Origin: Patescibacteria group bacterium
Lineage (GTDB): Bacteria; Patescibacteriota; Patescibacteriia; JACRDY01
Length of the DNA stretch: 64,000 bases
Direction of reading: 5' to 3'
NCBI GenBank assembly: GCA_041653535.1
Contig: JBAZFH010000005.1
Span: 12,012-76,011, forward strand
Shown here: in pieces, positions 1 through 64,000 of the stretch
Layout: every line of letters starts with the position of its first letter
Position numbering within the stretch: the first letter of the stretch is position 1
Notes under the pieces: model-generated
What the model was told of the DNA's origin: nothing
The model's input: the letters and a program-made list of their open reading frames with translations, nothing else
The model's database searches: none
Made by a program: the position numbers and the translations under genes

Positions 1-414
1 ACCGCGCACTTGGCGCATCATAAACCAAATCAGTCCAATAAACAAAATTAACGGGATAACGAAAGGTAAGATAGTGTTGAGCCAAAAAGTAGCACCGGTA
101 TCGTCCTGTATTTCCAGGGAAAACTTTTGCATTTTTTCTGAAGTGACGCCGTAGTTTTTAAGCATTGTGGAAAAGGAATCTTCTGGTTCTTTTTTTACTT
201 CTTCCTTAGTACCGTCGGAAAGAACTATTTCCAATTTGTCACCCTTGACTATTATTTTACTAACCTGCTCTTGATTGATTTGCTCCACTACTTTTTCCAG
301 TCCGATGGTTTCGACTTTTTTCTGTAAAGGATTTTCTCCCAAACTAAGTATCGCGGCGATAATCAAAAAAACGACAAAAAAGATAATTATACTGCGCGTA
401 AGGTTATTTTTCAT
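1..414 (-). CDS. ftsH: ATP-dependent zinc metalloprotease FtsH, N-terminal part (5' partial; continues beyond window start)
   Basis: Minus-strand ORF running off the window start, with ATG at 412-414. N-terminus has TM1, a periplasmic segment and a second TM helix ending ...ILPFVIPLILFIGLIWFMMRQVRG, which is characteristic of the FtsH membrane anchor. Confidence 0.55.
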   Translation of the reverse strand, partial: MKNNLTRSIIIFFVVFLIIAAILSLGENPLQKKVETIGLEKVVEQINQEQVSKIIVKGDKLEIVLSDGTKEEVKKEPEDSFSTMLKNYGVTSEKMQKFSLEIQDDTGATFWLNTILPFVIPLILFIGLIWFMMRQVRG

Positions 415-557
415 AATATTTTGTTGTTTCTAATATTTAAGAATTAATCTGATTATAGTACGGTTTAGTCAAAAAAACAAGGTATAGGGATAGAGTATGC
501 GGTATGCGGGGTAGGACTAATTTCCCATATACCGCATACTCACTCCTGCATACTTAA

Positions 558-585
558 AATCCCCGCTTTTGACGGGGATTTTATT
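558..585. terminator. Rho-independent terminator (aatccccgcttttgacggggatttt) downstream of rpsA
   Basis: GC hairpin ccccgc/gcgggg flanked by T/A runs. A preceding 13-bp-stem hairpin sits at 494-543 (gagtatgcggtat...ataccgcatactc). Confidence 0.6.
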
Positions 586-601
586 CTATATTCTATAGAG
601 A

Positions 602-1834
602 TTATTCTTCTTTTTTTTCTTCGACTTTCTCCTCAGCTACTTCTTTCTTTTCTTCCTTATCTGCTTTGACTTTCTTTGCCTTTGGCTTGGCTTCCTTTTT
701 TTCTTCTTTCTTTTCATTCTCTGCCGGAGGCTTCAGACTAAGACCTAAGCGGTGATTTTCCGGCTCTATCGATACGATGGTAAACTCGATAGTATCATTA
801 GCCTTGGCGATCTGAGAAATATCTTCGATCGGTTTATTGGAAAGTTCGGAAATGTGAGCCAGACCATGAATATCCGGATCAAGTTCAACGAATAATCCAA
901 ACGGATTAATCTTGAGTACCTTACCCTTTACTCTTTGACCGATTTGATATTTTTTACCGACATTCTTCCATGGATCGTCCATTAAAGATTTGGTTGATAA
1001 AAATATTTTTGAACCTTCGATATTGATAATTTTAGCTTTGACAGTTTCACCGGGTTTGATGAAATCTTTCGGATCATCGATTCTCTGCCAGGCTAACTCG
1101 GAAATATGGATTAAGCCCTCCAGCTTTTCGCCAAATTCGACAAAAGCACCAAAGTCAGTAACGGCGGTAACCTTTCCTTCCACCATGTCGCCGACCTGAT
1201 ATTTGGCCAGAGTGCTATGCTGCTGTTCTTCCCAAGCGGCTTTTTCCGAAACAATCAATTTTTCATCACGTTCGTCAGCAGTAATCACTTTGACGTTAAA
1301 TTTCATCTTGACGTAACTTTTGAGTTTTTCCAAAATTTTAGCTTTATCGCCGCCAGGAACTCGAGGATAATGTTCCGGACTGAGCTGTGATACCGGCAAA
1401 AATCCCGGGACTTTGTTTACCCGGATCATCAAACCGCCGCGATTAGCATCAATAATTTCAGCCTGAACTATCTTACCTTCGGTCATTAAACTTTCCAGCG
1501 CGTCCCAAACTTTTTGTCTGCCGGCAAAACGGAAAGATAATTCCAATTCGCCATTTTCATTATCAAGATCTATCACGGTTGCCTCGACTTCATCGCCTAA
1601 CTTTAAACCCGAATAATCGTCTGATTCCAAATAAAGCTCCGGACCACGCGCAACGCCGGTGCCATAACCTTCGACATCCAATCTGACTTCTTTACTGGAA
1701 ACACTTAAAACCTTACCTTTTACGGTTTCTCCTATTACCGGCAACTTCAAATAGTTTTCGTCAGCGGCAAGTATTTTAGCCAAATCAGAAACTTTGGCTT
1801 CGTCTTTAATATTCTTTTTTAATTTTGGTGACAT
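602..1834 (-). CDS. rpsA: 30S ribosomal protein S1 (four S1 domains, K/E-rich tail)
   Basis: Repeated S1-domain motifs (GxV.GxV....G.FV.L..G..GL.HISE). Likely start is ATG at 1832-1834 (MSPKLKK) with an AGGTGA SD. The track ORF to 1849 begins at an in-frame GTG that overlaps the SD. Confidence 0.9.
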   Translation of the reverse strand: MSPKLKKNIKDEAKVSDLAKILAADENYLKLPVIGETVKGKVLSVSSKEVRLDVEGYGTGVARGPELYLESDDYSGLKLGDEVEATVIDLDNENGELELSFRFAGRQKVWDALESLMTEGKIVQAEIIDANRGGLMIRVNKVPGFLPVSQLSPEHYPRVPGGDKAKILEKLKSYVKMKFNVKVITADERDEKLIVSEKAAWEEQQHSTLAKYQVGDMVEGKVTAVTDFGAFVEFGEKLEGLIHISELAWQRIDDPKDFIKPGETVKAKIINIEGSKIFLSTKSLMDDPWKNVGKKYQIGQRVKGKVLKINPFGLFVELDPDIHGLAHISELSNKPIEDISQIAKANDTIEFTIVSIEPENHRLGLSLKPPAENEKKEEKKEAKPKAKKVKADKEEKKEVAEEKVEEKKEE

Positions 1835-1961
1835 AAATAAAAAATTCACCTGCTAGGTGAAAGTGTTTATTTTAACCTGTTTGACCTTGTAAATAAAAGC
1901 GGTCAAGACAAGTCCTTAGTACCTAGCTAAGGGTTAGTTAATTAATTTTTAAGGTAAAGCC

Positions 1962-1990
1962 AGTATAATCGATGCCGGGAAATAAGTCAA
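1962..1990 (-). promoter_or_regulatory. Sigma70-like promoter for rpsA (TTGACT-17-TATACT on the minus strand)
   Basis: Reverse complement of 1985-1990 is TTGACT and of 1962-1967 is TATACT, with a 17-bp spacer, upstream of the rpsA leader. Confidence 0.5.
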
Positions 1991-2056
1991 GCATGGTAGT
2001 TGGTAGATGGTAGATGGGGAGTCCCTAGCTACCATCTACTAACTACCTTTACCCGA

Positions 2057-2087
2057 TTTTAAAACCCCCGGCATTTCTACCAGGGGC
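2057..2087 (-). terminator. Rho-independent terminator of pspA-like gene
   Basis: On the minus strand the hairpin cccctgg...ccggggg is followed by TTTTAAAAT. Confidence 0.55.
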
Positions 2088-2099
2088 TTTGTTGAATGG

Positions 2100-2878
2100 T
2101 TAAGTCACGACCGGGGTCTTCGGACCCACGGTCTTTTCGATTTCAGCCAGCGTTTCCTCGCCGGCGATAGGACCCACGGTCTTTTCCGTCGCCGAAGCAA
2201 CGGTCGTGGGAGACACAAGACCCAGCTCGACCTCGAACTGCTTGAGCAGTTCGTTGGCCTGTATTTTCTGGGCCTCTTTTTCAATTTCGAGACCCTGGAT
2301 ATCAATATTATCCAGAGCCATTTCCATTTTGGCTTGGGAAAGCGCCGCCTCGCGATCGATTCTTTCGATCATTTCATCGTGAGTGGCATCGATCCCTCCA
2401 ACCTGAAATTGTTCCATGGCGCCGGCGACTCTCGCCTGCCATTGGTTTTGCTTATGCAGCGCCAACGCCTGCTGCACTTTTTCGATGCGGCGAGACATTT
2501 CGGCCATGAAGACATCCTTAACCCTCATCGCCCTGTCTTTGGCTTCCAGCGCAACTCGCAGCTGTGCCTCATCGCTGGCACAGTCACCGTTCTCTTGCTC
2601 CAATGTAGTCGCGTAGCCGAGCGCCATATCACGGCGACCGACCTGCAATGATGCCTTGATTCGCGACTTAAGCTGCTCGATTTTTTCCCGTCGAGCGTCA
2701 AGTCGACTTTGAATGATGGTCGCATTCGCAACCATCATCGCAATGCCTTCGTTCATTTTCGGGACTTGCTCACGCAGCTCCCGAAGGTTTTGGCGAAGAA
2801 TTTTTTCCGGATCCTCCAAGGACTCAATCGCCCCACCAAGGAACGAACGCAACCACCGACGAAAACGCTTCCACATAG
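2100..2878 (-). CDS. pspA: PspA/IM30 (Vipp1) family protein
   Basis: N-terminal MWKRFRRWLRS..ESLEDPEKILRQNLRELREQV and a coiled-coil profile typical of PspA/IM30. GGAGGG SD sits before the second ATG (2876-2878). Gene is noticeably more GC-rich than its flanks. C-terminus has an EKTVGP direct repeat. Confidence 0.75.
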
Positions 2879-3179
2879 TATCCCTCCTCATTATTATTTC
2901 AATTTCAAATTAAAACGTTTTTATGTTTATGTTAATGAACAAACCAAAACATTAATGTAATAGCTTAATATAAAAATAAAAAATTGTCAATAGATGTTGG
3001 TAATTAGCAGGTGATGGCTGTGACGAACAACCAACGTACTTAAAACCATCTTGCGAACAGACCTAAATTAACAGTAATTTATACAATTCCCGACTCCCAA
3101 CCCCTGTGATCACCCCTTTTAAAATTATTTTTTTCATGCTAAAATGAAAACGTTATTTAACTATTTTTGTCTTATTTTT

Positions 3180-3830
3180 ATGCAAATTTCGTGGCTAGGA
3201 CACTCTTGTTTCAAAATCGAAACTAAAGGCGATAACGACACCGTTACCCTAGTTATCGACCCTTTCGAAGATTCCCTGGGAATCAAAATGTCATCTTGTA
3301 AAGCAGATGTTGTTTTAGTTACTCACGATCACACCGACCACAACAATATAGCCGCTATCAAAAGCGAACCGTTTGTTATCAAAGGCGCCGGCGAATATGA
3401 GGTGAAAAAAATAGTTGTCTATGGCGTCCCCACTTTTCACGATGATACTAAGGGAATAGAACGCGGAACTAACACCTGTTTTCGTATCGACGCTGAAGGA
3501 TTGTCTATCGCCCATCTTGGTGATTTGGGACACACTTTGACCGACGAACAGCTGGAGTTGCTCGAAGGAGTAGATGTTTTAATGATTCCTGTCGGTGGTA
3601 AATATACTCTTGATGCCAAACAGGCAAGCGAGGTGGTATCACAAATAGAGCCAAGGCTGGTTTTGCCGATGCATTTTAAATATCCCGGAGTCAGAGCAGA
3701 GCTGGACGGAGTAGAAGTTTTTCTTAAAGAACTAGGCACTAAAAAACAAGATAATATCGACAAACTAAAAATAAACAAAAAAGACCTTATTAATGAAGAT
3801 ACTCAGGTAGTACTTCTTAATGTTTCTTAA
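3180..3830 (+). CDS. UPF0173-family metallo-beta-lactamase-fold metal-dependent hydrolase
   Basis: MQISWLGHSCFKIE...VLVTHDHTDH (HxHxDH motif). Start chosen at the family-typical M(K/Q)I(T/S)WLGHS; the track ORF begins at 3144. Confidence 0.7.
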   Translation: MQISWLGHSCFKIETKGDNDTVTLVIDPFEDSLGIKMSSCKADVVLVTHDHTDHNNIAAIKSEPFVIKGAGEYEVKKIVVYGVPTFHDDTKGIERGTNTCFRIDAEGLSIAHLGDLGHTLTDEQLELLEGVDVLMIPVGGKYTLDAKQASEVVSQIEPRLVLPMHFKYPGVRAELDGVEVFLKELGTKKQDNIDKLKINKKDLINEDTQVVLLNVS

Positions 3831-3844
3831 AAAAAACAAAAAAT

Positions 3845-4552
3845 ATGCCCGAGCATAAAAACAAAAAAGCTCGTCAAAAATCAGAACATAAGATAAGCGT
3901 TTTTCCAGTCGAACCGGCTGAACACGACAGCAAGAAAAAAGCTATCATGACTTTAATTATAGTAATTTTGATGATTATCATATTTTGTGGCTGGATCTGG
4001 TCGCTCAAGTTTAGCTTTAACCAGCGGGAAATCACCGATGAAGAATTGGCTAAAGAAAAACAATGGGAGCTGCTCAAAGGCGAAATCGATGATTCTTTTG
4101 CCAGTATCAAAAAAAATCTGGCTAAAATAAAAAATTCTCTGGATGTCCAAGAAAAAGCCGCCAATCTTAACCAGACCGAGATAGAAAGGCTTAAAGACAG
4201 CCTGAATAAAGAGATGATAAACAACTGGATAACCTACAGTAATTTTGACTATAATTTTTCGATAAAGTATCCGGCGACATGGCAGCAGGAAACACGAGAA
4301 GGAAAAATCACTTTTAGCGAGAATGGAAAAGAAATGGCGACTATTATTATCGCTCCGGAAATCGCCAGACCAAAAGTCGCCGATGATAAAATAAAAATTT
4401 TCTTTTTAGACAATACTGAAGCCCGACTATATACCGACGCAAATACCAACACGGTGATCGCCGCCTTACCGGAAGGCAAAAACGATATTGCTATTTCGGG
4501 ATCAGGCGCAACCACGGAACAAATGGCGTCGACTTTCAAATTTATTAAATAG
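3845..4552 (+). CDS. hypothetical membrane-anchored protein (N-in single TM, coiled-coil)
   Basis: ORF with a basic N-terminus, TM helix LIIVILMIIIFCGWIW and a coiled-coil segment. No recognisable family. Confidence 0.5.
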   Translation: MPEHKNKKARQKSEHKISVFPVEPAEHDSKKKAIMTLIIVILMIIIFCGWIWSLKFSFNQREITDEELAKEKQWELLKGEIDDSFASIKKNLAKIKNSLDVQEKAANLNQTEIERLKDSLNKEMINNWITYSNFDYNFSIKYPATWQQETREGKITFSENGKEMATIIIAPEIARPKVADDKIKIFFLDNTEARLYTDANTNTVIAALPEGKNDIAISGSGATTEQMASTFKFIK

Positions 4553-4630
4553 TTATCATAGAATAAGCTGGTCATGCCCAAGGCTAGTACAACCACTAGC
4601 TGTCAAGCCACTAGCTCCTAGCCACTAATT

Positions 4631-7183
4631 ATGAAAAAACTTTCCAAGAGAAAACCGATTGGTTCTCCAAAAGATAAAATGCCGGAAGAACAACCAAAAA
4701 ACGCAAAACCGCAAACATTGCCGATAAAAACCGAATCGACTAACGAAGGCAAATTAATGCTGCAACCGCTAGTAGATGAAATGAAGCAATGTTATCTGGA
4801 TTACGCCATGTCGGTTATAGTTTCACGCGCTTTGCCGGATGTTCGTGACGGCATGAAACCAGTCCATCGCAGGATTCTTTATGCCATGTGGACGCTGGGT
4901 CTGCGTCACTCTGCCAAATTCCGCAAATCAGCAACCGTGGTCGGAGAAGTTCTCGGTAATTACCATCCGCATGGTGATGCCGCGGTATATGACTCCATGG
5001 TTCGCTTGGCACAAGATTTTAACATGCGCTATCAGTTAATATCCGGTCAGGGCAACTTTGGTTCGGTAGACGGCGATCCAGCGGCGGCCATGCGTTATAC
5101 CGAGGCCAAGCTTGCTTCTGTTTCCGAAGAACTACTACTGGATATAGAAAAAAATACTGTTAATTTCGTTCCCAACTACGACGGATCAAAAAAAGAACCG
5201 ACCGTACTCCCGGCCAAACTGCCGAATCTACTGCTCAACGGCGGTATGGGCATTGCCGTTGGTATGGCTACCAGTATCCCGCCACACAATCTGACCGAAC
5301 TATGCGACGGCACTGTTGCTGTAATCGACAATCCCAAAATCACTGTCGAAGAATTAATGCAATATATCAAAGGTCCGGATTTCCCTACCGGCGGAACGAT
5401 TTTTAATATTGAAGAAATTAAATCCGCCTATGGCACCGGAAAAGGCGGTATCATAATGCGCGCCAAAAGTGAAATAGTTGAAGAAAGAGGTACTTTCAAA
5501 ATTATTATCACCGAAATTCCTTATCAGGTGAATAAAGCAACCCTGATGGAAAAAATCGCCGATTTGGTCCGTGAAAAAAAGATCGACGCTATAAAAGATC
5601 TGCGGGATGAATCTTCGAAAGAAGGTATTCGCATTGTTATTGAACTAAAAAAAGATTCTTATCCGAAAAAAGTCCTCAATCAGTTATACAAACACACACA
5701 ACTACAAGAAAGTTTTCACGTAAACATGCTTGCTCTAGTCGACGGTATACAGCCGCGAGTTTTGAATTTAAAAATGATTTTGGAAGAATATATAAAGCAC
5801 CGTCAAGAAGTAATCGCCAGACGTACGCAATACGATCTGGACAAAGCCAAAGACCGTGCCCATATTTTGGAAGGTTTGATGATTGCCCTAAACAAAATCG
5901 ATGCGGTGATTAAAGTTATCAAATCGTCAAAAGACAAAGATGTTGCCAAAACTAATTTGATGAGCAAGTTCAAACTGTCCGAACGCCAAGCGGTCGCCAT
6001 TCTGGAAATGCGACTGCAAAATCTGGCAAACCTTGAACAGCTAAAAATTGAAACCGAACTCAAAGAAAAACGCCAGCTGATCAAAGAATTGACCGAGATA
6101 CTCAACTCACCAAAAAGAATTCTAGGTATTATCAAGGGCGAATTAAAAGAAATCAGGGATAAATATGGCGACGAACGCCGAACCAAAATTGTTAACTCCG
6201 CACCGGATAAATTTACCATGGAAGACCTGGTTCCAGACGAAGCGACGATTGTTACCATCACTAAAGACGGCTATATCAAACGCCTTTCTCCGGAAAATTT
6301 TCGCACCCAGTCTCGCGGCGGTAAAGGAGTACTTGGTCTAACTACCAAAGAAGAGGATACCGTCGATCAATTCTTCTCCACCTCTACTCATTCCGACCTG
6401 ATGTTTTTTACCAACAGCGGCAAAGTATTCCAACTCAAAGCCTATGACATCCCGGCTGCTTCCCGCACTGCCAAAGGACAATCGATTGTTAATTTTTTAC
6501 AGCTAACCAGTAATGAAAAAATCACTACCGCACTTTCCCTCAAAGAACTTTCTGATCAAAAATATCTGGTAATGGTTACCAAACACGGCGTGATCAAAAA
6601 AGTAGAAATCACTGCTTTTGAAAACGTCCGCCGCAACGGTCTGATTGCCGTCCGACTCAAAGGTGACGACGAACTGCGCTGGGTCAAATATTCTTCTGGT
6701 AAAGACGAAATAATATTGATGTCATCTGGCGGCCAAGCAATTCGTTTCAAAGAAAACACTATTCGCGCTATGGGTCGCGGCGCTGCCGGAGTCCGCGGCA
6801 TGCGCCTCAAAGGTAATGATGAGATAGTCGGCATGGATGTTGTCAGCGGCAAAACAACCGACGCCGAATTAATGGTGATTATGGAACACGGTTTTGGTAA
6901 GCGCAGTAAACTATCCAACTACAAAGTCCAGGGTCGCGGCGGCTCAGGTATCAAAACCGCCAAAATCACTCCTAAGACCGGAAAAATAGTCATTGGAGAG
7001 ATTATCGACCTCAAGGCTCTACCCGAAACTTCCACCGGTGATGTTGTTGTCGTCTCGGAAAAAGGTCAAGTAATTCGCCTGCCGCTCAAATCAGTACCGA
7101 TTATCGGTCGCGCCACCCAGGGCGTAAGGATTATGAGGTTTAAAGAAGACGGTGATAAAGTAGTTTCAGTTGCCCTAGTCTAA
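4631..7183 (+). CDS. gyrA: DNA gyrase subunit A
   Basis: Active-site region AMRYTEAKL, the QRDR-like stretch [19 protein letters not shown], and C-terminal beta-pinwheel repeats. Confidence 0.95.
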
Positions 7184-7207
7184 ACAAAAAAAAGTAAAAT
7201 AAAAAAA

Positions 7208-7238
7208 TCGCCCTGCATAACACGGGGCGGTTTTTTTA
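7208..7238. terminator. Rho-independent terminator (cgccctgcataacacggggcg + T7), shared by gyrA and the convergent gene
   Basis: GC hairpin followed by TTTTTTT on the plus strand; A-run on the other side allows minus-strand use. Confidence 0.7.
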
Positions 7239-7685
7239 TCATAAAGAAACTTTAATTCGTTTTATTGTTTGATTACTCCCCCGCACATCTATCTTATCAA
7301 CTATCAATTCTTTAGCATGCAGACCAAAATTTTCGATTTTATTAATCTGCTTTTGAATACTGCTATTTGGTTTCAATAATATTAAGACTCCTGTTTCAAA
7401 AACTTTTACATATGCTACCAGACACTGTCCATCTTTTTTTGTCCCTTTTTCTAAGCCAAAAAACGGAGTAGCCAGTAAAACCTCGTCAGCGGCGCTATCC
7501 ATTCCTGCCGCTAGTCGCTCCTCGCTAAAAACTTTATTATCCCAAACCAAATTTTCCTGATGAAAAAGATTGATCGTCGGCGCAACCACAAAATCAGCCG
7601 CTTTTAATATCTCTTCGGCTTCTTGCGAGTCGTACGACTTGCGAAGACTTCCGATTTTTTCTTCTTCCCAAACAGGCACTTCCAT
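7239..7685 (-). CDS. hypothetical protein (148 aa)
   Basis: Clean ORF convergent with gyrA. No obvious SD and no family recognised. Confidence 0.4.
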   Translation of the reverse strand: MEVPVWEEEKIGSLRKSYDSQEAEEILKAADFVVAPTINLFHQENLVWDNKVFSEERLAAGMDSAADEVLLATPFFGLEKGTKKDGQCLVAYVKVFETGVLILLKPNSSIQKQINKIENFGLHAKELIVDKIDVRGSNQTIKRIKVSL

Positions 7686-7735
7686 ATGTATTTATTAAAG
7701 CATTGAAAAAGCAAAAAAGCAAAAAAACCCAGCCA

Positions 7736-7764
7736 TTGACTTTTAACTTAGGTTATGATTAAAT
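7736..7764 (+). promoter_or_regulatory. Sigma70-like promoter (TTGACT-17-TTAAAT) driving the repeat-containing non-coding transcript
   Basis: TTGACT at 7736-7741, 17-bp spacer, TTAAAT at 7759-7764. Confidence 0.45.
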
Positions 7765-7830
7765 TACCTATCCAACAAACTGTAGACGAGGTGAAAGTGG
7801 GCTTATTGAGACATCTTAATACTTGTTTAC

Positions 7831-8200
7831 TTACCTCGTCCCTTCTCTAAAGACTTCCTTGTCAAAGTTTTTAGAGAGGGTAAAAGATGCGCTGCGTAGC
7901 CAAATAAAATAAAAAGCTGGCTGGCGATGTCAATTTTTACCCTCTACCACAATTCAACTCGGGCGAGGCGAAAAGGAGGTTATTAAATCATCATAATGAA
8001 GCATAATCTTTTACCTCGCCCCTTCTCTAAAGATTTTCCACTAAAATTTTTAGAGAGGGTAAAAGAAGTGAAGGATAGTCTAGGAAAGACTGAAAAATGT
8101 AATTTTTTTCCCTCTGCCACAACTTGGCTCGGGCGAGACGACAATGACTGTATTAAATTTACTAACGAACCTCGTCTTATCTCGCCCCTTCTCTCTTTTT
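7831..8200. repeat. tandem repeat, period about 180 bp, 2 full + 1 partial copies
   Basis: Unit 1 at 7831-8010, unit 2 at 8011-8190, partial unit from 8181. Conserved blocks ttacctcg(t/c)cccttctctaaaga, tttttagagagggtaaaaga, tttt(a/t)ccctct(a/g)ccacaa, ctcgggcgag. Confidence 0.8.
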
Positions 8201-8227
8201 TTATTATAAAAACCAATAAATCAACTA

Positions 8228-8258
8228 CCGCCTTGTTCAAAAACAGGCGGTTTTTTTT
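8228..8258 (+). terminator. Rho-independent terminator (ccgccttgtt caaa aacaggcgg + T8)
   Basis: Hairpin followed by TTTTTTTT. Confidence 0.7.
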
Positions 8259-8327
8259 ACGCCAAAGAACCTTACAATCTTGTCAAACTGGTGAATAAAA
8301 ATAAATCGTAAGCATTTAAAATGACAC

Positions 8328-8356
8328 TTGACAATTACTAAAAATTCAGATAAATT
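8328..8356 (+). promoter_or_regulatory. Sigma70-like promoter (TTGACA-17-TAAATT) for the 8446 gene
   Basis: TTGACA at 8328-8333, 17-bp spacer, TAAATT at 8351-8356. The roughly 90-nt leader contains hairpins. Confidence 0.45.
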
Positions 8357-8445
8357 ACCAGCGACCAACATAATGTTGGTGTTCATTTCACCCCATCCTT
8401 TGTGACTAGCCCAAGAGCGCTAGCCACCAAAAAAGGAGATTAATC

Positions 8446-9306
8446 ATGCCAGAATTTAGAGACCATGGAAGACCCCCGCTGATGATCGACAGGTTGGTAG
8501 AGCAAATCAAAGCTACTACCACGCCATTTAAAATGGCGATCGCTCTGATCAAAACCATCAACACTTTAGACGGTCGCACTCCTTCGGAAATATTTTCCAC
8601 CTGGGTAGATTTGGTAAACCACTTCAGCGTCTTAAGTAGAATGAACCAGCATCTATTTCACAGCATAGTATCACCGGGAACCGAAGAAGCGCGTGACCTC
8701 ACCAAAGCATCTCTCGAAGGTCTCTCCCGCCGACTCCGCATACCCACTTCTCATTTAACAGACATTTATTCTGGTCGTGCACGACCTCTGGCAAAAATGG
8801 AAGAGGGTAACCGTTTGATTGTCGAATCATTAATAGACGTCTTTAATCGTAGCTGGAGATGTTATTGGTGGCTCGAAAAACGCGATCAGGCGTATGTTGT
8901 CGAATTTCTGATTGCCGCCCACAACTACTATAACAAACTTGCAAAGAAAGAAAGCTATGACGGCGAATACCTCAAAAAGGTCATTGACACGCTAATGAAG
9001 TGCGGTCAATGGGGACTCTTCCGGCAAAATAACAAGGTCTACTTGATTCCTCAAATATTTTATCTTTTGAACCCAACGGCTCAATTACAGTGGAGTGATT
9101 GGAGTCGGCTGACTGACGGCGGTTCAGGGTTGGCTAAAAACGACAAAAAAACGATCAAAAATGATATTGATTTAATCCTGGCTACGGCTGGTGAAGCACT
9201 TAGCGTAGAAATATCCCGTACCGATTTATATGATTCGGAACAGGAAAACGCCGCCCAGACATTACTGTATCTCATCGCCGTAGTATTTTTTAGGAACGCT
9301 TTATAA
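8446..9306 (+). CDS. hypothetical protein (286 aa)
   Basis: ORF preceded by an AAAAGGAG SD and followed by the terminator at 9314-9342. No family recognised. Confidence 0.55.
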   Translation: MPEFRDHGRPPLMIDRLVEQIKATTTPFKMAIALIKTINTLDGRTPSEIFSTWVDLVNHFSVLSRMNQHLFHSIVSPGTEEARDLTKASLEGLSRRLRIPTSHLTDIYSGRARPLAKMEEGNRLIVESLIDVFNRSWRCYWWLEKRDQAYVVEFLIAAHNYYNKLAKKESYDGEYLKKVIDTLMKCGQWGLFRQNNKVYLIPQIFYLLNPTAQLQWSDWSRLTDGGSGLAKNDKKTIKNDIDLILATAGEALSVEISRTDLYDSEQENAAQTLLYLIAVVFFRNAL

Positions 9307-9313
9307 CATCCGA

Positions 9314-9342
9314 ACCCCGCTTCAACCAAAGCGGGGTTTAAT
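9314..9342 (+). terminator. Rho-independent terminator (ccccgcttcaaccaaagcgggg ttt)
   Basis: Hairpin plus T-run. Confidence 0.6.
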
Positions 9343-9421
9343 CTTGCCAAAAACAATAAAATCATATATATTACTTGCAGTTTTTCCTAACCACTAACTA
9401 CTAATCACTAACCACTATATT

Positions 9422-9640
9422 ATGACAATTCCAGCCAAACGTAGACCAAAATCAAAAACTAGGATGGGGCGATCTCACCAAGCCCTCAAAGGCATTACCC
9501 TGGGTAAATGTCCGAAATGTAAAAAACCGATGCTACCTCACCGCGCCTGCGGTTATTGCGGATATTATAAAAACAGAGAAATAGTCAAGGTTAAAACCAA
9601 ACTTGCCAAGTCTAAAAATAGCAAGGCCGAGGAAAAATAA
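9422..9640 (+). CDS. rpmF: 50S ribosomal protein L32
   Basis: MTIPAKRRPKSKTRMGRSHQALK...CPKCKKPMLPHRACGYCGYY matches the bL32 signature and its zinc ribbon. Confidence 0.85.
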   Translation: MTIPAKRRPKSKTRMGRSHQALKGITLGKCPKCKKPMLPHRACGYCGYYKNREIVKVKTKLAKSKNSKAEEK

Positions 9641-9651
9641 AATAAAAAAAT

Positions 9652-10131
9652 ATGTCTAGCCGACACTTAAGTCGCACCGTAGCCATGCAAACCCTTTATC
9701 AATGGGATTTTAGCGGTTGCAAAGATGACGTAAAAAGCATTTTGGAACACAATTTGTCCGAAATCGCTCCCGGTATGGAGGATTATAGTTTCCCGGAAAA
9801 TATTATTAATGGCGTGCTGAAGAACCAAAAAGAAATTGATAAGCTAATCGTCAAATTTGCTCCCGAATGGCCGTTGGAAAAAATCACTATTGTCGACCGG
9901 AATATTTTGCGTATCGGCATATACGAACTAAAGTTTGACCCGGAAATCCCAGCCAAAGTCGTGATCAATGAAGCAATCGAAATAGCCAAAACTTTCAGCG
10001 GTGAAAGCAGCGGCAAGTTTGTCAACGGAGTCCTCGGAGCCATATATAAAGAAATGGGCGAAAAACACACCCCCAACGATACCAAAGAAAACGAAAACAA
10101 AGAAACTAAGACCGAGGAAGTTAAAACCTAA
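9652..10131 (+). CDS. nusB: transcription antitermination factor NusB
   Basis: [15 protein letters not shown] at the N-terminus and FVNGVLGAI at the C-terminus, as in NusB. Confidence 0.8.
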
Positions 10132-10236
10132 GGAAACAAAATAACTTTAAAAAATAATCTCTGCCCAAATACCAGGATACCGGAAAATAAAAAAAGCCGA
10201 TGTCCCGATATTTTGACAGGTGGACGTAATGACTTT

Positions 10237-10926
10237 ATGAAACTACTTTCCCGTCTGGAAAAAAACATAGGTACCTCTTTCAAAAACCAAGATTTGCTTA
10301 AACAAGCCTTGGTTCATCGGTCATATCTCAATGAAAATCCGGGTTTTAGCCTCGATCACAATGAACGCTTGGAATTTTTAGGTGATGCTGTTTTGGAGTT
10401 AGTGGTTACCGAACATCTTTATAATAATTATCCCAACCCCGAAGGAGAACTGACTACCTGGCGCGCCTCGCTGGTAAACGCCAAAATGCTGGGTGGCATA
10501 GCAAAAAAACTGGAAGTGGAAGACTATCTTTTTCTGTCTAAAGGAGAATCAAAAGACAAAAATTCCAAAGCCAGGGATTATATTTTGGCCAATGCCTTTG
10601 AAGCTATCACCGGCGCTATTTACCTGGATGGTGGCTACGAAGCGGCAAAAAAATTCATTGACGAAAAAGTATTGCCGGAACTACCGGAAATTTTGGATAA
10701 AAAACTTTACGTTGACCCAAAATCACGTTTTCAAGAAGCAGCTCAAGAACACGCGGGGATTACCCCACACTACGAAGTAATACAGGAAACCGGTCCCGAT
10801 CACGCCAAAAAATTTGTTGTCGGAATATTTTTGGATAAGGAAAAAATAGCACAGGGAGAAGGTATGTCCAAACAAGAAGCCCAGGAAAATGCCGCGCTGG
10901 CAGGGTTGGAAGTAAAGGGCTGGTAA
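10237..10926 (+). CDS. rnc: ribonuclease III
   Basis: RNase III signature ERLEFLGDAVLELVVTEHLY plus a C-terminal dsRBD. Start at the ATG (MKLLSRLEK) behind an AGGTGGA SD; the track ORF starts at an upstream TTG. Confidence 0.9.
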   Translation: MKLLSRLEKNIGTSFKNQDLLKQALVHRSYLNENPGFSLDHNERLEFLGDAVLELVVTEHLYNNYPNPEGELTTWRASLVNAKMLGGIAKKLEVEDYLFLSKGESKDKNSKARDYILANAFEAITGAIYLDGGYEAAKKFIDEKVLPELPEILDKKLYVDPKSRFQEAAQEHAGITPHYEVIQETGPDHAKKFVVGIFLDKEKIAQGEGMSKQEAQENAALAGLEVKGW

Positions 10927-10932
10927 AATTTT

Positions 10933-11005
10933 GCGGTCGTAGCTCAATGGATAGAGCACTTGGCTTCGGACCAAGGGGTTGCGGGTTCGACTCCTGCCGA
11001 CCGCG
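10933..11005 (+). tRNA. tRNA-Arg (anticodon UCG)
   Basis: Hand-folded cloverleaf: acceptor GCGGTCG/CGACCGC, D-arm GCTC-AATGGATA-GAGC, anticodon loop CTTCGGA, T-arm GCGGG-TTCGACT-CCTGC. CCA is not encoded. Confidence 0.85.
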
Positions 11006-11021
11006 ATTTATTTAAATTTAC

Positions 11022-11122
11022 GGGGTGTTAGCTCAATGGTAGAGCAGTTGCCTCTTAAGCAATTGGTTAGAGGTTTGTCCCTTCGGGACATCTCCCGTAG
11101 GGAGACAAATCCTCTACATCCA
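11022..11122 (+). tRNA. tRNA-Lys(CUU)-like gene carrying a 32-nt insertion inside the T-loop and a degenerate 3' acceptor strand; possibly a pseudogene or an intron-like insertion
   Basis: Identical to the intact tRNA-Lys copy through the anticodon arm. The T-arm reads AGAGG-TT[tgtcccttcgggacatctcccgtagggagaca]AATCCTCT. The insert folds into two hairpins, one with a C(UUCG)G tetraloop. The 3' end ACATCCA mispairs with GGGGTGT. Confidence 0.4.
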
Positions 11123-11148
11123 AGACTGTTCATTATTAAATTTTATAT

Positions 11149-11220
11149 GGGGTGTTAGCTCAATGGTAGAGCAGTTGCCTCTTAAGCAATTGGTTAGAGG
11201 TTCAAATCCTCTACACCCCA
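11149..11220 (+). tRNA. tRNA-Lys (anticodon CUU), intact
   Basis: Acceptor GGGGTGT/ACACCCC, D-arm GCTC-AATGGTA-GAGC, anticodon loop CTCTTAA, T-arm AGAGG-TTCAAAT-CCTCT, discriminator A. Confidence 0.85.
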
Positions 11221-11240
11221 CTTTCAATAAAATTAACCGA

Positions 11241-11310
11241 CTTAAATAATTGGTTGGAGGTTTGTCCCTTCGGGACATCTCCCGTAGGGAGACAAATCCT
11301 CTACACCCCA
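11241..11310 (+). pseudogene. 3' fragment of a tRNA-Lys from the anticodon loop onward, carrying the same 32-nt T-loop insertion
   Basis: cttaaataattggttggaggtt[tgtcccttcgggacatctcccgtagggagaca]aatcctctacacccca. Lacks the 5' half. Confidence 0.35.
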
Positions 11311-11451
11311 CCAAAATAACATCACTGAGAAGTGGTGTTATTTTATTTTAGAATTGTCTCAATATTGACATATCGAAAAAAAGAAGTTAACCTTCAATGA
11401 TTGCTTATTTAAAAAACATACTTTTGACACTTAAACCAAGGAGGTAGCAAA

Positions 11452-11739
11452 ATGAACCGAGAAACAAGGATTACGGAAATTCCTGATGTCGGGATTAAAA
11501 TCGAGCAACTAAAAAAGGCCGAGGGTATCTTTGGTATTAAACCAATACCCGGTCAGATAGCAAGCATTGATTCAATAGCCGCAGCGCCAGATAGCCAAGA
11601 CCTTTCTACGGCAAGAATCATCATTGCTCAATACAATTCATACGACGACGAGACAAATGATATGTCGATCACCTTAAACACCACCGAACTTGATGCCCTT
11701 ATTAAGGGCCTAATCGATTTGAAGAAAAAATTGGGTTAA
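11452..11739 (+). CDS. hypothetical small protein (95 aa)
   Basis: Strong AAGGAGG SD and a terminator at 11749-11779. Confidence 0.5.
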   Translation: MNRETRITEIPDVGIKIEQLKKAEGIFGIKPIPGQIASIDSIAAAPDSQDLSTARIIIAQYNSYDDETNDMSITLNTTELDALIKGLIDLKKKLG

Positions 11740-11748
11740 TAATTTCAA

Positions 11749-11779
11749 AAGAGGATCTTCACAAGATGCCTCTTTTTTA
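11749..11779 (+). terminator. Rho-independent terminator (agaggatcttcacaagatgcctct + T6)
   Basis: Hairpin plus TTTTTT. Confidence 0.6.
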
Positions 11780-11857
11780 TATTAATTTAAAATCGCCGGA
11801 TTGAACTTTTGATCAAAAAACGCTAAACTATAACTAGTTAACAAATAAGTTAAAATT

Positions 11858-12262
11858 ATGGAAGAAAACACTCAAGGTACTAGCCCGACACCAGCACCAA
11901 CTCCAGCGCCAGTACCACCTACCCCTCCAGCAAGCAAGCCAGCTGGATCCGGTCTTGAGCCAAAAGTCGCGGCTGCTCTCAGCTACGTGCTTGGTTTTAT
12001 CACCGGCGCGTTTTTCTTTTTTACTTCCAAAGACAAGTTTGTGAAATTTCACGCCATGCAATCCATAATCACTAGCGTAGCCCTGATTATTATCGATTAT
12101 ATTCTAGGATTTGCCCTGCGCTATTCCTGGTGGAGAATAAGCGGGGTCTGGAACCTCATAGTATTTGTCTTATTTATTTTCTTGATTTACAAAGCCTACA
12201 ACCAAGAAAAATACAAATTACCGCTGATCGGCGATTGGGCTGAAAAATGGAGTTCAAAATAG
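11858..12262 (+). CDS. DUF4870-like small membrane protein with a Pro/Ala/Thr-rich N-terminus
   Basis: PKVAAALSYVLGFITGAFFFFTSKDKFVKFHAMQSI resembles the DUF4870 family; two further TM helices follow. Terminator at 12301-12326. Confidence 0.55.
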   Translation: MEENTQGTSPTPAPTPAPVPPTPPASKPAGSGLEPKVAAALSYVLGFITGAFFFFTSKDKFVKFHAMQSIITSVALIIIDYILGFALRYSWWRISGVWNLIVFVLFIFLIYKAYNQEKYKLPLIGDWAEKWSSK

Positions 12263-12407
12263 TCTTCGGATAATATTGCCCTATATTTTTTTTAAAAAAA
12301 CCGTCTTAGCAAAAAGACGGTTTTTTATTTTATTGACAAAATATTAGTAATATGTTTAATATAATAATACTTAACGTTTTTTTAAAATCAAACCAAAGGA
12401 GTATCGG

Positions 12408-13205
12408 ATGAAACTGCGAAATATCTTGTTAACGATTATAATCGCCATTATCAGCATTGTTACAATCTTTTCTTGCGACAAAAAAGACGAAAGTGATGAC
12501 GACGGTGACGACGAAATGTGTATCAAATGTCACTCTACTTCAGAGTGCGTTTCATCTTTCGGTCAGGGCTGGGGTTGCGTTGACGACTGCTGTCTCGATA
12601 CCAACATCCCGCCCACCGATGATGATAATGACAATAACGACAACGGAGACCTGATCAACATCGCCCTTGGTCAGCCGGTTATTATCACCGACAACGGAGT
12701 CTGGGAAGTAAACAACGGCTCGACCGGTTATCTCACCAATGGCAAAATTGATGGTGACACCGTCGGCTATCAAAACTTTAACACCAACGAAGCGGGCGAA
12801 GTGACTATCACCGTCACTCTCCTTCAAAAATATCGAATCCAAAAAATCAGTTATAACCAAGGCAACTGTCTGCGAGCTGACGTTTGGAATGCCGATCTTA
12901 TGACCACTCCGTTCGGCACGACAGGAACGTTAGCCGGAACTCCTCACCACGGTGCCTGGACCAGTCACACCGGCGAAACCGTTACCAACCATGTGGCTAT
13001 TATTCTCACCAAAACCCGGCTGGACTGGAAAACTGATTGGTTGTCGATCGGTGAAATACAAATCTGGGCAAAACCGCAACCCGTCGGTGATGATGATTCG
13101 ATGAGTGACGATGATACCGGAGATGACGATAACAACAACGATGATAATAACGACAACAATGACAATAACAACGATAATGACGTGACTACGACTGACACCC
13201 ACTAA
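12408..13205 (+). CDS. secreted lipoprotein with Cys-rich and poly-Asp/Asn low-complexity tracts and a discoidin/galactose-binding-like beta domain
   Basis: Signal peptide plus lipobox (IVTIFSC). DDDGDD... and DNNNDDNNDNNDNNNDND tracts. Central domain ending SIGEIQIWAKP resembles F5/8 type C domains. Terminator at 13218-13248. Confidence 0.55.
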   Translation: MKLRNILLTIIIAIISIVTIFSCDKKDESDDDGDDEMCIKCHSTSECVSSFGQGWGCVDDCCLDTNIPPTDDDNDNNDNGDLINIALGQPVIITDNGVWEVNNGSTGYLTNGKIDGDTVGYQNFNTNEAGEVTITVTLLQKYRIQKISYNQGNCLRADVWNADLMTTPFGTTGTLAGTPHHGAWTSHTGETVTNHVAIILTKTRLDWKTDWLSIGEIQIWAKPQPVGDDDSMSDDDTGDDDNNNDDNNDNNDNNNDNDVTTTDTH

Positions 13206-13354
13206 ATTCACTCATTCAACCGGTCGCCTAAAAACGTCCGGTTTTTTGTTTAAAAAAGAAATAATTGTCATAGAGACGATTCATGAATTGCCCCTACAGA
13301 CATCAAAAAATAACCTTGCAAATAGCCAATTTTAGTGATAAACTGATAATTACT

Positions 13355-16300
13355 ATGACGGAAAACAATACCAAAAAAACTATACCCCAAAGCGAAGAAG
13401 AAATTCAGAAGTTTTGGCGGGATAATCAAATTTTCGAAAAATCAATAAATCAAGAAGCGCCGCATGGCGACTATATTTTTTATGATGGCCCGCCTTTTGC
13501 TACCGGCACGCCACACTATGGTCATATCGTGGCGAGTTTGATGAAAGACGTCGTCCCCCGCTACTGGACCATGAACGGCTGGCGAGTGGAGCGTAAATGG
13601 GGTTGGGACTGCCACGGTCTGCCGATCGAAAACATTGTCGAAAAAGAACTCGGCACTCATAGTAAAAAAGAAATCGAGGATAAAGTTGGTGTGGCCAAAT
13701 TTAACGAAAGCTGCCACAGCAAAGTCATGCTTTATGCTGACGAATGGAAAAAGTTTATCCCACGCCTCGGCCGCTGGGTTGATATGGAAGACGACTACAA
13801 AACCATGGACCAACGCTACATGGAAAGTATCTGGTGGGTGTTCAAACAACTCTGGGATAAAGGTTTGATTTACCAAAGCTACAAAGCAATGCATATCTGT
13901 CCGCGCTGCGAGACCACTCTTTCCCAATCAGAAGTCAGCGAAGGCTACAAAGATATCACTGATATTTCTGTGACAGTAAAATTTCAGTTAGTTGATGAAC
14001 CAAATACTTATATTCTGGCTTGGACTACTACGCCATGGACACTAGCCGGCAACATTGCGCTAGCTGTTGGCGCCAACGTGCCATATATTAAAGTAAAGTT
14101 TGATGATGGTAATTTTTATATTTTAGCTAAAGACACCGCGGAAAAAACTTTGACCAATGTTAAACATGAATTGGTTGAGGAACTAACCGGTAAAGATTTG
14201 GTTGGTAAATCCTATATCCCGCTTTTTCCTTACTACGACAAACCGGAAAATAAAGAACGCGGTTTTAAAGTCTACGCTGCTGATTTTGTTACTACTACTG
14301 ACGGTACCGGCGTAGTTCATATTGCTCCGGCTTTTGGCCAAGACGATATGAATCTAGGTATGGCAGAAAAACTGCCTTTCGTCCAACATGTTAATATGGA
14401 AGGTCGCTTCGCTCCGGAAGTTACCGACTTTTCCGGCGAGTTAGTCAAACCAATCGAAGATCCCAAAGCTACCGACCGCAAAATTATTGCTTGGCTGGAA
14501 AAAGAAGGTAAACTATTTGCGCAAGCAGAATACACTCACTCCTATCCTCACTGCTGGCGCTGCGACACTCCGCTACTCAACTACGCCACCTCTTCTTGGT
14601 TTGTTTCTGTGACCAAAATCAAAGACAAAATGTTGAAGGCAGCTAAAAAAATAAACTGGGTGCCGGCTTATCTAAAAGAAGGTCGTTTTGGCAAATGGCT
14701 TGAAGGCGCTACCGACTGGTCTATTTCTCGCCAGCGTTTTTGGGGTTCGGTCATGCCGATCTGGCAGTGTACCAAATGTAAAGAAAATCTGGTTTTTGGT
14801 TCGATCGAAGATTTGCGACAAGCAGCATTAGAACAAATTACTAAATTAATCTTGGTTCGTCACGGTGAAAGCCAAAAAAATGACAGTGGTGTTTTTGATT
14901 CTAGTCTCGATAGCACTTTTGAACTGACCAAAGACGGCATTAAACAAGCTAAGGCCGCGGCCAAAAAAATCGCCGCAGAAAATAAAGATAATAATGTCGT
15001 TATCTACGCTTCACCGGTGCTACGTACCAAACAGACTGCGGAAATTATCGCCAAAGAGCTTTCTCTTGGTATTAACTGGGCGCCAGAGCTAAAAGAAATC
15101 GACAACGGCAACTGGGATGGTAAAACAAAAGACGACCCAAACATTGCCGCTTCCCGAGCTGCTTACAAAAAATTAAACCTAGAAGAACAATACACCGCCA
15201 AACGCGGTGAAACCGGTGAATCATGGAAAGAACAAGAAGACCGAATGTATAACTTTGTCAGAACTGTTCTAGAAAAAGAAATTGGCAAAACCATCATTTT
15301 GGTTGGTCATCAGGGTCCGCTGCTTTATTTACTCAAATCGATTGAAGACTTGAGTCTAGAAAAGATCTACAAACTTTTTGACTCTCCGGCTTGGAATAGC
15401 TACGCCTATCCGATGAACGTTTATGTTAACCAAAAAACTCAAAAGCAGTTTGATCTGCATAAACAGACTGTTGATCCGATCGAAATCCGCTGTCCCAAAT
15501 GCGACCAACTGGCAAAACGTATTCCCGATGTACTCGACTGTTGGTTTGAGTCCGGGTCCATGCCTTATGCTCAACTTCATTATCCTTTTGAAAACAAAGA
15601 AAAGTTTGAAAGTAATTTTCCGGCAAAATTTATTGCCGAAGGCGTTGACCAAACTCGCGCCTGGTTTTATTACCTATTAGTTATCTCTACTGCCATCATG
15701 GATGAGGCGCCTTTTGAAAACGTGATTGCTAACGGTATTGTGCTAGCCGAAAACGGTCAGAAGATGAGCAAGCGGCTCAAAAATTATCCTGATCCAAACG
15801 CAGTTATCGATCGCTTTGGTGCCGACGCTATGCGCTACTACCTACTCACCTCTCCGGTGGTAAAAGCCGAGACACTAAACTTTTCCGAACAAGGCGTCGA
15901 GGAAACCTACAAAAAATTAATCATGATTTTATCCAATGTCTTTTCGTTTTATCAGATGTACGGTGCTGTCGAGACAGTTGCCGCCGATGACTCAACAAAT
16001 ATTTTGGATCGCTGGATACTGGCAAAACTAAATCTACTGATTGAAGAAACTACTAAACAAATGAACGCCTACGATCTAGTCGCCGCTTCCCGACCGATTA
16101 TTGAATTTGTCGACGAATTATCGACTTGGTTTGTCCGCCGCAGCCGCGATCGCTTCAAAGGCGATGATGCCACTGATAAACAAAACGCCTTGCAAACACT
16201 AAAATACGTTTTACTGACTCTAAGCAAAATCATGGCGCCGTTTACGCCGTTTATTGCTGAAAAAATTTACCGTGAAATTGGCGGACAAAAAGAATCAGTA

Positions 16301-16828
16301 CATCTGGACGTCTGGCCGCAGGTTAATAAAAAATTGATCGACCAAACATTACTTGATCAAATGACTCTAGCCCGACAAATCGTCGAAGCTGGACTAGCTG
16401 CTCGCGCGACTACCGGGATCAAGATTCGCCAACCGTTACTTTCTTACTCCACCACTCTGACCAAAAAACTTTCAGATGAACTGATTGATATTCTAAAAGA
16501 CGAACTAAACGTTTTGGATATTAAATTCGGTGAAGATAAACTTGATACTACTATGACACCGGAACTAAAAGAGCAGGGTTTGGTCCGCGAACTAGTGCGC
16601 TTCATCAACGCTTTGCGAAAAAATGCTGGCCTGACTATCTCTGACCGCGTGACCGTTTACTATCAAACCGACAACCAGGAAATTAACGACGTTTTCACCA
16701 AATTCTCCGACCAGCTCGCCAAAGACACTTTGGCTAGTAGTCTAAAAAATGAAAAAGCCGAAGTGGCGGAAAACTGGCAATCCGAAGTAAAAATTAATGA
16801 AACTAAAGTCTGGTTGGGATTAAAATAG
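13355..16828 (+). CDS. ileS: isoleucyl-tRNA synthetase (type 2/eukaryote-like) carrying an inserted histidine-phosphatase (RHG) domain
   Basis: HIGH motif (PHYGH), WSISRQRFWG, CWFESGSMPYAQLHYPFEN and KMSKR. Start at MTENNTKK aligns with type-2 IleRS N-termini. A roughly 198-aa insertion at 14846-15440 carries LILVRHGESQKN...YASPVLRTKQTAEII...ILVGHQGPL. Confidence 0.93.
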   Translation: MTENNTKKTIPQSEEEIQKFWRDNQIFEKSINQEAPHGDYIFYDGPPFATGTPHYGHIVASLMKDVVPRYWTMNGWRVERKWGWDCHGLPIENIVEKELGTHSKKEIEDKVGVAKFNESCHSKVMLYADEWKKFIPRLGRWVDMEDDYKTMDQRYMESIWWVFKQLWDKGLIYQSYKAMHICPRCETTLSQSEVSEGYKDITDISVTVKFQLVDEPNTYILAWTTTPWTLAGNIALAVGANVPYIKVKFDDGNFYILAKDTAEKTLTNVKHELVEELTGKDLVGKSYIPLFPYYDKPENKERGFKVYAADFVTTTDGTGVVHIAPAFGQDDMNLGMAEKLPFVQHVNMEGRFAPEVTDFSGELVKPIEDPKATDRKIIAWLEKEGKLFAQAEYTHSYPHCWRCDTPLLNYATSSWFVSVTKIKDKMLKAAKKINWVPAYLKEGRFGKWLEGATDWSISRQRFWGSVMPIWQCTKCKENLVFGSIEDLRQAALEQITKLILVRHGESQKNDSGVFDSSLDSTFELTKDGIKQAKAAAKKIAAENKDNNVVIYASPVLRTKQTAEIIAKELSLGINWAPELKEIDNGNWDGKTKDDPNIAASRAAYKKLNLEEQYTAKRGETGESWKEQEDRMYNFVRTVLEKEIGKTIILVGHQGPLLYLLKSIEDLSLEKIYKLFDSPAWNSYAYPMNVYVNQKTQKQFDLHKQTVDPIEIRCPKCDQLAKRIPDVLDCWFESGSMPYAQLHYPFENKEKFESNFPAKFIAEGVDQTRAWFYYLLVISTAIMDEAPFENVIANGIVLAENGQKMSKRLKNYPDPNAVIDRFGADAMRYYLLTSPVVKAETLNFSEQGVEETYKKLIMILSNVFSFYQMYGAVETVAADDSTNILDRWILAKLNLLIEETTKQMNAYDLVAASRPIIEFVDELSTWFVRRSRDRFKGDDATDKQNALQTLKYVLLTLSKIMAPFTPFIAEKIYREIGGQKESVHLDVWPQVNKKLIDQTLLDQMTLARQIVEAGLAARATTGIKIRQPLLSYSTTLTKKLSDELIDILKDELNVLDIKFGEDKLDTTMTPELKEQGLVRELVRFINALRKNAGLTISDRVTVYYQTDNQEINDVFTKFSDQLAKDTLASSLKNEKAEVAENWQSEVKINETKVWLGLK

Positions 16829-16910
16829 TAAATAGGAGGTAGTAAATAGTAGATAATAAAATATCTACCCACCACCTCCTAACCTCCTATCATCCTAACC
16901 TCCTATATTT

Positions 16911-17867
16911 ATGAATGTTCAACAAATTTTCGATCTCGCTATCAAGCTCGGTGTTGATGCCGACTTGCGCGGCAAAGCAGCTGTCCAAAAGATGCTCCGA
17001 CGCAAAAAAGAACTGTACGACAAGTTAGGCAAGGATGCCAAAGCCGAATTTGATACCGAAGCGTTAACCAACCCTTATTTGGATAGCCGTGTTCATTATG
17101 ATTCTGGCAAGCCAGTCAAAAAAGTTTTGGTTGGTATTGACATGGAGGGCGATGAGCTGATTATTGCCAACCAAATGAAAGACATCGATGCGGTAATTGC
17201 CCATCATCCTCGCGGTAAAGGTTTGGCTGATCTTGCTGACGTCATGCATTTACAAGCCGAAGTACTTGCCGGCTATGGCGTACCGATCAACGTAGCCGAA
17301 GGCGTCCAGCGGGAAAAGATATCCGAAGTAGCTCGCAGTCTCAGCGCCGTCAATCATTATCGCCCGGTCGACATGGCTCGTCTGCTAAATCTTAGCTACC
17401 TGAACATCCACACTCCGGCAGACAACCTAGTCGCTAGTTTTCTGAAGAAAAAAATTACCTCCGGCAAATGCGAATACGTTGGCGATATCATGAAAATGTT
17501 AAAAGGGATTCCAGAATACACAGCAGCAGTCAAGCTTGGCACCGGACCAAAAGTACTTACCGGTAGCGCCAACAATCATTGTGGCAAAATTGCTATTACT
17601 GAAATTACCGGCGGTACCGAAGGTTCGCCAAAAATTTATGAAAAAATGGCACAAGCCGGTATCGGTACCGTCATCTCCATGCATCAATCCGAAGAACACC
17701 GCAAGGAAGCCGAAGCCGCTCATATCAATGTTATTATCGCCGGACATATTTCCTCCGACTCGCTGGGCATGAATCTATTTTTAGACGAACTGGAAAAAAA
17801 GGGAATTAAACTCATTCCTTGTTCTGGTCTGATCCGCGTCAGCCGCAACAAAAAAAACCGCCAATAG
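16911..17867 (+). CDS. Nif3-like dinuclear metal-centre protein (YqfO/YbgI family)
   Basis: VLVGIDMEGDELIIANQMKDIDAVIAHHP and the C-terminal HINVIIAGHISSDSLGMN metal-binding motifs typical of NIF3/DUF34. Confidence 0.6.
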   Translation: MNVQQIFDLAIKLGVDADLRGKAAVQKMLRRKKELYDKLGKDAKAEFDTEALTNPYLDSRVHYDSGKPVKKVLVGIDMEGDELIIANQMKDIDAVIAHHPRGKGLADLADVMHLQAEVLAGYGVPINVAEGVQREKISEVARSLSAVNHYRPVDMARLLNLSYLNIHTPADNLVASFLKKKITSGKCEYVGDIMKMLKGIPEYTAAVKLGTGPKVLTGSANNHCGKIAITEITGGTEGSPKIYEKMAQAGIGTVISMHQSEEHRKEAEAAHINVIIAGHISSDSLGMNLFLDELEKKGIKLIPCSGLIRVSRNKKNRQ

Positions 17868-17895
17868 TTGTTTATACTATATTAGTTTTAAAAAA

Positions 17896-17926
17896 AACCG
17901 CCGACATTTTAAGCAGCGGTTTTTTA
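17896..17926 (+). terminator. Rho-independent terminator (accgccgacattttaagcagcggt + T5)
   Basis: Hairpin plus T-run. Confidence 0.6.
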
Positions 17927-18049
17927 AGCTATCGGCTATAAACTATTTATTATTTCCCATTGACAACTTATTTTTCAAAATGTATCGTTAAGATTGCCTT
18001 TATACTAGTGCTAAGAGAATAGTGTTTTTTAAGAAAGGGGGCAGGTCTC

Positions 18050-18268
18050 ATGTCAGGCAAAGGCAAAAAGAGGACGGGCAATGGAGAGATCGACGTCGAT
18101 GTATACACTTTTATGGTTCAAAAAATGGCTATAACCAACCCTAACCATTTCAGTGCGGAATGCAGTGATGAATGCTGGGCGGGATTACCTCAACACCCGA
18201 CCAGACGCAGAGATCCACTGCGACGTGAAAATGATCTCAAGAAAACCACCGGCTCCGTTCTAATTTAA
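18050..18268 (+). CDS. hypothetical small protein (72 aa), atypically GC-rich
   Basis: ORF with a weak SD. Its composition differs from the flanks. Low confidence. Confidence 0.3.
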   Translation: MSGKGKKRTGNGEIDVDVYTFMVQKMAITNPNHFSAECSDECWAGLPQHPTRRRDPLRRENDLKKTTGSVLI

Positions 18269-18397
18269 TTGCTAAAAGCCTAGGAGAAAAACCCACCAAA
18301 AGACCGCAATCATATTTGACCGTCGCAATGGCGGTCGTTTTTTTTATTCAAAATAAGACATTTCTTCCCTAAAATAAGCTTTTAAAACATCCTGCTA

Positions 18398-18426
18398 TTG
18401 ACAATAAATGTTAAATATGATATGAT
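18398..18426 (+). promoter_or_regulatory. Sigma70-like promoter (TTGACA-17-TATGAT)
   Basis: Near-consensus hexamers with a 17-bp spacer. Followed by a roughly 125-nt leader containing a long imperfect hairpin at 18446-18518. Confidence 0.5.
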
Positions 18427-18558
18427 GATTAATTCTGAACATTACAAAAAATAGCTGTTTCTAAATAGCGGTAACCCGCCTTGTGTGGGTTGCTGCTAGC
18501 TAGAAATAGCTATTTAATAACGAAAAACCATTAACCGGATAACCAGGAGGTTACCAGC

Positions 18559-19353
18559 ATGGCAAAGCGTTACTACCGGCTGCAAGTCGGAACCAACGAT
18601 TACATCCCCCGGGTCGACGGCCTGTCCAACCCGAACGAGCCGCAGCACCAGCTGCAGGCCCGTGGCGAAGACGGTCGTTTCATCGACAACGACATCCTTA
18701 TTTCGATGACGTTTGACGATGAAATGCTCCGTAACGGGGAAGTCTTTGGCTTCCACATCATCGGTGTCATGAAGCCGATAGCCGACGAAGATGATGAGCT
18801 CATGGTCGATCTGCAAAAGAGTTTGGAAGAAAAAGAAATGGCGGCGCGTGATCATGAGCGCTATTTGCTGGAAAAACACCTTGAGGGTTTCGAAGTGATC
18901 GATGCCAACGGCAAGCAGGTCTATGACCTCGATTGCTATGATGACGAACCGTTCGACGACAAAAAATCCGATTGCTACGACGATCTTGAGACTAACGAAA
19001 CGCGAATCGCCGAAGCCGACCGCCGGCAAAAAAATCATATCCGAGACCATTTGGAGTGGCGCCGTGACGGAAGGGTCAAGAGCAGACGATTCGAAAGCAC
19101 ACCGCCCAGTCAAAAAGGACTGGAAATCAAACGCGCGCAAAAGATCGGTGCCGAAATGCGTTGGTACGGCTTTTCGGATGACCCCTGGCGCTTCTACGAA
19201 GTACCGGAACGGCGACCGAAAGCATTCACCATCTGGACAGCTCTCCGGTTGGTGAATAAAAAGTTTCAAATCAACCAACCGACCATGTTACGGCGAACTC
19301 TTTTCGCCGGAATTCCGACGGCGAATAGTTCGTTCCACGTCGCCCATGCGTAA
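18559..19353 (+). CDS. hypothetical acidic protein (264 aa), GC-rich relative to host
   Basis: AGGAGG SD 8 nt upstream. GC-rich third-position codon bias on the plus strand. The antisense 254-aa ORF is judged spurious. Confidence 0.5.
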   Translation: MAKRYYRLQVGTNDYIPRVDGLSNPNEPQHQLQARGEDGRFIDNDILISMTFDDEMLRNGEVFGFHIIGVMKPIADEDDELMVDLQKSLEEKEMAARDHERYLLEKHLEGFEVIDANGKQVYDLDCYDDEPFDDKKSDCYDDLETNETRIAEADRRQKNHIRDHLEWRRDGRVKSRRFESTPPSQKGLEIKRAQKIGAEMRWYGFSDDPWRFYEVPERRPKAFTIWTALRLVNKKFQINQPTMLRRTLFAGIPTANSSFHVAHA

Positions 19354-19434
19354 GTGGATGGACTATAGACAAGCAATTTTACCCCACCAACAGCGACACA
19401 TCTGTCGCAATCACTAATTCATCACTACAGCCAC

Positions 19435-19465
19435 GCCCCGCGCCTAAAAACGCGGGGTTTTTGCT
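19435..19465 (+). terminator. Rho-independent terminator (ccccgcgcctaaaaacgcgggg + T5)
   Basis: Hairpin plus T-run. Confidence 0.65.
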
Positions 19466-19528
19466 TTTTTTACAGAAATGATATAATAAAAACAGTGAAA
19501 AAACATTTTTATTCAAAGGGAGGGTAAA

Positions 19529-19957
19529 ATGGCACCTTTCTTTTTTTGTGACGAAGATGATGAAGGCCGCGATCACACTGTGGTAATTGGCGACTTGTTT
19601 CCCGAGGCAAAAGACATCGGCGGAAGTCCCCGTGTTGACATCACAAGAACCGTTATTCCCAAGAGGGGCTTTAACCCCGAACTACCTTTTTGCGTCGTTT
19701 GTGGGGAAATAGTACCTTCACGGCATTTCGCCTGTCCTACCTGTCTCAAAATCAGAGGAGCAAAAATAATCTTTGGTGATAACAAAGGATTAGAACAAAA
19801 TCTACAAAAAGAAGAAAGACCGCCCGATGGTACGATCCTAAGCCCGACCACCCACGAAGATTTGTTAGTCTTCTTAATGACCGATGAAAAAGACAACAAA
19901 AACAACGACTGTGCCGATTGTGAAAACTGCGGTGAATGTGAGACTGAAAACTGGTAA
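19529..19957 (+). CDS. hypothetical Cys-rich protein with zinc-ribbon-like CxxC...CxxC and C-terminal CADCENCGEC
   Basis: AAAGGGAGGG SD. CVVCGEIVPSRHFACPTC motif. Terminator at 19978-20006. Confidence 0.45.
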   Translation: MAPFFFCDEDDEGRDHTVVIGDLFPEAKDIGGSPRVDITRTVIPKRGFNPELPFCVVCGEIVPSRHFACPTCLKIRGAKIIFGDNKGLEQNLQKEERPPDGTILSPTTHEDLLVFLMTDEKDNKNNDCADCENCGECETENW

Positions 19958-20035
19958 CCGACTCCCTTCTACACCCACAGAGCGGCAAAAAAACCGCTCT
20001 TTTCTTTTTGTCATTTTTTGCTAAAATACTAGTCT

Positions 20036-21244
20036 ATGAACAAACCAGAACTACTCGCCCCAGCCGGCAGTTATGAAAAACTAAAAACCGCTCTCGCTTT
20101 TGGCGCTGATGCGGTATATTGCGGTCTACCTGATTTTTCACTACGCGTCAGGATCAACTCTTTTAATCTCAAAGACTTGGCCGAGGCAATCAAATACTGC
20201 CATGACCATAAAAAGAAAATATACCTGACTCTTAACATATATGCTCATAACCAGCATCTAAAAAAATTACCGGCGTATATCAAATTTCTCAAAGCTAACA
20301 AACCCGACGGCATTATCGTTTCCGATCCGGGAATAATCAAGATACTCAAAAAAGAATTGCCAAAGATTCCTTTGCATCTCTCTACCCAAGCTAACTGCAC
20401 CAACTGGCAAGCCGCCAAATTTTGGTACGAGCAAGGGATAAAAAGAATTATCCTGGCGCGCGAAGTGACTATTGCCGAGATCAAAGAGATTAGGAAAAAT
20501 GTGCCAAAACTCGAACTAGAATATTTTGTCCACGGCGCCATGTGTATGTCCTACTCTGGACGCTGCATCCTCAGTAAGTGGCTAACTGGTCGTAGCGCCA
20601 ATCTTGGCGACTGCGTGCAACCTTGCCGCTGGGGTTATCGCGTCAGTACCGATGACGAACGTGGCCAAGTCATGGAAGTCGAAGAAGATAAACATGGCAC
20701 TTATTTATTTAACTCCAAAGACCTTTGTCTGATCGGGCATTTGGCTGAACTAAAAAAAGCCGGCGTCACTAGTTTTAAAATCGAAGGCCGGGCTAAAAGC
20801 GCCTACTATGTTGCAGTGGTCGTCAAAGCCTATCGCCAGGCGATTGATAAAAAACAACCAATCAAAAACCTAGTCAAAGAACTAGGCACCCTGGCCAATC
20901 GTGGCTACACCACCGGCTTTGCTTTTGGAGCCGAAAAATGGGATAACAACTTCCAGATTTCTCATCAAAAATCGTCTTACCAATTTGTGGGTGAAGTGGT
21001 AAAATACAGTAAAGAAAAAGGCGCGACACTAATAGCTGTTCATAATGCCATTTACCGCGGAGAAACGGTAGAATTTATCACTCCTACTGGTAAAAACTTT
21101 AGGCAAAAGCTAACCAAAATCATTGATACCAAAAACGATAAGGAAGTCGCTTCTGCCCATGGTGGCCATGATCAAATTATCTCTATCAAAACAACCGAGC
21201 CTATTCCCGCTTTTTCAGTCCTCCGCAAAAAACTCAAATCCTAA
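20036..21244 (+). CDS. peptidase U32 family protein (YegQ/TrhP-like)
   Basis: PELLAPAGSYEKLKTALAFGADAVYCG and E..HGAMC..YSGRC motifs typical of the U32 family. Confidence 0.8.
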   Translation: MNKPELLAPAGSYEKLKTALAFGADAVYCGLPDFSLRVRINSFNLKDLAEAIKYCHDHKKKIYLTLNIYAHNQHLKKLPAYIKFLKANKPDGIIVSDPGIIKILKKELPKIPLHLSTQANCTNWQAAKFWYEQGIKRIILAREVTIAEIKEIRKNVPKLELEYFVHGAMCMSYSGRCILSKWLTGRSANLGDCVQPCRWGYRVSTDDERGQVMEVEEDKHGTYLFNSKDLCLIGHLAELKKAGVTSFKIEGRAKSAYYVAVVVKAYRQAIDKKQPIKNLVKELGTLANRGYTTGFAFGAEKWDNNFQISHQKSSYQFVGEVVKYSKEKGATLIAVHNAIYRGETVEFITPTGKNFRQKLTKIIDTKNDKEVASAHGGHDQIISIKTTEPIPAFSVLRKKLKS

Positions 21245-21280
21245 CCTCCTGCCCTCTTATCCTCCTAATCTCTTACTAAT

Positions 21281-21844
21281 ATGCTTGGTTATATCAAAGG
21301 CACAATCAAAGCCAAAACCGATAAGTCAGTTATCATAGAAAACAACGGCATCGGCTATCTGGTTCACACCACTCCGGTGAACGCCGAACAAAGTAAAACC
21401 GAAACGGTTGGTGAATTTTTTTTACATACTCACGTACGCGAAGATATTTTAGAACTATACGGATTACCGACTTTTGAAGAAATAGAATTCTTCAAAAAAT
21501 TGATCTCCATCTCTGGTGTCGGACCAAAAACCGCTCTCGGCGTTTTTGAGGTGGCAAAACTAGACGAGATAAAAAAAGCCGTTTCTCGTGGCGATGCCAC
21601 CCTGCTAACCAAAGTATCCGGTATTGGTAAAAAAACCGCTGAATTGATCGTGATAAAACTCAAAGACAAAAACCTTGATATTAATTTGGGAGACGTTGGT
21701 GGAATAGACGGTCAAGCAATCGACGCGCTGGTCAGTCTTGGCTACTCTGCCGCCGACGCCAGAATCGTCTTGTCGCAGCTTCCGCCGGAAACCCAATCAG
21801 TAGAAGACAAAATCAAATCCGCGCTAAAACTGCTTAACCGTTAA
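21281..21844 (+). CDS. ruvA: Holliday junction branch migration protein RuvA
   Basis: MLGYIKGTI...GIGYLVH...ISGVGPKTALGV...VSGIGKKTAELIVIKLKDK (HhH motifs). Confidence 0.85.
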   Translation: MLGYIKGTIKAKTDKSVIIENNGIGYLVHTTPVNAEQSKTETVGEFFLHTHVREDILELYGLPTFEEIEFFKKLISISGVGPKTALGVFEVAKLDEIKKAVSRGDATLLTKVSGIGKKTAELIVIKLKDKNLDINLGDVGGIDGQAIDALVSLGYSAADARIVLSQLPPETQSVEDKIKSALKLLNR

Positions 21845-21848
21845 TTTT

Positions 21849-22799
21849 ATGCAAACCAGCGATGTCGTGGAACAAAAGATATGGGACGACTTTGTCACTG
21901 CTAACGGCAGTGAATTTTTGCAATCCTGGGACTGGGGCGTGCTGCAAGAAAGCCTAGGACGAAAAATCTGGCGCCTGGCAGTCACTGACGAAAACCAAAT
22001 TAAAGCCGTTGCACTGATAGTTAAACACCAACTGCCTTTTAAACAAAATTACCTCTACTGCCCGCGCGGACCGCTTACCACCGAACCGAAATATTTTGAA
22101 TATCTGGTCGAAAGAATCAAGGAACTCGGCAAACACGAAAAATCCACCTTCTGCCGTATTGAACCAATTTCCCCAACTATCAACTATCATCTACCACCTA
22201 CCAAACCCGTCCAACCCAAAACCACGCTCGTTTTAGATCTAACCAAATCAGAAGACGACATACTTAACTCTTTTCACCAAAAAACCCGATACAATATTCG
22301 CCTAGCTGAAAAACACGGAGTAACGGTTCGCGATGGTAGTGGCGACCAAGATTTTGAGATTTTCTGGAATCTGTTAACCAAAACCTACACCAAACAAGAA
22401 ATCTCCACCCACCCAAAAGAATATTATAAAAAAATACTCACTACCCCATACTCACTACTTGCTACTAAGCTGTTCATCGCTGAAAGCAACGGTATTCCTG
22501 TTGCCGCCAATCTCTGCTATTTCTACGGAGATCGCGCTACTTACGCTCATGGCGGATCGGATTACCAGTACAGAAACCTCATGGCGCCACATTTACTGCA
22601 GTGGCATCAAATCAAATGCGCTAAAGATGCCGGTTACAAAGTTTATGACTTTTGGGGAATAGATGAAAAACGTTGGCCCGGAGTAACTAGGTTTAAACTC
22701 GGATTTAATGGAAAAAGCGTCGACTATCCAGGAACGTTCGACATACCAATATCCAAAATACTTTATCCCCTATATAAACTAGTGAAGAAAGTTAAATAG
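21849..22799 (+). CDS. FemAB-family aminoacyltransferase (peptidoglycan bridge formation type)
   Basis: EFLQSWDWGVLQESLGRKIWRLAV and the overall length and pattern fit the FemAB/Lipid II glycyltransferase family common in CPR genomes. Confidence 0.6.
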   Translation: MQTSDVVEQKIWDDFVTANGSEFLQSWDWGVLQESLGRKIWRLAVTDENQIKAVALIVKHQLPFKQNYLYCPRGPLTTEPKYFEYLVERIKELGKHEKSTFCRIEPISPTINYHLPPTKPVQPKTTLVLDLTKSEDDILNSFHQKTRYNIRLAEKHGVTVRDGSGDQDFEIFWNLLTKTYTKQEISTHPKEYYKKILTTPYSLLATKLFIAESNGIPVAANLCYFYGDRATYAHGGSDYQYRNLMAPHLLQWHQIKCAKDAGYKVYDFWGIDEKRWPGVTRFKLGFNGKSVDYPGTFDIPISKILYPLYKLVKKVK

Positions 22800-22800
22800 A

Positions 22801-22832
22801 AAAACCCCGTAATCCCTTACGAGGTTTTTTGC
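22801..22832. terminator. Rho-independent terminator between convergent genes
   Basis: aaccccgtaatcccttacgaggtttttt. Confidence 0.55.
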
Positions 22833-22840
22833 TTGATTGC

Positions 22841-23215
22841 TTAGCCTTCGTCGGCTATTGAGCGACCGACGGGAGTCAACGCCGACCTTCCTCTGGCCTG
22901 CTGCCAATGATAGCTATGACCGACTTTCAGATTGCCAATGCCGTAGTCACGCCAGGGGTCATTGCGTCGAAGCTTGAAATAAAACAGGTCGTTAATTTTC
23001 TTGCCTTCAGGTCCGCCGTCGCGCAGATTCTTCGGTCGAACAATGTATTCCTTAGGCCAAATCTCTTGAATAACCTCGAAGACGACGCCCGTAGGACCAA
23101 CAAAGGCAGCGATGTCATACAGACGACGATTGCCGCCCCACCATCTGCCGACCAAAAAACCAACGACTAAAGCAATGATAGCCACCGAAATAGCAAAAAA
23201 AACCTCATTCATCAC
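22841..23215 (-). CDS. hypothetical N-terminally membrane-anchored protein (124 aa)
   Basis: ORF with AAGGAGA SD. Minus-strand promoter TTGACG-17-TATTAT at 23269-23297. One TM helix. Confidence 0.5.
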   Translation of the reverse strand: MMNEVFFAISVAIIALVVGFLVGRWWGGNRRLYDIAAFVGPTGVVFEVIQEIWPKEYIVRPKNLRDGGPEGKKINDLFYFKLRRNDPWRDYGIGNLKVGHSYHWQQARGRSALTPVGRSIADEG

Positions 23216-23307
23216 GCGTTGTCTCCTTTTTTGTTAAAAACCACTCTTATTAATTTAATTGATTTTCTATAATATCGCACTATTAATATCCCGTCAATAT
23301 TAATAAA

Positions 23308-23337
23308 AACCCCTGACTTCTGTCAGGGATTTTTGAT
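23308..23337. terminator. Rho-independent terminator (aaaacccctgacttctgtcagggatttttg)
   Basis: Palindromic hairpin with T/A runs on both sides, ending the long minus-strand operon. Confidence 0.65.
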
Positions 23338-23346
23338 TGCTTATTA

Positions 23347-23526
23347 TTAGCCATTGGGCATCGTCGTCTTTTTCAAAAACGCCGATGCTTTTTTTGCTTC
23401 CGCCTCCAGCTCGTCGAGCTTCTTTTTATCGCCTCGCATTCTTTCAAAAAACATTCCCGTAACAAATGCTGCTGTTATGCAAAAAAGTGCGAATATCACG
23501 ATAGTCACGATCCACCATACTAGCAT
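23347..23526 (-). CDS. small membrane protein (59 aa), not in the ORF track
   Basis: Minus-strand ORF MLVWWIVTIVIFALFCITAAFVTGMFFERMRGDKKKLDELEAEAKKASAFLKKTTMPNG with a strong AGGAGGG SD 8 nt upstream. Lies immediately downstream of the 646-aa gene. Confidence 0.4.
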   Translation of the reverse strand: MLVWWIVTIVIFALFCITAAFVTGMFFERMRGDKKKLDELEAEAKKASAFLKKTTMPNG

Positions 23527-23555
23527 GAAACGTCCCTCCTTTCTTTTGTAGATTT

Positions 23556-25496
23556 CTACTCTACTACCAACCCCTTGTCTTTTGCCAATGGGTCGCTGGT
23601 CAAATCCGTGGTAATAGCCCCTTGCGCCTGAGATATCTTGGATCCGGTTGTCTGATCAACGGCCGAGAGCTGATTGTCACCGGTTAATGCCAGAATTTTT
23701 TTTACGTCGGTATTTTCCGGAGCGATACTAACATCAAAAATTACTTTATATTTTAAATCCAGATTAACCGGCATACGATTTATTTTCCAGGTAACTTTTC
23801 TAGAAGAAGGATCGTAACTGATATCACCGGCGCTAATATCTTTTTTTCCGCCCCATTTCACCTTTTCCGGTAAAATAGTGCTGACTACCACATCGCGAAC
23901 CTCGTGGACAGAATTGTCCAACTGCCAAACAATCGCATAATAAGTAGTTTGACCTACTTTTGGCGGAATCGGACCGCTGCCGATCGATGACCCACTGACA
24001 TCGAAATATTGACCATATGCTACGAGCGCTAAATTGGAATTAATTTTAGTGGTAATGGCATTACTTCTATTTTCTATATTCATTTCCTCTTTGTTTACAT
24101 ACTGGGTTTTTATCGAAGCAACGGTACGCAGGGACAGATCGCCTGACAATTTTCCGGCGTTACTTGATATTTTAACTGAAAAATCTATCACTCCTTTGTC
24201 ACCCGGTCTTAACTCTTCCAGATTAGGGACTTCTTTCTCTGTCCAGGAAATACTCTTACCGGCTTCAAACTCGTCAAGTAGTCCATCATAACGATCAACT
24301 AAAGTAGTCCATTCGATAAACTCAGCCGACGGAGTAAAAAACACGGTAGCAGTAAGGTTTTTCAAAACATCTTTACCACTGTTTTCATAGGTCAAAGAAT
24401 AATTCAGGGTCTGACCAAAATCAATCATCCCGTCATCTTTTGATCCGTTTATTTTTAGTTCAGTCAGCAGATCCCCCGAAACAACAGCCACGCTGTAAAT
24501 ATTTTCAGCAATAGACAAATATTTGTCTTGATTTTTTATCGACGCCTTAATCGTAAAGTCTTGACCACCGGTAACATTAGCGGAAAATTTACCTTTGATT
24601 TTTAACTCGCCTTTATCACCTTTTTTAAAACTAACTATTTGCCACTGATTGTCGCTACCTTCCACGGTTTTCGGATCGGTTTCCTCCACCACGAATCCTT
24701 GAGGATAAATCACTTCTAACAAAACGTCCTTCAACTCTTCATCTTTTTCGCTTTTGTTTTCATACTTTATATTTAATTCAACAGGGTCGGTAGTAGCCAA
24801 CTGTTTAGTCCCCTCTACCACGATATCAAAAGGAGAAGACTCAATCGTGGTAGAAAAGCTGGCTTCGGTTTGAAACTGAGAAGCAAAATTTTCCGGCTCA
24901 TAATAAAGTACCGCCCAAATATTAGCATTGGTTCCTTGAGCGCCAATCAGCTTTCCTGTTATCTCCACTTCGCCGCTAGCACCGCGAGCCAGTGTTCCCA
25001 AACTCCAATTATCTTCCTTAACCAAACTTTCGCTGCCATCATCAGCTTTGTCAGCCTCAGGATTAGACGACTCGATTATCAATCCGCTGGGATAACGGAC
25101 GTTGAGGGATATTTTTTTTAAATCAACTTTTTTGTGATTTTTATATTTGATTAGATATTTTATTTGATCGCCAGCAGACATCTCTTTTTGCGCTTCAATA
25201 GTCAGCTCTACCTCCCCCCCCTCGCCAATCACTTTTTTCAGCTGATTAGGAGCATATTTATTGAAAACATAATATCCCGCCCAGGCAATACCTGCTAAAA
25301 TCAACAAAATGACCGCCAGTTTGGTTAAAAATTGCAAAACCCCTTTTTTCTTTCTCGGCTCCAGACGAGAAATATCCGGCAAATTACCATCATCATCTTC
25401 ATAAATATTTTCCAGGTCTTTCCTGATTTCACGACCAGGTATTTTGTAGTTGTTATGATTAGCGTTATGGTTTTTATTTTTATTATCTTGGTTCAT
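23556..25496 (-). CDS. membrane-anchored surface protein with repeated beta-rich domains (DUF11/CARDB-like repeats)
   Basis: Charged N-terminus, one TM helix (LAVILLILAGIAWAGYYVF), then roughly 120-aa repeats with the pattern G...E...I..K..GA/G....N.A. Confidence 0.55.
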   Translation of the reverse strand: MNQDNKNKNHNANHNNYKIPGREIRKDLENIYEDDDGNLPDISRLEPRKKKGVLQFLTKLAVILLILAGIAWAGYYVFNKYAPNQLKKVIGEGGEVELTIEAQKEMSAGDQIKYLIKYKNHKKVDLKKISLNVRYPSGLIIESSNPEADKADDGSESLVKEDNWSLGTLARGASGEVEITGKLIGAQGTNANIWAVLYYEPENFASQFQTEASFSTTIESSPFDIVVEGTKQLATTDPVELNIKYENKSEKDEELKDVLLEVIYPQGFVVEETDPKTVEGSDNQWQIVSFKKGDKGELKIKGKFSANVTGGQDFTIKASIKNQDKYLSIAENIYSVAVVSGDLLTELKINGSKDDGMIDFGQTLNYSLTYENSGKDVLKNLTATVFFTPSAEFIEWTTLVDRYDGLLDEFEAGKSISWTEKEVPNLEELRPGDKGVIDFSVKISSNAGKLSGDLSLRTVASIKTQYVNKEEMNIENRSNAITTKINSNLALVAYGQYFDVSGSSIGSGPIPPKVGQTTYYAIVWQLDNSVHEVRDVVVSTILPEKVKWGGKKDISAGDISYDPSSRKVTWKINRMPVNLDLKYKVIFDVSIAPENTDVKKILALTGDNQLSAVDQTTGSKISQAQGAITTDLTSDPLAKDKGLVVE

Positions 25497-25519
25497 AAAT
25501 TTAAAATAAAAATTAAATA

Positions 25520-28180
25520 TTACTTTTGAAACATTACGCTATATGCCCGGTCTTTATCTAAAAAATTAGTATAATGCAGAATACTACCGGCAATATCTAT
25601 CTTTTCTTCGGGATAACGCCACACCTCTTTCCACGAATCGGGAAAATCTACTAAACTATAAAAATCGCTTTCTTGACCGGATTGTTTTTGCACCACCAAA
25701 CCATAAGAAGTGCTGACATCGGTAAAATTTAATTTATCTTCCAGTTTATTTAGCCAGTTAAAACCTGTTTCCATTTTGGCAAAAGATACTCTGAAAGGTA
25801 GCTCATATTCAATAATACTTACTTGCGTTTTACCGGGATAAACTTGCGTCCATCCACCAAAAACAGTTTTACCATATTCTTCATTTATTCTTATTCCAGT
25901 TTTTTCATCCGTTTTGGTCAAACCGGATATTTGTAATAAATCTTTGTCTTGCTTGTAATCACCGTCGTTTTTAAAAAGTTCCTCTGCCGGCTCCTGAAAA
26001 CCATCCGCGCTAATCAATTTACTTCCTTGCGGAACATATACTCGCACATAATTTACGTTTCGAACGCCATAAAAAGGCTCACCGGCAATCCCGTTATGAG
26101 CGCGAATAATGGTAACTTTATTACGCACAGTACCATCATCACCAATCGCCGCTTGATGCAAGATTGTCTGATTAATAACTTTATCAGTTTTTTGTCCGGC
26201 AATATTAGCGTTAACCACCATCAGATAATCACTGGCAGTTTCTTTTATTTTATTTTCCCAACCGAGCCCGGCGAGCTGACTTTCTGTTTCAGGATTAAAA
26301 AAATATAGCTGTAAATCCTTGGCATATAACGAATCGCTAAGTAGCGAAATAATTTTTATTAATTTATCTTTGTCCGCGGATAATATTTGACCCAATACTT
26401 GAGGCGCCATATCGGCAATAAACTCTTTAGGCTTATTTTTCTCCTTATCATAATCAACCTCTACCGCTGTTTGTACGGTACCAAAAAAATTATCAGCGGT
26501 AATCTGTTTACCGTTCACATTTACTGGACCAATTAAACCCAGCAATTGCTGCAATAAATCAGCATTTATAGCTACTATACCGTCTATTGTCGGACCACCG
26601 GCTTCATTATAAAACCAAGCTATTTTTTGCGCCGCCGTCGGCCAATCAGAGAACCAATTGCTATCCTGAAACTCCCAACGAGCGTTGATTAGCCGCAATG
26701 GCGCTGGAGCAGCCACGGCAGTAGTTAGCCCCGCGCGTAAATCATAGCTGCCACCGCCGGGTATCTCCATATTTTTTATTTCACCGTTAACCAAATCTAT
26801 TAAAGCAAAAGATCCGATGAATCCTCCTGTCGGTCTGATCTCGCTATTATTTTGAAATAAAACTAAATATCTTTTCAGCTCGTTTTTGCCAAGTATGTCT
26901 TCGGCAAACTTGGCAACGGAGATAAAACCATCAAAACTCTTGGCTATTGCCGGCATTTTTTGTTTTAGAGAAATAAATTTAACCTGATTTTCTTCAGGCA
27001 ATTGATTGATATCCACTCTTGCCAAAAGACTATCAATGCTATGAATGTCAGGAGCAACTAATTCTAGATTTTCCCGCAAAATAGTAATTTTTTGGACAAT
27101 GGTTTTATCACCAGACTCCAGCGCTGACAAACCATTAGTTAAATTTTGACCGACTAGAGCAAGTAATTTCCCCGTATCAAGTAAAGCGTTTGCTGTTTTC
27201 AAAGTATTATCGGTTTGCGGTATCAATTTAGCAATTGTTGTAACTATTTTATTAATTCCATCAAGTTCGTCTTTGGCTGAAGAAAATTTTTGATAAGCTG
27301 CGCTAAAATCGTTACTGGCAGCTGCCAAATCTTTTTCCCCTACTTCGCTGCTGGCAGAGAGCAGATCGTTGGCACCAGCGGAAGCAAAACTTAAAACACC
27401 TATTTGCTTACCTTTCAAGTTCTGATAGTAACTAGTAATACCCAAAGGCAAAACCAAAACTAAAGCCATAACCACAAAACCAACCAACGCTTTAGCCGGC
27501 AATGACAAAGGAATATTTCTTAAAGGTCGCACTAAACGGTCGCTCCCATAATCGAATAAAATAAAAATGCGCCTACCTATTCGCAATGGATTAAAGAGTC
27601 TTTTTTTTCTTTCAACAGGCAACACTGATGATGCCGCTGGTAGTTGCGGCAAAACAATATTTTGCGATTCAACTTCTTGCACCACTCTTTCAATTGACGG
27701 CATGTCCTCTATATCCTTGAAGATATCTTCCGGATCATTGGTATTATATAAAGTTTCGTCGACAATGACCGTTTCCGCCGGCTTATATTCGGCTATTTCT
27801 TGTCTTATTTTGTCTATTTTGTTTTGCTCTGTCGATGATATTGGCTCTAAATTTGGAGAAAAAAACGTTACCGATTCTTCCGCATTCTCTGATGACACTA
27901 CCCGAGAAAAATCCAGATCGTTATTTGTCGGCGCAGTAAAATAATTATCCGCCGACTCTTCCCAAAAAATCGGTTGTTCCTTTTGCTTAGGAGAAAGCTC
28001 GGACAGGTCAACAAGATGGGGAGAGATATAATGATTCAAATAATCACTTTTAACAACATTAATCCTGACTACCTTGGGAGTAATTTTTGAATTTGTTTTT
28101 TTTATTGAAGCATTTTTTCTTTTACCGACCGTTTTTCTACCCACTACATCTTCTTTTGCTTTTTTATTTTTTCGCAGCAT
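25520..28180 (-). CDS. DUF4012 domain-containing membrane protein
   Basis: RYLVLFQNNSEIRPTGGFIGSFALIDLVNGEI matches the DUF4012 core, a family found in capsule/EPS loci. One TM helix. Confidence 0.75.
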   Translation of the reverse strand: MLRKNKKAKEDVVGRKTVGKRKNASIKKTNSKITPKVVRINVVKSDYLNHYISPHLVDLSELSPKQKEQPIFWEESADNYFTAPTNNDLDFSRVVSSENAEESVTFFSPNLEPISSTEQNKIDKIRQEIAEYKPAETVIVDETLYNTNDPEDIFKDIEDMPSIERVVQEVESQNIVLPQLPAASSVLPVERKKRLFNPLRIGRRIFILFDYGSDRLVRPLRNIPLSLPAKALVGFVVMALVLVLPLGITSYYQNLKGKQIGVLSFASAGANDLLSASSEVGEKDLAAASNDFSAAYQKFSSAKDELDGINKIVTTIAKLIPQTDNTLKTANALLDTGKLLALVGQNLTNGLSALESGDKTIVQKITILRENLELVAPDIHSIDSLLARVDINQLPEENQVKFISLKQKMPAIAKSFDGFISVAKFAEDILGKNELKRYLVLFQNNSEIRPTGGFIGSFALIDLVNGEIKNMEIPGGGSYDLRAGLTTAVAAPAPLRLINARWEFQDSNWFSDWPTAAQKIAWFYNEAGGPTIDGIVAINADLLQQLLGLIGPVNVNGKQITADNFFGTVQTAVEVDYDKEKNKPKEFIADMAPQVLGQILSADKDKLIKIISLLSDSLYAKDLQLYFFNPETESQLAGLGWENKIKETASDYLMVVNANIAGQKTDKVINQTILHQAAIGDDGTVRNKVTIIRAHNGIAGEPFYGVRNVNYVRVYVPQGSKLISADGFQEPAEELFKNDGDYKQDKDLLQISGLTKTDEKTGIRINEEYGKTVFGGWTQVYPGKTQVSIIEYELPFRVSFAKMETGFNWLNKLEDKLNFTDVSTSYGLVVQKQSGQESDFYSLVDFPDSWKEVWRYPEEKIDIAGSILHYTNFLDKDRAYSVMFQK

Positions 28181-29309
28181 GATAGATATCTATATGTTTT
28201 TTAACCGTAGCATCCCAGTTATATTTTTTTATTTGTTCCAGTCCTAAATATCGTAACTTTTCTTGTTTGACGTTATCAGTTAAAACATTTTTAATTTTTT
28301 GTAAAATATCACTAACACTTTTCGGATTAAATTTTTCGTAAGCATCGCCGATCACTTCTCGCAAAGACGGGATGTCTGAAGCAACCACCGGCAATCCCCA
28401 ACTCATTGCCTCTAGCGGCGGCAATCCGAATCCTTCATACAAGGAAGGAAAAACATAAACCCGAGCTTGACGATATAAAACAGCTAAATCACTATCAGGA
28501 ATATAGCCTAAGAAAAGAACACTTTTTGTATTCAACTCTTGAACACCCTCTTCAAGACGCTGGTAAAAATAATCTTTTTTACCCACCAACACCAACTTAC
28601 CAGTCCAATTCTTTTCCGGCCTAGCAAAAGCTAATATTAATTTATCCAAATTTTTATGAGGATAAGCACTGCCAACATATAAAATAAAAGGGTCGGTTAT
28701 ATTATACCGTAAAAGAACATCGTTGTCATCTTTTTTCTCGATCATTTCTTTCTCCAGCTTGCTCACACCCTCATAGACAACTTCTATCTTATTTCTGTCG
28801 ACTAAAGGATAATATTTAAGAATTTCGGTTTTAGTAAAATCTGAAATAGTAATAATTTTTTTTGCCCGCCAAACAGCCGCCCAAACAATCAAACGGTAAC
28901 CAATATTTTTCAGCCAATATTTTATTGGTCCCAAAGTACTTGCCCGACGTGAAGGATATTGACGTAATAACAAATCGTGGATCGTAACAACGAACGGCGA
29001 AAAAAAATAAAACAACGGAACGTTAAAATGTGGAAAATGAACCAAGTCCGGTTTTTCTTTTTTTATAAGTCGCGGCAGGTAGATTTGCTCGGCAAGGGTA
29101 TACCAGCGCCATGGCGCTAAAACCTTGTGAAACCCGGGTTTTTCTGCAAAATCGTCCCAATTTTCACGCTGTAATAAAATTACATATTCGTTTTGCGAAT
29201 CTTGCCTGACCAAACCATCAATAATTTCTTTGATATAGCGACCGAGACCTTTTGAACCTCTCGGTCCATACATTCTAGCATCGATTAATATTTTCATAAC
29301 AATAGTCAC
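28164..29309 (-). CDS. glycosyltransferase family 4 (GT-B, Glycos_transf_1)
   Basis: C-terminal [34 protein letters not shown] (EX7E motif). Confidence 0.85.
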
Positions 29310-30415
29310 TAACGGTTAGCGGTTAACAAAAAATTTAAAAAATCCTGAGCGGCGGCTGACCAGCTAAAACGCTTAATATTTTCAAAACCTCTGGCTGATA
29401 ACTTTTGTCTGGTTACCGAGTCCAGCGTACTGACAGACTTTATCGCTTCCACGATTTCATTTATATTATACGGATCGACTAACAACGCTGCGTCAGCGCA
29501 AACTTCACTGATTGACGAAGACAGACTGGCGATCACTGGACAACCGTGACTCATCGCTTCCAACGGCGGAAAACCAAATCCTTCGTAAAAAGACGGAAAG
29601 ACAAACATTGACGCCTGACGATACAGGTCAATTTTTTCTTTTTCACTGACATAGCCCAAAACCTTGATATTATTTTTAAAATTACTAACGGCAATCAATC
29701 TATCGGCTTCTCTGCTGAGCCAACCGCTACCACCGGCAATTACCAAATCCATGTTCAAACCTTGCTGTCTAGCTTTTTCATAAGCGATTAGCAGACCAGC
29801 TAAATTTTTACGCGGCTCTCTGGTACCCAAGGTTAAAATAAAATTTCCCTTATTTTCTAAAATTTTTTCGTCACTTCTTTTTACTCCGGAGTAAACCACG
29901 CCAATTTTACCAGGATTTATTTTATAAAAACTAATTAAATCTTTTTTGGTATTTTGTGAAACTACCACCAGTCTATCCATCGCGGTAAAAACCTTTTTGG
30001 GGTTAATCAACCGATAAGCCAGCCGCCATTTTGACTGAAAAAAATCCTGATATAAATCAAAAGTGATGTCATGCACTATGGAAATTTTTTTACAACGATC
30101 TGATAAAGAAAAATAACAAAGGTTGGGAACGACAAATGCGTCGCAACCGCCAATCATCAAATCAATCTTCGGCCAATGAAAAAATAAAAATAAAAAGTTA
30201 AGTAGTTTATTTGGTAAAGCAAAACCACAAAATTTAACATTGGGATAATCCCATTTAGGTAGCCGATTTTCGATACTATGAAAAGAATTATAAAAAAGTT
30301 TATACTGGTTTTGCGAATCAATACGAAACAACTCGTCAAGCAAATTAAAAAGGTGCAGCCCCACGCCGCTTAGCTCTTTGTCCATCAGAGGTCTAATATC
30401 TACGCCTATTATCAT
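29309..30415 (-). CDS. glycosyltransferase family 4 (GT-B)
   Basis: FVFPSFYEGFGFPPLEAMSHGCPVIASLSSSISEV. Confidence 0.85.
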   Translation of the reverse strand: MIIGVDIRPLMDKELSGVGLHLFNLLDELFRIDSQNQYKLFYNSFHSIENRLPKWDYPNVKFCGFALPNKLLNFLFLFFHWPKIDLMIGGCDAFVVPNLCYFSLSDRCKKISIVHDITFDLYQDFFQSKWRLAYRLINPKKVFTAMDRLVVVSQNTKKDLISFYKINPGKIGVVYSGVKRSDEKILENKGNFILTLGTREPRKNLAGLLIAYEKARQQGLNMDLVIAGGSGWLSREADRLIAVSNFKNNIKVLGYVSEKEKIDLYRQASMFVFPSFYEGFGFPPLEAMSHGCPVIASLSSSISEVCADAALLVDPYNINEIVEAIKSVSTLDSVTRQKLSARGFENIKRFSWSAAAQDFLNFLLTANR

Positions 30416-30539
30416 AAGATAATTTTAGCGAAAATATGACTAAAAATCAATCTATTTTTTTACCAAAAAACCCCGTAAAAACAGGGCTTTTTATTAAAAA
30501 TTTGAAACGGAAAAGCTATTTATAAAAAAACTTTGTCTG

Positions 30540-33500
30540 TTACGGTTTTTCGTTATATTCCTGTCCCTCGCCGACATCAATATTCAATCTTGTTTCAAAA
30601 TCAGCCGGGCTGCCGATGATCTCTGTATTGCGAACAAAAGTTCCTGCTTCGCGCAAAACTATATTACGGTCGGGAAAAAAAGTATAACGAACATCCCGAC
30701 CGGGAGCACTGACCTCAAAACCAATACTGTTATCAGCTTTATTTTCTTCGATACTTTTAATAACAGCGTTTTCTCCTAAACTATATTGCCCCAAATTGAA
30801 ACCTCGGCTGGACAGCAAGGCATCAATATATGTTTTAGCATTTGATGTTTTTATAAAATCGACAGAAAAACGTTCGGTATCAATCCATGTTTCAATAAAT
30901 TTTTGTGCTTGAGAATCGGTCACAAATTCCTCTCTGATTATATTTTCGGCGTTGGTAGTGATCACTCCTTCGGTATCAGCCACAATCGCACGAATGGCCG
31001 TATCAAGATGGCTAGCAGGAAAGTATTGATCTTTTCCGATACGATTAATTTTTACGCTGCTGGTCTTGCTGTCGATTATTAAATCATCCCTGGCACCGGA
31101 ATCATAACCAGCCGCGTGCAGTCCTGAGATCTCCAGCCTGCCGTGTTTAGCCGTAATCATCGGCTCATCGTCAAACTCTAATCCGCCGACATTTAAAAAT
31201 TCTCTCAAATGCAAATTATTCACTGAAGGATTGGCATAAATCGATGCCAATATAAATCCTTTCTTAGCGTCAACACTGCGCAGACTTTGAGAAAACTCTA
31301 GTCCGCTTCTTATTTCGTTCGGATTATAAGACTCTTTTATTAAATTTTGAGCAATCTCGCATTGTGATCTATTACCTAATAAATTAACGTCGCCGCCGCT
31401 TTTTTCTACAAACCGGCTTACTTCTTCGATCTTTGGTTCTCCTAAATAATGATCAACAGCAAAGCGAACATCACTGATTAATTGATTGGCTTTACTGTTG
31501 TCAATTTGATATTCCTTTGTTACCGAATCACGAATATCAATAATTTCTTTAATATATTGATTAATATTCCTAACGTCGGTTTTATTAATAGAAACTTCGG
31601 CTAAAGTCTGAGCATGTACTACTTCGCTACCAAACATCACATAAACCTTGGAACCACCTTCTGTTTCCACCCGAGCCAAACGTAAATTTTGTTCTGACGA
31701 TACAGTAATGCCATACTCTGCCGGATTCAACACCTCTAATTTTGCGGCATCGCTTATTTCCACGCCTTCATTGGTTAAGACTCGCGTAATATCTTCTGTG
31801 TTGATTGATTCAATATTTATTTCCGGGGAAGGAGCGGAGTATTGGTCATAATTTTGGAGAATATCGCCAAAATTATTAGTTTTTCCTTCCGGTAACCGTA
31901 AACCTTCCGCCTTTACTAACTTACCGTCATCACTCAAATAGACACCGCTGCCGCTGCCGTCTAAAGCTTTGACCAAGACATTTTTTGAACCAGCCCCATC
32001 GACTCTAAAAGCACGACCGTTAGATTGAAAAATAAAACTTTTGTCCGGACCGATCTTGATACTTTGGATAGTATCGCGATTAACCTGTAATCGTTCTTGC
32101 AAATAATTGAGGCGTAAAGTTTCTTCTGACACTCGACGCGCGTCCGCGACACCAACGCCTTTAATAATATCTATTGCTCCATTATTAGCAATAATCATTC
32201 TATTGCCGGCGTAAGCAAGATTTTCTTCGCGAGCAGCGGCAACGCCGATAGCTTTATCAATCAAAGATTGGTTTACCTCGTCTCCGTCCCCCGAAAGGAC
32301 ATCTTCACCTAAATAATTTTTGACAAAAGCCGTCGCTAGGCGCGAGTCATAATTACTGCTTTTTTCATCTAGTTGATCGTGCAATATTTTAGTTAAGGTG
32401 TCACCTTGTTTTACCACCGCAACTCGGTTAGTTTGTATTATATTATCGATTTCCTTAAAATCGCCTTTGGCAAATATCTTGTTTAGTTCTTCCAATGATT
32501 CCCGGGAGCTGTCGCCGCTCAAAGACCCTGGACCACCCAATGCTTTTTCCATATTTTGCAGAATGAGTGCCGCATTATCAGTCTGCAATATGTAGTTGAT
32601 TATATCTTGATCGGCATTTGGCAGTGCTGAAATTTTACTGATAACATCGACAACATTTCTATCACTCTGATCAAAAATACCATCTTTGACCAAACCATAA
32701 ACCACGTATTCCCGTGATCCCTCCGGTAAATTTTTCACTGCTGCGATTGCTTCGTTTAATTGACTCGCTGTTTCCGGCTCTATACCTCCCCGGGATAATT
32801 TCTCCAATAAAGCAATCTGAATCTCCGGTGATTTAATTTTAGTGGCGGTCTCGACTAAGCCACTCACTCTGCTGATAGCCTCAGGCGAGAACCCGTCCTT
32901 TGCTATAGCTGACACCGTATAACCTTCGACCTGTTGGCTGATTTTACCGTGCAAATTAGCAACCAGAGTACCGGCAGCCTCTATCTGTTCTTTTTGCAAC
33001 CCGCTATTAGCTAAAGAGTTGATAATATTAGATTTTTCCGTATCATCAGAAATATCTTTTACAATCGAAAAAACATCATCCAGCCGCTGGTTCACTTCAT
33101 TAACCCCTTCGATATTATTGATACCGCCGACAAAAGATTCTGGTAAAGCGGCTCGCTGTAAATTCTCGTCTAATTTCACTAAAGATACGATTTCTTGTTC
33201 ATTTATGCGACCGTCTTTGGCGATATTGTTTACCGTGTCCTCTGACAAAATACTAAGTTTAGGCATCACTTCAGCCGTACTCTGACCGGCCCAATCGGAC
33301 AAGGTTTTTACCCCGGTATCATTCCCTATGACACCGGCTACCTCCCGCAAGCTCCCCGCCACTTGTTGTGAAAAACCCCTCACCTGCGATAAAGTCTTAT
33401 TTTCAGAAATTTCTCTAAAAACATCTTTGCTGGCCTGAGATTGAAAAACCGGCTTGACAGTGTGATCGCCGCCCAGCCATTGACCCAGCTCTTGTATTGC

Positions 33501-36500
33501 TTCCGGACCAAGCAAGGCTCCGGCAGCGGCACCTACCGCCTGTGAAGCACCGATAATTATTTTTCTATGTTTTTCCAGATTTTTTCTGCGCAAAAAATTG
33601 CTTTCCAGGTCGTTGGTTATCTGTTGAACCGTCTCGGTTAATTTTTTAGCATTTTTTATCTTTAAAGTCGTAAAATATTCCACCTTTTCCCGCAGCCGAA
33701 CGTAATCTCCAGGGTGCTGTTTTTTAAATTTCTGATCCAAAAGTTGCGCTCGAGCTCTAGCCATCAGTTGATCATTGACGTTATCCTTGTTTAGTTGTTC
33801 GGCGGTGATAAATCCTAATTCTCTAAAACCACCCATCTTACTGGTTGCCAGTATAGCGGCGCTTTCAAAAGCTTTGGCTCCAGAATAAGCAAAAAGTCCC
33901 TGGCGGACAGCCGGCATAGTACGCGCCAACATACCGGCAAAAGTAAATACTGCGGCTGTTTTCATTTTTTCTTTTGCCGTTGTACCGCCGCTCCATAGTG
34001 ATTTTAATGAATCCGGCAAAACCCGATCGAGCCAGGAAAAACTTTTTTCCAAAACACCAGGAGCCCGATCCGCTATTTTTGCCTCCATCACCGCAGTGCT
34101 GCGATCCACCGCTAACAACGCTCTGACCTGATCTAATATTTTATCAATATTTTCCGCAGGCATTTCGGTATTTTCCAGTTTTTTCCGGATATCGTCCAAA
34201 TAAACAGAAGATTGCATATCAATAAGTTTTTCATACCTGACGTAATCATTATTTTTTCTGGCTTTATTTTTTTCTTGATCAAAATCGGCAAAAACCCTTT
34301 CTTGTCGATCGATTTGATGCTGCTTACTAATAGCTAAGTCGGCTGTTAGATTGGCAACGAGTAAATTCAGCCACTGTTGTCCCTCAGGAGAATCTTTGCT
34401 TATTTCTCTTTTTATTTTTTTTAAATTGTCGCTTAGCTCCCGTTCGGATCTACCTCCGGAAATTTTAGCGTCAATCATACGTACCACTCCCATACTCAAC
34501 GCTCCGCCGACTCCACCGGTTGCTAAAGTGGCGACTGTCCCTATCCCGGCGTACATTCCGATTTTTCCCGTTACTTTTCCCGCTCCTTTTAGCTTGCTCC
34601 AAAAACCACGCTTAGTGTCGGTTCTGCCTAGTTGTTTTGCCAGCTCTGTCAGTTCTTGCTCCCTGCGATCAATGCTCCGATAAATATCATCTTGATCTAA
34701 ACCAGTCAAATCTAAAAAATTTTTGGCAAGATTATTTAATCCGCTGCCAGAAGTCAATATTTCTTTTAAAAGCTGGCTTATTTCTTCAACCACTCTTTGG
34801 TCGCGAAAAAATTCTTTACTGTTAGCAAATTTGGCTTGTTGCAAAGGTTTAGTTAACTCCTCATAATCAGCTCCCGGCATCGCCATCCTGATCTTCGCCT
34901 CATTAATTATCTCACGGATATCCTTGTTTTTTTCTTTAGGAGCGGCTAAATATCTTTTTATCAAATCGAGCAGATCTTTATATTTTTGCTCCGCCCGGAC
35001 TAGAGTTTCAATATTTTCCAGCGTTGCTTCACGCTGATACCACTCTCTGGCGTTAGACACGTCTTCCCGCAAAAGATAGACCTCTTTTTCCAAGGGAAAT
35101 TCCGGCCATTTATTTTTTATAAAACCAAACATTTCTTCGCTAAGGACAGACAATTGTTTCGCCTGGTCTACCAGCGATTCTATCGCATCTTTTGAACCTA
35201 CCATACTTTTTTTCTCTGCCGTTCCTGATTCTATATTATTTTTATTTTCTTCCGTCGTTTCTAGAGAATAATCAATTTTTTTATCATTAAAAAAATCTTT
35301 AATGTTATTGATCAAGCCAGGCGTGCGGCGTTCAACAAAATCTAAATAAATCTGAGTATTTGCCGGATTATCAAAATCAAAATCTGGGCTGTTTATTTTT
35401 TTAACATCCGCATAATACTGTTGTATTGCCAAACCTACCGGGTCGTTTTCAGAAAAATTGGAAAAATCGTGATGTTTTTTCAAAACAGACAAAAGTTTAT
35501 CCGCTTCTTGTCGAACGGCTAAAAATCTTTCCTTCAACTCGCCTCCTTCTTTTTCGATAGCCGTCTCTCCTGGATTTATTTGCCATTGAGCTAAAGTATC
35601 TAAAGAAAAATCATGATTTAAAAATGATTCTCCCATACGATGAGCGGTCACCATGCCATCATTTTCATCAACCTCTTTGATTATCCAGTCATTTTCATAT
35701 TGTCCATTGATAAAAACTCTTACCATGTCGCCGGCTATTAACACGCCGTTGGCGACCCTTTCCCAATTCTCTTTCTGGTTATCATGAGCCGCCTTTATAA
35801 TTTCTTTCATTTTTTTCTCTGTTTCATCTATCTCTCCAGTAGACAATTTCGCCAAAAATTTTTGATCAAATCCATTATTAATAAAAGACTCTCTCTGTCC
35901 ATAATCCTGCGGGGACAGAAAATAGGTCAATTCCGACGGCATCTCTTTCAATACAATAAATCTATCAAGCAACCGTTCCACTGCTTGTTTATGTTCTTTA
36001 GGATTATTAATAGAATCCAAAGACGTTGCTCCTTTATCTAACCCCTTTTCTGGCAAGCGGTCCCGTACTACTAATCGAGCGATCTCATCCGCCTCTCGTC
36101 CACTTATTATTGATTCTTTTTTTATGCCCTTCACTACATAATCGCTATCGCTAAATTCAGGAAAATCATAATTTTGTATCGTTTCTTCGGTGGAGATTAT
36201 TTTACCGTCGCCATTTTGACGGATAACATTCTCTCCGGACGCAATGCCAAATTTTTGGGGGTGGAAAGTACTTACTTCCTTACTACCGGCGTTGACATCT
36301 ACCGCAACGTCAAAATCACCGGATGCGGCCGCTTTTTTTAGCATCTCGGCTTCTTTATCGCTCAATCTTCGTTCCACCGGTTTTGGGATATTAGCGGGAC
36401 GAGACTTTTCCTGAGCTGATATCGCTGTATTATTTGCCCCACTTAAAGCTTCGTTTGTAACATCTATTTCTTCCCTTTCTGGTGGTTTTTTTTCCGTATT

Positions 36501-37757
36501 AACAGTCGGTGAAATATTACCGCGAGCAGCCACCCTGGCGTTTTCCCATTCTAAAACTCCTTCCTCCACTTCGCCCTCTCCTGCCAATCGAAACATATCT
36601 CCCACTCGAGACATGTGTTCCGCTAATGATTTGAAATCTTTACCCTGAACGTGTCTTTGCGGCGGAACAGTATCCCGCGTACGAGGAAGAGGCGGCTCTT
36701 TTTTTGCCTTATCTTTTATAAAAGAAGCTAATCCTTTTATTAATACCTCTTTTTGCTGATCGCTAAAATATGTTTTTTGAGGTTTTGTTTCTGGTCCAGC
36801 TTGTTCTACGGGAGCTACCTGGATGTTCGGATCATTCGATACAATATTTTGTTCTTTTTTATCCTGTTCTTTTTTCCAAAGATCATAATCATCGGCAGTA
36901 GCCGCAATAGATTGACCGACAAATTCTTTTTTACCCCTACCAATAGCCAAATAATCACCGCTGACCGCCAATTCCTTCAACTTGTCAGAGTCGAGCTCGT
37001 CTTTTAACTCCCAAAATTTTTCACCCCAAAGCTTGTTATTTTGCACTATTTCTTTCATGTCTTCCTGATCTGGCCGACTTTCCAACCCCCGTAAAATACG
37101 ACCGCCGCCCAAGATAAAAAGCTTAAGCGCCTCACTATATCTTTTTCTCCACTCACCGACGCCGATTTCTGTTTTTTTATTTTCGTCATCAAGCACGGCA
37201 AGCGCCTGACTGGCAATAAAAAATTCTCTGATCTCTTGTTTTACGAAAGTAGTAGTGCGTTTGTTTTTTAAAACTTTTGACAACATAGCCCATAGATTTT
37301 TGGCCTCTTTTTCTTGGATCAGCAAATTTTCATCCTCTTTTTTTTCCATGTCTTCCAAAACCGCCTGATCTCTTGCTTGCCGCTGCAATACTTGTTCTAG
37401 CTGAAAAAATTTTTCCACCAGCTTACTGCCGATTTTTACGATAGTTTTCAATCTTTTCACGTCAGTAACGCTGATATTTTTTTGCTTATTTAAAAAATCA
37501 TCTATTTCTTGCTTAAGATTTTTATCTTTAACTAAAAACTCGCTCTTACTATGAGCGGCAAGATTTTCAAATATTCTTTTTAAATCCGCTTCCAGCTTTG
37601 CTTCTTTTAAATCGTTTCTTTCTTGCGCGGAATTTCCAGATGGTTGACACTTCCCCTTCTTTTTATCTTCAATCCTCTTCCTGCCAGATGCCTTATGGTC
37701 TTCCAGCCTTTCTTTTTGTTTATCTTGGAAACCACCTGATGGTTTTGGCTCTCGCAT
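30540..37757 (-). CDS. giant hypothetical protein (2405 aa), highly charged/coiled-coil with a central Gly-zipper hydrophobic hairpin
   Basis: Single uninterrupted ORF. No N-terminal signal peptide. Gly-rich segment GKVTGKIGMYAGIGTVATLATGGVGGALSMGVV. No recognisable catalytic motifs. Confidence 0.75.
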   Translation of the reverse strand: MREPKPSGGFQDKQKERLEDHKASGRKRIEDKKKGKCQPSGNSAQERNDLKEAKLEADLKRIFENLAAHSKSEFLVKDKNLKQEIDDFLNKQKNISVTDVKRLKTIVKIGSKLVEKFFQLEQVLQRQARDQAVLEDMEKKEDENLLIQEKEAKNLWAMLSKVLKNKRTTTFVKQEIREFFIASQALAVLDDENKKTEIGVGEWRKRYSEALKLFILGGGRILRGLESRPDQEDMKEIVQNNKLWGEKFWELKDELDSDKLKELAVSGDYLAIGRGKKEFVGQSIAATADDYDLWKKEQDKKEQNIVSNDPNIQVAPVEQAGPETKPQKTYFSDQQKEVLIKGLASFIKDKAKKEPPLPRTRDTVPPQRHVQGKDFKSLAEHMSRVGDMFRLAGEGEVEEGVLEWENARVAARGNISPTVNTEKKPPEREEIDVTNEALSGANNTAISAQEKSRPANIPKPVERRLSDKEAEMLKKAAASGDFDVAVDVNAGSKEVSTFHPQKFGIASGENVIRQNGDGKIISTEETIQNYDFPEFSDSDYVVKGIKKESIISGREADEIARLVVRDRLPEKGLDKGATSLDSINNPKEHKQAVERLLDRFIVLKEMPSELTYFLSPQDYGQRESFINNGFDQKFLAKLSTGEIDETEKKMKEIIKAAHDNQKENWERVANGVLIAGDMVRVFINGQYENDWIIKEVDENDGMVTAHRMGESFLNHDFSLDTLAQWQINPGETAIEKEGGELKERFLAVRQEADKLLSVLKKHHDFSNFSENDPVGLAIQQYYADVKKINSPDFDFDNPANTQIYLDFVERRTPGLINNIKDFFNDKKIDYSLETTEENKNNIESGTAEKKSMVGSKDAIESLVDQAKQLSVLSEEMFGFIKNKWPEFPLEKEVYLLREDVSNAREWYQREATLENIETLVRAEQKYKDLLDLIKRYLAAPKEKNKDIREIINEAKIRMAMPGADYEELTKPLQQAKFANSKEFFRDQRVVEEISQLLKEILTSGSGLNNLAKNFLDLTGLDQDDIYRSIDRREQELTELAKQLGRTDTKRGFWSKLKGAGKVTGKIGMYAGIGTVATLATGGVGGALSMGVVRMIDAKISGGRSERELSDNLKKIKREISKDSPEGQQWLNLLVANLTADLAISKQHQIDRQERVFADFDQEKNKARKNNDYVRYEKLIDMQSSVYLDDIRKKLENTEMPAENIDKILDQVRALLAVDRSTAVMEAKIADRAPGVLEKSFSWLDRVLPDSLKSLWSGGTTAKEKMKTAAVFTFAGMLARTMPAVRQGLFAYSGAKAFESAAILATSKMGGFRELGFITAEQLNKDNVNDQLMARARAQLLDQKFKKQHPGDYVRLREKVEYFTTLKIKNAKKLTETVQQITNDLESNFLRRKNLEKHRKIIIGASQAVGAAAGALLGPEAIQELGQWLGGDHTVKPVFQSQASKDVFREISENKTLSQVRGFSQQVAGSLREVAGVIGNDTGVKTLSDWAGQSTAEVMPKLSILSEDTVNNIAKDGRINEQEIVSLVKLDENLQRAALPESFVGGINNIEGVNEVNQRLDDVFSIVKDISDDTEKSNIINSLANSGLQKEQIEAAGTLVANLHGKISQQVEGYTVSAIAKDGFSPEAISRVSGLVETATKIKSPEIQIALLEKLSRGGIEPETASQLNEAIAAVKNLPEGSREYVVYGLVKDGIFDQSDRNVVDVISKISALPNADQDIINYILQTDNAALILQNMEKALGGPGSLSGDSSRESLEELNKIFAKGDFKEIDNIIQTNRVAVVKQGDTLTKILHDQLDEKSSNYDSRLATAFVKNYLGEDVLSGDGDEVNQSLIDKAIGVAAAREENLAYAGNRMIIANNGAIDIIKGVGVADARRVSEETLRLNYLQERLQVNRDTIQSIKIGPDKSFIFQSNGRAFRVDGAGSKNVLVKALDGSGSGVYLSDDGKLVKAEGLRLPEGKTNNFGDILQNYDQYSAPSPEINIESINTEDITRVLTNEGVEISDAAKLEVLNPAEYGITVSSEQNLRLARVETEGGSKVYVMFGSEVVHAQTLAEVSINKTDVRNINQYIKEIIDIRDSVTKEYQIDNSKANQLISDVRFAVDHYLGEPKIEEVSRFVEKSGGDVNLLGNRSQCEIAQNLIKESYNPNEIRSGLEFSQSLRSVDAKKGFILASIYANPSVNNLHLREFLNVGGLEFDDEPMITAKHGRLEISGLHAAGYDSGARDDLIIDSKTSSVKINRIGKDQYFPASHLDTAIRAIVADTEGVITTNAENIIREEFVTDSQAQKFIETWIDTERFSVDFIKTSNAKTYIDALLSSRGFNLGQYSLGENAVIKSIEENKADNSIGFEVSAPGRDVRYTFFPDRNIVLREAGTFVRNTEIIGSPADFETRLNIDVGEGQEYNEKP

Positions 37758-37781
37758 AGCTATATAATAATACGTAAAATT

Positions 37782-37979
37782 TTATTTATCTTTCAATTTT
37801 TTTATATCTTCTTCCAGCTGCTGAACTCGCAGATCTTCAACTTGTTTAAGATAACTATTGATTATATGATCTTTTTCAGCAAAAAGCTTATCAAACTCAC
37901 GCTGATACTGCGCCGTAAGCTCTTTTAGTTTTTTGATTTTTTCCGTTAGCAAATCGGCGTTTGTCTTAACATCGTCCAT
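37782..37979 (-). CDS. small coiled-coil protein (65 aa) immediately upstream of the giant gene
   Basis: ORF lies 24 nt upstream of the giant ORF start with a heptad-like sequence. Low confidence. Confidence 0.35.
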   Translation of the reverse strand: MDDVKTNADLLTEKIKKLKELTAQYQREFDKLFAEKDHIINSYLKQVEDLRVQQLEEDIKKLKDK

Positions 37980-38010
37980 GTTTGTAATTTTTTAAAAAAG
38001 AAGCAAAAAT

Positions 38011-38364
38011 TTACTCCTTTTTGGCAGCAGCGATAAACTCGGCGGCAAAATCCTGCAGCCCTTGCTGTACTTTTTCCGGAAAATTATCTATCTTACCGGC
38101 GAAAAATTGCTGCAAAGCGGCATTGCTGATTTTCGGTTCGCGCTCCATCATCTGGCGAAACTCGTCTAGACCGGCTGAGTCGAGCTCTTGCATGGCTATT
38201 ACGCCAATACGACGATCTATCTGCACTCGCAATTTATCAATATAATCCGCTTTGTATTCATCAGGCATGCCATCCAAGCCGGCGGCTAAAATCAAGTTTT
38301 GAATAAAGACTTCCATTGGATCTTGTGCCATATTTTTATTTATTTTTCCGTTAAAGGAAAACAA
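38011..38364 (-). CDS. hypothetical protein (about 106-117 aa)
   Basis: ORF; likely start at MAQDPMEVF. No family recognised. Confidence 0.4.
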   Translation of the reverse strand: MFSFNGKINKNMAQDPMEVFIQNLILAAGLDGMPDEYKADYIDKLRVQIDRRIGVIAMQELDSAGLDEFRQMMEREPKISNAALQQFFAGKIDNFPEKVQQGLQDFAAEFIAAAKKE

Positions 38365-38685
38365 CTATTTATTAGTTTTATTTTGCTAAATTATAGCTAA
38401 AATGGCTAAAAAAATCAAATAAAAACTTTGCTTTGCAAAGAAAAAACCGTACATTGTGACATATGTTAACAAAAGTCTAATATAACAAACAGAAAAGACG
38501 CATTTAAAACTAAACCCTGCAGACCCATTATAGTAACGATTGCGCAACAACAATCCCGTCCGCTAAATTATGCGGAAACAGAAAAACGATACATGGTAAC
38601 TGCTAATCACAAAAGAGCAAACATTGCTGTCTGCTCTTATTTTTACTGAAACTATAGCATTACCCCGTTTTCCAGCTCTCTGTCC

Positions 38686-39798
38686 TTATTTTATCATTTT
38701 ATTCCCTTTAAATTCCTGATAAGTTTTTTCAATATAGTCGGTGATTCTTTTTTTAAATTCTTCCACACCAAAATTTTGCGCGTGTTGACGGATTTTTTTC
38801 GAATCATATTTTTCCGGTTTGAAACGAATAACGGCGTCGGACAAACTCTCCCAGGTTTGCTCGTCGAAAAACTCGCCCGTCACCCCAGGGATAATAGTTT
38901 CCAAAGCGCCACCTACCGGATAAGCAATTACCGGCCGACCGGCTGCCATTGCTTCTACTGCCGTAATACCAAAATCCTCTTCTTGTGGATTGATAAAACC
39001 CAGACAATGAGCGCAAAGTTCTGCTTTACGCTGATCGGATATTTTGCCGACAAATTCGATGTGCGATTTTGCCATTTTACGGAGACGCGCTTCTTCCGGT
39101 CCAGTGCCAAATATTTTAAGCGGAATGCCCAGTTTATTGAAGGCCTGCACGATAATATCAAAACGCTTATATGGCACCAGCCTGCCGCCCGCCAAATAAT
39201 AGTGATTGAGCTGATCCGCTTGATAAAACTTTTCTGTTTCTACCGGCGGATAAATCACCTCGCTATTACGACGATAATATTTATTAATTCTTGCCGCGAC
39301 ATTGTGTGAATTGGCAATAAAATTATCCACTCGATCGGCAGCCAGACGATCCCATTTACGCAGTCTAGTCAAATAAAAAGGTAAAAACTTTTTGAGCAAT
39401 GGACTAGCTTTCAACTCACGCAGATAGCTATGCGTGTCCGTCCAGAGATATCTGGTCGGAGTATGACAATAACAAATATGCAAAGTTTTTGGACCGGTAA
39501 TCACTCCTTTTGCCATGGCTGATGCTGAAGATAAAACCAAATCGTAATCGTTTAAATCGTGGCGCTCGGTAGCCATCGGCATCATCGGCAAATACCATTG
39601 ATATTTTTTAATAGCAAAAGGCATGTCTTGCAAAAAAGAAGGGCGAATGTCTTTTTTAGCAAAATCATTACCCATGGTTTTAGAATCATAGAGTAAAGTA
39701 AAAATCGGCGCCTCGGGAAAAATGTCCTGAAACGCCTTGAGAACTTTTTCAGCACCACCGTACTGAACTAAATGGTCGTGGATCAAAGCAACTTTCAT
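38686..39798 (-). CDS. glycosyltransferase family 4 (GT-B)
   Basis: MKVALIHDHLVQYGGAEKVL...APIFTL N-terminus and a C-terminal GT1 domain (GRPVIAYPVGGALETI). Confidence 0.85.
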   Translation of the reverse strand: MKVALIHDHLVQYGGAEKVLKAFQDIFPEAPIFTLLYDSKTMGNDFAKKDIRPSFLQDMPFAIKKYQWYLPMMPMATERHDLNDYDLVLSSASAMAKGVITGPKTLHICYCHTPTRYLWTDTHSYLRELKASPLLKKFLPFYLTRLRKWDRLAADRVDNFIANSHNVAARINKYYRRNSEVIYPPVETEKFYQADQLNHYYLAGGRLVPYKRFDIIVQAFNKLGIPLKIFGTGPEEARLRKMAKSHIEFVGKISDQRKAELCAHCLGFINPQEEDFGITAVEAMAAGRPVIAYPVGGALETIIPGVTGEFFDEQTWESLSDAVIRFKPEKYDSKKIRQHAQNFGVEEFKKRITDYIEKTYQEFKGNKMIK

Positions 39799-39808
39799 AA
39801 ATTAGTAT

Positions 39809-39837
39809 GCAGGATACAGGATACCGGATACAGGATT
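39809..39837. repeat. (ACAGGAT)n-like heptamer repeat, 3-4 units
   Basis: gcaggatacaggataccggatacaggatt. Confidence 0.7.
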
Positions 39838-39860
39838 AAAATACACACATAAGGAAACAC

Positions 39861-39914
<54 letters not shown>

Positions 39915-41339
39915 TTACACTTTACTTTTTCTCGTCAACACCACTATCGGAGTTCGGAGTAATATCCATAAATCAAGCAGTATACTCCAATTTTCAATAT
40001 AATACGTGTCTAATCTGACCTCCTCGTCAAAATCCAAATCCGACCGACCGGAAATCTGGGCAAGACCGGTAATCCCCGGCTTGATCGCTAACACCGCCTT
40101 ATGATGACGTTGATATTTTTCTACCTCACGCGGCTGATGCGGGCGCGGACCGACCAGACTCATATTACCAATTATCACGTTAATAATTTGAGGCAATTCA
40201 TCAAGACTGGTTTTTTCTAAAAACCGACCGACTCTGGTACGGCGAGGATCGTCGAGAACCTTGTAAACCGGACCTTGTCTTCGATTTTTTTCGGCAATCA
40301 ACTCTTTTTCGTATTCTTCGGCCTTGAGACTATCATAGCCCGGACCGGTGCAGTATTCTGTCTTCATCGAACGAAATTTGTAGGTATTAAAAACTCCTTC
40401 CCGACTCACTCGTTGGTTTTTATAAATCACCGGACCGCGTGAATCGATTTTTATCGCGATGCCAATGATAGCTAAAACCGGAAAAAGAACAGCTAACAAA
40501 AACAAAGCGAGAATAAAATCAAAAAATCTTTTGATAATCTTAGCCCAGCCATCCAGCGGAGTTTTGCGCAGCTCAATAATCGGCACGCCGGCAAGGGTGC
40601 TAATATCAACATTAGTTGCCTGAGCCTGAAATAAATCCGGAGCGTATTTGAAAGTCACATGATATTCGTCGCACCAGTCAACCAAATCAAGAATCTGTTC
40701 TTTAGGCAAATTTGGATCAACCTGCAAAACTTCGTCTAACTTTTTTTGCGCCAACAACTCCTGTACTGCTTTTTTTTCTTCTCCGTTAAACTGTTTAAAA
40801 ATCTTTACTACCCGTAACCCTATTGACGGCTTTTTTTCTATTTCTTGGCGAATCATTTCGGTTGTTTTGTCGCTGCCAAAAACAGCGATATAGTTTACGC
40901 CATAGCCGGCGGTAAAAAGAAATCTTTGCACTCCGCGAATCAATCCGCGACCGAAGCTAACTGTTAAAATACTTACCACCCAAACAGCAATAATAATAAA
41001 ACGGGAAGAAAATAATTCTTGTTTGCCAAAGAAAATAATCACGATCAACGTCAGTGTTGCCGTAGAGCAAGCGAGCAAGATACGGGAAAATTCGCCTAAA
41101 AATTTTCTCGATCCGGAAATTTTGTAGAGACCGGAAAACGCAAAAATTGCCAGCCAACAAACCGCCATCACCAAAACTATTTTGATGTACTGAGGAAAAG
41201 GCAAGGCGTAAATCACTGGACGAACATCAGTCAAAAAAGATTTGAACCGCAAAAAATATGCCAGCACTCCGGCTGCCACCACCATAAAATAATCAACCGG
41301 AACCAGCAAGGCACTGAACGTGAGTTCGGATTTTTTCAT
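39915..41339 (-). CDS. polyprenyl-phosphate sugar phosphotransferase (WbaP/EPS initiating bacterial sugar transferase)
   Basis: Multi-TM N-terminus and a C-terminal Bac_transf domain (DELPQIINVIIGNMSLVGPRP). Confidence 0.85.
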   Translation of the reverse strand: MKKSELTFSALLVPVDYFMVVAAGVLAYFLRFKSFLTDVRPVIYALPFPQYIKIVLVMAVCWLAIFAFSGLYKISGSRKFLGEFSRILLACSTATLTLIVIIFFGKQELFSSRFIIIAVWVVSILTVSFGRGLIRGVQRFLFTAGYGVNYIAVFGSDKTTEMIRQEIEKKPSIGLRVVKIFKQFNGEEKKAVQELLAQKKLDEVLQVDPNLPKEQILDLVDWCDEYHVTFKYAPDLFQAQATNVDISTLAGVPIIELRKTPLDGWAKIIKRFFDFILALFLLAVLFPVLAIIGIAIKIDSRGPVIYKNQRVSREGVFNTYKFRSMKTEYCTGPGYDSLKAEEYEKELIAEKNRRQGPVYKVLDDPRRTRVGRFLEKTSLDELPQIINVIIGNMSLVGPRPHQPREVEKYQRHHKAVLAIKPGITGLAQISGRSDLDFDEEVRLDTYYIENWSILLDLWILLRTPIVVLTRKSKV

Positions 41340-41729
41340 AAATTAGTAGCTAGTGGCTAGCGACTAGCAACTAGTGACTGGCGATTTTTACTGCCAGCTA
41401 CCAACTGCCAGCTACCATTTTCTGTCCCTATTCTATGTAAAATTTAGGTAAAAGTCAATTTAAAAAATTTTAGTTAGTGTAAAAAATGGGCTAATTTGAC
41501 ACATTTATCTTTATATTTTATATCAAAAAACGCTATTGACAAAGATTGTCTAACTTGGTAGGCTGCTATGATAAATAGAATTTTGACAATTAAAATAAAG
41601 AATTGAAAAATGGAGGTGAAAAAGATAGTAGTCTGGCTTATTTAGAGCCAAAACTTTGTTCGTGCGTGTTCTTACAATATGTTCAGTGTCCAACTCCAAC
41701 AACCCATTCATGTACAAGGAGAAAGAAAA

Positions 41730-42947
41730 ATGTCCGATGACACCAAGAAAACCGACGGAATCACCAATGTCGCCGCTGCCACCGCACCGACCTATCCGCC
41801 CGCTTGGACGGAACGCGTCGGCAAGTTCGCCGACCTCGTCGGCAAGAAACTCGAAGACGTGACCACCGCCCTGGCCGATGTCGCCGGCGCCGCCGGTGAT
41901 GACGCCCTGGCCGTGCTCGCGGACGAAGCGAGCTCGCCTTTCGACGATCTCAAGAACGCTCTCGCGTCCCTGAAGATCCCGTCCGGCGTCCTGCGCAAAA
42001 ACGTCGCGATCCTGCGCGGTCCCAAACCCGAAGCTCCCGCCGCCACTCCCGCCGCCGGCCCGTCTTTCGACGTGCTGCCGAGCGTGCCCGGTGACGACGC
42101 CAGTTTTCTCGAGCTGCTGAAAGTCGGCGGCATCCTGAAGATCGGCTCGACCGAGGTCATCTCGGCGATGAAGGCCGCCTTGGCCAATCGCCTCGACATG
42201 TTCAAGCTGCCGAAGAAAATCATGGAAGCCATGGAACGCTTCGCCGAAGACCAGGAAGAACCCTGCGGCGAAAGCTACTACAAGCTCCAGGATCTCGTCA
42301 CCCGTCGCAGCTACGCGGAAGTTTTGTCCGCCCTGGGCGTCAAGGGTCACCTGGTCAGCGAGAGCCGCAAGAACGAGCTCCTCGGCAAGACCGACCTGCT
42401 CTGGCCGGCCCTGCAGAGCTTCCACGAACAGCTGATCAACTGGCAGACCGCCTGGACTCAGGGCGCCAATCCGACCATGATGTTCGCGGCGATCGCGTCC
42501 ATGGCCAGCGGCGGCAACTCGATGATGCCTCCGGGAATGATGCAGCCCCCCGACACCGCCGGTCTCCGCGACGCGGCCGAAGGCGTGATCAACAAGATCA
42601 ACAAGGTCTTCGCCGGTCACGGCATTCCGATCGCGCGAGCGCTCGCCTATGACGCCACGCAGATTCGTGCCCTTCTCGAAGAGCCGACGCTGCCGACGCA
42701 CATGGGCGTCGCCAACCGCGAACAGATGATCAAGATGCTGGGCGTGTCTGTTTCCGCAGATCTGCTCCGCCTCGAACGCAACGTCTGCCGCTACGCGCTG
42801 GCGGTCATGGAACTGCCCAAGATCCCGTCCGGTCAAAGCGAATACGGCTACCTCGGCGCCATGATCCAGCTCGGTATCCAGATCCCCTGGGACACGCTGC
42901 TTTCCGGCTCCAGCGCCACCGCTCGCCCGGGTCGCAAACCCTTCTAA
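41730..42947 (+). CDS. hypothetical Ala-rich protein (406 aa), first gene of the GC-rich island
   Basis: Strong GC3 codon bias in this frame and an AAGGAGAAAG SD. The antisense 516-aa ORF (41550..43100) is an artefact of high GC. Terminator at 42971-43005. Confidence 0.6.
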   Translation: MSDDTKKTDGITNVAAATAPTYPPAWTERVGKFADLVGKKLEDVTTALADVAGAAGDDALAVLADEASSPFDDLKNALASLKIPSGVLRKNVAILRGPKPEAPAATPAAGPSFDVLPSVPGDDASFLELLKVGGILKIGSTEVISAMKAALANRLDMFKLPKKIMEAMERFAEDQEEPCGESYYKLQDLVTRRSYAEVLSALGVKGHLVSESRKNELLGKTDLLWPALQSFHEQLINWQTAWTQGANPTMMFAAIASMASGGNSMMPPGMMQPPDTAGLRDAAEGVINKINKVFAGHGIPIARALAYDATQIRALLEEPTLPTHMGVANREQMIKMLGVSVSADLLRLERNVCRYALAVMELPKIPSGQSEYGYLGAMIQLGIQIPWDTLLSGSSATARPGRKPF

Positions 42948-43036
42948 TTCCACCAACCTCATCAACCTAAAGGGCAGGGAGCAATGCTCCTTGCCCTTTT
43001 TTTTCGACAACCGCACAACTAAAAAAGGAGATATTA

Positions 43037-44068
43037 ATGAGCGGAAACAACTATAGCGACTATCGTAGTCGCGGTATCGCCTATAGCGGCTTTGCCTCAA
43101 GCGATGAGCGCGAAAGGAAAAAAGCAGAAAAACTGCGCGCCGAACGCGTCGAGAAAGCCAAGGAGACGGTGCACGAAAAAAGCACCAAGGCGCGCCCCAA
43201 ACGTGAAGACAACGCCGTCTATGACGACAAGCTGGTGCGCCTTGGCATCACCAAACCGAAACCCGGCGTCAAACGCGTCTACGTCATCTATATCGACAAC
43301 AGCGGCTCCAACCGAGTCATCGCCGCCCATTTGCGGAAAAGCTCGGCCTGGCTGCTGTCTCTTCTGAAGATGCTCGACCCGGAAGCGCAAATCGCTTTCG
43401 TCTATTTTTCCGACCACACCGACGGCAGTCAGTTCACGCAGGAAGTCGATTTCGTCTCCCCCGACGAAGAGGGCGACAAGATCATGTTCTCGACGATTTC
43501 CCATATCAGCGCCGCCAACGGTTTCGATGTGCCGGAAGCGCACGAATGCGCGCTCAAAGCCGCTTGCGAGATCAACTTCGGCGGCGCGGTCGAAAAGCAT
43601 CTGATCATGATCAGCGACGTCGTTGGCCATGGCATGGGCATGCCCTTTGATGACGGTTGCCCGGCTCAGCAAAGCTGGAAAAAATCCGTCGAGCTGGTCG
43701 CCAAGACCTACGACACTTTCCATTTCATCGGCTGCGGCGACGATGCCGAGGTCTGTGAGTTGCAGCAGCAGTTCATCTCTGACCCGAAACGAGTCCCCTG
43801 GGATCTGATCGACCTGTCGATGGTCAAAGACGAGCAGCACCGCATGCGCATCACCGGCAACGCCATCATGTTCCTCATTGCCCGCCAACTCGGTCGGCAA
43901 GCCATGGAAATGTTCCTCGGCTTCCTCTACGAGAAATGGCTCGACGATCCGATTTTTGGCGAAGCTACCGACGCGCGCGCCCAGGAAATGATTCGACGCT
44001 TCACCAAATATCTGGAATGGCCGGAAACCGAAATCGAAGACATGCTCAAGAAAGTCTTCGTCCAATAA
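43037..44068 (+). CDS. von Willebrand factor A (vWA) domain protein, TerY-like
   Basis: MIDAS-like IYIDNSGSN (DxSxS) after a basic N-terminal region. AAAGGAG SD. Terminator at 44085-44122. Confidence 0.6.
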   Translation: MSGNNYSDYRSRGIAYSGFASSDERERKKAEKLRAERVEKAKETVHEKSTKARPKREDNAVYDDKLVRLGITKPKPGVKRVYVIYIDNSGSNRVIAAHLRKSSAWLLSLLKMLDPEAQIAFVYFSDHTDGSQFTQEVDFVSPDEEGDKIMFSTISHISAANGFDVPEAHECALKAACEINFGGAVEKHLIMISDVVGHGMGMPFDDGCPAQQSWKKSVELVAKTYDTFHFIGCGDDAEVCELQQQFISDPKRVPWDLIDLSMVKDEQHRMRITGNAIMFLIARQLGRQAMEMFLGFLYEKWLDDPIFGEATDARAQEMIRRFTKYLEWPETEIEDMLKKVFVQ

Positions 44069-44143
44069 TCCGTCATCAACACGTGGCTGCCCCGTCATCT
44101 GGCAGGGCAGCCATATTTTTTTCTCACAGAAAGGAGTTGGAAA

Positions 44144-46426
44144 ATGAGTGACCGCCAGTTGCTTACTCGACTCCTCGCTGCGACCAAAAAAGGTGGCGGA
44201 CTGGAGTCTTTGCGCGACGCGCTGGAACAAATTGTTTTTGCCGACGAAGCAGAAAAAAACCACGCCACCAAACTAGTGGCTGTCGCCCACCTTACTGCCT
44301 TTCACGCGCAACCGCAAGAACTGGTCCACGCCATCCCGCTGCTAGCAAAAATCAACGACTGGGAAACGCTGCAAACGATCCTAAAAATCGGTCACGACTA
44401 TGGTCGGCTCGACCTGGTACAAAGCATCGACCAAATTGGTCGGCAAAAAAATCTGCCGGCGTTACAAGTTACGGACTTTGCCGAGTGGATGCAAAATTTT
44501 TCCATCTACTGGATTGACCTGTGTTATGACAAAAAAAACAATCTGGTTTTTGTCGATCTGCAGTACGAAAAGATTCTACGGCAAACAATCGCCGAAAACT
44601 TTGAGCCGCCGCTTTTCTGGTCTAATGTACTACTGCAGCTGGACCTGCAAAAACATTTGTCCCCCGAAAGAAAAATAATCTTGGCCAAATTGGCCGCAGG
44701 GCAAAACCCCGTCTGCCGGCCATTCACCGAACATCGACAAAATGTCTATAAGCGATTTGGCGAGTATTGCGAAAACAACGACTTGGAAATTGTTAAAACT
44801 TTGCAAGTCGGTATCGAAAGCTCTCGTCGCTGCAGCTACGTTTATCTGGTTCGCGACACTGACGGTATCATGAAGGTCTACAAAGAAATTCTTGACTACC
44901 GCCGCGGTCCGTTGGCCGAAAGCTACGACAGCGAAGACGAACTCTATGAAACGATTGGTCAAAACGATTTTCTGCCGGCGTACCTTGCCACGGTAATCGT
45001 CGATAAAGATTTACGCTTTGCCAAATTGGAATTCCAGTACGCTCAAAGTCTGGCTGACTATCTGCGCGACGGCGAACCGCTGGAAAAAAATCTGGCGATC
45101 CGCATCATGCTGCAGCTAGCCAAAAACCTGAAACGACTCCATCGGCGCAATATCATTTTCCTGGATCTCAAACCGGAAAACGTGGCGCTGACGGATCAAG
45201 ACGTTAAGCTTTTTGACCTGGGTGTTTCCCGCCAAATTAAATCGACGGATAAAATCAACGCTTTTCTCGCCGATCCGCGCTATGGCACGCCAGAAACCGG
45301 TCTGGAACTAACAGCGTCTACCGCTTCGGACGTGTTCCAGCTGGGAATAATTTTCCACCAACTGTTGACCGGTTATCACCCGTTTGCTTTTGAAGGAACG
45401 ACCGACAATCGGGAAGAACAAATCTTGCGCTACTTCTGGCCAACAGTGGTTCTTCCCTACGAGCACGATCTGGCAGTAAAACTACGAGACGATCGGCTGA
45501 AAATCATCAACGCGATGTTGGACAAAAATCCGGCGCTGCGCCCCGGTCTTGAACAAATAATCGCAACGCTAGAAGAAGGAGAACAAACCGCCGTCACAAC
45601 CCAAGCAGCACAGAGAAAAGACACCAGACTAGAAGAAAACAATACAGTGCTTTTCCCGGCACGCATGGGTATTCCCCATAAAGGACACATCGAGTACATC
45701 TCACGGCTGTTGCAACTAGGATTTCACGTTACGATTTCCTTGCAGCGCAGCTACACTATCACTGACCGCGATCCGTTACCTAAATGGCTAGTAGCCAAAA
45801 TGGTAGCTAGATCCCTACTCGATCGTGGATTTACACCCGATGACTTCGATTTTATTTTCACACCGCTGTACAAAGAACGTCGAGAGATGGAAATCCATTT
45901 TGCGATGCTGCCGTCGGCGGAAAATATTGTCGCTGTTGCTTCTAGCAATCTGAGCGTCCACGATCTTTTTTCGCGATACGCCATCTTTGATCAAAAAACG
46001 GTCTTTGGTAGCGCTGGCGAGGAATTCGAAGATCGTTCGTGGGGAGAGATCATTCGCGGAGCAGTAAAAAACAACGACTACCAAAAATTTTCCGAGTATG
46101 CGGCCAGCGGCGTAGAAAAAATCTTGCCGTTGGACCAAATCCGAAAAATCTACGGCAGTCCAAATATCGAATTCGTCAGCGGATCAGTCAATCTGGTTTT
46201 GCTCGACGAAAACGACCAAGAAATCGCTTCCGGAAGAGCTTTCCGTTTCGTTGGACCAGAAATAAGTCTGCTGCGCCATTTAGTGCGTGCTGGACATGAG
46301 GTCGAGTTAATCGATCCTTACGCCAATGACACGCTCGTCAAAATCGACGGACAGACCAAACATCTGAAATACCTCCGGACCGAATTTTCGGCCGGAAATG
46401 AATTCATTTATTTCCAAAGCGTCTAG
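44144..46426 (+). CDS. multidomain protein: N-terminal unknown domain + Hanks-type Ser/Thr protein kinase domain + C-terminal HxGH nucleotidyltransferase (cytidylyltransferase-like) domain
   Basis: Kinase catalytic loop IIFLDLKPENVAL, DLG (KLFDLGVS), GTPE. C-terminus FPARMGIPHKGHIEYI is the (T/H)xGH nucleotidyltransferase signature. Confidence 0.65.
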   Translation: MSDRQLLTRLLAATKKGGGLESLRDALEQIVFADEAEKNHATKLVAVAHLTAFHAQPQELVHAIPLLAKINDWETLQTILKIGHDYGRLDLVQSIDQIGRQKNLPALQVTDFAEWMQNFSIYWIDLCYDKKNNLVFVDLQYEKILRQTIAENFEPPLFWSNVLLQLDLQKHLSPERKIILAKLAAGQNPVCRPFTEHRQNVYKRFGEYCENNDLEIVKTLQVGIESSRRCSYVYLVRDTDGIMKVYKEILDYRRGPLAESYDSEDELYETIGQNDFLPAYLATVIVDKDLRFAKLEFQYAQSLADYLRDGEPLEKNLAIRIMLQLAKNLKRLHRRNIIFLDLKPENVALTDQDVKLFDLGVSRQIKSTDKINAFLADPRYGTPETGLELTASTASDVFQLGIIFHQLLTGYHPFAFEGTTDNREEQILRYFWPTVVLPYEHDLAVKLRDDRLKIINAMLDKNPALRPGLEQIIATLEEGEQTAVTTQAAQRKDTRLEENNTVLFPARMGIPHKGHIEYISRLLQLGFHVTISLQRSYTITDRDPLPKWLVAKMVARSLLDRGFTPDDFDFIFTPLYKERREMEIHFAMLPSAENIVAVASSNLSVHDLFSRYAIFDQKTVFGSAGEEFEDRSWGEIIRGAVKNNDYQKFSEYAASGVEKILPLDQIRKIYGSPNIEFVSGSVNLVLLDENDQEIASGRAFRFVGPEISLLRHLVRAGHEVELIDPYANDTLVKIDGQTKHLKYLRTEFSAGNEFIYFQSV

Positions 46427-46483
46427 AACAAAAACTAGGCGCTTTTTTATTTAAACAGCTTAGTGCACAGTGCTTAAATAGAT

Positions 46484-46690
46484 TGGCGGGGGTTCAGGGG
46501 CGGAAGCCGCGCCGAGCCCCGCCCCGTTTCGGTAATTATGGTCTGCAGGGGCGGGGCGGGGTAAGGGAACCTTAAGGTGATAAGGACAAGCGCTTGCTTC
46601 CAGCCCCCGGAACTTTTTGCTTACTTTTTGGTTACAAAAAGTAAGTGCCCGCCCCTGCCTACCGGCAGGCAGGCGGCATGAGGGCAAGCC
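46484..46690 (+). repeat. GC-rich roughly 210-bp structured element, copy 1 of 2 (about 90% identical to 57572-57775)
   Basis: Contains the conserved hairpins cttactttttgg-ttac-aaaaagtaag and cctgcc-NNNN-ggcagg, and the ggggcggggcgggg tract. Confidence 0.8.
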
Positions 46691-46844
46691 ATGAGTTAAT
46701 TTTATATTACAACCAAATATAAACTACTTGGCAAATCATTTAAAAAACTACACTAAGTGACTAAAATGCTTGACTATTTAGCTGTTTTTGATAAGATATA
46801 ATGTCTAGAATTTTGACAATACAAAAAAATCAAAGGAGACAAAA

Positions 46845-47468
46845 ATGGGTACTACTTTGACCATAGATTATCCCAATGGACTCAAAAATATTCTGACGGC
46901 AATGACTTACTACAGCAAACCGGCGTTGATCGCTATTGCCGGATGTAGCTGCAGCGGAAAAAGCTTTCTCGCTAAAGCTTTGAACGAAGCGTCTCCCGCA
47001 ACAATACTGCCGTTGGATAATTTTTTCCGTGATATTGACGATCCTGCGCTACCGCGCGATAAAAACAACAGACATCTTTTCGAAGCTCCTGAATCCTATT
47101 GGAAAGATCAGTACTTAGCTGCAGCGGTGGCTTTACTGACCGGCAAAACAGTTATTCTGCCAACTTACGATCTGGCAACTAACAAAAGATTGCCTACGAC
47201 CGGACAAACAGTGTCGCCGAACACAACTATTGTCGCAGAAGGACTCTACGCTATCACTTTTTTGTCCGCGCTGTCCGCGCCAGTACTCAAAGTCTTTCTG
47301 GATACCGATCTGGAAATCTGCCTGAATCGACGCATCGCGCGCGATGTGCCGAGATGGAACATCACCGCGGAAAAAGTACGAGAAATATTTTTTGCCAAAG
47401 TGCTTCCCTATTATCAAATGTTCATTGCTAAACAAAAAAGTTTGGCTGATATAGTCATCAAAGAATAA
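46845..47468 (+). CDS. P-loop nucleoside/nucleotide kinase, uridine kinase/phosphoribulokinase (PRK) family-like
   Basis: Walker A IAIAGCSCSGKSFLAKAL. PLDNFF, ILPTYDLATNKR, IVAEGLYAI and DTDLEICLNRRIARD parallel Udk motifs. Confidence 0.65.
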   Translation: MGTTLTIDYPNGLKNILTAMTYYSKPALIAIAGCSCSGKSFLAKALNEASPATILPLDNFFRDIDDPALPRDKNNRHLFEAPESYWKDQYLAAAVALLTGKTVILPTYDLATNKRLPTTGQTVSPNTTIVAEGLYAITFLSALSAPVLKVFLDTDLEICLNRRIARDVPRWNITAEKVREIFFAKVLPYYQMFIAKQKSLADIVIKE

Positions 47469-47489
47469 ATAAAGAAAGGAGACCCCCGC

Positions 47490-48602
47490 ATGGACATTGA
47501 CCTGCAAAGGGTATACGACATTATTTTTGGCTCGGTGCGAGCTGAAGACGTATTTGGCGATCTTATTGATCGTCAAAACAAAACGTCCAAAGAACAGTTG
47601 TTGGAAGCCGTTTACGCCGACCTGGCCGCAATCGTTGATCCAAAAAAGTACACCTATCCGGATGACCGAGAATTTGCCGCTGATGCCCAGTTCAAACTGA
47701 AAACTTTCTACGAGAAAGCCAAGGAAAAACTGGCCAGCGGATTCTATGGCGCGACCGCCAATCCCAGTATCCATGTCTCTCGCGGACGACCAGCTTTTGC
47801 AACCGAAAAAAGATCGTACTACCTTGGTCAACCAATCGCCGAAGGCGACATAGCCACCATTTATGTTGGCGACTGCGTCATGGGCGATGACTTTGCTGGC
47901 CGCGTGGCGATTAAAATCGTCAACGATCCGGCTGACAACGACCTGGCCCGCAACGAGATCCGGGCTCTGACCGAGCTGCACTCCAAAAAAGGCGCTCAAC
48001 GCAAACATCTGCCGATACTGCTCGACAATTTTTTGACTGAAGACGACCAAGTTGGTTTGGTGTTTCGATTCTTAGACGATAGCTACGATCTGCTGGCCGT
48101 TAAGGAAAAATATCCTCGCGGCGTTGATCGCAAGCATATGGTCTGGATGCTCAACCGGCTACTGTCTGCTGCTGGCTATGCCCACAACTGGGGCATGGTC
48201 CACGCTAACATCGAGCCGAGCAACCTGATGGTTCGTCCACAAAACCACAATCTGTTCATGATCGACTGGACCAGTGCGGTGATCCGACCGGCCGAAACCG
48301 GCGACACTTTCAAAGTCTACAACCCTGAATTTAGCGCGCCGGAAGTCAAAGAAGGAGGTCCTGCAACACCAGCTTCGGACTTATATTCGATTGGCAAGTG
48401 CATGATCTATATCCTCGGCGGCAATGTCGAAGACAATACCATGCCCGACACAGTCGAAGAAGAACTCCAACGCTTTATCCATTTCCTGGTTTTGGAAAGT
48501 CAGGGTGGACGAGCGCAAGATGCCTGGAAAATGCATCATAAACTCATCTCTTTAGTCGAAGGACTTTGGGGACCAAGAAAATTTCTGGTCTTCAGCATGT
48601 AA
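47490..48602 (+). CDS. protein-kinase-like protein with degenerate catalytic loop (HAN in place of HRD)
   Basis: VAIK present (RVAIKIV). HANIEPSNLMV replaces HRDLKPEN. DWT replaces DFG. SAPE and DLYSIGKCMIY are conserved. Confidence 0.55.
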   Translation: MDIDLQRVYDIIFGSVRAEDVFGDLIDRQNKTSKEQLLEAVYADLAAIVDPKKYTYPDDREFAADAQFKLKTFYEKAKEKLASGFYGATANPSIHVSRGRPAFATEKRSYYLGQPIAEGDIATIYVGDCVMGDDFAGRVAIKIVNDPADNDLARNEIRALTELHSKKGAQRKHLPILLDNFLTEDDQVGLVFRFLDDSYDLLAVKEKYPRGVDRKHMVWMLNRLLSAAGYAHNWGMVHANIEPSNLMVRPQNHNLFMIDWTSAVIRPAETGDTFKVYNPEFSAPEVKEGGPATPASDLYSIGKCMIYILGGNVEDNTMPDTVEEELQRFIHFLVLESQGGRAQDAWKMHHKLISLVEGLWGPRKFLVFSM

Positions 48603-48638
48603 CCAAAAACCACCAGACAAACAAAAAGGAGAAGTATC

Positions 48639-50117
48639 ATGGGTGGAGGCGGTGATCATTATGAACGCGACGTAGACATGAATGCGCGCCGACGGCAGGT
48701 CGAACAACATTTCGAGCAAGTAACCAAACCCAAGCCGCCGGAAGAACGCAAAGTCGCGGCAACTCTTGATCCCAAAAAGATCGAAAAGTTGGTCAGCGAC
48801 GACAGCGAAGAATACCCCGAAACAACTTCAATCGCCGTGATTATGGATCTGACCAGATCGCGCGGCAAGGACCTGATCGACATCTTGACCAAGATGCCGC
48901 TGCTGATGGGTCAAGTCATGCTGGAAGGCTACGTGCGTAATCCGGCCATCAGTTTTTGCGGTGTTGGCGACGCCACTGACGGCGACGCCGCTCCTCTGCA
49001 AGTCGGTCAGTTTGAAACCGACGACCTGATCGACAGAGTCTTGCAAGCGATGTGGCCCGAAGGTGGCGGTGGTGGCAGCGGGCAAGAATCCTACCAGCTG
49101 GCGGCGTACATGTACGCCATCAAAGCCGAGCTCGCTTCGCTCAAAAAGCGCAACCAGAAAGGCTACCTTTTTATAATCGGTGATGAGGGTTTCTACCCGA
49201 AAGTTTCGAAAGACGAAGTTAAACGCGTCATCGGCGCCTCCATTCCCAAAGACATTCCTTCGGCGGAAATTTTCCGACTGCTCCAAGAAAAATTCAACGT
49301 CTTCTTTATCTACCCGGCCAAGTCCTGGGAGGAACGCAAAGAAGACATCGACGAAGAAATCGCCGCCCGTGTCCGCAAGGCCGGCGGTATGATCGAAGGT
49401 GTCGATATACGATTCTCGCTAGCCTGGTCCAATCGCAACGATCTGGATTTGCACGTCATCGATCCCGACGGCTTCGAGATCTACTACGGCAGCAAGGTTT
49501 CCCGCAGCGGCGGCATGCTCGATGTCGACATGAACGTCCACGGCGAGACCACCAAGCCAGTCGAAAACACCCGCTGGGCCAAAGGCAAAGCGCCCAAAGG
49601 CACGTATCGAGTCTTTGTCCGAAACTACGGCTTCCACGAAAACACCCGCGCCGCTACGCCATTCCGAGTCGAAATCGAAATCGGCGGTGAGGTAGAGCAC
49701 TTCGAAGGCAAGACTCCGGCCAACTCCTCCGGTGCAGGTAGTGATGTCGAGGTCGGAACCTTTACCTTCGATCCCCAGAAGGTCAGAGCAAAAGACGGCG
49801 ATGAAAAATACGCCGGCTACAGAGACAATGTTGTGTTGACTCAGTGGGGCAGCGTGATCCCGCAGGAAAACATTCTGCGGTTAAAAAACCCCAAAGCCAT
49901 CGTCGACGCGATGCTCGGCGTACTGGCTATTTGCAGCGGTAGCCGCACGTTGCCGGCCTACCTGCAAGACATGAAAAACCGCGGTCAGACAGTCACGCGA
50001 ATCAAAGAAATTGAAACTTCGCTTGACGGACTGGCTCAAGTCGCGAACACACCGAAAGTGACAATCCGCAGCACCGGCGGCGGCAAGACTCGCAAGAGCG
50101 GCGCTACCCGAATCTAG
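48639..50117 (+). CDS. vWA domain protein with Gly-rich linker and C-terminal beta-rich domain of unknown function
   Basis: MIDAS-like AVIMDLTRSRG (DxTxS). GGGGGSG linker. C-terminal ...LHVIDPDGFEIYYG...MLDVDMNVHG.... Confidence 0.6.
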   Translation: MGGGGDHYERDVDMNARRRQVEQHFEQVTKPKPPEERKVAATLDPKKIEKLVSDDSEEYPETTSIAVIMDLTRSRGKDLIDILTKMPLLMGQVMLEGYVRNPAISFCGVGDATDGDAAPLQVGQFETDDLIDRVLQAMWPEGGGGGSGQESYQLAAYMYAIKAELASLKKRNQKGYLFIIGDEGFYPKVSKDEVKRVIGASIPKDIPSAEIFRLLQEKFNVFFIYPAKSWEERKEDIDEEIAARVRKAGGMIEGVDIRFSLAWSNRNDLDLHVIDPDGFEIYYGSKVSRSGGMLDVDMNVHGETTKPVENTRWAKGKAPKGTYRVFVRNYGFHENTRAATPFRVEIEIGGEVEHFEGKTPANSSGAGSDVEVGTFTFDPQKVRAKDGDEKYAGYRDNVVLTQWGSVIPQENILRLKNPKAIVDAMLGVLAICSGSRTLPAYLQDMKNRGQTVTRIKEIETSLDGLAQVANTPKVTIRSTGGGKTRKSGATRI

Positions 50118-50132
50118 CTCTATTTAACCATC

Positions 50133-50170
50133 CAACCAAACCCCGTATCGTCTAGGTACGGGGTTTTTCT
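50133..50170 (+). terminator. Rho-independent terminator (ccccgtatcgtctaggtacgggg + T5)
   Basis: Hairpin plus T-run. Its 5' flank caaccaaacccc and ctagg loop resemble the terminator at 53146-53180. Confidence 0.6.
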
Positions 50171-50186
50171 TTTTTCAGTAAATAGG

Positions 50187-50212
50187 ACAGGATACAGGAG
50201 ACAGGATACAGT
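50187..50212. repeat. (ACAGGAK)n heptamer repeat, 3.5 units
   Basis: gacaggatacaggagacaggatacag. Confidence 0.75.
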
Positions 50213-50219
50213 GCCGCTA

Positions 50220-50585
50220 TTATGACTTTAATTTTCTTATAGAACCGCTTAGTAACTTTTTAGTTAAAACTGTTTGATCAGCAATCTTAGTAAAGCAAAC
50301 ACCACCTATATAACCCAAGTCTTGTGCTATCAAAAGCTGACTTTGCACCTCGACTAAGGAGCCGAAAGCAATGGAATAAAAATTAATTTTTTCCGGCTTG
50401 GACCTACGGGCAAAACCTTCAGCTATATTAGAAGAGACTGATACAGATGCGCGTCTAATCTGACTACTTAAACCAAACCTCTCGTCTTCCGAAAAACCCT
50501 TTGAAGCCTTATAAACTAACAAAACAAGCTTATGAGATTCCTGCCATGACTTCATCTGAAAAAATGACTTTATTATTTCTGTCAT
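50220..50585 (-). CDS. four-helix-bundle protein (23S rRNA intervening-sequence protein / Avd-like family)
   Basis: SWQESHKLVLLVYKASKGFSEDERFGLSSQIRRASVSVSSNIAEGFARRS...FYSIAFGSLVEVQSQLLIAQDLGYI matches the TIGR02436/PF05635 pattern. AT-rich, unlike the flanking island genes. Confidence 0.75.
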   Translation of the reverse strand: MTEIIKSFFQMKSWQESHKLVLLVYKASKGFSEDERFGLSSQIRRASVSVSSNIAEGFARRSKPEKINFYSIAFGSLVEVQSQLLIAQDLGYIGGVCFTKIADQTVLTKKLLSGSIRKLKS

Positions 50586-50650
50586 ATTGTTTTTATCGTT
50601 TATCCAGATAATACCAAAATCAATATTAAATCTTTCTAAAATCTCCCCGG

Positions 50651-50677
50651 CCTCCTGTCTCCCGCCTCCTGTCTCCT
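50651..50677. repeat. (CTCCTGT)-type heptamer repeat, 3 units, inverted relative to 50187-50212
   Basis: cctcctgtctcccgcctcctgtctcct. Confidence 0.7.
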
Positions 50678-50758
50678 ATATATTGACTTTTTCCCTTTTC
50701 ATTGCTAAATTAACATGTCGAACCTTTACAATAAAACAGTCAAAAAGGAGATGTACCC

Positions 50759-51724
50759 ATGACTATGTGGATTGCGACTTTACCGCCGATTCATCGGCGT
50801 GAGTTGCTGGAAAAAATCATCAACCATCCCATGATCGGTGGCGTCCGCTACAACAGCGGCTATGCCTCCGGCTCCAACCCTGAAGACACCCTGATAACCA
50901 TTATCGAACTAATCCGCGCCGCGGGTAAAAAGCTTTGGATTGACCTGAAAGGTCGTCAACTGCGCATCGACAGATGGGCGACTCCTGATTACGGCAAAAT
51001 CGTACTCAACCATGAAGTTGAAATTTATGGTCAGGCATTTGTCCTTTTTCGCGGAGAATCCGATTTGTCCGAAATCGTCAAGGCAAACGGTCGCGTAATC
51101 TACGTTGATCCGCCACCGAAGTATGCTGTCGGTCAAAGCCAAGCAATCAACGTCGCCGGCGACATCCGTATTAAAGGTTTTTTAACCAACACGGATATTG
51201 CCTATGTCAAAGCGGCTGTGAAATTAGGTAATCCTTATTTCATGCTGTCATTCGTCGAACAGTGTTCGGACTGGCAGCAAGTGAAAAGCTTGATCATGTC
51301 CAGTTCCGGATATTCACCGGAACAGGAATATGAGCTCGTTCTCAAAATCGAATCGACTAAAGGCTGGGACTATGCCAGCCGGTCGATTAATCTGGGAACA
51401 CTCGCCAAAGAGCGCCTGCGACTGATGGCAGCACGCGACGACCTAATGATAAACATCGGATCAACTAAGTCAAAGATTCTCAAAGCGACGCAAGAATTGA
51501 TAAACATCGACCGCAGTGCCATCGCCGCCTCCCGACTTTTCGCCAACGTGGAAAAAGACGGCAAGGCGTCACTCGGCGATTTTGCTGACTTGCATTTGCT
51601 TTACGGCATGGGATACCGACACTTCATGATATCAGATGGCGTTTGTCTTCATCACTTCGATGAAGCGATAGCGGCGGCTAATGACTATTACACCGAATAT
51701 CCGCAGCATCTCACCCTGGAATGA
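50759..51724 (+). CDS. PEP/pyruvate-binding TIM-barrel superfamily protein (pyruvate-kinase-barrel/HpcH-HpaI-like)
   Basis: LKIESTKGWDYASRSI and LMAARDDLMINIG parallel the pyruvate kinase motifs KIEnqEG and MVARGDLGiEi. Moderate GC (about 50%). Confidence 0.5.
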   Translation: MTMWIATLPPIHRRELLEKIINHPMIGGVRYNSGYASGSNPEDTLITIIELIRAAGKKLWIDLKGRQLRIDRWATPDYGKIVLNHEVEIYGQAFVLFRGESDLSEIVKANGRVIYVDPPPKYAVGQSQAINVAGDIRIKGFLTNTDIAYVKAAVKLGNPYFMLSFVEQCSDWQQVKSLIMSSSGYSPEQEYELVLKIESTKGWDYASRSINLGTLAKERLRLMAARDDLMINIGSTKSKILKATQELINIDRSAIAASRLFANVEKDGKASLGDFADLHLLYGMGYRHFMISDGVCLHHFDEAIAAANDYYTEYPQHLTLE

Positions 51725-51736
51725 CAAGGAGAAAAA

Positions 51737-53125
51737 ATGGCTCCGACAATCTATATTGTCACCGATCTAACGTTTGGAGACGGGGGCAAAGGAACGATCG
51801 TCGACGCCCTCGCCCGACATACGGGGATAAAAAACATCGTCCGTTTCAACGGCGGGTCGCAAGCAGCGCATAACGTGATAACACCTCAAGGGTTGCATCA
51901 TTGCTTCGCCCAATTTGGCTCCGGCATGCTTTTGCCAGACACTCACACTATTGTTTCTCGCTATATGCTCATTAACCCTAGCAGCATGCTTGTTGAAAAT
52001 TCAGCGTTGCAAAACAAAGGCGTAACAAGCGCCATGGCACGAACTTTTATCAGTGAAAACAGCGCCATTATCACGCCTTGGCACGAACTAATCAACCAAA
52101 TGCGCGAAATCGCCCGCGGTAACAATCGTCACGGCAGCTGCGGCAAGGGAGTATGGGAAGCCACTTGTGATTTGAATTATTCAAGTCGAATAACACTGTT
52201 TGCCAAAAATTTGGATAAAATCGATTTGATCAAAGAAAAAATCGGTTTCATCCAACAGATGAAGCTCGATATTGCCGAGCAACTGTATGACCAAAATCCT
52301 GCTTACCGCGAACAACTTTTTCCTTTGCTGGAGAAGGTTCGTTGGGCGGATCAGGAAAAAATCGCCGAAAGCTACCAAGCTTTTTTCAAACAAGCAAAAA
52401 TCGTTACCGACGATTTTATCTTGGAAAAAATCTGTCGGCAAGGTGCGATATTCGAAGGCGCTCAAGGAGTATTACTGGATGCCGACTACGGTTTTCATCC
52501 GTACGTCACCAGCAGCAATACCACGATGATCAATGCCGAAGAGATGCTGAAGCAAGCTGGCATTTCACCGCAAAGGCAAACGGTCCGTATCGGTGTAATG
52601 CGCGGTTATATGACGCGTCACGGTGCCGGACCGCTCGTTACTGAAGACCAAGCACTGCACAATTTCGTCCCGCCCGATCACAACGAATGGAATGACTGGC
52701 AGCAAGACTTTCGTCTCGGCTGGTTTGATCTTATAGCGACCAAATACGCGCTTAGCGTAGCCGGTAAAATCGATGCGCTGGCCATCACCAATCTTGATCG
52801 TATGGCAAAAATCCCGCTGGTCAAAGTTGCACTATTCTATCGTGGCAAAGAAGTTCGCCCCGATCTCTTCATTAGTAATGGTGAAGATGTGATAGTACAA
52901 ATAAGGAAACCGGCACTGCCTCAGCAAAATGAAAACAACGCCCTGACCAACGCCTTGTTCGCAGCTGAGCCGGTTTATTTTTCCGATCATCTTTGGACCG
53001 GAAAAAATATCGCCGACCGATACGTCGACCCCGGTTACATAAAATTTTTGGAAGAAAGACTCGGTGTCCCGGTAAAAATTTTGTCTTTTGGCCCCACCGC
53101 CAAGGACAAGCTATTCTATCCCTAA
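51737..53125 (+). CDS. adenylosuccinate synthetase (PurA)-family protein, divergent
   Basis: N-terminal P-loop TFGDGGKGTIVDALA (PurA has GDEGKGK) and RFNGGSQAAHNV (PurA has GGHNAGHT); length 462 aa. Atypical substitutions suggest a paralogous function. Confidence 0.65.
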   Translation: MAPTIYIVTDLTFGDGGKGTIVDALARHTGIKNIVRFNGGSQAAHNVITPQGLHHCFAQFGSGMLLPDTHTIVSRYMLINPSSMLVENSALQNKGVTSAMARTFISENSAIITPWHELINQMREIARGNNRHGSCGKGVWEATCDLNYSSRITLFAKNLDKIDLIKEKIGFIQQMKLDIAEQLYDQNPAYREQLFPLLEKVRWADQEKIAESYQAFFKQAKIVTDDFILEKICRQGAIFEGAQGVLLDADYGFHPYVTSSNTTMINAEEMLKQAGISPQRQTVRIGVMRGYMTRHGAGPLVTEDQALHNFVPPDHNEWNDWQQDFRLGWFDLIATKYALSVAGKIDALAITNLDRMAKIPLVKVALFYRGKEVRPDLFISNGEDVIVQIRKPALPQQNENNALTNALFAAEPVYFSDHLWTGKNIADRYVDPGYIKFLEERLGVPVKILSFGPTAKDKLFYP

Positions 53126-53145
53126 CATTCAACCAAACCCCCTGT

Positions 53146-53180
53146 TCGCCTAGGCGAATGGGGGTTTTTAATTAGTATAT
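53146..53180 (+). terminator. Rho-independent terminator (ccccctgttcgcctaggcgaatggggg + T5)
   Basis: Hairpin plus T-run. Confidence 0.6.
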
Positions 53181-53355
53181 AGGGGCGAGTATATGGTATA
53201 TAGCGAATAAACCAAGTTCCTGCATACCGCATACCGTTTTTGATCCTGGTCCGACACGGCCTCTGGCTTGTCCGCCCGTTGGAGGACCGTGTTATGGAGT
53301 TTAGTGAGTCAATCACAATAACACGCCCAGAGGGCGTGTCGCTCCGCACATACTC

Positions 53356-53384
53356 ATTGACAAATCAAACCTATTCTGATATAT
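53356..53384 (+). promoter_or_regulatory. Sigma70-like promoter for rnpB (TTGACA-17-TATATT)
   Basis: Consensus-like hexamers place the TSS about 6 nt later, at the first nucleotide of the P1 helix. Confidence 0.55.
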
Positions 53385-53390
53385 TGCTAG

Positions 53391-54058
53391 AGCTTAAGTA
53401 AGCAAGATGACCGCCCCCCACTTTCTATGTTTTATGTCTACATTTTAAAAAGCCAAAAAGACGACAAGCTTTATATTGGCTTTACTAGTGACTTAAAACG
53501 CAGATTTCAGGAACACCAAAATAAAGAGAATAAATCGACAAAAAACAGAACTCCTTTTATTTTGGTCTACTACGAATCCTATCGTTCAAAATCAGACGCG
53601 ATGAAACGGGAGAAAAATTTAAAACAGTTTAAAAACAGCTACTCTCATCTAAAAAAGCGTCTTGGCGATAGCCTTAAAACATAGAAAATGGGGGGAGGAA
53701 AGTCCGAACACCCCTCTGGCTGTAAAGCTAGAGTGACAAAGAGAGTCGCTAACGGCGACCGGGAGTAATCCTAGGGAAAGTGTCACAGAGACAATACTAT
53801 CCCCCACATATTATGTGGGGGACAAAGGTGAAAAGAGAAAAGGTGTATTTTTAGAAAATCATATGATTTCTAAAGACTGCTACTTTTCTTCCTCTTGGGC
53901 GACCAAGATGTGATGGTAAACCCTCTCTGGTGCAAGAGCCAATTTGGTTGCTCGCTTGATCCTGTCAGCAATGGCAGGACTAGATAGATGGTCATCCTCC
54001 CTCACATAATTTATGTGGGGGATGACAGAATTCGGCTTACCAGCTTGCTTAAGCAATA
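53391..54058 (+). ncRNA. rnpB: RNase P RNA (bacterial) with a roughly 270-nt insertion in P3 that encodes a GIY-YIG protein
   Basis: P4 5' strand GGAGGAAAGTCCG at 53695-53707. GGGAAAGTGTCACAGAGA (P10/11 region). 3' ACAGAATTCGGCTTA...CTTGCTTAAGC pairs with the 5' GCTTAAGTAAGCAAG as P1. Terminator at 54059-54093. Confidence 0.7.
53427..53684 (+). CDS. GIY-YIG domain protein (UPF0213-like, 85 aa) encoded within the P3 helix insertion of rnpB
   Basis: MFYVYILKSQKDDKLYIGFTSDLKRRFQEH is a GIY-YIG motif. The start codon sits in the 5' strand, and the stop codon in the 3' strand, of a 13-bp extended P3 stem (tttctatgtttta/taaaacatagaaa). Confidence 0.7.
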   Translation: MFYVYILKSQKDDKLYIGFTSDLKRRFQEHQNKENKSTKNRTPFILVYYESYRSKSDAMKREKNLKQFKNSYSHLKKRLGDSLKT

Positions 54059-54189
54059 AAAATCCGCCGGTTAATCACCAGCGGTTTTTTATTTTATTCT
54101 CCTACTCGCGTTATTGACACTTTTACCAAAACCTGATAAGCTTTTTTATTCGTTCTTACAAGAATCAATTAACCAAAAAGGAGACGCCT

Positions 54190-54648
54190 ATGTTTGGGTT
54201 TTGTATTGCCCTGTTGATATTTGTTTTTAGTTTTATCTTCAACACCCTGTCTGAAGGCATCAGCTCAGCCGGACACTTCCTCTACATTTGGAATTGGGTT
54301 TTTGGCATCGGTAAAGTCGTACTTCTGAGTTTGGTCGCCTTCGGCATTACCGGTTTTATCGGTCTTGGCGGCGCTGGCGCCGCTAGCCAAAAATGGAGCT
54401 CGCGCGGTGCGATGATCCTAGGAGGACTGCTTGGCGCTGGCGCTGGGGGCGTGGTCTCGGGTCTGATCTTCATCAAGGCTTTGATCAAAAACGCACTGCT
54501 GATCCTAGGCGCTTACCTGATCACCCTCTCCGGCACCGCCAGTATGTCTTTTGATCAGTTCGACAAAACCAAACTGTTCGTCGGACTGGCAATAGTGGTC
54601 ATCGCCTTATTGTTATTCCGTAAAAAAAGTAAGGATTCATCCAAATAA
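54190..54648 (+). CDS. small polytopic membrane protein, paralog 1
   Basis: Shares ISSAGHFLYIWNWVF and IGAYLITLSGTASM(S/T)FDQFDKTKLFVGLAIV with 54847..55329. Each has its own copy of the promoter-like sequence ttattgacacttttaccaaaacctgataagctttt and its own terminator. Confidence 0.5.
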   Translation: MFGFCIALLIFVFSFIFNTLSEGISSAGHFLYIWNWVFGIGKVVLLSLVAFGITGFIGLGGAGAASQKWSSRGAMILGGLLGAGAGGVVSGLIFIKALIKNALLILGAYLITLSGTASMSFDQFDKTKLFVGLAIVVIALLLFRKKSKDSSK

Positions 54649-54846
54649 ATATCTCACCAAAAAACCCAGGGTTTTATCCCTGGTTTTTTATTATTTTCTT
54701 CTTCTGATTAAAAAAATCTAGAAAAACAGTGAGGGTAAAAAATGGTCTTATTATTATTGACACTTTTACCAAAACCTGATAAGCTTTTTTATTCGTTCTT
54801 ACAAAAATAAATTAACCTGGGAGCCTAAGATAAGGAGGAAGGAAAA

Positions 54847-55329
54847 ATGAGTGACAAGATGTTAGGTTTTCTAATCGCAGCGATCGCATTTGTTGTCAAC
54901 AACCTTTTTTTCAAAACCCTACCCGAAAGCATCAGTTCGGCCGGACATTTTCTTTATATCTGGAACTGGGTCTTCGCCGGACTCAACGTTGCGTTGTCTG
55001 TTTGTTTCTCCCTTGGTTTAATCAACCTTACTGTCAACAGCACCGACGCTGATGCCGCGAAAGAAGCTACGAAAGCTATCAAAAATATGCTCCGAATCGG
55101 ATCCGGCGGCGTAATGTCCAAAATCAATTTCATCAAAATGCTGATCAGAAACACCTTGAGTATCATCGGCGCTTACCTGATCACCCTCTCCGGCACCGCC
55201 AGTATGACCTTTGATCAGTTCGACAAAACCAAGCTGTTCGTCGGACTGGCAATAGTGGGCGTTGCCTTATTCCTCTCTAAGAAAAAAGTCGTAGGGGTTG
55301 TCATGATCAATGACCGTGAAACCGCCTAA
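54847..55329 (+). CDS. small polytopic membrane protein, paralog 2
   Basis: See paralog 1. AAGGAGG SD. Confidence 0.5.
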   Translation: MSDKMLGFLIAAIAFVVNNLFFKTLPESISSAGHFLYIWNWVFAGLNVALSVCFSLGLINLTVNSTDADAAKEATKAIKNMLRIGSGGVMSKINFIKMLIRNTLSIIGAYLITLSGTASMTFDQFDKTKLFVGLAIVGVALFLSKKKVVGVVMINDRETA

Positions 55330-55385
55330 AGAACCATCAAAAAAACCCGGGAATATCTCTCGGGTTTTTCATTTACCAATAATTA

Positions 55386-56375
55386 TTAAACCAACCCAAC
55401 AATCTCTCTCACCTCCGCCATAGTTTGACTAGCAATCTTTTGCGCGGTAGCGGCTCCCTCTGTCATTACCTTGTCGACATATTTACTATCTTTTTCTAAC
55501 TTTTTCCGGCGATCACGAAAGTCTTTAAAATAATTAGCGATATCATCGGCTAACTGCGCTTTGAACTCACCAAACTTTATCTTCTTTTGCTCTTTTTGTT
55601 TAAAGAAGTATTCTACCGTGTCGGGATGAGAAAAATTTTCGAGGAGTAGTAGTAGGTTGGTACCACCGACCGATTCTCCACTACCTTCGTCAGACACCGC
55701 GCGACTCAATTTCTTTTTGATTACTTCCGGGTCGTCGTTGATACCGATACAATGATTTTCACCCAAACTTTTACTCATCTTTTTCTCTGGAGTGAGCAGG
55801 CTCATTATTTTTGGAGTGTTAGTCAATACTTCTTTTGGCTCAGCAAAATAATCAGTCTTATACTTTTGGTTAAACTTGCGAGCCGCCAGACGAGTCAGCT
55901 CAACATGCTGTACCTGGTCTTGACCCACCGGCACTGCCAAAGCGTGATAAAGCAAAATATCAGCCGCCTGCAAAACGGGATAGTCAAAAAGACCCATGTT
56001 AATATTTGCTTTTTGTCGAGCTGCTTTGTCTTTAAACTGTGTCATCCTTTCCAGCTCCGCTACTGGCAATAAAGTATTAAAAATCCAAGCAAGCTCGGTA
56101 TGACCAGTTACTTGTGACTGAAGAAAAATCGTCGATTTACTCGGATCGATACCAGCTGCCAAATAATCCATGATCAACCCTCGAGAACGAGCGCGAAGCT
56201 GCTCCGGATCACTATTTTCTGTCATTGCATGGTAGTCGGCAATAAAGAAAAAACATTGATATTTGGAGCTGTTTTGCAATTCAACAAAGTTTTTGAGCGA
56301 ACCGAGATAATTGCCCACGTGCAGTTCGCCACTGGGTTGAATACCGGAAACTATGATTGGTTTGATTGTTTTCAT
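55386..56375 (-). CDS. trpS: tryptophanyl-tRNA synthetase
   Basis: PSGELHVGNYLG (HIGH-type), KMSKS, and the overall TrpRS pattern. Start at MKTIKPII; the upstream extension of the track ORF runs into the repeat array. Confidence 0.9.
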   Translation of the reverse strand: MKTIKPIIVSGIQPSGELHVGNYLGSLKNFVELQNSSKYQCFFFIADYHAMTENSDPEQLRARSRGLIMDYLAAGIDPSKSTIFLQSQVTGHTELAWIFNTLLPVAELERMTQFKDKAARQKANINMGLFDYPVLQAADILLYHALAVPVGQDQVQHVELTRLAARKFNQKYKTDYFAEPKEVLTNTPKIMSLLTPEKKMSKSLGENHCIGINDDPEVIKKKLSRAVSDEGSGESVGGTNLLLLLENFSHPDTVEYFFKQKEQKKIKFGEFKAQLADDIANYFKDFRDRRKKLEKDSKYVDKVMTEGAATAQKIASQTMAEVREIVGLV

Positions 56376-56400
56376 ATGTTTTAATTTTAGCTTTAATTCC

Positions 56401-56580
56401 TCCCCCTGCCAAGGGGGAGATGTCGCGAAGCGACAGAGGGGGTGAATGCGACTCCCTGCCAAGGGGGAGATGTCGCGAAGCGACAGAGGGGGTGAATGCG
56501 ACTCCCTGCCAAGGGGGAGATGTCGCGAAGCGACAGAGGGGGTGAATGCGACTCCCTGCCAAGGGGGAGTCGCTTCCTGT
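56401..56580. repeat. 50-bp GC-rich tandem repeat, 3.6 copies, in the trpS 5' leader
   Basis: Unit tccctgccaagggggagatgtcgcgaagcgacagagggggtgaatgcgac. Contains hairpins ctccc-tgccaag-gggag and gtcgc-gaa-gcgac. Sits between the T-box terminator and the trpS SD. Confidence 0.85.
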
Positions 56581-56599
56581 AGTTGTTATCAGTGGATAC

Positions 56600-56895
56600 A
56601 AAAAAATCCCCCGTTCTTAGCTAGAAATATAAACTTCTAGCCAAGGACGAGGGATTTACCCCGCGGTACCACCTTGATTAACAAAAAAATACCAGTAAAC
56701 GGTATCTGTCTGTTCACTTTACCAACTCTGTTTCGCATCAACAAAACGACATTAGTTATCCTTTGATTACGGAGGACGCCGGATCGCCACTAACGCAGCA
56801 ATCATCCTGTCTTTTTTAAGACCACTCTAGACCCAGTCCCCATTTTATTGGAGATCCAAAGTTTGGATTTTAGAAAACATCTTAAGTTCTTCTAT
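56600..56895 (-). promoter_or_regulatory. T-box riboswitch leader of trpS (with intrinsic terminator)
   Basis: On the minus strand the T-box sequence AATCAAGGTGGTACCGCGGGG (consensus AAUUAGGGUGGNACCGCG) lies at reverse complement of about 56650-56672. It is followed by a long terminator hairpin and a U7 run (reverse complement of 56601-56650). The downstream gene is an aaRS. Confidence 0.7.
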
Positions 56896-56899
56896 TAAT

Positions 56900-56928
56900 A
56901 TCTTAATAGAAATAAAGAAAAAAGTCAA
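56900..56928 (-). promoter_or_regulatory. Sigma70-like promoter for the T-box/trpS transcript (TTGACT-17-TAAGAT on the minus strand)
   Basis: Reverse complement of 56923-56928 is TTGACT and of 56900-56905 is TAAGAT, with a 17-bp spacer. Confidence 0.45.
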
Positions 56929-57040
56929 CAATCAAAATCTATTGACCGTTTCACTATCTATTGTTAATATAACTAGTCAGCTGCTAATGGCTGACCAACA
57001 ACCGTCCGGCTCGTGATGAGCTTAAAAAAGGAGGTTATAG

Positions 57041-57441
57041 TGGAACCAAAAAGGTTACAAAGATTTCTCCGCGAGTTTCCATGGCTTTATGGGATTAAGC
57101 TTGAATGGGACAGCAAAAAAGTAATTTCGATTGTAGTCAAAACTTTTACTGTCCAATCAGTTCAAAACAGGTCAGTCTACGACCTGCGACGTGTCGAACA
57201 AAGAGCTTGGTTCCTCCTCTCTTCAAACTTCGGCGGCTGGAAACAACGAGTCGTCGAAGTCAGTATCCAAACAAATGGTTACTTTGATTCGATAATCAAG
57301 AGAGTCAAAAACAAATTCCCAGGCGAGGAAATTGACGCCATCGTCCTCCGGTGGAGAGTCCCTCCCTTCGTGGACACCGAAGACTATGTAATCATCAAAC
57401 GGCCAAAGCGGCAATCGATCGAAAAATTTTTCAAAGACTAA
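57041..57441 (+). CDS. hypothetical protein (133 aa)
   Basis: AAGGAGG SD followed by a GTG start at 57041; the ATG-initiated track ORF includes the SD. Terminator at 57449-57480. Confidence 0.45.
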
Positions 57442-57571
57442 CAGTCAACAAAACCCCGTTCTACATGAATGGGGTTTTATCTTTCAAATTTAGCTGGTGG
57501 TAATTTTACTAAATAAACTACCACCAGCTAAGGCTTTAATCTTATTTCAAAAAATATTAAGTTGTTAAAAT

Positions 57572-57775
57572 GTCGGGGGTCCGGGGGCGTAAGCTGCGCC
57601 GAGCCCCGACCCGTTTCGGTAATTATGGTCTGCAGGGGCGGGGCGGGGTAAGGAAACCTTAAGATGATAAGGACACGCGCTTGCTTCCAGCCCCCGGAAC
57701 TTTTTGCTTACTTTTTGGTTACAAAAAGTAAGTGCCTGCCCCTGCCCGCCGGCAGGCAGGCGGCATGAGGGCGAA
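57572..57775 (+). repeat. GC-rich roughly 210-bp structured element, copy 2 of 2
   Basis: About 90% identical to 46484-46690. Followed by the terminator ccccgctcactcgaaacgggg + TTATTTTT at 57790-57818. Confidence 0.8.
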
Positions 57776-57849
57776 GAAAAACAGAAAACCCCGCTCACTC
57801 GAAACGGGGTTATTTTTAAATTCTAACCACTAACAACTAACCACTACCC

Positions 57850-59688
57850 CTAAACTTCAATCAACACCGGCAATATCATCGGCCGACGGTTGGTGCGTTT
57901 CCAGAGAAATTCGCCAATCTCGTTACGAATTTTATTTTTGATATAGTCTTCAAAAGCTGGCGAGGTATGGTCTTTGTCTTTGAGCAAATTGCGCACCCGC
58001 TTGCGGGTTTCCTCGACTATATTTTTATTTTCTTTCATGTAGATAAAACCGCGGGAAATTAGGTCTGGATTTTGTACTAGCTCACCGGTTTTTTTGCGAA
58101 TAGTGACAATCACGACCAGCATACCGTCTTCGGCCATCATCCGGCGATCACGCAATACTATCTCGGAAACATCGCCTACACCGAGTCCGTCAACAAAAAC
58201 GTATTCGGCCGATATCTTTTCTGCGGTAACTTTGGCGGCATCTTTGGTCAGCTCAACCACCTGTCCATTATCAGCAATCAAAACATTACTTTCTTTTATC
58301 CCAGTTGAAACAGCCAATTCACCGTGAATCCGCAACATATAGTGATTGGCATAAATCGGCATATAGAATTTCGGCCGAATCAAACTAATTAACTCTTTGA
58401 GATCTTCTTGTTTGGCATGACCACCGGCGTGAATATCCATCATTTTATAGTGGATCACTTTGGCGCCATTACGATACAGAGTGTCCTTGAGATTCTGAAT
58501 AGTGCGCTCATTACCCGGGATCACCGAGGAAGAAAACACCACCACATCGCCTTTTTTGATATGAAGATATTTATGTTCATTGTTAGCCATACGCATTAGG
58601 ACGGCGTTGCGCTCGCCCTGGGCGCCAGTACAAATAATCATCAATTTGTTATCCGGAATGTTTTTGGCTTCCGCCCAGTCAACCATAGTATTTTTACCAA
58701 ACTTCATGTAGCCGAGACTATGAGAAACATCTAGATTGTCGTTTAAACTACGCCCTTCAACTAGAACTTTTCGCCCATGACGTTCCGCCAAACTGATAAG
58801 GAGTTGGACGCGGGAAAGGTTGGAAGCAAAAGTACCGACAATCATACGACCCTGGACGCTGCCGAAAACTTTTTCCATTTCTCGGTCGACATCACTTTCA
58901 GAAAGCTGATGACCGGGATGCTCGGCATTAGTGCTGTCAGCCATAAGTAGAGCCACGCGCTGATTACCGATAGAACGCAAACGATTTATATCTATTGGTT
59001 TTTCATTGACAGGATGTTTATCAAATTTGAAATCTCCGGTGTGGACGATGTTTCCCACCGGGGTTTTAATCACTATGCCATAACTATCCGGTATCGTATG
59101 GTTGACTCGAAAAAATTCTACCTGAAAAGCGCCGCCCAGTTTCAACCGGGAATTTTCATTAATCTGATAGATATTGAGTTTGGGAGCGTCGGCATATTCC
59201 TCCTGCCGTTTTTTGATAATCCCGGCCGTGAGCGGTGCGGTGTATATTACCGGATTGCCTATTTCTTTCATCAAATGAGGAATCCCGCCGATATGGTCAT
59301 AGTGCCCGTGGGTAATAATAACACCGCGGATGTTATTGATTTTGTTTTTTAAATAAGTAACATCAGGAATAATATAATCAATACCAGGCATATCTTCTTC
59401 AGGAAATTGCAGACCCATGTCAACGATAATTATGTCGCTGTCGTATTCAAATAAAATACAATTACGACCGACTTCTTCCAGGCCACCGAGAGCGATTATT
59501 CTCAGTTTGTTCACCGAATTTTTATGAGCGCCGACCAATGCTTTGGCCGCTAAATTATATTTTCCTTTAGTATCATTTTTTCCGGACTTGAAACCAGGCG
59601 CAGCTTCTTTATGCCAAAAACGTTTCTGTTTTGTGGCTCGGCCGTGTCTTCTACCGGGGTTTTTCGTACCTTCTTTTTTAGGAATCAT
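57850..59688 (-). CDS. rnj: ribonuclease J (beta-CASP metallo-beta-lactamase RNase)
   Basis: GVIITHGHYDHIGG (HxHxDH), the beta-CASP region and a C-terminal domain; length 612 aa. Confidence 0.9.
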   Translation of the reverse strand: MIPKKEGTKNPGRRHGRATKQKRFWHKEAAPGFKSGKNDTKGKYNLAAKALVGAHKNSVNKLRIIALGGLEEVGRNCILFEYDSDIIIVDMGLQFPEEDMPGIDYIIPDVTYLKNKINNIRGVIITHGHYDHIGGIPHLMKEIGNPVIYTAPLTAGIIKKRQEEYADAPKLNIYQINENSRLKLGGAFQVEFFRVNHTIPDSYGIVIKTPVGNIVHTGDFKFDKHPVNEKPIDINRLRSIGNQRVALLMADSTNAEHPGHQLSESDVDREMEKVFGSVQGRMIVGTFASNLSRVQLLISLAERHGRKVLVEGRSLNDNLDVSHSLGYMKFGKNTMVDWAEAKNIPDNKLMIICTGAQGERNAVLMRMANNEHKYLHIKKGDVVVFSSSVIPGNERTIQNLKDTLYRNGAKVIHYKMMDIHAGGHAKQEDLKELISLIRPKFYMPIYANHYMLRIHGELAVSTGIKESNVLIADNGQVVELTKDAAKVTAEKISAEYVFVDGLGVGDVSEIVLRDRRMMAEDGMLVVIVTIRKKTGELVQNPDLISRGFIYMKENKNIVEETRKRVRNLLKDKDHTSPAFEDYIKNKIRNEIGEFLWKRTNRRPMILPVLIEV

Positions 59689-59861
59689 AAATAAAAATTA
59701 TTAAGAGAGATTTTAATTATTAAATGAGGTTAAAGACAAAAAGTAGGAAGTAAAATTTTTGTTACTTTTAATTACTCTAGCAATCGTCCCACCACGGGGA
59801 GATGCTGGCAAATCTGGCACTTTTTACTTTTTATATTCAACTTGTCGTGATTAAAATATAA

Positions 59862-60101
59862 CTAAGAACCACAGTCGCATAACCCTAACTCCTCCATAGA
59901 CAGTTGATCGGCAAAGGTAATATTACCACTTTCATCATAATAGATTTTGTCGACACAACGTCTGTGAAGAGAACCGTTGCACTCAGTAGATTGTTCAGTT
60001 TTTGAGCCATCATCATGATTTTCCAAAACCTCGTTCTTAATTATTTGGTATCGTTCAGGCTTTTTTTCTCCTTCTATGCTTTTAGAAAATTTTTCTGCCA
60101 T
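59862..60101 (-). CDS. hypothetical small protein (79 aa)
   Basis: ORF only. Low confidence. Confidence 0.3.
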   Translation of the reverse strand: MAEKFSKSIEGEKKPERYQIIKNEVLENHDDGSKTEQSTECNGSLHRRCVDKIYYDESGNITFADQLSMEELGLCDCGS

Positions 60102-60189
60102 ATAATACTGCTTTATTTAATAATCTTATAACCGTATTAGTCAAAATCGAATCGTCGAGGAACTAAAGACATGACAACCTGTTTTTTAT

Positions 60190-60774
60190 CTATTTTAATA
60201 CAACTTTCAATAACTCAGGGAACTCTTCGGTCCCCATATTACTCATACAATAATGTCCGCGCCCTTCCAATTCGATGATTTTTCCGCCCAATGCTTGATG
60301 AATGATTTTCACGCTTTTCTTTCCATCTTCTTTTTCATTATCTGCGGTAAACAATACAATGTTTTTCACCCGCGACTTAATAGTTTCGTCAATTGGATAC
60401 TCATAAAAATCCACCCTAGATTTATCGTCTTTGTCAGCGATTACCCAGGGGGCTACCAGTATAAGTTTGGATATTTTCCTTTTGGTATCGCCAAGCCAAC
60501 GAATCAAAAAGGCCGTACCGCAGCTATGTCCAATAAGTACAGTGTTCTCTTTAACATTATGTTTTTCAAACTCTGCTTTGAATTTTTGGTAATCTGGCTC
60601 CCACGGTGTCGGCATAAGCGGCGTTTCGGTTCGTATCCCCCGTTTAATAAGCTCTTTTTTCAACCAAGGTATCCAATGCTTGTCATAAGTTCTGGTTTCC
60701 GGATTCATCGCCTTTTCTACATCCGTAGGACATCCGTGAATCATAATGACTTGCTTTGGCATATCCATACTCAA
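60190..60774 (-). CDS. alpha/beta-hydrolase fold serine hydrolase (RBBP9/YdeN-like)
   Basis: GHSCG nucleophile elbow (GxSxG) and a roughly 190-aa length typical of the YdeN/RBBP9 family. Confidence 0.6.
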   Translation of the reverse strand: MSMDMPKQVIMIHGCPTDVEKAMNPETRTYDKHWIPWLKKELIKRGIRTETPLMPTPWEPDYQKFKAEFEKHNVKENTVLIGHSCGTAFLIRWLGDTKRKISKLILVAPWVIADKDDKSRVDFYEYPIDETIKSRVKNIVLFTADNEKEDGKKSVKIIHQALGGKIIELEGRGHYCMSNMGTEEFPELLKVVLK

Positions 60775-60790
60775 TTCTTAAAAATTTATT

Positions 60791-60877
60791 TGGTGGGCGA
60801 GAGAGGAGTCGAACCTCCATGAGATTGCTCTCGCTGGCTCCTGAAGCCAGTGCGTCTACCAGTTCCGCCACTCGCCC
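60791..60877 (-). tRNA. tRNA-Leu (anticodon CAG), type II with long variable arm, CCA encoded
   Basis: Reverse complement folds as: acceptor GGGCGAG/CTCGCCC, anticodon loop TTCAGGA, 17-nt variable arm, T-arm GAGG-TTCGACT-CCTC, ACCA 3' end. Confidence 0.9.
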
Positions 60878-60883
60878 GAATGA

Positions 60884-62881
60884 TTAATTACCCAAACGTT
60901 TGGTATTAAAATAACGCAGCCCCATATCCGCCAAACGATCTTGCGGCATAGCTATTTTATCTACCACCAAGCCATAAACCTTATCACTTACTATGTAAGG
61001 ATATTTTGGCTGATAAAGAAAAATAGCAATTGTTTCATCTAAAAGTAACTGTTGAAGTTTTTTGTAGTTATCTTCTCGCACTGCCTGGTCGTTTGTTTGT
61101 CTGGCATCTTCCAAAAATTTGTCGATTCTTCTATCGGTTATCATAGACAAGCTTAACCCCGGATCGGTTTGTTGTGAAGAATGCCAAAATGGATAAGGAT
61201 CGGGGTCATAACCCGTTATTTCGCCATAAAGCAAAGTTTGATAATTTCTCGGCTTGATCACTTCACGACGAACGTTTTGAGCAGAAACTGTAATCAAATT
61301 TGTTTTCACTCCTATGCGTTGCCAATCTTCCTGTACTAGTTTTGCCACCGCAACGCTCTCCGGCTGATCGGCTACCGTCAAATTTATTTCCAAAATCCTT
61401 CCGTCTTTTTTTCTGAAATACTCTTGACCAGACAGTTCGGCTAAACGTTCTTCGTCGGTTTTTTGTAACTCTGGCGCGTCGGCGGGTAAACTCTTTTTCT
61501 CCTGTTCCTTAACTAAAGCGATATAATCATTGGGAGTAATACCAACCCATTTGTTTTGATCGAGCAAACTTGTCGCTTGAGCCGGCGCGTAATCAATCTT
61601 TATATCCGAATTATAACCAATCCAACCGGGTAAAATAGGCCCATTAACAATATCCGCTTCGCCTTCCAAAACCTGCCTGACAATCCTTTGCCGATCAATC
61701 GCTTTATACAAAGCCTGTCTTACATTTCTGTCTTTTAACAAATCGTTATTATCGGGGTTGAAAAAAATCGCCGTATATTGAGCGGCGGCTAACAATTTTT
61801 GCCTCCACCCTTTCGCCTCGTCTTGATCACCGAAAAATTTATCCCTGTTAGTTCGCGGCAAATAGCTGATTGCTGAAACGTTTTTATTCCGCAATGCTTG
61901 TTCTAAAGATAAAACATCGGGATAAAATTTAAAAACTACTTTGTCCATATACGGTCGACCGGCATAATAGCCATCAAACGCAGCCAAGGTAACAGATTTT
62001 ATATTCCCCTGCTTATCTTTTTTCAAAGATTCAAATTTCCAAGCGCCAGAACCAATAGGCTTAAGATTCAATTCAGCCAATTTGATATTAGCCGGATCAA
62101 TCTCCGCCCAATATTTCTCCGGTAAAATACCGAAAGTCAGAGTGCTCAAAAAAGGAGCAAAAGGTTCTTTGAGAATAAATTTAACAGTATAATCATCAAT
62201 TCTTTCGGCGGTAACTCCGGAAAATGTTTTAAATAAAGGCGATCCGGAATCAGGGTCTCTGATTAGATCAAATGTCATTAAAACATCATCAACCCCTAGT
62301 TCTTCCCCATCGTGCCATTTAATACCTTTTTTTAAAACAAAAACATATTCTTTTTGATCTTCAGATATCTGGTAACTCTCAACCAAATCCGATTCAATAC
62401 CGTTCTTACCATAACGCATCAAACTGGAATAGATCAAGGAAGAAACGTCGGAATCAACATCATTAGCCGGCGCCAAAATAGGATTCAAATATTTCGGATA
62501 ACCGAGCAACCCTTCCGAATATTCTCCGCCATAATCAGGTTTTACTTTCAAAGTAAAAAACCAAAAATTAACAAACAAAAACATAACAGCTAAAACCACA
62601 AAAAACAGAAGCGCCTTAACCGCCATCCTTTCTTTTTCTGAAAAAATACTTCCCACCCTCTTTAACTGCTTCCATGCCGGAAGTTTGCTGCGTTTTTTTC
62701 CCGTCAAAGACAAAACTAACTGTTTATCCATCTCACTCTTTGCCTCATGTTGCAACAAAGCTTCATTTTCTACATCTACATTTTTGTGCCGAAAAGATAC
62801 TAATTCAAATAGTCGGCTAAACACTTTTTTAACCTTAGATATTTTTTGATTGGAGAGTCCTGATTGTTTTTCTTCAGTCAC
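60884..62881 (-). CDS. ABC transporter substrate-binding protein, family 5 (Opp/Dpp-like), N-terminally membrane-anchored
   Basis: TM helix followed by SBP_bac_5-like motifs (YGGEYSEGLLGYP..LNPI, LKKGIKWHDG). Confidence 0.7.
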   Translation of the reverse strand: MTEEKQSGLSNQKISKVKKVFSRLFELVSFRHKNVDVENEALLQHEAKSEMDKQLVLSLTGKKRSKLPAWKQLKRVGSIFSEKERMAVKALLFFVVLAVMFLFVNFWFFTLKVKPDYGGEYSEGLLGYPKYLNPILAPANDVDSDVSSLIYSSLMRYGKNGIESDLVESYQISEDQKEYVFVLKKGIKWHDGEELGVDDVLMTFDLIRDPDSGSPLFKTFSGVTAERIDDYTVKFILKEPFAPFLSTLTFGILPEKYWAEIDPANIKLAELNLKPIGSGAWKFESLKKDKQGNIKSVTLAAFDGYYAGRPYMDKVVFKFYPDVLSLEQALRNKNVSAISYLPRTNRDKFFGDQDEAKGWRQKLLAAAQYTAIFFNPDNNDLLKDRNVRQALYKAIDRQRIVRQVLEGEADIVNGPILPGWIGYNSDIKIDYAPAQATSLLDQNKWVGITPNDYIALVKEQEKKSLPADAPELQKTDEERLAELSGQEYFRKKDGRILEINLTVADQPESVAVAKLVQEDWQRIGVKTNLITVSAQNVRREVIKPRNYQTLLYGEITGYDPDPYPFWHSSQQTDPGLSLSMITDRRIDKFLEDARQTNDQAVREDNYKKLQQLLLDETIAIFLYQPKYPYIVSDKVYGLVVDKIAMPQDRLADMGLRYFNTKRLGN

Positions 62882-62945
62882 AAAAAATAATCAAAATAAA
62901 ACCAGAAAACTTAGGTCTTAAAAAGACTAATAATTAAGAGAGGTT

Positions 62946-63167
62946 TTATATTAAAAATCGAAGTAATGATAAGGCTAAAAACAAAACTGCCAAAACAATC
63001 GTTGAGATAAAAAGAAATCTTTCCGCCCCACGCTTAGTTTTATACACGTTACCGTCACCGCCAAAAACAGCTCCCATGCCGGTGCCTCGACTTTGCATCA
63101 TAACCACTACTACCAATAAAGCGGAGATGACGACTTGAATGATTGAGAAAATAGTTCCTTTGTCCAT
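62946..63167 (-). CDS. secG: preprotein translocase subunit SecG
   Basis: Two TM helices flank QSRGTGMGAVFGGDG, matching the SecG signature. Confidence 0.75.
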   Translation of the reverse strand: MDKGTIFSIIQVVISALLVVVVMMQSRGTGMGAVFGGDGNVYKTKRGAERFLFISTIVLAVLFLALSLLRFLI

Positions 63168-63314
63168 AAGTTTAAAAGACTAGAATAAGTCTACTACACC
63201 AAAGGTTTTATGTCAACCGAAAATAGTTACTTTTGCCCTAAAATTCGCTAATTTTAAAGGATAAAAAGCTGCTGCAAAATACAACTAAAACAATAAATGT
63301 GCTATAATAATTTT

Positions 63315-64000
63315 ATGAACGGACAAACTCCAAATTATCCGACAAAAATTAAACGCTGGTATAAAAAATGGTGGGGGGTTGTAATATTAATAATTTTAGC
63401 CATTTTCTTGATATTTGGCTCGGCCATAACTTTTCAAGTGGCTCAAATTCTCTGGAAATTCAATAAGGGAGAAATAACCGTCGAAGAAATAATCGGTAAA
63501 AGTACCAACGATCTGGATGAAATCAGAAAAAAGGTTGAATCAACAGATGATCCTTTCTTGGGACCGAAAGACGCGCCTGTCACTATTGTCGAATTTGGCG
63601 ACTTTGCCTGTCCAATTACCAAACAAATGGTACCGGTATTGAAACAACTCCGCGAATTATATCCCCAACAAGTAAAAATTATCTACCGTGACTACCCGAT
63701 AGTCTCCCAAGACAGTATTACGGCCGCAAACGCGGCAGCTTGCGCCTATGAACAAGGTGCCCCGATTTTTTGGACTTTTCACGATCAGCTTTTTGCCGGT
63801 CAAGATAATCTGACCGAAGACAACATGGTGGCAATAGCAAAAAATATGGGAATTAACACCCAACGGTTTTATCAGTGCTTTACCGCCCGTACCCACCAAA
63901 AAGAAATAAAAGAAGATATGGATACCGGTCTAAATCTTAACTTAAAAGGAACTCCGGTATTTTTTATCAATGGCAATATGGTTACCGGTTTGCAGCCGAT
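63315..64000 (+). CDS. DsbA-like thioredoxin-fold protein, N-terminal TM anchor (3' partial; runs off window end)
   Basis: ORF open from ATG 63315 to the window end. FGDFACPITKQ active-site region (CPIT, i.e. CxxT rather than CxxC). GTPVFFINGN is typical of the DsbA family. Confidence 0.55.
   Translation, partial: MNGQTPNYPTKIKRWYKKWWGVVILIILAIFLIFGSAITFQVAQILWKFNKGEITVEEIIGKSTNDLDEIRKKVESTDDPFLGPKDAPVTIVEFGDFACPITKQMVPVLKQLRELYPQQVKIIYRDYPIVSQDSITAANAAACAYEQGAPIFWTFHDQLFAGQDNLTEDNMVAIAKNMGINTQRFYQCFTARTHQKEIKEDMDTGLNLNLKGTPVFFINGNMVTGLQP

Follow-up and report, generated by a model that had tools for sequence, protein, structure and literature searches.

What is a PurA-superfamily enzyme doing beside a nucleoside kinase and a pyruvate kinase-like barrel in a patescibacterial genome? 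This question was raised by an earlier note on the 64-kb window of DNA analysed here, which described a Udk-like kinase, a TIM barrel and a PurA-like ligase clustered in a foreign island, took them for a pathway that synthesises a modified nucleotide by analogy with phage PurZ, and suggested a phylogeny against PurA and PurZ and a check of IMP- and aspartate-binding residues as ways to examine this. The open reading frames are indeed as it described, the region at 41-53 kb is GC-deviant (0.47-0.59 versus ~0.40 in the flanks), and we too found no further purine-pathway genes in the 64-kb window.

A conserved three-gene module within a horizontally acquired island

Positions 41679-53125 are a horizontally acquired island of eight genes, all on the forward strand, of which the Udk-like, pyruvate kinase (PK)-like and PurA-like set is the enzyme-rich end. 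The clustering of this set is not a matter of chance, because the genes are arranged alike elsewhere (L001, L013, L088, L089 and other genomes), with the full eight-gene order also seen in a Falkowbacteria genome (L013). The core of the island is a conserved mobile module of three genes, encoding a J-domain pseudokinase, a vWA protein and a PurA-superfamily enzyme, which is documented here by domain identities, residue pattern, synteny and distribution in cells and phages. The triad is found in 60 of 80 genome-scan loci, and in 55 of the 64 that have enough upstream sequence. We found no published description of the three-gene module in the literature.

Sequence sets the PurA-like protein apart as a divergent paralogue

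The catalytic core of the module is a PurA-like, GTP-dependent ligase of 462 residues (51737-53125), which matches the Pfam family Adenylsucc_synt (PF00709) with 231 bits and is named adenylosuccinate synthetase in public records. Since Patescibacteria depend on salvage, this strong match and the public name could be read as an ordinary adenylosuccinate synthetase, used for IMP-to-AMP salvage in a Patescibacterium without de novo purine synthesis. We regard this as very improbable. The protein reaches only half of the NCBIfam PurA equivalog cut-offs (197.5 versus 402 and 181.7 versus 395.55); in L042 a canonical PurA is encoded 3 kb from the PurA-like gene; the family is present in phages and in actinomycetes, which carry their own purA; and the gene is tied to pseudokinase and vWA genes in the informative loci counted above. 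In the suggested phylogeny, with E. coli PurA, a canonical Anaerolineae PurA and phiVC8 PurZ as references, the family formed its own clade in 39 of 50 bootstraps.

A residue census of 206 cellular and 81 viral PurA-like sequences further separates the family from PurA (EC 6.3.4.4). The two have in common the fold, the PF00709 match, the P-loop, the catalytic residues D13 (100%) and H41 (100%), Q224 (99%), and the guanine-specificity residues D333 (100%) and S414 (97%); K16 (100%) and T239 (96%) are kept as well. With the GTP and phosphotransfer residues in place, GTP-driven O-phosphorylation is probably retained. What has changed family-wide is the aspartate-binding site and part of the IMP-phosphate-binding site. 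The aspartate loop TTGRRR is rebuilt as xWQxxF (TT to W-Q in 98-100%, R305F in 87%), with T301 lost throughout and neither R131 nor R303 conserved, and the contacts to the 5'-phosphate are partly altered (N38Q in 100%, T129C in 99%, R143 not conserved). Together with V273H (100%), these substitutions leave Q38, C129 and H273 as newly fixed positions. The P-loop substitution to which the earlier note had drawn attention (GDGGKG for GDEGKG) is present in the window's copy, which reads FGDGGKGT, but is a quirk of that copy and no family trait, position 14 being Ala in 51% and Glu in 36% of the family.

PurZ is a protein of ~340 residues that resembles archaeal PurA, uses aspartate as a substrate and accompanies datZ, mazZ and dpoZ in Z-genome phages. 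PurZ and the family have in common that they are PurA paralogues which phages carry and whose use of substrates has changed, and the mycobacteriophage members of the family carry the same label as phiVC8 PurZ, '2-aminooxy adenylosuccinate synthetase' (RefSeq, PHROG phrog_1211). Despite the label, there is very little chance that it makes 2-aminoadenine (Z) nucleotides: the window's protein reaches 53.5 with the NCBIfam PurZ model, where 300 is the cut-off, the median phmmer score of the family against phiVC8 PurZ is 0, the two fall in separate clades, the ~460-residue PurA-like proteins lack the aspartate pocket and accompany pseudokinase and vWA genes, and the window holds no datZ-, mazZ- or dpoZ-like genes. 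The PurZ analogy therefore fails, and the protein is best described, on its sequence, as a divergent paralogue distinct from both PurA and PurZ.

A J-domain pseudokinase and a vWA protein are its constant partners

The first constant partner (47490-48602) has a J-domain-like N-terminus and a predicted pseudokinase domain (Pkinase E 1.6e-14). Across the family the VAIK Lys and the alpha-C Glu are retained, the HRD Asp is replaced by Ala or Asn and the catalytic-loop Asn by His, so that the domain is predicted to be catalytically dead and nucleotide-binding. The HPD tripeptide of the J-domain is found in 48 of 56 viral and ~33 of 62 cellular copies, with a Pfam DnaJ match in L161 and a weak one in L089; the window's copy has a degenerate HPD (DPK) and the catalytic loop HAN..N.

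The second (48639-50117), a 492-residue, long-form vWA protein without a Pfam match, was identified by its fold. In its AlphaFold model (pLDDT 81) the N-terminus is a vWA domain, a type that binds peptides in a metal-dependent way, with the metal-site motif DxTxS; a beta-sandwich and a helical tail follow. Foldseek matches the model to the vWA domains of integrin beta I-like proteins, Ku80 and Sec23 (E 7e-8, probability 1.0). In some sources the beta-sandwich carries a YfaP/DUF2135-like label. The vWA gene adjoins the PurA-like gene in 67 of 80 genome loci, the two are fused in L020, and relatives of the protein fall into 971 representative clusters at E<=1e-10. Both partner genes lie within the stretch discussed in the earlier note, where they were overlooked.

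The remaining genes of the island are accessories

The Udk-family nucleoside kinase (46845-47468; 207 residues, PF00485 E 9e-20) scores 103 bits with the NCBIfam udk model, under the cut-off of 180, and has uridine kinases as its closest solved relatives (E 5e-19). It retains the catalytic Asp and the P-loop, and in our reading of the alignment has Asn where chain 3w8r has a base-contacting His. Its gene occupies the same position upstream of the pseudokinase gene in L001, L013 and L088, and is a minority accessory (2 of 80 loci).

The barrel at 50759-51724, a 321-residue mini pyruvate kinase, gives a weak PF00224 match (24.7 bits, <30) and scores 43.9 against the PK family cut-off of 432. Its AlphaFold model (pLDDT 94.5) has only pyruvate kinases as top Foldseek matches (E 1e-16, TM ~0.7), and the PK catalytic positions (R/N, D-K, K-x-E, D, S/T) align. 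Judged by this model it is a PK-like protein of A and B domains, which bears out an assignment to the PEP/pyruvate family, but not to HpcH-like proteins. Unlike pyruvate kinase, it lacks the C-terminal regulatory domain, and its gene lies beside the PurA-like gene, not glycolytic genes. It lies 13 nt upstream of the PurA-like gene, and the two are probably co-translated. The PK-like gene is present in 8 of 80 genome-scan loci, mostly in Patescibacteria/DPANN.

A non-canonical nucleotide reaction, the pathway first proposed for this cluster, is thus plausible, given a divergent paralogue, its coexistence with PurA and a PK-like/Udk-like linkage conserved in a subset of genomes; what does not hold is a defining role for the Udk-like and PK-like genes, which are minority accessories.

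Three larger accessories lie upstream. A 760-residue protein (44144-46426), with orthologues in L013, L088, L003 and L089, contains a Ser/Thr kinase domain (Pkinase E 6.5e-29) that is apparently active, having the motifs D-L-K-P-E-N and DLG. Its N-terminal region is without a match, and its C-terminal region, with an HxGH-like motif and a TIGR00125 match (E 0.0035 at residues 502-533) and no PDB or Pfam support, may be a putative nucleotidyltransferase. The 343-residue protein at 43037-44068, of unknown fold, has orthologues in L013 (371 bits) and L088 and no Pfam, NCBIfam, PADLOC or PHROG match; it shows no detectable similarity to the 492-residue vWA protein, and its sequence 'DNSGSN' could be a vWA metal site. 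The 422-residue protein of unknown function (41679-42947, GC 0.59) has orthologues 45-57% identical and no family or PDB match. Its gene lies upstream of the pseudokinase gene in eight loci, all of them HPD-less (HPD in 0 of 8 with the gene versus 34 of 57 without, Fisher p 0.0016, for loci that are not phylogenetically independent).

The module is widespread in cells and phages and recurs beside NAD genes

The PurA-like family is present in at least 584 species genomes from many phyla, with a prevalence in Chloroflexota, actinomycetes and myxobacteria, and on hundreds of large viral contigs. In Bxz1-like mycobacteriophages (202 records) the kinase, vWA and PurA-like genes are gp267-270; we take these 202 sequenced phages to be lytic. 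Of the 61 family-level loci from metagenomic viral contigs (IMG/VR), most carry the triad: the vWA gene, adjoining the PurA-like gene, is present in 58 and the pseudokinase gene in 51. The contigs range in GC from 0.27 to 0.70 and have no other conserved neighbours.

This distribution bears on the possibility that the module is an anti-phage abortive-infection system of the TerY-P/vWA-kinase type, in which the vWA and kinase-like proteins would sense infection and the PurA-like effector would burn GTP or make a toxic or signalling nucleotide. Such vWA-centred conflict systems are known from the work of Aravind and co-workers (PMC7159879; PMC9503650, section 3.8), including ARG-centred systems in which NrtR-type Nudix regulators occur together with vWA chaperones and enzymes that process ADP-ribose (PMC9503650); PurA or adenylosuccinate synthetase appears in neither of the two papers. 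In the TerY-P triad (vWA, Ser/Thr kinase, PP2C), too, a peptide-binding vWA protein is paired with a protein of kinase fold, and the gene neighbourhood is modular and mobile. The GC deviation of the island, the modular accretion of accessories, the prevalence in the three bacterial groups above, AbiE genes ~2 kb downstream in L005 and generic-level matches of the kinase domains to the PADLOC models mad6 and PD-T4-6 would all fit. We nevertheless think it rather unlikely: the module's kinase lacks the catalytic Asp and has a J-domain, its third component is a PurA-like ligase and not PP2C (absent from the window), MoxR or ARG, none of the PADLOC models recognises the PurA-like, vWA or PK-like proteins, the flanking genes lack the signature of a defence island, and the phages and viral contigs themselves carry the module.

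When 143 flanking genes were surveyed with Pfam, no family dominated. A gene for an NrtR-like regulator, a type that senses ADP-ribose, is found within 10 kb at 19 of 86 cellular and 7 of 61 viral loci (p 3e-20 and 3e-6, respectively, against an assumed 1% null), and NrtR-NAMPT lies immediately next to the triad in 4 viral contigs. The Rhodococcus RHA1 plasmid pRHL1 likewise carries the triad together with NrtR. NadE-NMNAT (10 loci), ADP-ribosyl-glycohydrolase (6 loci) and nicotinamidase-like isochorismatases also recur, although about three quarters of loci are without a NAD-related neighbour.

The PurA-like enzyme might instead modify a protein, for instance in a GTP-driven ligation by which a lysine or other amine of a client, presented by the vWA domain and Hsp70, would receive a purine nucleotide. 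Hydrophobic or aromatic residues in place of the aspartate pocket, partner domains that bind peptides or recruit chaperones and the vWA-PurA fusion would suit such a reaction; the PurA superfamily offers no precedent, no candidate client was identified, and Udk-like, mini-PK, NadE-NMNAT and NAMPT proteins point to small-molecule nucleotide metabolism. We consider it improbable.

The phage NAD+ reconstitution pathways NARP1, NARP2 and NARP3 are comparable as phage-borne metabolic modules tied to NAD/ADP-ribose; NAMPT and NrtR adjoin the triad in some viral contigs. The window's Udk-like kinase and possible HxGH domain also resemble NARP3, which pairs a nucleotidyltransferase with a kinase for nucleosides (PMC13464706). 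Unlike in these pathways, the window has no Adps/Namat, Nampt/Nmnat pair or PnuC/NadR, and PurA-like, vWA and pseudokinase proteins occur in no NARP.

A tentative model for the module

Our preferred reading, which we hold tentatively and at somewhat less than even odds, is that the module is mobile and regulated, has a GTP-dependent ligase at its core and, in the conflict between phage and host, acts on the pool of purine and NAD nucleotides; the biochemical steps past GTP binding are inferred. Because D13, H41 and Q224 are invariant, we propose that the PurA-like enzyme would still use GTP to O-phosphorylate the oxo group of an acceptor that resembles a nucleotide, the simplest choice being a 6-oxopurine nucleotide. 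A nucleophile would then displace the phosphate, and since the three cationic aspartate-binding residues have given way to W, Q and F, this would not be aspartate; candidates are ammonia and amines that are neutral or aromatic. The pseudokinase and vWA proteins would gate the enzyme or bring about its assembly, and in most lineages the J-domain would recruit Hsp70 to this end. In the window's version, the Udk-like kinase could feed in a nucleoside monophosphate, and the PK lacking its C domain could use PEP to regenerate GTP or convert the product to a triphosphate. The recurrence of NAD/ADP-ribose neighbours and the many lytic or large phages that carry the module suggest that it may restore or reshape the adenine-nucleotide/NAD pool.

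Several observations sit uneasily with this model. If the acceptor is a 6-oxopurine, the NAD/ADP-ribose link has no obvious chemistry; a simple metabolic function does not explain what the J-domain pseudokinase and the vWA protein do; the HPD of the window's J-domain is degenerate; and the invariant C129 and H273 hint at chemistry outside the model.

For the family, the finding means that the Udk-like and PK-like genes are add-ons to a three-gene module found in hundreds of bacteria and large phages. That the module is common to many phages, and has a link to NAD/ADP-ribose, goes beyond what the sequence of the window alone could show.

Results

A PurA-like family with a conserved catalytic core and a rebuilt substrate pocket

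Three ORFs encoding a Udk-like kinase (46845-47468), a PK-like barrel (50759-51724) and a PurA-like protein (51737-53125) lie where the earlier note had placed them when it proposed a candidate modified-nucleotide pathway. They sit in a compositionally deviant island (41-53 kb, GC 0.47-0.59 against about 0.40 in the surroundings), and Pfam scans found no other purine gene in the window, the rest of which is ordinary Patescibacteria chromosome (ribosomal protein S1, GyrA, NusB, RNase III, IleRS, RuvA, TrpRS, RNase J and an exopolysaccharide cluster). The same coordinates take in two further genes, for a predicted pseudokinase (47490-48602) and a vWA protein (48639-50117), which form a triad with the PurA-like gene.

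The PurA-like protein (462 aa) matches Adenylsucc_synt at 231 bits, falls under the NCBIfam PurA equivalog cut-offs (NF002223, 197.5 against 402; TIGR00184, 181.7 against 395.55) and scores only about 129 bits against E. coli PurA. Database searches with it return a tight family at 40-47% identity, and a scan of one genome per species located relatives in at least 584 genomes, with hosts in the Chloroflexota, Actinomadura and other actinomycetes, Myxococcota, Acidobacteriota, Patescibacteria, Proteobacteria and one Woesearchaeote. Each of the 168 PurA-like ORFs collected from cells and viruses scores higher with the window protein than with E. coli PurA. The sole canonical PurA in the collected loci, in L042, lies 3 kb from a family member, so that both can coexist. 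A neighbour-joining (NJ) tree sets the family apart from E. coli PurA, this canonical copy and the phiVC8 PurZ in 39/50 bootstraps.

When E. coli PurA was aligned with 206 sequences from cells and 81 from viruses, the divergence could be placed within the protein. The GTP, phosphotransfer and guanine-binding residues are kept among the 206 family sequences (D13, K16, H41 and D333 in 100%, S414 in 97%) and are all present in the window copy, while Q224 and T239 are invariant across both the cellular and the viral sets. The aspartate-binding set has been replaced family-wide: R131 has become M, K, V or L, R303 is variable or deleted, R305 is F (87%) or L, and the T300/T301/G302 loop now reads W-Q, with T300 deleted and T301 changed to W (98%). 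At the IMP 5'-phosphate contacts, N38Q (100%) and T129C (99%) are substituted, R143, which we take to be the dimer-partner contact to this phosphate, is unconserved, and T239 alone is retained. N38Q and T129C, together with V273H, are newly fixed positions of the family. Throughout, the roles assigned to E. coli PurA residues at the aspartate, phosphate and guanine sites are those we presume from PurA structural literature. The P-loop sequence GDGGKG, earlier read as a telling substitution, carries no such weight, its E-to-G change being a lineage quirk at a position (14) that is A or E in the family. An ordinary PurA would share the GTP P-loop, D13, H41, D333 and S414 with these proteins, as it does, but not the loss of the aspartate and most IMP-phosphate residues, and we regard that identity as exceedingly improbable.

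The analogy with PurZ that had been drawn for this gene does not hold up either. The window protein scores 53.5 on the PurZ model NF038379, whose cut-off is 300, and the family separates from phiVC8 PurZ in the NJ tree, and Pfam scans of the window detected no datZ, mazZ or dpoZ. What speaks for PurZ is a name: PHROGs returned unnamed families plus a PurZ-style label, phrog_1211 and RefSeq calling about 200 homologues in cluster C mycobacteriophages '2-aminooxy adenylosuccinate synthetase', as for phiVC8 PurZ, and phage databases otherwise call the gene 'PurA-like'. Since the family fails the PurZ model and is without the aspartate pocket, this label is doubtful and probably an over-propagated mis-annotation; we give next to no weight to a PurZ function.

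A predicted pseudokinase and a vWA-domain protein are constant partners

Gene neighbourhoods revealed a constant pair upstream of the PurA-like homologues, consisting of a 'Pkinase' protein of about 370 aa and a 330-500-aa protein without a domain match. Among 80 genome-scan loci, the gene for the latter is found no more than 6 kb from the PurA-like gene in 67 loci, that for the former in 60; the full triad is present in 60/80, and in 55/64 when at least 2.6 kb of upstream sequence is available. By its AlphaFold model (pLDDT 81), which matches the vWA domains of integrin beta I-like proteins, Ku80 and Sec23 (Foldseek E 7e-8, probability 1.0), the product of 48639-50117 is a vWA-domain protein, and a DxTxS motif is invariant in this partner. 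Among 1.84 billion representatives, 971 clusters match its vWA core at E<=1e-10; they fall into size classes of about 330 and 500 aa, the long form being called 'YfaP family' by some sources. In one Bdellovibrionales MAG (L020:7611-10544, +) the vWA and PurA-like proteins form one continuous ORF, which is a genuine fusion or else an artefact of assembly.

The kinase domain encoded at 47490-48602 retains both the VAIK lysine and the alpha-C glutamate. Where HRD is expected it has H-G-A or, in the long-vWA subgroup, H-G-N, so that the catalytic Asp is absent, and its metal-binding Asn is replaced by His; these losses lead us to predict a pseudokinase, which probably still binds nucleotide. The N-terminus of this partner follows a J-domain-like pattern (Y-R-x-L-A...HPD...A-F-x-x-L), with HPD in 48/56 viral and about 33/62 cellular pseudokinases, a Pfam DnaJ match in one locus (L161) and a weak one in another (L089). 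The window copy has DPK instead, as do other loci containing the 422-aa gene of the island. HPD occurs in 0/8 loci with that gene upstream versus 34/57 without it (Fisher p 0.0016), a comparison in which the former loci are mutually related and do not count as independent events. In a single genome, the region a few kb downstream of the module (L003:15884-21413, -) encodes a GrpE-like protein and an HSP70 of very large size (1225 aa), which is notable because the pseudokinase partner has a J-domain-like N-terminus.

The TerY-P triad comprises a vWA protein, an active Ser/Thr kinase and a PP2C phosphatase, and shares its vWA fold with the window module. Unlike TerY-P, the module has a partner kinase without the catalytic Asp, and PP2C is missing from the window and occurs in one compared locus (L088) only. 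PADLOC gave generic kinase matches only, with nothing for the PurA-like, vWA, PK-like, 422-aa and 343-aa proteins. Across 143 genes that flank the cellular loci, a Pfam census showed neither a dominant family nor a defence-island signature. That the triad acts as a defence effector, as its kinship in fold with vWA conflict systems might suggest, we consider unlikely.

Accessory genes elaborate the triad in the lineage of the window

The Udk-like protein (46845-47468, 207 aa; PF00485, E 9e-20) has uridine kinases as its nearest solved structures (E 5e-19) and scores below the NCBIfam uridine kinase equivalog cut-offs (103.1 against 180; 96.3 against 220). It keeps the P-loop and catalytic Asp, and an Asn aligns with the base-contacting His of chain 3w8r, a position that we assume sets base specificity in uridine kinase. 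Its reading as a nicotinamide riboside kinase was dropped as unsupported, the best matches being uridine and cytidine kinases.

The 321-aa product of 50759-51724 matches the pyruvate kinase barrel weakly in sequence (Pfam 24.7 against 30, NCBIfam 43.9 against 432). The top structural matches of its model (pLDDT 94.5) are all pyruvate kinases (Foldseek E 1e-16, TM about 0.7), and its motifs RYN, DLKGRQLR, KIE, ARDD and ASR align with the PK catalytic Arg/Asn, Asp-Lys, Lys-x-Glu and Asp motifs. Like pyruvate kinase it comprises A and B domains with all the catalytic motifs, but it lacks the C-terminal regulatory domain and a family-level score; we call it mini-PK.

Mini-PK is present in 8/80 genome-scan loci and the Udk-like kinase in 2/80, both being commoner among the closest relatives of the window. 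In a Falkowbacteria locus (L013) the gene order equals that of the window: the 422-aa protein (41679-42947), the 343-aa protein (43037-44068), the apparently active 760-aa kinase (44144-46426), Udk-like, pseudokinase, vWA, mini-PK and PurA-like. Repetition of this eight-gene order argues that the clustering of Udk-, PK- and PurA-like genes emphasised by the earlier note is functional; it is, however, a lineage-specific elaboration of the triad and not its core.

For the remaining island proteins, a profile search of the PDB gave no match to the 422-aa protein, the reading of the 343-aa protein as a second vWA found no support beyond a motif, and an NMNAT assignment for the C-terminus of the 760-aa kinase, tentative at best, had a weak TIGR00125 match without PDB, Pfam or pairwise support. 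Two antisense ORFs overlapping the GC-rich genes at 41679-44068 (41550-43100, -, 516 aa; 43097-44263, -, 388 aa) are most likely composition artefacts and not genes. On a Saccharibacteria contig (L085) the module seems partly tandem-duplicated, with three vWA-like and two mini-PK-like ORFs around one PurA-like gene.

The triad is carried by phages and plasmids

Among sequenced phages, tblastn identified a full-length PurA-like homologue (37% identity, about 235 bits) in 202 Bxz1-like (cluster C) mycobacteriophages, all remaining matches reaching at most 135 bits. In Mycobacterium phage Gizmo, gp267, annotated as 'ser/thr kinase', matches the window pseudokinase (29% identity, E 2e-39) and the hypothetical protein gp268 matches the vWA protein (39%, E 8e-41); these are followed by gp269 (88 aa) and the PurA-like gp270. 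In IMG/VR, 298 stretches encode a PurA-like relative, and among the best 80 of these, 61 are family-level, with a vWA gene in 58/61 and a pseudokinase gene in 51/61; more divergent viral copies also retain both partners. The viral contigs are mostly 100-500 kb, with GC of 0.27-0.70. Clustering of 559 neighbouring ORFs identified no fourth conserved partner present in more than five viral loci, so that the triad stands as a mobile unit complete in itself. Rhodococcus megaplasmids also carry it, including RHA1 pRHL1.

An NrtR-type Nudix regulator lies within 10 kb of the triad in 19/86 cellular and 7/61 viral loci, often adjoining it, as in Actinomadura (upstream of the pseudokinase) and RHA1 (downstream of the PurA-like gene). 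NrtR proteins are described in the literature, PMC9503650 included, as ADP-ribose sensors. NadE-NMNAT fusions occur in 10 loci (in L013 just upstream of the island), an ADP-ribosyl-glycohydrolase in 6, and isochorismatase (nicotinamidase-like), LOG-like, PP2C and histidine phosphatase genes sporadically; the majority of loci have no NAD/ADP-ribose-type neighbour. The NARP1, NARP2 and NARP3 genes (Adps and Namat, Nampt and Nmnat, PnuC and NadR-like) are absent from the window, and NAMPT adjoins the triad only in four viral contigs with the order NrtR, NAMPT, triad.

Other features of the window

A class I aminoacyl-tRNA synthetase (13283-16828, +, 1181 aa), read as IleRS within a Pfam family that spans I, L, M and V, has an unusual architecture: inserted into its catalytic domain is an entire histidine-phosphatase domain (PF00300, residues 522-698, E 1e-34). 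A GT4 glycosyltransferase cluster, two of whose GT4s also match 'GT4-conflict' (PF20706), includes DUF4012, DUF11, a polyprenyl glycosylphosphotransferase and a 2405-aa ORF (30540-37757, -) without a Pfam match. Between the vWA and mini-PK genes lies a four-helix-bundle '23S rRNA intervening sequence' protein (50220-50585, -; PF05635, E 3e-33), and directly after the PurA-like gene an 85-aa GIY-YIG protein (53427-53684, +); both are probably small selfish insertions, and no reverse transcriptase was seen near them. Adjacent paralogous small membrane proteins (54190-54648 and 54847-55329, +), which gave no family match, share long identical stretches such as ISSAGHFLYIWNWVF and DQFDKTKLFVGLAIV.

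Discussion

The closest known systems, namely PurA, PurZ, TerY-P and other vWA conflict systems, the ARG/NrtR/vWA systems (PMC9503650) and NARP, each have one aspect in common with the triad and fail on their defining features. Literature searches and targeted reading of PMC9503650, PMC7159879, PMC13464706 and PMC2330246 turned up no description of a PurA-like enzyme tied to a J-domain-like pseudokinase and a vWA protein. We view the PurA-like family as a neofunctionalised branch of PurA that belongs to a new module, and there is a real chance that its chemistry is new.

Working from directly observed domain identities, residue pattern, synteny and distribution in cells and phages, we propose that the PurA-like enzyme would use GTP to phosphorylate the oxo group of a nucleotide-like acceptor, for which the invariance of D13, H41 and Q224 makes a 6-oxopurine the simplest guess; that the enzyme modifies a protein instead is distinctly improbable. 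The activated acceptor would then be coupled to a nucleophile other than aspartate, and the pseudokinase and vWA proteins would regulate or assemble the enzyme, usually via Hsp70. In the window version, the Udk-like kinase might supply the nucleoside monophosphate, and mini-PK might use PEP to regenerate GTP or lift the product to the triphosphate. Carriage by phages and the NAD/ADP-ribose neighbours suggest that the triad could restore or reshape adenine-nucleotide/NAD pools during infection. This overall reading, a GTP-driven non-Asp ligation module acting on nucleotide/NAD pools, we find nearly as easy to believe as to doubt.

More speculatively, and with correspondingly greater doubt, the triad could represent a class of phage-host conflict module that has so far gone unrecognised. 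It would perform a new GTP-driven ligation, for instance the rebuilding of an adenine or nicotinamide dinucleotide or, on a purine nucleotide, direct amination or N-substitution, switched on via Hsp70 and ADP-ribose sensing, by which phages would rebuild or re-tool the nucleotide/NAD pool destroyed by host immunity. Two tractable systems, cluster C mycobacteriophages with M. smegmatis as host and plasmid pRHL1 of Rhodococcus jostii RHA1, make the proposed function of the triad directly testable.

PurA paralogues have been a source of surprise before, with PurZ and the Z-genomes. The PurA-like family would be a second neofunctionalised PurA clade, far more widespread than PurZ (the genomes of at least 584 species, some 300 viral contigs, 202 sequenced mycobacteriophages and about 1,000 clusters of the vWA partner), which joins a conserved catalytic core to a remodelled substrate pocket and to chaperone-like proteins as obligate partners, and which, judging from the searchable literature, has not been studied. 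Links to ADP-ribose-sensing regulators and to NAD salvage place it at the active front of NAD-centred phage-host conflict.

Follow-up and report, generated by a model that had tools for sequence, protein, structure and literature searches.

Few RNAs are as strongly conserved as RNase P RNA, and an apparent protein-coding gene inside one of its helices raises the question of what such an insert is and how the host RNA accommodates it. We addressed this question for an rnpB gene in a 64-kb stretch of DNA from a Patescibacteria bacterium (hereafter the window), for which the original prediction had proposed a GIY-YIG open reading frame (ORF) lodged in P3. The answer that we consider probable is that P3 of this rnpB is a 282-bp cassette, one of a large family best read as selfish mobile DNA expressed from the rnpB transcript.

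Judged from its sequence, the segment from 53392 to 54054 is the RNase P RNA gene of this bacterium and has its own promoter and terminator (Table 1). An Rfam covariance-model scan scored the locus at 164 bits against RF00010 (gathering score 100, E = 4.6e-51), so the flanks of the insert do register as RNase P RNA. The 64-kb window yielded no second rnpB. This score was obtained despite the failure of the model to place the true 5' strands of P1 to P3: the cmscan alignment covered only 53654-54055, left the insert unspanned, built a false P1 and P3 from the 3' end of the ORF, and put the 5' end of rnpB 262 nt off. Read off the sequence, P1 comprises 12 continuous pairs (53392-53403 with 54043-54054), a slight adjustment of the pairing of 53392-53406 with 54045-54055 proposed earlier. 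The conserved rnpB elements GGAGGAAAGTCCG (53694-53706), GGGAAAGTGTCACAGAGA (53774-53791) and ACAGAATTCGGCTTA (54025-54039) were each found within 1-2 nt of their predicted positions. Likewise, the conserved core, consisting of GAGGAAAGUCC (J3/4-P4), AGGGAAAGUG.CACAGA and ACAGAA..CGGCUUA (P4 3'), was present with the long-range pairings P1 and P2 in the expected order and spacing. The distance from the start of P1 to P4 was ~305 nt, in agreement with the ~300 nt originally estimated. The hexamers of the putative promoter match the consensus at 11 of 12 positions, and the predicted transcript start (~53392) is the first base of P1.

The source is a metagenome-assembled genome, as would be expected if the locus were an assembly chimera or a fragment of an rnpB pseudogene. 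However, the same contig, with an identical ORF, is present in an independent Logan assembly of SRR18595300, and a GIY-YIG ORF is present in no fewer than 19 further rnpB genes from unrelated samples, P3 being its location in 14; moreover, the promoter, the terminator and all core elements are in place. We consequently regard an artifact of this kind as scarcely credible. For the neighboring adenylosuccinate synthetase (AdSS) gene, NCBI, JGI and Logan each have a record of the encoded protein.

Table 1. Features of the rnpB locus and of the cassette that it contains (window coordinates)
Feature	Position	Strand	Remarks
Putative sigma-70-type promoter of rnpB	53357..53385	+	TTGACA 53357-62; 17-nt spacer with TG extension; TATATT 53380-85
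RNase P RNA gene (rnpB, bacterial class A), including cassette	53392..54054	+	663 nt; RF00010 164 bits; true 5' part (P1, P2) read off sequence
P1 5' strand GCUUAAGUAAGC	53392..53403	+	pairs with 54043-54054; 12 pairs, one U.G
P2 5' strand GAUGACC	53406..53412	+	pairs with GGUCAUC 53990-53996; 7 bp
GIY-YIG cassette, filling whole P3 position	53414..53695	+	282 bp; from base after P2 to base before AGGAAAGUCCG
Left arm of terminal inverted repeat = P3 5' strand CCCCCCACTTTCTATGTTTTA	53414..53434	+	contains ATG
ORF, stand-alone GIY-YIG nuclease domain (UPF0213/SLX1-like)	53427..53684	+	85 codons; no Shine-Dalgarno, no promoter of its own
Right arm of terminal inverted repeat = P3 3' strand TAAAACATAGAAAATGGGGGG	53675..53695	+	contains TAG stop
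J3/4 and P4 5' strand AGGAAAGUCCG	53696..53706	+	universally conserved core
P12 tip CCCCCACAUA-U-UAUGUGGGGG	53801..53821	+	cassette-type end motif; may be solo or decayed copy
Hairpin between P2 3' and P4 3' (P19-like position) CCCUCACAUAA-UU-UAUGUGGGGG	53999..54021	+	cassette-type end motif
P4 3' strand and conserved region ACAGAAUUCGGCUUA	54025..54039	+	
P1 3' strand GCUUGCUUAAGC	54043..54054	+	read off sequence
Terminator-like hairpin CCGCCGGU/ACCAGCGG, then T run	54064..54098	+	

We next consider the anatomy of the insert. Its terminal repeat, CCCCCCAC.../...TGGGGGG, begins directly after P2 and stops directly before AGGAAAGUCC; thus the cassette stem is the only P3 that the RNA has. The two arms form 7 bp, one C.A mismatch and 13 bp (20 bp in total). 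The same stem was recovered in an inverted-repeat search (arms of 30 nt, 87% complementary) and in the minimum-free-energy fold (z = -5.1 relative to shuffles). Both the ATG (53427-29) and the TAG (53682-84) occupy paired positions of the stem, bearing out the prediction of an 85-aa GIY-YIG ORF exactly at P3 that starts and ends within the stem strands. The insert had also been described as an extended P3 stem; a stem does lie at P3, but it is the terminal repeat of the cassette and not an extension of a native helix. No other copy of the ORF occurs in the 64-kb window, the motif CCC[CT]CAC occurs there 4 times (3 of them in rnpB), and the termini of the cassette recur around cassettes at unrelated sites.

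The encoded protein matched the Pfam GIY-YIG profile PF01541 over profile positions 1-74 of 78 (E = 4.8e-19; 68.9 bits vs a cut-off of 22.6). All 17 invariant residues of the family are present, including Y..YIG, R26 and E62; the residues Y3/Y5, Y16-I17-G18, R26 and E62 vary little or not at all across 41 sequences, and the window protein has every one of them, at positions that we take to be equivalent to the motif residues of I-TevI. An AlphaFold2 model (mean pLDDT 90.6) matched the folds of 1zg2, SLX1, I-TevI and UvrC. The match to PDB 1zg2 (BH0048) reached E = 3.9e-12 with 37% identity, and SLX1 gave TM-scores of 0.57-0.67 (normalised to the query), while I-TevI was matched weakly (E = 0.011). 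By sequence and predicted structure, the protein is therefore nearest to the stand-alone UPF0213/YhbQ-type GIY-YIG proteins and to the SLX1 nuclease domain, with I-TevI-type homing enzymes more distant. Profile and structure comparisons revealed no DNA-binding module, only the catalytic domain. Because the protein is nearest to UPF0213/SLX1 and lacks a DNA-binding domain, the homing nuclease suggested originally is only one option for its function, and nothing was found in support of the maturase suggested alongside it. NCBIfam profiles matched below threshold only, and a search of 50,697 phage records for a phage origin returned best matches of at most 46% identity.

GIY-YIG genes are well known as cargo of group I introns. 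Together with a weak match to TIGR01453 'group I intron endonuclease', which at 25.6 bits falls below the cut-off of 56, this speaks for reading the insert as a self-splicing intron (group I or II) that houses a homing endonuclease gene. With permissive filters, however, no Rfam intron family was detected at E <= 10, RF00010 being the only family near or above its gathering threshold. Since only 13 nt precede the ATG and 11 nt follow the stop (24 nt of non-coding insert in all), there is no room for a ribozyme core. GIY-YIG ORFs in CPR rRNA genes likewise all lie outside group I and II introns (Tsurumaki et al. 2024, PMC11270868). On sequence grounds we accordingly rejected the intron reading, the likelihood of which we judge to be negligible.

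The window cassette is, on the basis of sequence comparison, one member of a large family of ~290-bp hairpin-bounded GIY-YIG cassettes found mostly in Patescibacteria. We assembled a set of 80 loci from species-representative genomes. At least 39 of these are located inside a stable-RNA gene or immediately 5' of one, in the same orientation: 5 in rnpB, 3 in 23S and 1 just before it, 1 in 16S, 2 just before tmRNA and 27 just before tRNA genes. Within RNase P RNA, cassettes occupy helices P3, P9 and P15-17, with P12 taken by ORF-less copies. Cassettes also occur in intergenic spacers; the loci lacking an RNA neighbor sit in short spacers, mostly between co-oriented ORFs, and a permissive Rfam scan of 37 such loci returned as its sole match an L10 leader adjoining L063.

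Irrespective of the site, the members share a common architecture. The ends CCCCNCAC.../...GTGNGGGG are conserved at rnpB, rRNA, tRNA, tmRNA and intergenic sites; 72 of the 80 loci have at least 10 consecutive end-to-end pairs, with a median longest run of 19 bp; and length is uniform (median 291.5 bp). Standard pairs make up 92% of stem pairs vs 62% in shuffles, and changes on both sides of a pair numbered 302 vs 102 in shuffles. Covariation of the inner stem was 0.71 vs 0.16, a value matched by none of 500 shuffles. The ATG and stop lie within the stem in most copies. A Shine-Dalgarno-like motif preceded 6 of 80 cassette ORFs vs 11 of 34 host ORFs, a difference that is only a hint given that host starts were crudely assigned. 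In a tree of the 85-aa proteins, which is weakly resolved, clades follow end type. Taken together, these findings describe a widespread and seemingly undescribed cassette family.

We also took a census of 120 metagenomic rnpB genes sharing the P3 3' strand of the window gene. A GIY-YIG ORF was present in P3 in 14 of these (~12%) and in other helices in 5. The insert is no lone case: P3 is a recurrent insertion site, its state varying among lineages (filled, ORF-less or short), and P9, P12 and P15-17 are occupied in other lineages. Among genome assemblies, 6 rnpB genes bear a cassette, namely that of the window and those of 5 metagenome-assembled loci, and 3 of the 6 score below the Rfam threshold (L003, 52.9 bits; L026, 86.8 bits; L056, 31.4 bits). 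The rnpB cores of cassette hosts are only 50-69% identical.

Several observations bear on mobility. Direct repeats of 5 nt or more flank 22 of 56 cassettes vs 2% in permuted flanks; nearly all of these repeats are the 5' end of a tRNA, and their length is ambiguous because of a G run. At tRNA loci, a repeat of 9-11 nt may represent a target-site duplication. The window cassette and the other rnpB copies showed no flanking direct repeat. L006 consists of two identical cassettes in tandem. ORF-less copies with family ends occur at L009, L045, L056, L063, L065, L067 and L080; the rnpB of L056 contains two of them, for a total of three copies in one rnpB, and P12 of L065 holds a 109-nt ORF-less copy in the same helix as the motif at the P12 tip of the window gene. 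ORF-less and internally deleted copies were found at sites used by ORF-bearing cassettes, the P3 of L116 and L135 containing internally deleted ORFs, and frameshifted remnants exist as well. The comparative data thus support the original suggestion of a self-contained mobile insertion, by way of the family, its shared ends, and its ORF-less and deleted derivatives.

The timing of movement is a separate matter. Synteny searches via AdSS found no insert-free allele in a close relative, the nearest AdSS homologue being 47% identical. Likewise, an all-against-all BLAST of 92 rnpB cores contained no pair above ~85% core identity with differing P3 states, the best partial matches being 72-86% over at most 290 nt. 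Cassette proteins are 55-81% identical, the L006 tandem providing the only near-identical copies, and the P3 copies do not form one clade in the weakly resolved tree, a single clade being the signature expected of site-specific homing. By these measures the copies are old and show no sign of recent transfer.

Which unit moves is also subject to two interpretations. The sequence GUGGGGGG before AGGAAAGUCC closes P3 in many ordinary bacteria, and short CPR P3 hairpins resemble cassette ends; the C6/G6 base of the stem could therefore be native P3, and the moving unit could be either the whole hairpin or the ORF with the inner stem. The second option leads to an alternative account of the locus, in which the hairpin CCCCCCAC...GTGGGGGG is native or spreads independently and is here the real P3, the invader is the ORF with its inner stem, and the protein is a homing-type nuclease that acts as a dimer on the palindromic hairpin and inserts its gene into the loop. 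This account gains support from ORF-less short CPR P3 hairpins of the same sequence (L185/L186, CCCCCCACCAAAT-TTTGGTGGGGGG; L157; L110; L118), as well as from the solo motif hairpins that make up P12 and the P19-like helix in the window. It would likewise explain why protein clades follow end type, as expected if the enzyme recognises the ends, and an 85-aa protein lacking a DNA-binding domain suits a dimer on a palindrome. On the other hand, ORF-less hairpins at non-RNA sites have flanking direct repeats of their own (e.g., L063, TTGAC|...|TTGAC), which suggests that the whole hairpin inserts as a unit; the ATG and the stop lie inside the stem in most copies; and L116 and L135 demonstrate that ORF-less P3 hairpins can derive from ORF-bearing cassettes via internal deletion. 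On balance, we consider a native hairpin invaded by the ORF unlikely, albeit the most serious competitor to a mobile cassette.

The age of the copies raises the further question of whether the ORF is instead a domesticated host gene, i.e., a small nuclease for DNA repair or precursor-RNA processing that is coupled to stable-RNA transcription, with the stem as a regulatory or processing signal. The frame is intact and the 17 residues invariant across hosts with such divergent rnpB cores; there are no signs of recent transfer; and co-orientation is strict, holding for all 20 census matches (including the L116 remnant) and for the RNA-linked genome loci. A benefit to the host is conceivable for ORFs kept intact over such a time. 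Nevertheless, occurrence is patchy among the rnpB genes with this P3 strand, sites vary by lineage, some genomes or genes contain several copies, as in L056, and tandem, ORF-less and frameshifted copies exist. We know of no GIY-YIG enzyme that processes RNA. Domestication consequently strikes us as improbable, clearly more so than a native hairpin invaded by the ORF.

These considerations lead us back to the cassette as a selfish mobile element, for which we propose the following model. Cassettes would insert at sites where a stable stem-loop does no harm or can stand in for a helix of the host, namely peripheral helices of RNase P RNA and rRNA, DNA just 5' of the 5' ends of tRNA and tmRNA genes, and intergenic spacers. 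Because they lack a promoter and a ribosome-binding site of their own, they lie on the strand of the host gene, and they would be expressed as passengers of strongly transcribed stable-RNA units. In the window gene the ribozyme core stays intact because the end stem of the cassette does the structural job of P3. The nuclease presumably acts on DNA and may cut the palindromic ends, a cruciform or empty sites, such that the cassette is copied or retained. The RNA stem would persist as an extended P3 or else be a substrate of RNase III, like the intervening sequences (IVS) of 23S rRNA; as in those RNase III-excised inserts, a long near-perfect duplex (20 bp with one mismatch, ~two helical turns) bounds an insert at a helix tip. 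A cut by RNase III would leave a ~10-bp P3 stub, with P1-P3 joining the two pieces of the RNase P RNA, and would free the ORF as a separate mRNA.

A bolder form of this model, which we offer as a tentative possibility, holds that the cassettes constitute a new class of autonomous bacterial mobile element whose sole protein, the 85-aa SLX1/UPF0213-like GIY-YIG nuclease, acts on the palindromic ends of its own cassette. Such an element would be a specialist of stable-RNA genes: it would take the place of peripheral helices in RNase P RNA and rRNA, dock at the GGG with which tRNA and tmRNA genes begin, and leave MITE-like ORF-less copies behind. RNase P RNA would then be a bifunctional ribozyme-mRNA or, after RNase III cleavage, a split two-piece ribozyme.

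We found no prior report of a protein-coding gene that lies inside, and structurally replaces, a universal helix of RNase P RNA, nor any account of the present cassettes or of another ORF within bacterial rnpB, in a literature search that drew on few subscription journals, so that this absence is no proof. The locus poses a testable question, namely whether the ribozyme works as a 663-nt RNA that also serves as an mRNA, or as two pieces. The defined anatomy of the inserts (conserved inverted ends, ~290 bp, codons within the stem) opens their mechanism of mobility to experiment. There are consequences for annotation as well, in that such an rnpB would appear as a truncated RNA beside a stray 'GIY-YIG nuclease' CDS. 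Inserts of this type could also contribute to the RNase P RNAs that have been described as 'missing' or 'diverged' in complete genomes of CPR bacteria (Lui et al. 2021, PMC8172020).

The closest known relatives are the GIY-YIG-encoding non-intron insertions in 16S and 23S rRNA genes of CPR bacteria (Tsurumaki et al. 2024, J Bacteriol, PMC11270868, which also cites Brown et al. 2015 for such inserts). These share the bacterial group and the protein family, sit at the tops or bases of stem-loops in stable RNAs, and lack group I or II ribozymes; loci L008, L036, L055 and L068 are such rRNA inserts and belong to the family of the window cassette. The host gene differs, in that ours is RNase P RNA, whereas neither 'RNase P' nor 'tRNA' occurs in PMC11270868, and that article is silent on conserved inverted-repeat ends, on the placement of start and stop codons within the stem, on a link to tRNA or tmRNA 5' ends, and on ORF-less derivatives. 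Our findings thus extend the non-intron rRNA inserts of CPR bacteria to RNase P RNA, tmRNA and tRNA loci.

The 23S rRNA IVS of Salmonella, Leptospira and Coxiella are excised by RNase III without religation, and some encode an S23p/23S_rRNA_IVP protein (see also the introduction of PMC11270868). Like the window cassette, they are stem-bounded inserts that replace a stable-RNA helix at its tip, have a small ORF in some cases, and are patchily distributed. Their host RNA works in pieces held by base pairing, whereas excision of the window cassette is a proposal; ORF family and host RNA differ as well. To our knowledge, the 23S IVS do not carry a nuclease.

With respect to the protein, the best matches in sequence and fold are UPF0213/YhbQ-type proteins (PDB 1zg2, BH0048; 1ywl, EF2693) and the SLX1 domain, each a single GIY-YIG domain of ~85-100 aa. 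SLX1 requires SLX4 and has a RING domain. We know of no UPF0213/YhbQ or SLX1 protein that is encoded within an RNA gene or between inverted repeats. Homing enzymes are represented by I-TevI in group I introns and by the free-standing Seg enzymes of phage T4, of which SegB lies within the T4 tRNA gene cluster. They share with the cassette a GIY-YIG catalytic domain, selfish inheritance, residence within or beside RNA genes, and start codons sequestered in RNA structure. I-TevI and the Seg enzymes are at least 200 aa long, with a linker and a DNA-binding domain that confers site specificity; in contrast, the window protein is a catalytic domain alone and is not associated with an intron.

Lastly, Rickettsia palindromic elements and MITEs are short inverted-repeat hairpins that insert into genes, RNA genes among them, are tolerated inside functional RNAs and proteins, and form families with non-autonomous copies. 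These elements encode nothing or rely on a DDE transposase located elsewhere, whereas the sole candidate mobility protein of the window cassette is a GIY-YIG nuclease encoded inside the hairpin itself.

The locus is an RNase P RNA gene (rnpB), as originally predicted. It scores 164 bits against the Rfam bacterial class-A model (RF00010; gathering score 100, E 4.6e-51), and P1, P2 and the conserved blocks were all located. The Rfam alignment spans 53654-54055 only: the model does not bridge the insert, building instead a false P1/P3 from the final ORF codons and misplacing the 5' end of the gene. The true 5' part (P1, P2) was taken by reading the sequence directly. Transcription from the predicted promoter would begin with the first P1 base, and a hairpin with a T run follows the 3' end. 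The window rnpB is thereby predicted to be a complete, independently transcribed gene. An Rfam scan of the 64-kb window returned this copy alone, so the window holds no second rnpB of which it could be a fragment.

Features of the window rnpB locus and other window elements discussed in the text
Feature	Position	Strand	Details
Predicted promoter	53357-53385	+	TTGACA-17-TATATT with TG extension; near consensus, 11/12 positions
P1 5' strand	53392-53403	+	GCUUAAGUAAGC; 12 pairs with GCUUGCUUAAGC at 54043-54054; read from sequence
P2	53406-53412	+	GAUGACC; pairs with GGUCAUC at 53990-53996; read from sequence
Cassette	53414-53695		282 bp, between P2 and the J3/4-P4 sequence
GIY-YIG ORF	53427-53684	+	85 aa; Pfam GIY-YIG E 4.8e-19
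Conserved block	53694-53706	+	GGAGGAAAGUCCG; read from sequence
Conserved block	53774-53791	+	GGGAAAGUGUCACAGAGA; read from sequence
P12 tip	53801-53821		Cassette end motif
P19-like hairpin	53999-54021		Cassette end motif
Conserved block	54025-54039	+	ACAGAAUUCGGCUUA; read from sequence
Hairpin and T run	54064-54098	+	3' of rnpB
Membrane-protein ORFs	54190-54648; 54847-55329		152 aa; 160 aa
Trp-tRNA-synthetase-like ORF	55386-56462	-	Extended 5' end
Tandem repeat	56404-56569		50-nt unit, 3.3 copies, 100% identity
Weak tRNA-model match	11022-11082		33.4 bits, 61 nt

Just downstream of rnpB lie two adjacent, paralogous small membrane-protein ORFs, both containing SSAGHFLYIWNWVF and GAYLITLSGTASM.FDQFDKTKLFVGLAIV. 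Further on, a perfect tandem repeat of CCCTGCCAAGGGGGAGATGTCGCGAAGCGACAGAGGGGGTGAATGCGACT overlaps the extended 5' end of the synthetase-like ORF. The weak tRNA-model match, between tRNA-Arg (10932-11006) and tRNA-Lys (11149-11221), was not called by ARAGORN and may be a truncated or odd tRNA.

The ends of the cassette, CCCCCCACTTTCTATGTTTTA and TAAAACATAGAAAATGGGGGG, pair over 7 bp, one C.A mismatch and 13 bp (fold energy z = -5.1 versus shuffles). Both the ATG and the TAG of the ORF fall within this stem, as had been proposed, and the non-coding sequence amounts to 13 nt 5' of the ATG and 11 nt 3' of the stop. Since no P3 remains when the 282 bp are deleted, the end stem is the P3 of the window RNA. 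No Shine-Dalgarno motif is present ahead of the ORF, and no convincing promoter was found between the rnpB start and its ATG. A group I or group II intron was rejected: a permissive Rfam scan of 53350-54100 (matches to E 10) returned no such family, RF00010 was the sole match scoring near its gathering threshold, and 24 non-coding nt leave no room for a ribozyme. An assembly artefact was likewise rejected, since the contig and the identical ORF also occur in an independent Logan assembly and the arrangement is repeated in many unrelated samples.

The invader may have been the entire hairpin, or the ORF and inner stem alone. The C6/G6 stem base might be native P3 rather than cassette; ordinary bacteria likewise end P3 in GUGGGGGG. 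The cassette end motif, CCCCCAC/GTGGGGG, recurs in the P12 tip and the P19-like hairpin of the window rnpB, and three of the four CCC[CT]CAC motifs across the 64 kb lie inside rnpB; the two hairpins may be solo or decayed cassette copies.

Relatives of the window protein number in the hundreds (83-100 aa, 55-72% identity). Source names, where given, are mostly Patescibacteria/CPR, and some MAG titles carry the labels Gammaproteobacteria, Bdellovibrionales, Omnitrophota and Elusimicrobia; phage genomes hold relatives at no more than 46% identity. A profile of 41 family members matched the UPF0213 proteins BH0048 (1zg2, E 3.9e-12) and EF2693 (1ywl), followed by SLX1 and the I-TevI catalytic domain, and an AlphaFold2 model of the window protein (pLDDT 90.6) gave fold matches in the same order. 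These matches and 17 invariant residues, the Y/YIG, Arg and Glu positions included, indicate a bare catalytic domain, which would place the protein nearer structure-specific nucleases than long, site-specific homing enzymes. The homing role in the original prediction is thus one option among others.

From at least 560 relatives, we assembled a family set of 80 loci from species-representative genomes. Cassette length was uniform (median 291.5 bp, interquartile range 287-298), and the ends formed at least 10 consecutive pairs in 72 loci (median longest run 19, median duplex energy -44 kcal/mol), with typical stem z-scores of -4 to -10 versus shuffled partners. Pairing took in the whole stop codon in 60 of the 80 loci and at least part of the ATG in 58. 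Conservation of the outermost bases extends over unrelated contexts (CCCCCCACCAC/GTGGTGGGGGG or CCCCCACAC/GTGTGGGGG; GCCCCTCAC/GTGAGGGGC at tRNA sites), and the inner stem varies with compensating changes. Covariation was tested in 53 cassettes anchored only on a 6-nt outer anchor, such that pairs 1-6 were paired by construction and pairs 7-18 were not. Standard pairs made up 92.1% of cells, a share that fell to 61.9% in shuffles and to 42-59% when partners were slid; double-sided changes numbered 302 versus 102 in shuffles, and the covariation score was 0.713 versus 0.161, equalled by none of 500 shuffles. G.U pairs were scarce (roughly 3% of paired cells), which suggests that end complementarity may be maintained at the DNA level too.

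The 80 loci were scanned with Rfam and rnpB motifs for stable-RNA neighbors. At least 39 ORFs share their orientation with a stable-RNA gene and lie inside it or no more than ~70 nt upstream: in rnpB (5: L003, L026, L054, L056, L065), inside 23S rRNA (3: L008, L055, L068) or upstream of it (L057), inside 16S rRNA (L036), and upstream of tmRNA (2: L037, L040) or tRNA (27). The single exception to co-orientation is L071 (1164-1503), where the tRNA gene is on the opposite strand; the cassette right end overlaps its 3' (CCA) end, with an 8-nt flanking repeat. The remaining loci are in short spacers, mainly between co-oriented ORFs. In L007, L027 and L044 a tRNA-like 5' end follows the cassette, with no tRNA called there (L027 and L044 have their next tRNA match at a distance of ~500 nt); such flanks could represent tRNAs with introns or additional cassette copies. 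Within rnpB the window and L065 cassettes occupy P3, the L054 cassette P9 (between GGAAG and GGAAAGUGCCACAGAAA), and those of L003, L026 and L056 the P15-17 region (between GGUGCAA and GCUCGAG). The L026 rnpB also carries a ~120-nt direct repeat (1168-1290, after the P4 5' strand, and 1815-1937, before the P4 3' strand) and, as P3, an unrelated 20-bp stem with a ~70-nt loop.

At tRNA sites a second copy of the tRNA's first 9-11 nt stands immediately upstream of the cassette left end, and the right-end G run is also the 5' GGG of the tRNA. These repeats look like target-site duplications; flanking repeats of at least 5 nt occurred in 22 of 56 cassettes, versus 2% with permuted flanks. None was found around the rnpB copies. 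Two identical cassettes stand in tandem upstream of a tRNA gene in L006 (1469-2073), separated by the same 7 nt, with CCAGTAG (tRNA positions 4-10) after each copy. The L056 rnpB (1124-1777; JGI/NCBI MAG, Yonathbacteria), which scores only 31.4 bits with Rfam, holds three copies: two near-identical ORF-less ones of ~98 nt, in P3 and after P4/P5, and the ORF-bearing one in P15-17. Further ORF-less copies lie in P12 of L065 (109 nt) and in L063 (83 nt, in the region 2931-3050), the latter with TTGAC on each side, the right-hand one being the -35 box of a perfect TTGACA-17-TATAAT promoter. Likewise, upstream of rnpB in L122, a TTGACA -35 box immediately follows the right end of an ORF-less cassette; it may be that -35 elements are targeted or supplied by cassettes. 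In L030 and L067 (about 1439-1825) the repeat does not enclose the ORF; a 38-nt solo hairpin instead stands on either side of it, with a copy of the tRNA 5' end after each.

A search of JGI metagenome contigs for the junction TGGGGGGAGGAAAGTCCG, using a pattern that demanded exactly GUGGGGGG, gave at least 120 rnpB loci. Among the 120 listed, 14 have a GIY-YIG ORF in P3 (12 complete, with P3 of 282-316 nt, and two interrupted by contig ends) and five a whole or partial ORF in another helix; all 20 protein matches, counting a remnant, are on the rnpB strand. P3 is a recurrent cassette site. In the 29 listed loci whose P3 5' strand starts CCCCCCA, P3 lengths form a series from 25 nt in L185 and L186, a bare CCCCCCACCAAAU-UUUGGUGGGGGG hairpin, through 58-124 nt without an ORF and 141-167 nt with remnants, to ~285 nt with the ORF. 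L116 retains MFYVYVLKSKLDGSLYIGETSDLRK, followed by an internal deletion and frameshift and then FKNSYTEPKKRLINSL; in L135 the first and last codons alone are left, between ends of the window type. Such a pattern of gain and decay is what one would expect of a selfish gene.

Most likely the cassette is selfish DNA, persisting at places where a stable hairpin is harmless; in rnpB it would substitute for a peripheral helix, its end stem providing the helix. Were orientation neutral, so uniform a co-orientation (at least 39 loci linked to RNA genes; all 20 matches in the listed P3 census) would be very unlikely, and co-orientation together with the missing promoter and Shine-Dalgarno motif argues that the ORF would depend on the host gene's transcript. 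Translation from the buried start codon is expected to be low, as is usual for such nucleases. RNase III could plausibly act on the 20-bp near-perfect duplex and, as with 23S rRNA intervening sequences, might excise the loop; a ~10-bp P3 stub would remain and, together with P1 and P2, would join the two pieces of the RNase P RNA. For E. coli M1 RNA, reconstitution from fragments shows that such split RNAs can work. Equally, the insert may be retained in the RNase P RNA.

Conserved palindromic ends, scarce G.U pairs and the SLX1-like fold point to a nuclease that may recognise the cassette ends or a cruciform of them. The copies are old, with 55-81% identity among cassette proteins and 50-69% among host rnpB cores. 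Neither homologues of the neighboring adenylosuccinate synthetase gene nor rnpB core comparisons yielded a close relative with an empty site. The original proposal of a self-contained insertion stands, and the comparative pattern favors mobility, with no trace of recent movement seen.

In our literature search, no publication described a protein-coding gene within bacterial rnpB, this cassette architecture or its tRNA/tmRNA association, and the cassettes have a fair chance of being a separate class of mobile element. They also bear on annotation, since of six rnpB genes with cassettes from genome assemblies, three miss the Rfam threshold. Lui et al. (2021, PMC8172020) noted large helix extensions in diverged CPR RNase P RNAs and made no mention of ORFs. 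GIY-YIG ORFs in non-intron inserts of CPR 16S and 23S rRNA genes have been published (Tsurumaki et al. 2024, PMC11270868); the cassette resembles these in both respects, its host here being the RNase P RNA gene.

Follow-up and report, generated by a model that had tools for sequence, protein, structure and literature searches.

The trpS leader of this Patescibacteria genome carries a perfect tandem repeat between the terminator of a T-box-type leader and the start codon, which raises the question of whether the repeat is part of trpS regulation or is there for other reasons. A preliminary description of the locus had offered both answers, proposing either translational control through sequestration of the Shine-Dalgarno sequence (SD) or a recently expanded minisatellite in a UTR. 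We analysed the locus within the whole 64,000-nt stretch of contig around it (the window), and the features are collected in Table 1.

Table 1. Features of the trpS leader and of the tRNA-Lys cluster, in positions of the window.
Feature	Position	Strand	Details
Promoter-like site P1 of the T-box leader	56900..56928	-	TTGACT (56928-56923), 17 nt, TAAGAT (56905-56900); 9/12 matches, consensus match only
T-box-type leader aligned to RF00230	56640..56907	-	39.9 bits
Antiterminator	56643..56675	-	AAGG, bulge UGGUACC, GCGGG...CUCGU, CCUU; RF00230 alignment, high posterior probability
Intrinsic terminator hairpin and U-run	56600..56657	-	arms of ~23 bp; 5' arm overlaps 3' half of antiterminator
Extra hairpin B at 5' end of array	56548..56573	-	perfect 9-bp stem, GCGACUCCC-CCUUGGCA-GGGAGUCGC; -20.1 kcal/mol, z -3.84
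Repeat module 1	56500..56541	-	C-tract, hairpin A, C-tract, loop, GGGAG; 47.9 bits, E 7e-15 (covariance model)
Repeat module 2	56450..56491	-	same sequence as module 1; 47.9 bits (covariance model)
Repeat module 3	56395..56441	-	best family match, 49.5 bits, E 2e-15 (covariance model); contains GGGGGAGG
Promoter-like site P2	56384..56412	-	TTGGCA (56412-56407, loop of hairpin B in module 3), 17 nt, TAAAAT (56389-56384)
trpS CDS	55386..56375	-	329 aa, start codon ATG at 56375; SD absent from the 13 nt upstream
Short module	11070..11108	+	TGTCCCTTCGGGACA-TCTCCCGTAGGGAGA; in T-loop of degraded tRNA-Lys(CTT) copy; 31.2 bits, E 5e-9
Short module, second copy	11257..11295	+	inside tRNA-Lys copy holding the 3' half only; 31.2 bits

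The product of trpS matched PF00579 (tRNA-synt_1b) in a profile search (E 1.2e-69) and was 100% identical to a Patescibacteria tryptophan--tRNA ligase in a protein comparison. The T-box and terminator described upstream of this gene were borne out in the T-box sequence, antiterminator and terminator, and fell short in the score against the family model and in an atypical Stem I. We therefore regard the leader as probably a T-box of non-canonical type in which these three elements are clear. The conserved sequence AGGGUGGNACCGCG, which forms the 5' side of the antiterminator together with the bulge, was found as AAGGUGGUACCGCG at 56675-56662, and GGTGGTACCGCG at 56673-56662 (minus strand) had its single occurrence in the window there. 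The terminator at 56657-56600, with its U-run, is mutually exclusive with the antiterminator, and the platform of the two folded at -46.3 kcal/mol. The leader shares both the T-box sequence in the antiterminator bulge and the exclusive terminator with RF00230 T-boxes, and likewise an F-box-like CCGUAA (56772-56767, minus strand) and the place upstream of an aminoacyl-tRNA synthetase gene. The match to RF00230 reached 39.9 bits, below the gathering score of 93, with E-values of 2.9e-7 for the leader alone and 2.3e-5 at the scale of the whole window; another trpS T-box, at locus L143, also missed the gathering score (43.8 bits).

High posterior probability in this alignment was confined to the 3' half. 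The Stem-I-like region at approximately 56885-56816 contains a UUAAGA/UCUUAA stem and was aligned with low posterior probability, with the K-turn and lower stem deleted, and neither an AG bulge nor a distal loop was recognisable in Stem I of the trpS leader; in the lack of these elements it differs from RF00230 T-boxes. A UGG specifier in Stem I, which had been anticipated, was not confirmed. With the specifier columns calibrated on the trpS T-box of L143, where UGG occupies model columns 5-7 of the specifier strand, the aligned columns read GAC at 56811-56809 followed by A (GAC-A) and not UGG. An alternative UGG at 56824-56822 is found on the 3' side of the Stem-I-like hairpin, in a non-canonical setting: the next base is U, where a canonical specifier loop has a purine after the cognate codon, and the opposite 5' strand measures ~20 nt. 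The T-box bulge reads UGGU; in the UGGN of T-boxes, the last base matches the discriminator base of the cognate tRNA. No tRNA-Trp gene was present in the 64-kb window, and none from a CPR genome was found among the loci examined.

Such a leader is rare among relatives. A T-box sequence was encountered upstream in one of 90 loci of TrpS relatives (L143), and the repeat in none of the 90 trpS leaders. The closest other TrpS was 76% identical, and no T-box was found in the nearest relatives (68-76% identity; L001-L006, L229 and L230). Exact-protein look-ups with the 329-aa and 358-aa forms of TrpS and with P0001 matched no contig and yielded no strain-level relative, and a metagenome scan with TrpS returned, among the matches listed, only relatives of at most 71% identity.

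The array itself was found much as first described. TRF placed it at 56404-56569, between the T-box-type terminator and the trpS start, with a period of 50, 3.3 copies, 100% matches and no indels. A fourth, partial copy comprises 16-18 nt, and with degenerate flank similarity the array extends from about 56573 to 56395, which corresponds to the ~3.6 copies given before. The 50-mer occurred three times exactly in the window, with no match expected in shuffles, and the array has a G+C content of 65% versus 43% for the window. Folds showed both hairpins (A and B) with CUCCCCC-type tracts that had been noted in each 50-nt unit; at the 5' end of the array, the extra hairpin B is preceded by the 3' half only of hairpin A. 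The copies abut and no unique spacers interleave, so that the dismissal of a CRISPR stands, and the head-to-tail arrangement is that of a minisatellite. The direct orientation of the array, together with the absence of a target-site duplication at a related tRNA T-loop insert, does not correspond to a MITE. ORFs across the array were rejected, since a period of 50 nt is not divisible by 3 and the array is thus not coding.

The motif proposed as SD was present, with GGGGGAGG at 56406-56399 on the minus strand, but not in the place of an SD: it ends 23 nt before the trpS ATG (56375), whereas SDs in the 64-kb window read AAGGAG and are located 7-10 nt from the start codon. Translational control would have the CUCCCCC tracts sequester an SD some 5-13 nt from the start that is alternately paired and free. 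The last module does contain a stable hairpin of the required kind (hairpin B, CUCCCCC-UUGGCA-GGGGGAG, -23.2 kcal/mol, present in the centroid structure). However, GGGGGAGG is the 3' arm of precisely this hairpin, and because it is the module's own arm, integral to the module throughout the family, the array does not sequester an SD. Furthermore, the AUG region of trpS was unpaired in all predicted folds, no alternative pairing that would open the GGGGGAGG hairpin on a signal was found in the leader folds, and the same module is found in tRNA pseudogenes and ORFs and in either orientation. trpS is a member of an SD-less class of genes in this genome. Sequestration is thus largely refuted by the spacing, and we consider this function very improbable.

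The module belongs to a dispersed family with the layout C-tract, covarying mini-hairpin, C-tract, loop and G-tract, which occurs in Rhizobiaceae, Clostridia, Bacteroidales, Chloroflexota, several CPR lineages and viral contigs. A 20-nt core pattern gave at least 120 matches in species-representative genomes compared with ~4 by chance according to our own estimate, and among the matches listed the unconstrained flanks of the pattern were likewise conserved. The array unit matched loci of Oscillospiraceae, Abditibacteriales and Rhizobium over 30-34 nt at 100% identity. Outside the window, modules were mostly intergenic, with some inside ORFs, and in both orientations. Some genomes carry inverted pairs ~100-170 nt apart, and hairpin B is self-complementary. 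At L021, a module follows another T-box in the opposite orientation, with the G-rich strand in the leader RNA. A module lies in frame inside a Dus gene (L008) and, as judged by eye, others lie inside an mnmA-like gene (L075) and a PGM/PMM-like gene (L131); module-containing viral ORFs (250-326 aa) had no Pfam match and look spurious. No Rfam family matched the repeat at E <10 in the leader or at E <0.05 in 12 sample loci, and literature searches by exact sequence or peptide returned nothing. Neither a transposase nor a RAYT was found among the 34 large ORFs scanned in the window, which is a small part of the genome.

Within the window the covariance model recovered five modules at two unrelated loci, the trpS leader and a tRNA-Lys cluster. 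In the latter, two degraded or partial tRNA-Lys copies hold a short form of the module, and an intact tRNA-Lys at 11149-11221 is free of it. The insert in the T-loop is a clean 30-nt double hairpin, and an origin of the repeat from a tRNA or an intron-like element was not supported. The preliminary description had missed that the array unit is a member of a cross-phylum family that is also present at this cluster.

Hairpin A was 97% paired with compensatory changes in four of its five pairs, and none of 500 shuffles reached the observed covariation. The two C-tracts, Y1 and Y2, mirror each other (mean match 5.05/7 versus 4.01 +/- 0.15 in shuffles, 0/5000), with six different perfectly mirrored variants, and they covary with the G-tract, which fits an intrastrand triplex. 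The three consecutive blocks of module 3 (Y1 CCCCCTCT, Y2 TCTCCCCC and R GGGGGAG) have the relations of such a triplex, two being Watson-Crick complementary and the third mirror-related. One linker consists of a 13-15-nt hairpin plus 1 nt in place of a short loop of 1-6 nt, and the module sequence differs from the consensus CCCTCNCCC...GGGNGAGGG of the E. coli TMECO triplex repeats. Judged by this covariation, the module may form an intrastrand triplex that is TMECO-like but hairpin-bridged.

Taken together, we regard the array most probably as a selfish or structural repeat that expanded recently, and not as a translational switch built for the purpose, since its unit is a small GC-rich repeat that many bacterial phyla share. 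The earlier fallback of a recently expanded minisatellite was therefore essentially right. As no strain-level relatives were found, the recency is read solely from the 100% identity of the copies. We infer a selfish nature or a structural one, at the DNA level and triplex-capable, and the lack of a dedicated regulatory role. In this reading, trpS has upstream of it a T-box-type transcription-attenuation leader that comprises a promoter, an atypical Stem I and the T-box sequence with its antiterminator and terminator, and a small GC-rich module of the dispersed family would be a secondary insertion between this terminator and the start codon. Amplification head-to-tail to three full copies and one partial copy would have followed, presumably by slippage or unequal recombination between the module's own 16-nt direct repeats. 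The array stands outside the T-box mechanism, being transcribed only after the termination decision. The perfect conservation of the three copies and a well-placed promoter-like site nevertheless leave room for a selected function.

This promoter-like site, P2, would use the loop TTGGCA of module 3 as its -35 box and yield a leaderless or near-leaderless trpS mRNA independent of the T-box. The repeat would then be of importance as a hybrid promoter, comparable to the outward promoters that can arise at the ends of IS elements and MITEs. P2 was the best sigma-70-like match in 56300-57100 (10/12) and its -10 box (TAAAAT) ends 8 nt before the trpS ATG, so that a bypass of the T-box is possible. 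A start-proximal architecture, defined as a -10 box with a match of 5/6 or better whose end lies 4-10 nt upstream of the start, was found at 5 of 38 genes (13%) versus 1.7% of random positions; all five genes lack an SD, as trpS does within 13 nt of its start. On the other hand, P2 is a candidate by consensus match only, AT-rich DNA by start codons readily yields -10-like hexamers, shuffles of the region gave 1.2 +/- 1.0 promoter-like sites, and the T-box platform is seemingly intact, which one would not expect of a bypassed leader. We therefore lean against a bypass while regarding it as a real possibility, and it would be compatible with a selfish or structural repeat as a consequence of the insertion.

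Alternatively, the array hairpins might stabilise the 5' end of read-through transcripts or form a roadblock to processing or 5'-3' decay. The fold of the array is more stable than those of its shuffles (z -3.7), genes for RNase J (57850-59688) and RNase III (10213-10926) are present in the window, and mRNA stabilisation, which is among the roles hypothesised for REP elements (PMC3733652), offers a proposed precedent. Yet the family shows no orientation constraint, as illustrated by the G-rich strand in the leader RNA of L021, and the array is absent from the leaders of all 90 relatives, which makes such a role unlikely. An even smaller chance is given to an artefact in which the array or its copy number arose because short reads were wrongly assembled over a dispersed repeat. 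The 166 nt of perfect repeat are about as long as a read, the source is a short-read MAG, and some other contigs stop within such repeats (L021, L053 and L114), but the unique flanks join cleanly on both sides, the two outermost copies deviate from the internal ones in a structurally sensible way, and tandem modules were also found in other assemblies (L104, where the tandem is direct, and L118).

Beyond this locus, we propose, as an extension of the sequence comparisons that we hold to be rather doubtful, that hairpin-bridged intrastrand-triplex mini-elements make up a class which spans phyla and has so far gone undescribed. In such elements of 45-50 nt, a covarying GNA-type mini-hairpin would clamp a triple helix of 7-8 triplets (Y.R-Y or R.R-Y). 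They would spread among very distant lineages (Rhizobiaceae, Clostridia, Bacteroidales, Chloroflexota, CPR and phage contigs), integrate by clean insertion into leaders, ORFs, tRNA genes and the loops of hairpins, and here would rewire trpS by supplying a leaderless promoter downstream of the T-box with its -35 box. The locus is a cautionary case, as its C-rich hairpins and the G-rich tract close to the start codon mimic an SD/anti-SD switch, yet represent the arms of a dispersed repeat. It also presents a CPR bacterium with a T-box-type leader that is missing from its close relatives, and a repeat insertion at this leader may have created a bypass promoter. The family combines three-way covariation, the signature of a triplex, with a covarying mini-hairpin, and in CPR genomes it is found within conserved enzymes and tRNA pseudogenes. 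Should both structure and mobility hold true, TMECO-type intrastrand-triplex repeats would be extended to a much wider, apparently mobile class, and the locus would provide a concrete model of how such DNA structures reshape small genomes.

With minisatellites and VNTRs, of which the mycobacterial MIRU are an example in intergenic DNA, the array shares the head-to-tail order, the 50-nt period and the perfect copies beside a gene start, but its unit is part of a dispersed family and not locus-specific. Rickettsia palindromic elements (RPE), which have a length of about 100-150 bp and were described from Rickettsia, bear no sequence relation to the family. According to the summary in a survey of REP elements, they are likewise small palindromic repeats found in frame in protein-coding genes (PMC3733652). 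REP, BIME and REPIN elements are also small, GC-rich and palindromic, are found singly, as dimers in head-to-tail or inverted order and in tandem clusters, are in some copies located within ORFs, and have been assigned possible structural or post-transcriptional roles (PMC3733652, PMC2817692). The family differs from them in having two hairpins and mirror tracts where these have one palindrome, and in lacking the terminal GTAG/CGTC tag: the 50-nt unit is free of both tetranucleotides and of their complements, and the GTAG of the short CPR form sits in the loop of hairpin B. Moreover, the family is near-identical across phyla, whereas REP families were surveyed per species or genus (PMC3733652, PMC2817692). 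Its rhizobial members can be likened, by description, to RIME, Sm-repeats and AB/C palindromes (PMC2573895), as they too are abundant intergenic palindromic repeats 'of unknown function' whose sequence and structure are conserved.

The TMECO repeats of E. coli, which form intrastrand triplexes, are abundant and conserved, lie between genes and show no strand bias (Holder et al. 2015, PMC4666352). Both they and the family show, on the G-rich strand, pyrimidine-purine-purine blocks with mirror-related purine blocks (class II), and both are G/C-rich, multi-copy, mostly intergenic and without fixed orientation, with occasional tandem or inverted pairs (PMC4666352). The second loop of TMECO has 3 nt, whereas in the family its place is taken by T plus the covarying mini-hairpin of 13-15 nt, a linker above the 1-6-nt loop limit of the finder used for TMECO, and the triplex stem comprises 7-8 nt in the family versus 9 in TMECO (PMC4666352). 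The range of the family is also wider than that of TMECO, extending over Firmicutes, Bacteroidales, Chloroflexota, CPR and viral contigs, and reaching into ORFs and a tRNA pseudogene.

The trpS product of this Patescibacteria (CPR) MAG was 100% identical to an NCBI tryptophan--tRNA ligase of 'Patescibacteria group bacterium', while the next TrpS proteins in rank were no more than 73-79% identical. Its leader probably combines a T-box-type part with a dispersed, triplex-capable hairpin repeat that would have been inserted there and recently amplified, and that would serve neither T-box nor SD control in any dedicated way.

No T-box was matched in the window by the Rfam model RF00230 at its gathering threshold (93 bits). 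With permissive filters the model gave 39.9 bits to minus-strand positions 56907-56640, with an E of 2.9e-7 when only the leader was searched and of 2.3e-5 when the whole window was searched with all families. The 3' half of this match was convincing, and here the preliminary description of a near-consensus T-box sequence and terminator hairpin held: the T-box sequence AAGGUGGUACCGCG, single in the window, lay within an antiterminator whose 3' strand is shared, as its 5' arm, with a long terminator. U7 comes directly after this terminator. An F-box-like CCGUAA also aligned to the model. The trpS T-box of locus L143, from a different, GC-rich organism, scored 43.8 bits and likewise fell under the gathering score, so that a T-box distant from the seed set can normally be expected to score below threshold. 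Stem I, judged on one leader sequence, was the weak part of the alignment, with K-turn and lower stem deleted, the distal part left as a 43-nt unaligned insert, and low posterior probabilities. The eight unpaired specifier columns of the model read GAA-U-UGG-A in L143, which places the codon in columns 5-7; in the window leader they read AAA(A)-GAC-A, an Asp codon (56811-56809). The anticipated UGG was present at 56824-56822, followed by U, but not in the model-aligned columns. It belongs to the 3' side of a hairpin resembling Stem I, directly above a UUAAG/CUUAA stem and opposite a very long 5' strand. Considering the convincing 3' half, the weak Stem I, the low L143 score and the competing specifiers, we regard a genuine T-box-type attenuator as very likely, with GAC and UGG as candidate specifiers.

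Among 90 loci of TrpS relatives (L001-L006, L127-L206, L229-L231 and others), a T-box sequence was found upstream of trpS only in L143 and the repeat module in no trpS leader; both features are therefore lineage-specific. The closest relatives carried, on the trpS upstream side and on the opposite strand, a tRNA-like gene (GGGTGTGGGGGTAGCCTGGTGGCGAGAGTAGCC...; L230 230-345; L005 1-110; L006 2291-2361) whose insert is long and GC-rich and which in L006 showed a weak tmRNA-clan match.

The array before trpS (56404-56569) was a perfect tandem as described, with a period of 50 nt, 100% matches and 0 indels, although TRF counted 3.3 rather than 3.6 copies. The 50-mer CTCCCCCTTGGCAGGGAGTCGCATTCACCCCCTCTGTCGCTTCGCGACAT occurred exactly three times, where shuffles expect none, and the fourth copy was partial. 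G+C content was 65% versus 43% for the window, and the hairpin fold was stabler than shuffles (z -3.7). The array might also act as an RNA stabiliser, an unlikely role but one compatible with the main reading. Each module consists of a C-tract (Y1), hairpin A, a second C-tract (Y2), a loop and a G-tract (R), with Y2 and R forming hairpin B. A covariance model of it, run on the 64 kb with filters off, found exactly five copies, three in the trpS leader and two at tRNA-Lys. The trpS-adjoining copy has a full-length hairpin B (CUCCCCC-UUGGCA-GGGGGAG), and the supposed SD is the 3' arm of this hairpin. The internal copies terminate in GGGAGUCGC, like clostridial variants, and the array's 5' end carries an additional hairpin B in which all 9 bp of the stem are perfectly paired.

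Features of the trpS leader, the tRNA-Lys cluster and other leaders in the window
Feature	Position	Strand	Remarks
trpS	56375-55386	minus	329 aa; Pfam tRNA-synt_1b E 1.2e-69
Module, array copy 1	56541-56500	minus	covariance model
Module, array copy 2	56491-56450	minus	covariance model
Module, array copy 3, adjoining trpS	56441-56395	minus	covariance model, top score 49.5 bits
Degraded full-length tRNA-Lys(CTT), T-loop insert	11022-11118	plus	
Intact tRNA-Lys	11149-11221	plus	
tRNA-Lys 3' half, same insert	11250-11312	plus	
Heptamer-repeat leaders	39861-39914, 41357-41417, 4593-4627, 9387-9417, 16823-16905, 22173-22204, 57823-57846		tandem repeats before SD-less genes

Translational control through sequestration of the SD by the repeats' C-tracts, as proposed earlier, agrees with the pairing of the G-tract with the last repeat's CUCCCCC in every fold. 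In these folds, however, the AUG region was unpaired, and the supposed SD GGGGGAGG (56406-56399) lies 23 nt from the ATG, with no nearer in-frame trpS start in an ORF check. By crude gene calls, about a third of the window genes have AAGGAG 7-10 nt before the start and the remainder, trpS included, have AT-rich SD-less leaders. Sequestration is thus very unlikely. The last module might donate a promoter, a tentative possibility compatible with the main reading. The best sigma-70-like site in 56300-57100 showed 10/12 consensus matches; its -35 box TTGGCA (56412-56407) is the loop of the last hairpin B and its -10 box TAAAAT (56389-56384) ends 8 nt before the trpS ATG. Judged by consensus matches only, trpS may be transcribed from this element-donated promoter, independently of the T-box. 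Start-proximal sites of this kind preceded 5 of 38 genes versus 1.7% of random positions, all five genes being SD-less, which suggests leaderless expression and that leaderless mRNAs may be common in this genome.

Such -35/-10 pairs, with the -10 ending 6-9 nt upstream, were seen at the SD-less starts 20036 (+), 30415 (-), 37757 (-) and 59688 (-); TTGAAA-18-TATTAT precedes a 2405-aa ORF and TTGATT-17-TAAAAT a glycosyltransferase. Many SD-less window genes also have heptamers repeated in tandem ahead of them (CCTGTCT x7.7, CCACTAG-type, CTAACCA, ACCTCCTA) extending to a ...ACTAATTT ATG start context, a recurrent leader architecture.

A sensitive in-window search showed 21-nt resemblances to the trpS unit at 11076 and 11263. 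Read out, these sites hold a 30-nt double hairpin, TGTCCCTTCGGGACA-TCTCCCGTAGGGAGA. One degraded tRNA-Lys(CTT) copy has it as a clean insertion in its T-loop, and a second copy, made up of the tRNA-Lys 3' half only, has it again; the intact tRNA-Lys that separates the two copies is free of it. The insert and the trpS unit have TGTCsCTTCGsGACATCTCCC...GGGAG in common, with a compensatory C:G to G:C swap. The cluster (11022-11312, plus strand) resembles what duplication or integration would leave behind at a tRNA gene already bearing the repeat.

Species-representative genomes scanned with GTCSCTTCGSGACATCTCCC gave at least 120 matches versus about 4 by chance (our own estimate); the family sample was seeded by exact patterns, and its counts are minima. 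The flanks, left unconstrained, were also conserved: CCCCCTCT-GTCsC-TTC-GsGAC-A-TCTCCCCC-loop-GGGGGAGA. Among the matches listed, hosts included many Rhizobiaceae, Oscillospiraceae/Ruminococcus and other Clostridia, Bacteroidales, Dehalococcoidia/Chloroflexota, Sphingomonas, Acidimicrobiia, several CPR lineages and two contigs binned as archaea. The module was also present in 22 contigs of IMG/VR and in 5 'Bacteriophage sp.' records from the gut. The trpS unit itself matched Oscillospiraceae, Abditibacteriales and Rhizobium loci over 30-34 nt at 100%. No Rfam family matched the module in the trpS leader (E below 10) or in 12 sampled family loci (E below 0.05). About three quarters of core matches lay outside long ORFs and the remainder within ORFs in both orientations. 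A short form in CPR interrupts the Dus gene of L008 (4530-5597), splitting its Pfam match in two, and was seen by eye in an mnmA-like gene (L075 352-1674), a PGM/PMM-like gene (L131 1148-2566) and a 1124-aa ORF (L126 1-3372), as well as ahead of a nusA-like gene (L093). In L075 and L126 the module is bordered by AT-rich AATTTCCAA-type direct repeats. Direct tandems (L104, L118) and inverted pairs occurred elsewhere. An Oscillospiraceae MAG (L021, 1-300, minus) showed a T-box leader and terminator followed about 60 nt on by family modules in opposite orientation; its contig terminates within the repeat.

When modules were collected by fixed flanks and a free middle, the middle almost always formed a perfect hairpin of 4-6 bp whose sequence varied. 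Across 37 distinct modules hairpin A was 97% paired with compensatory changes at 4/5 pairs, and the covariation score was 0.272 versus 0.102 for shuffled alignments (0/500). Y1 is the mirror image of Y2: the mean match was 5.05/7 versus 4.01 +/- 0.15 shuffled (0/5000; 38 distinct pairs, Y1 unconstrained), with perfect mirroring in six different non-consensus variants. Among non-consensus Y2 pairs, Y1 was closer to its own Y2 than to the consensus in 18/26 and less close in 4. Because R is Watson-Crick paired to Y2, all three covary, as a pyrimidine-motif triplex (C-rich strand) or purine-motif triplex (G-rich strand) would require, and we infer from this covariation that the module may form a triplex. 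Hairpin A, taken on the G-rich strand, has the sequence GTC-GCGAAGC-GAC and includes the exceptionally stable GCGNAGC DNA mini-hairpin (PMC13037366).

Neither RAYT nor another transposase was found among 34 large ORFs of the window. Other genes there included an IleRS-like class I synthetase (13283-16828, +, 1181 aa) whose catalytic domain is split in two halves by a histidine-phosphatase domain (His_Phos_1, residues 522-698, E 1.3e-34) inserted between them. Two adjacent paralogous small membrane-protein ORFs (54190-54648 and 54847-55329, +) have a common C-terminal GAYLITLSGTASM(S/T)FDQFDKTKLFVGLAIV, the second having no Pfam match. An 85-aa ORF (53427-53684, +; MFYVYILKS...YIGFTSDLKRRFQEH), which may be a GIY-YIG nuclease domain, overlaps with its 3' end the start of the RNase P RNA gene (53654-54055).

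The family is more interesting than the locus; its host range is unusually wide, and it has insertions in tRNA pseudogenes and ORFs. In placement and arrangement it resembles REP/BIME and RPE elements (PMC3733652), but its unit is missing the REP GTAG/CGTC tag. Holder et al. described intrastrand triplex repeats that are abundant and conserved, among them TMECO of E. coli (CCCTCNCCC-N3-6-GGGNGAGGG-N3-GGGNGAGGG). The repeats lie between genes without preference for a strand, adopt the triplex form in vitro and are tied to local genomic instability (PMC4666352). Their finder limited loops to 1-6 nt (PMC4666352) and would therefore have missed hairpin-bridged modules. On the covariation evidence, the present family would be a hairpin-bridged variant of these triplex repeats.
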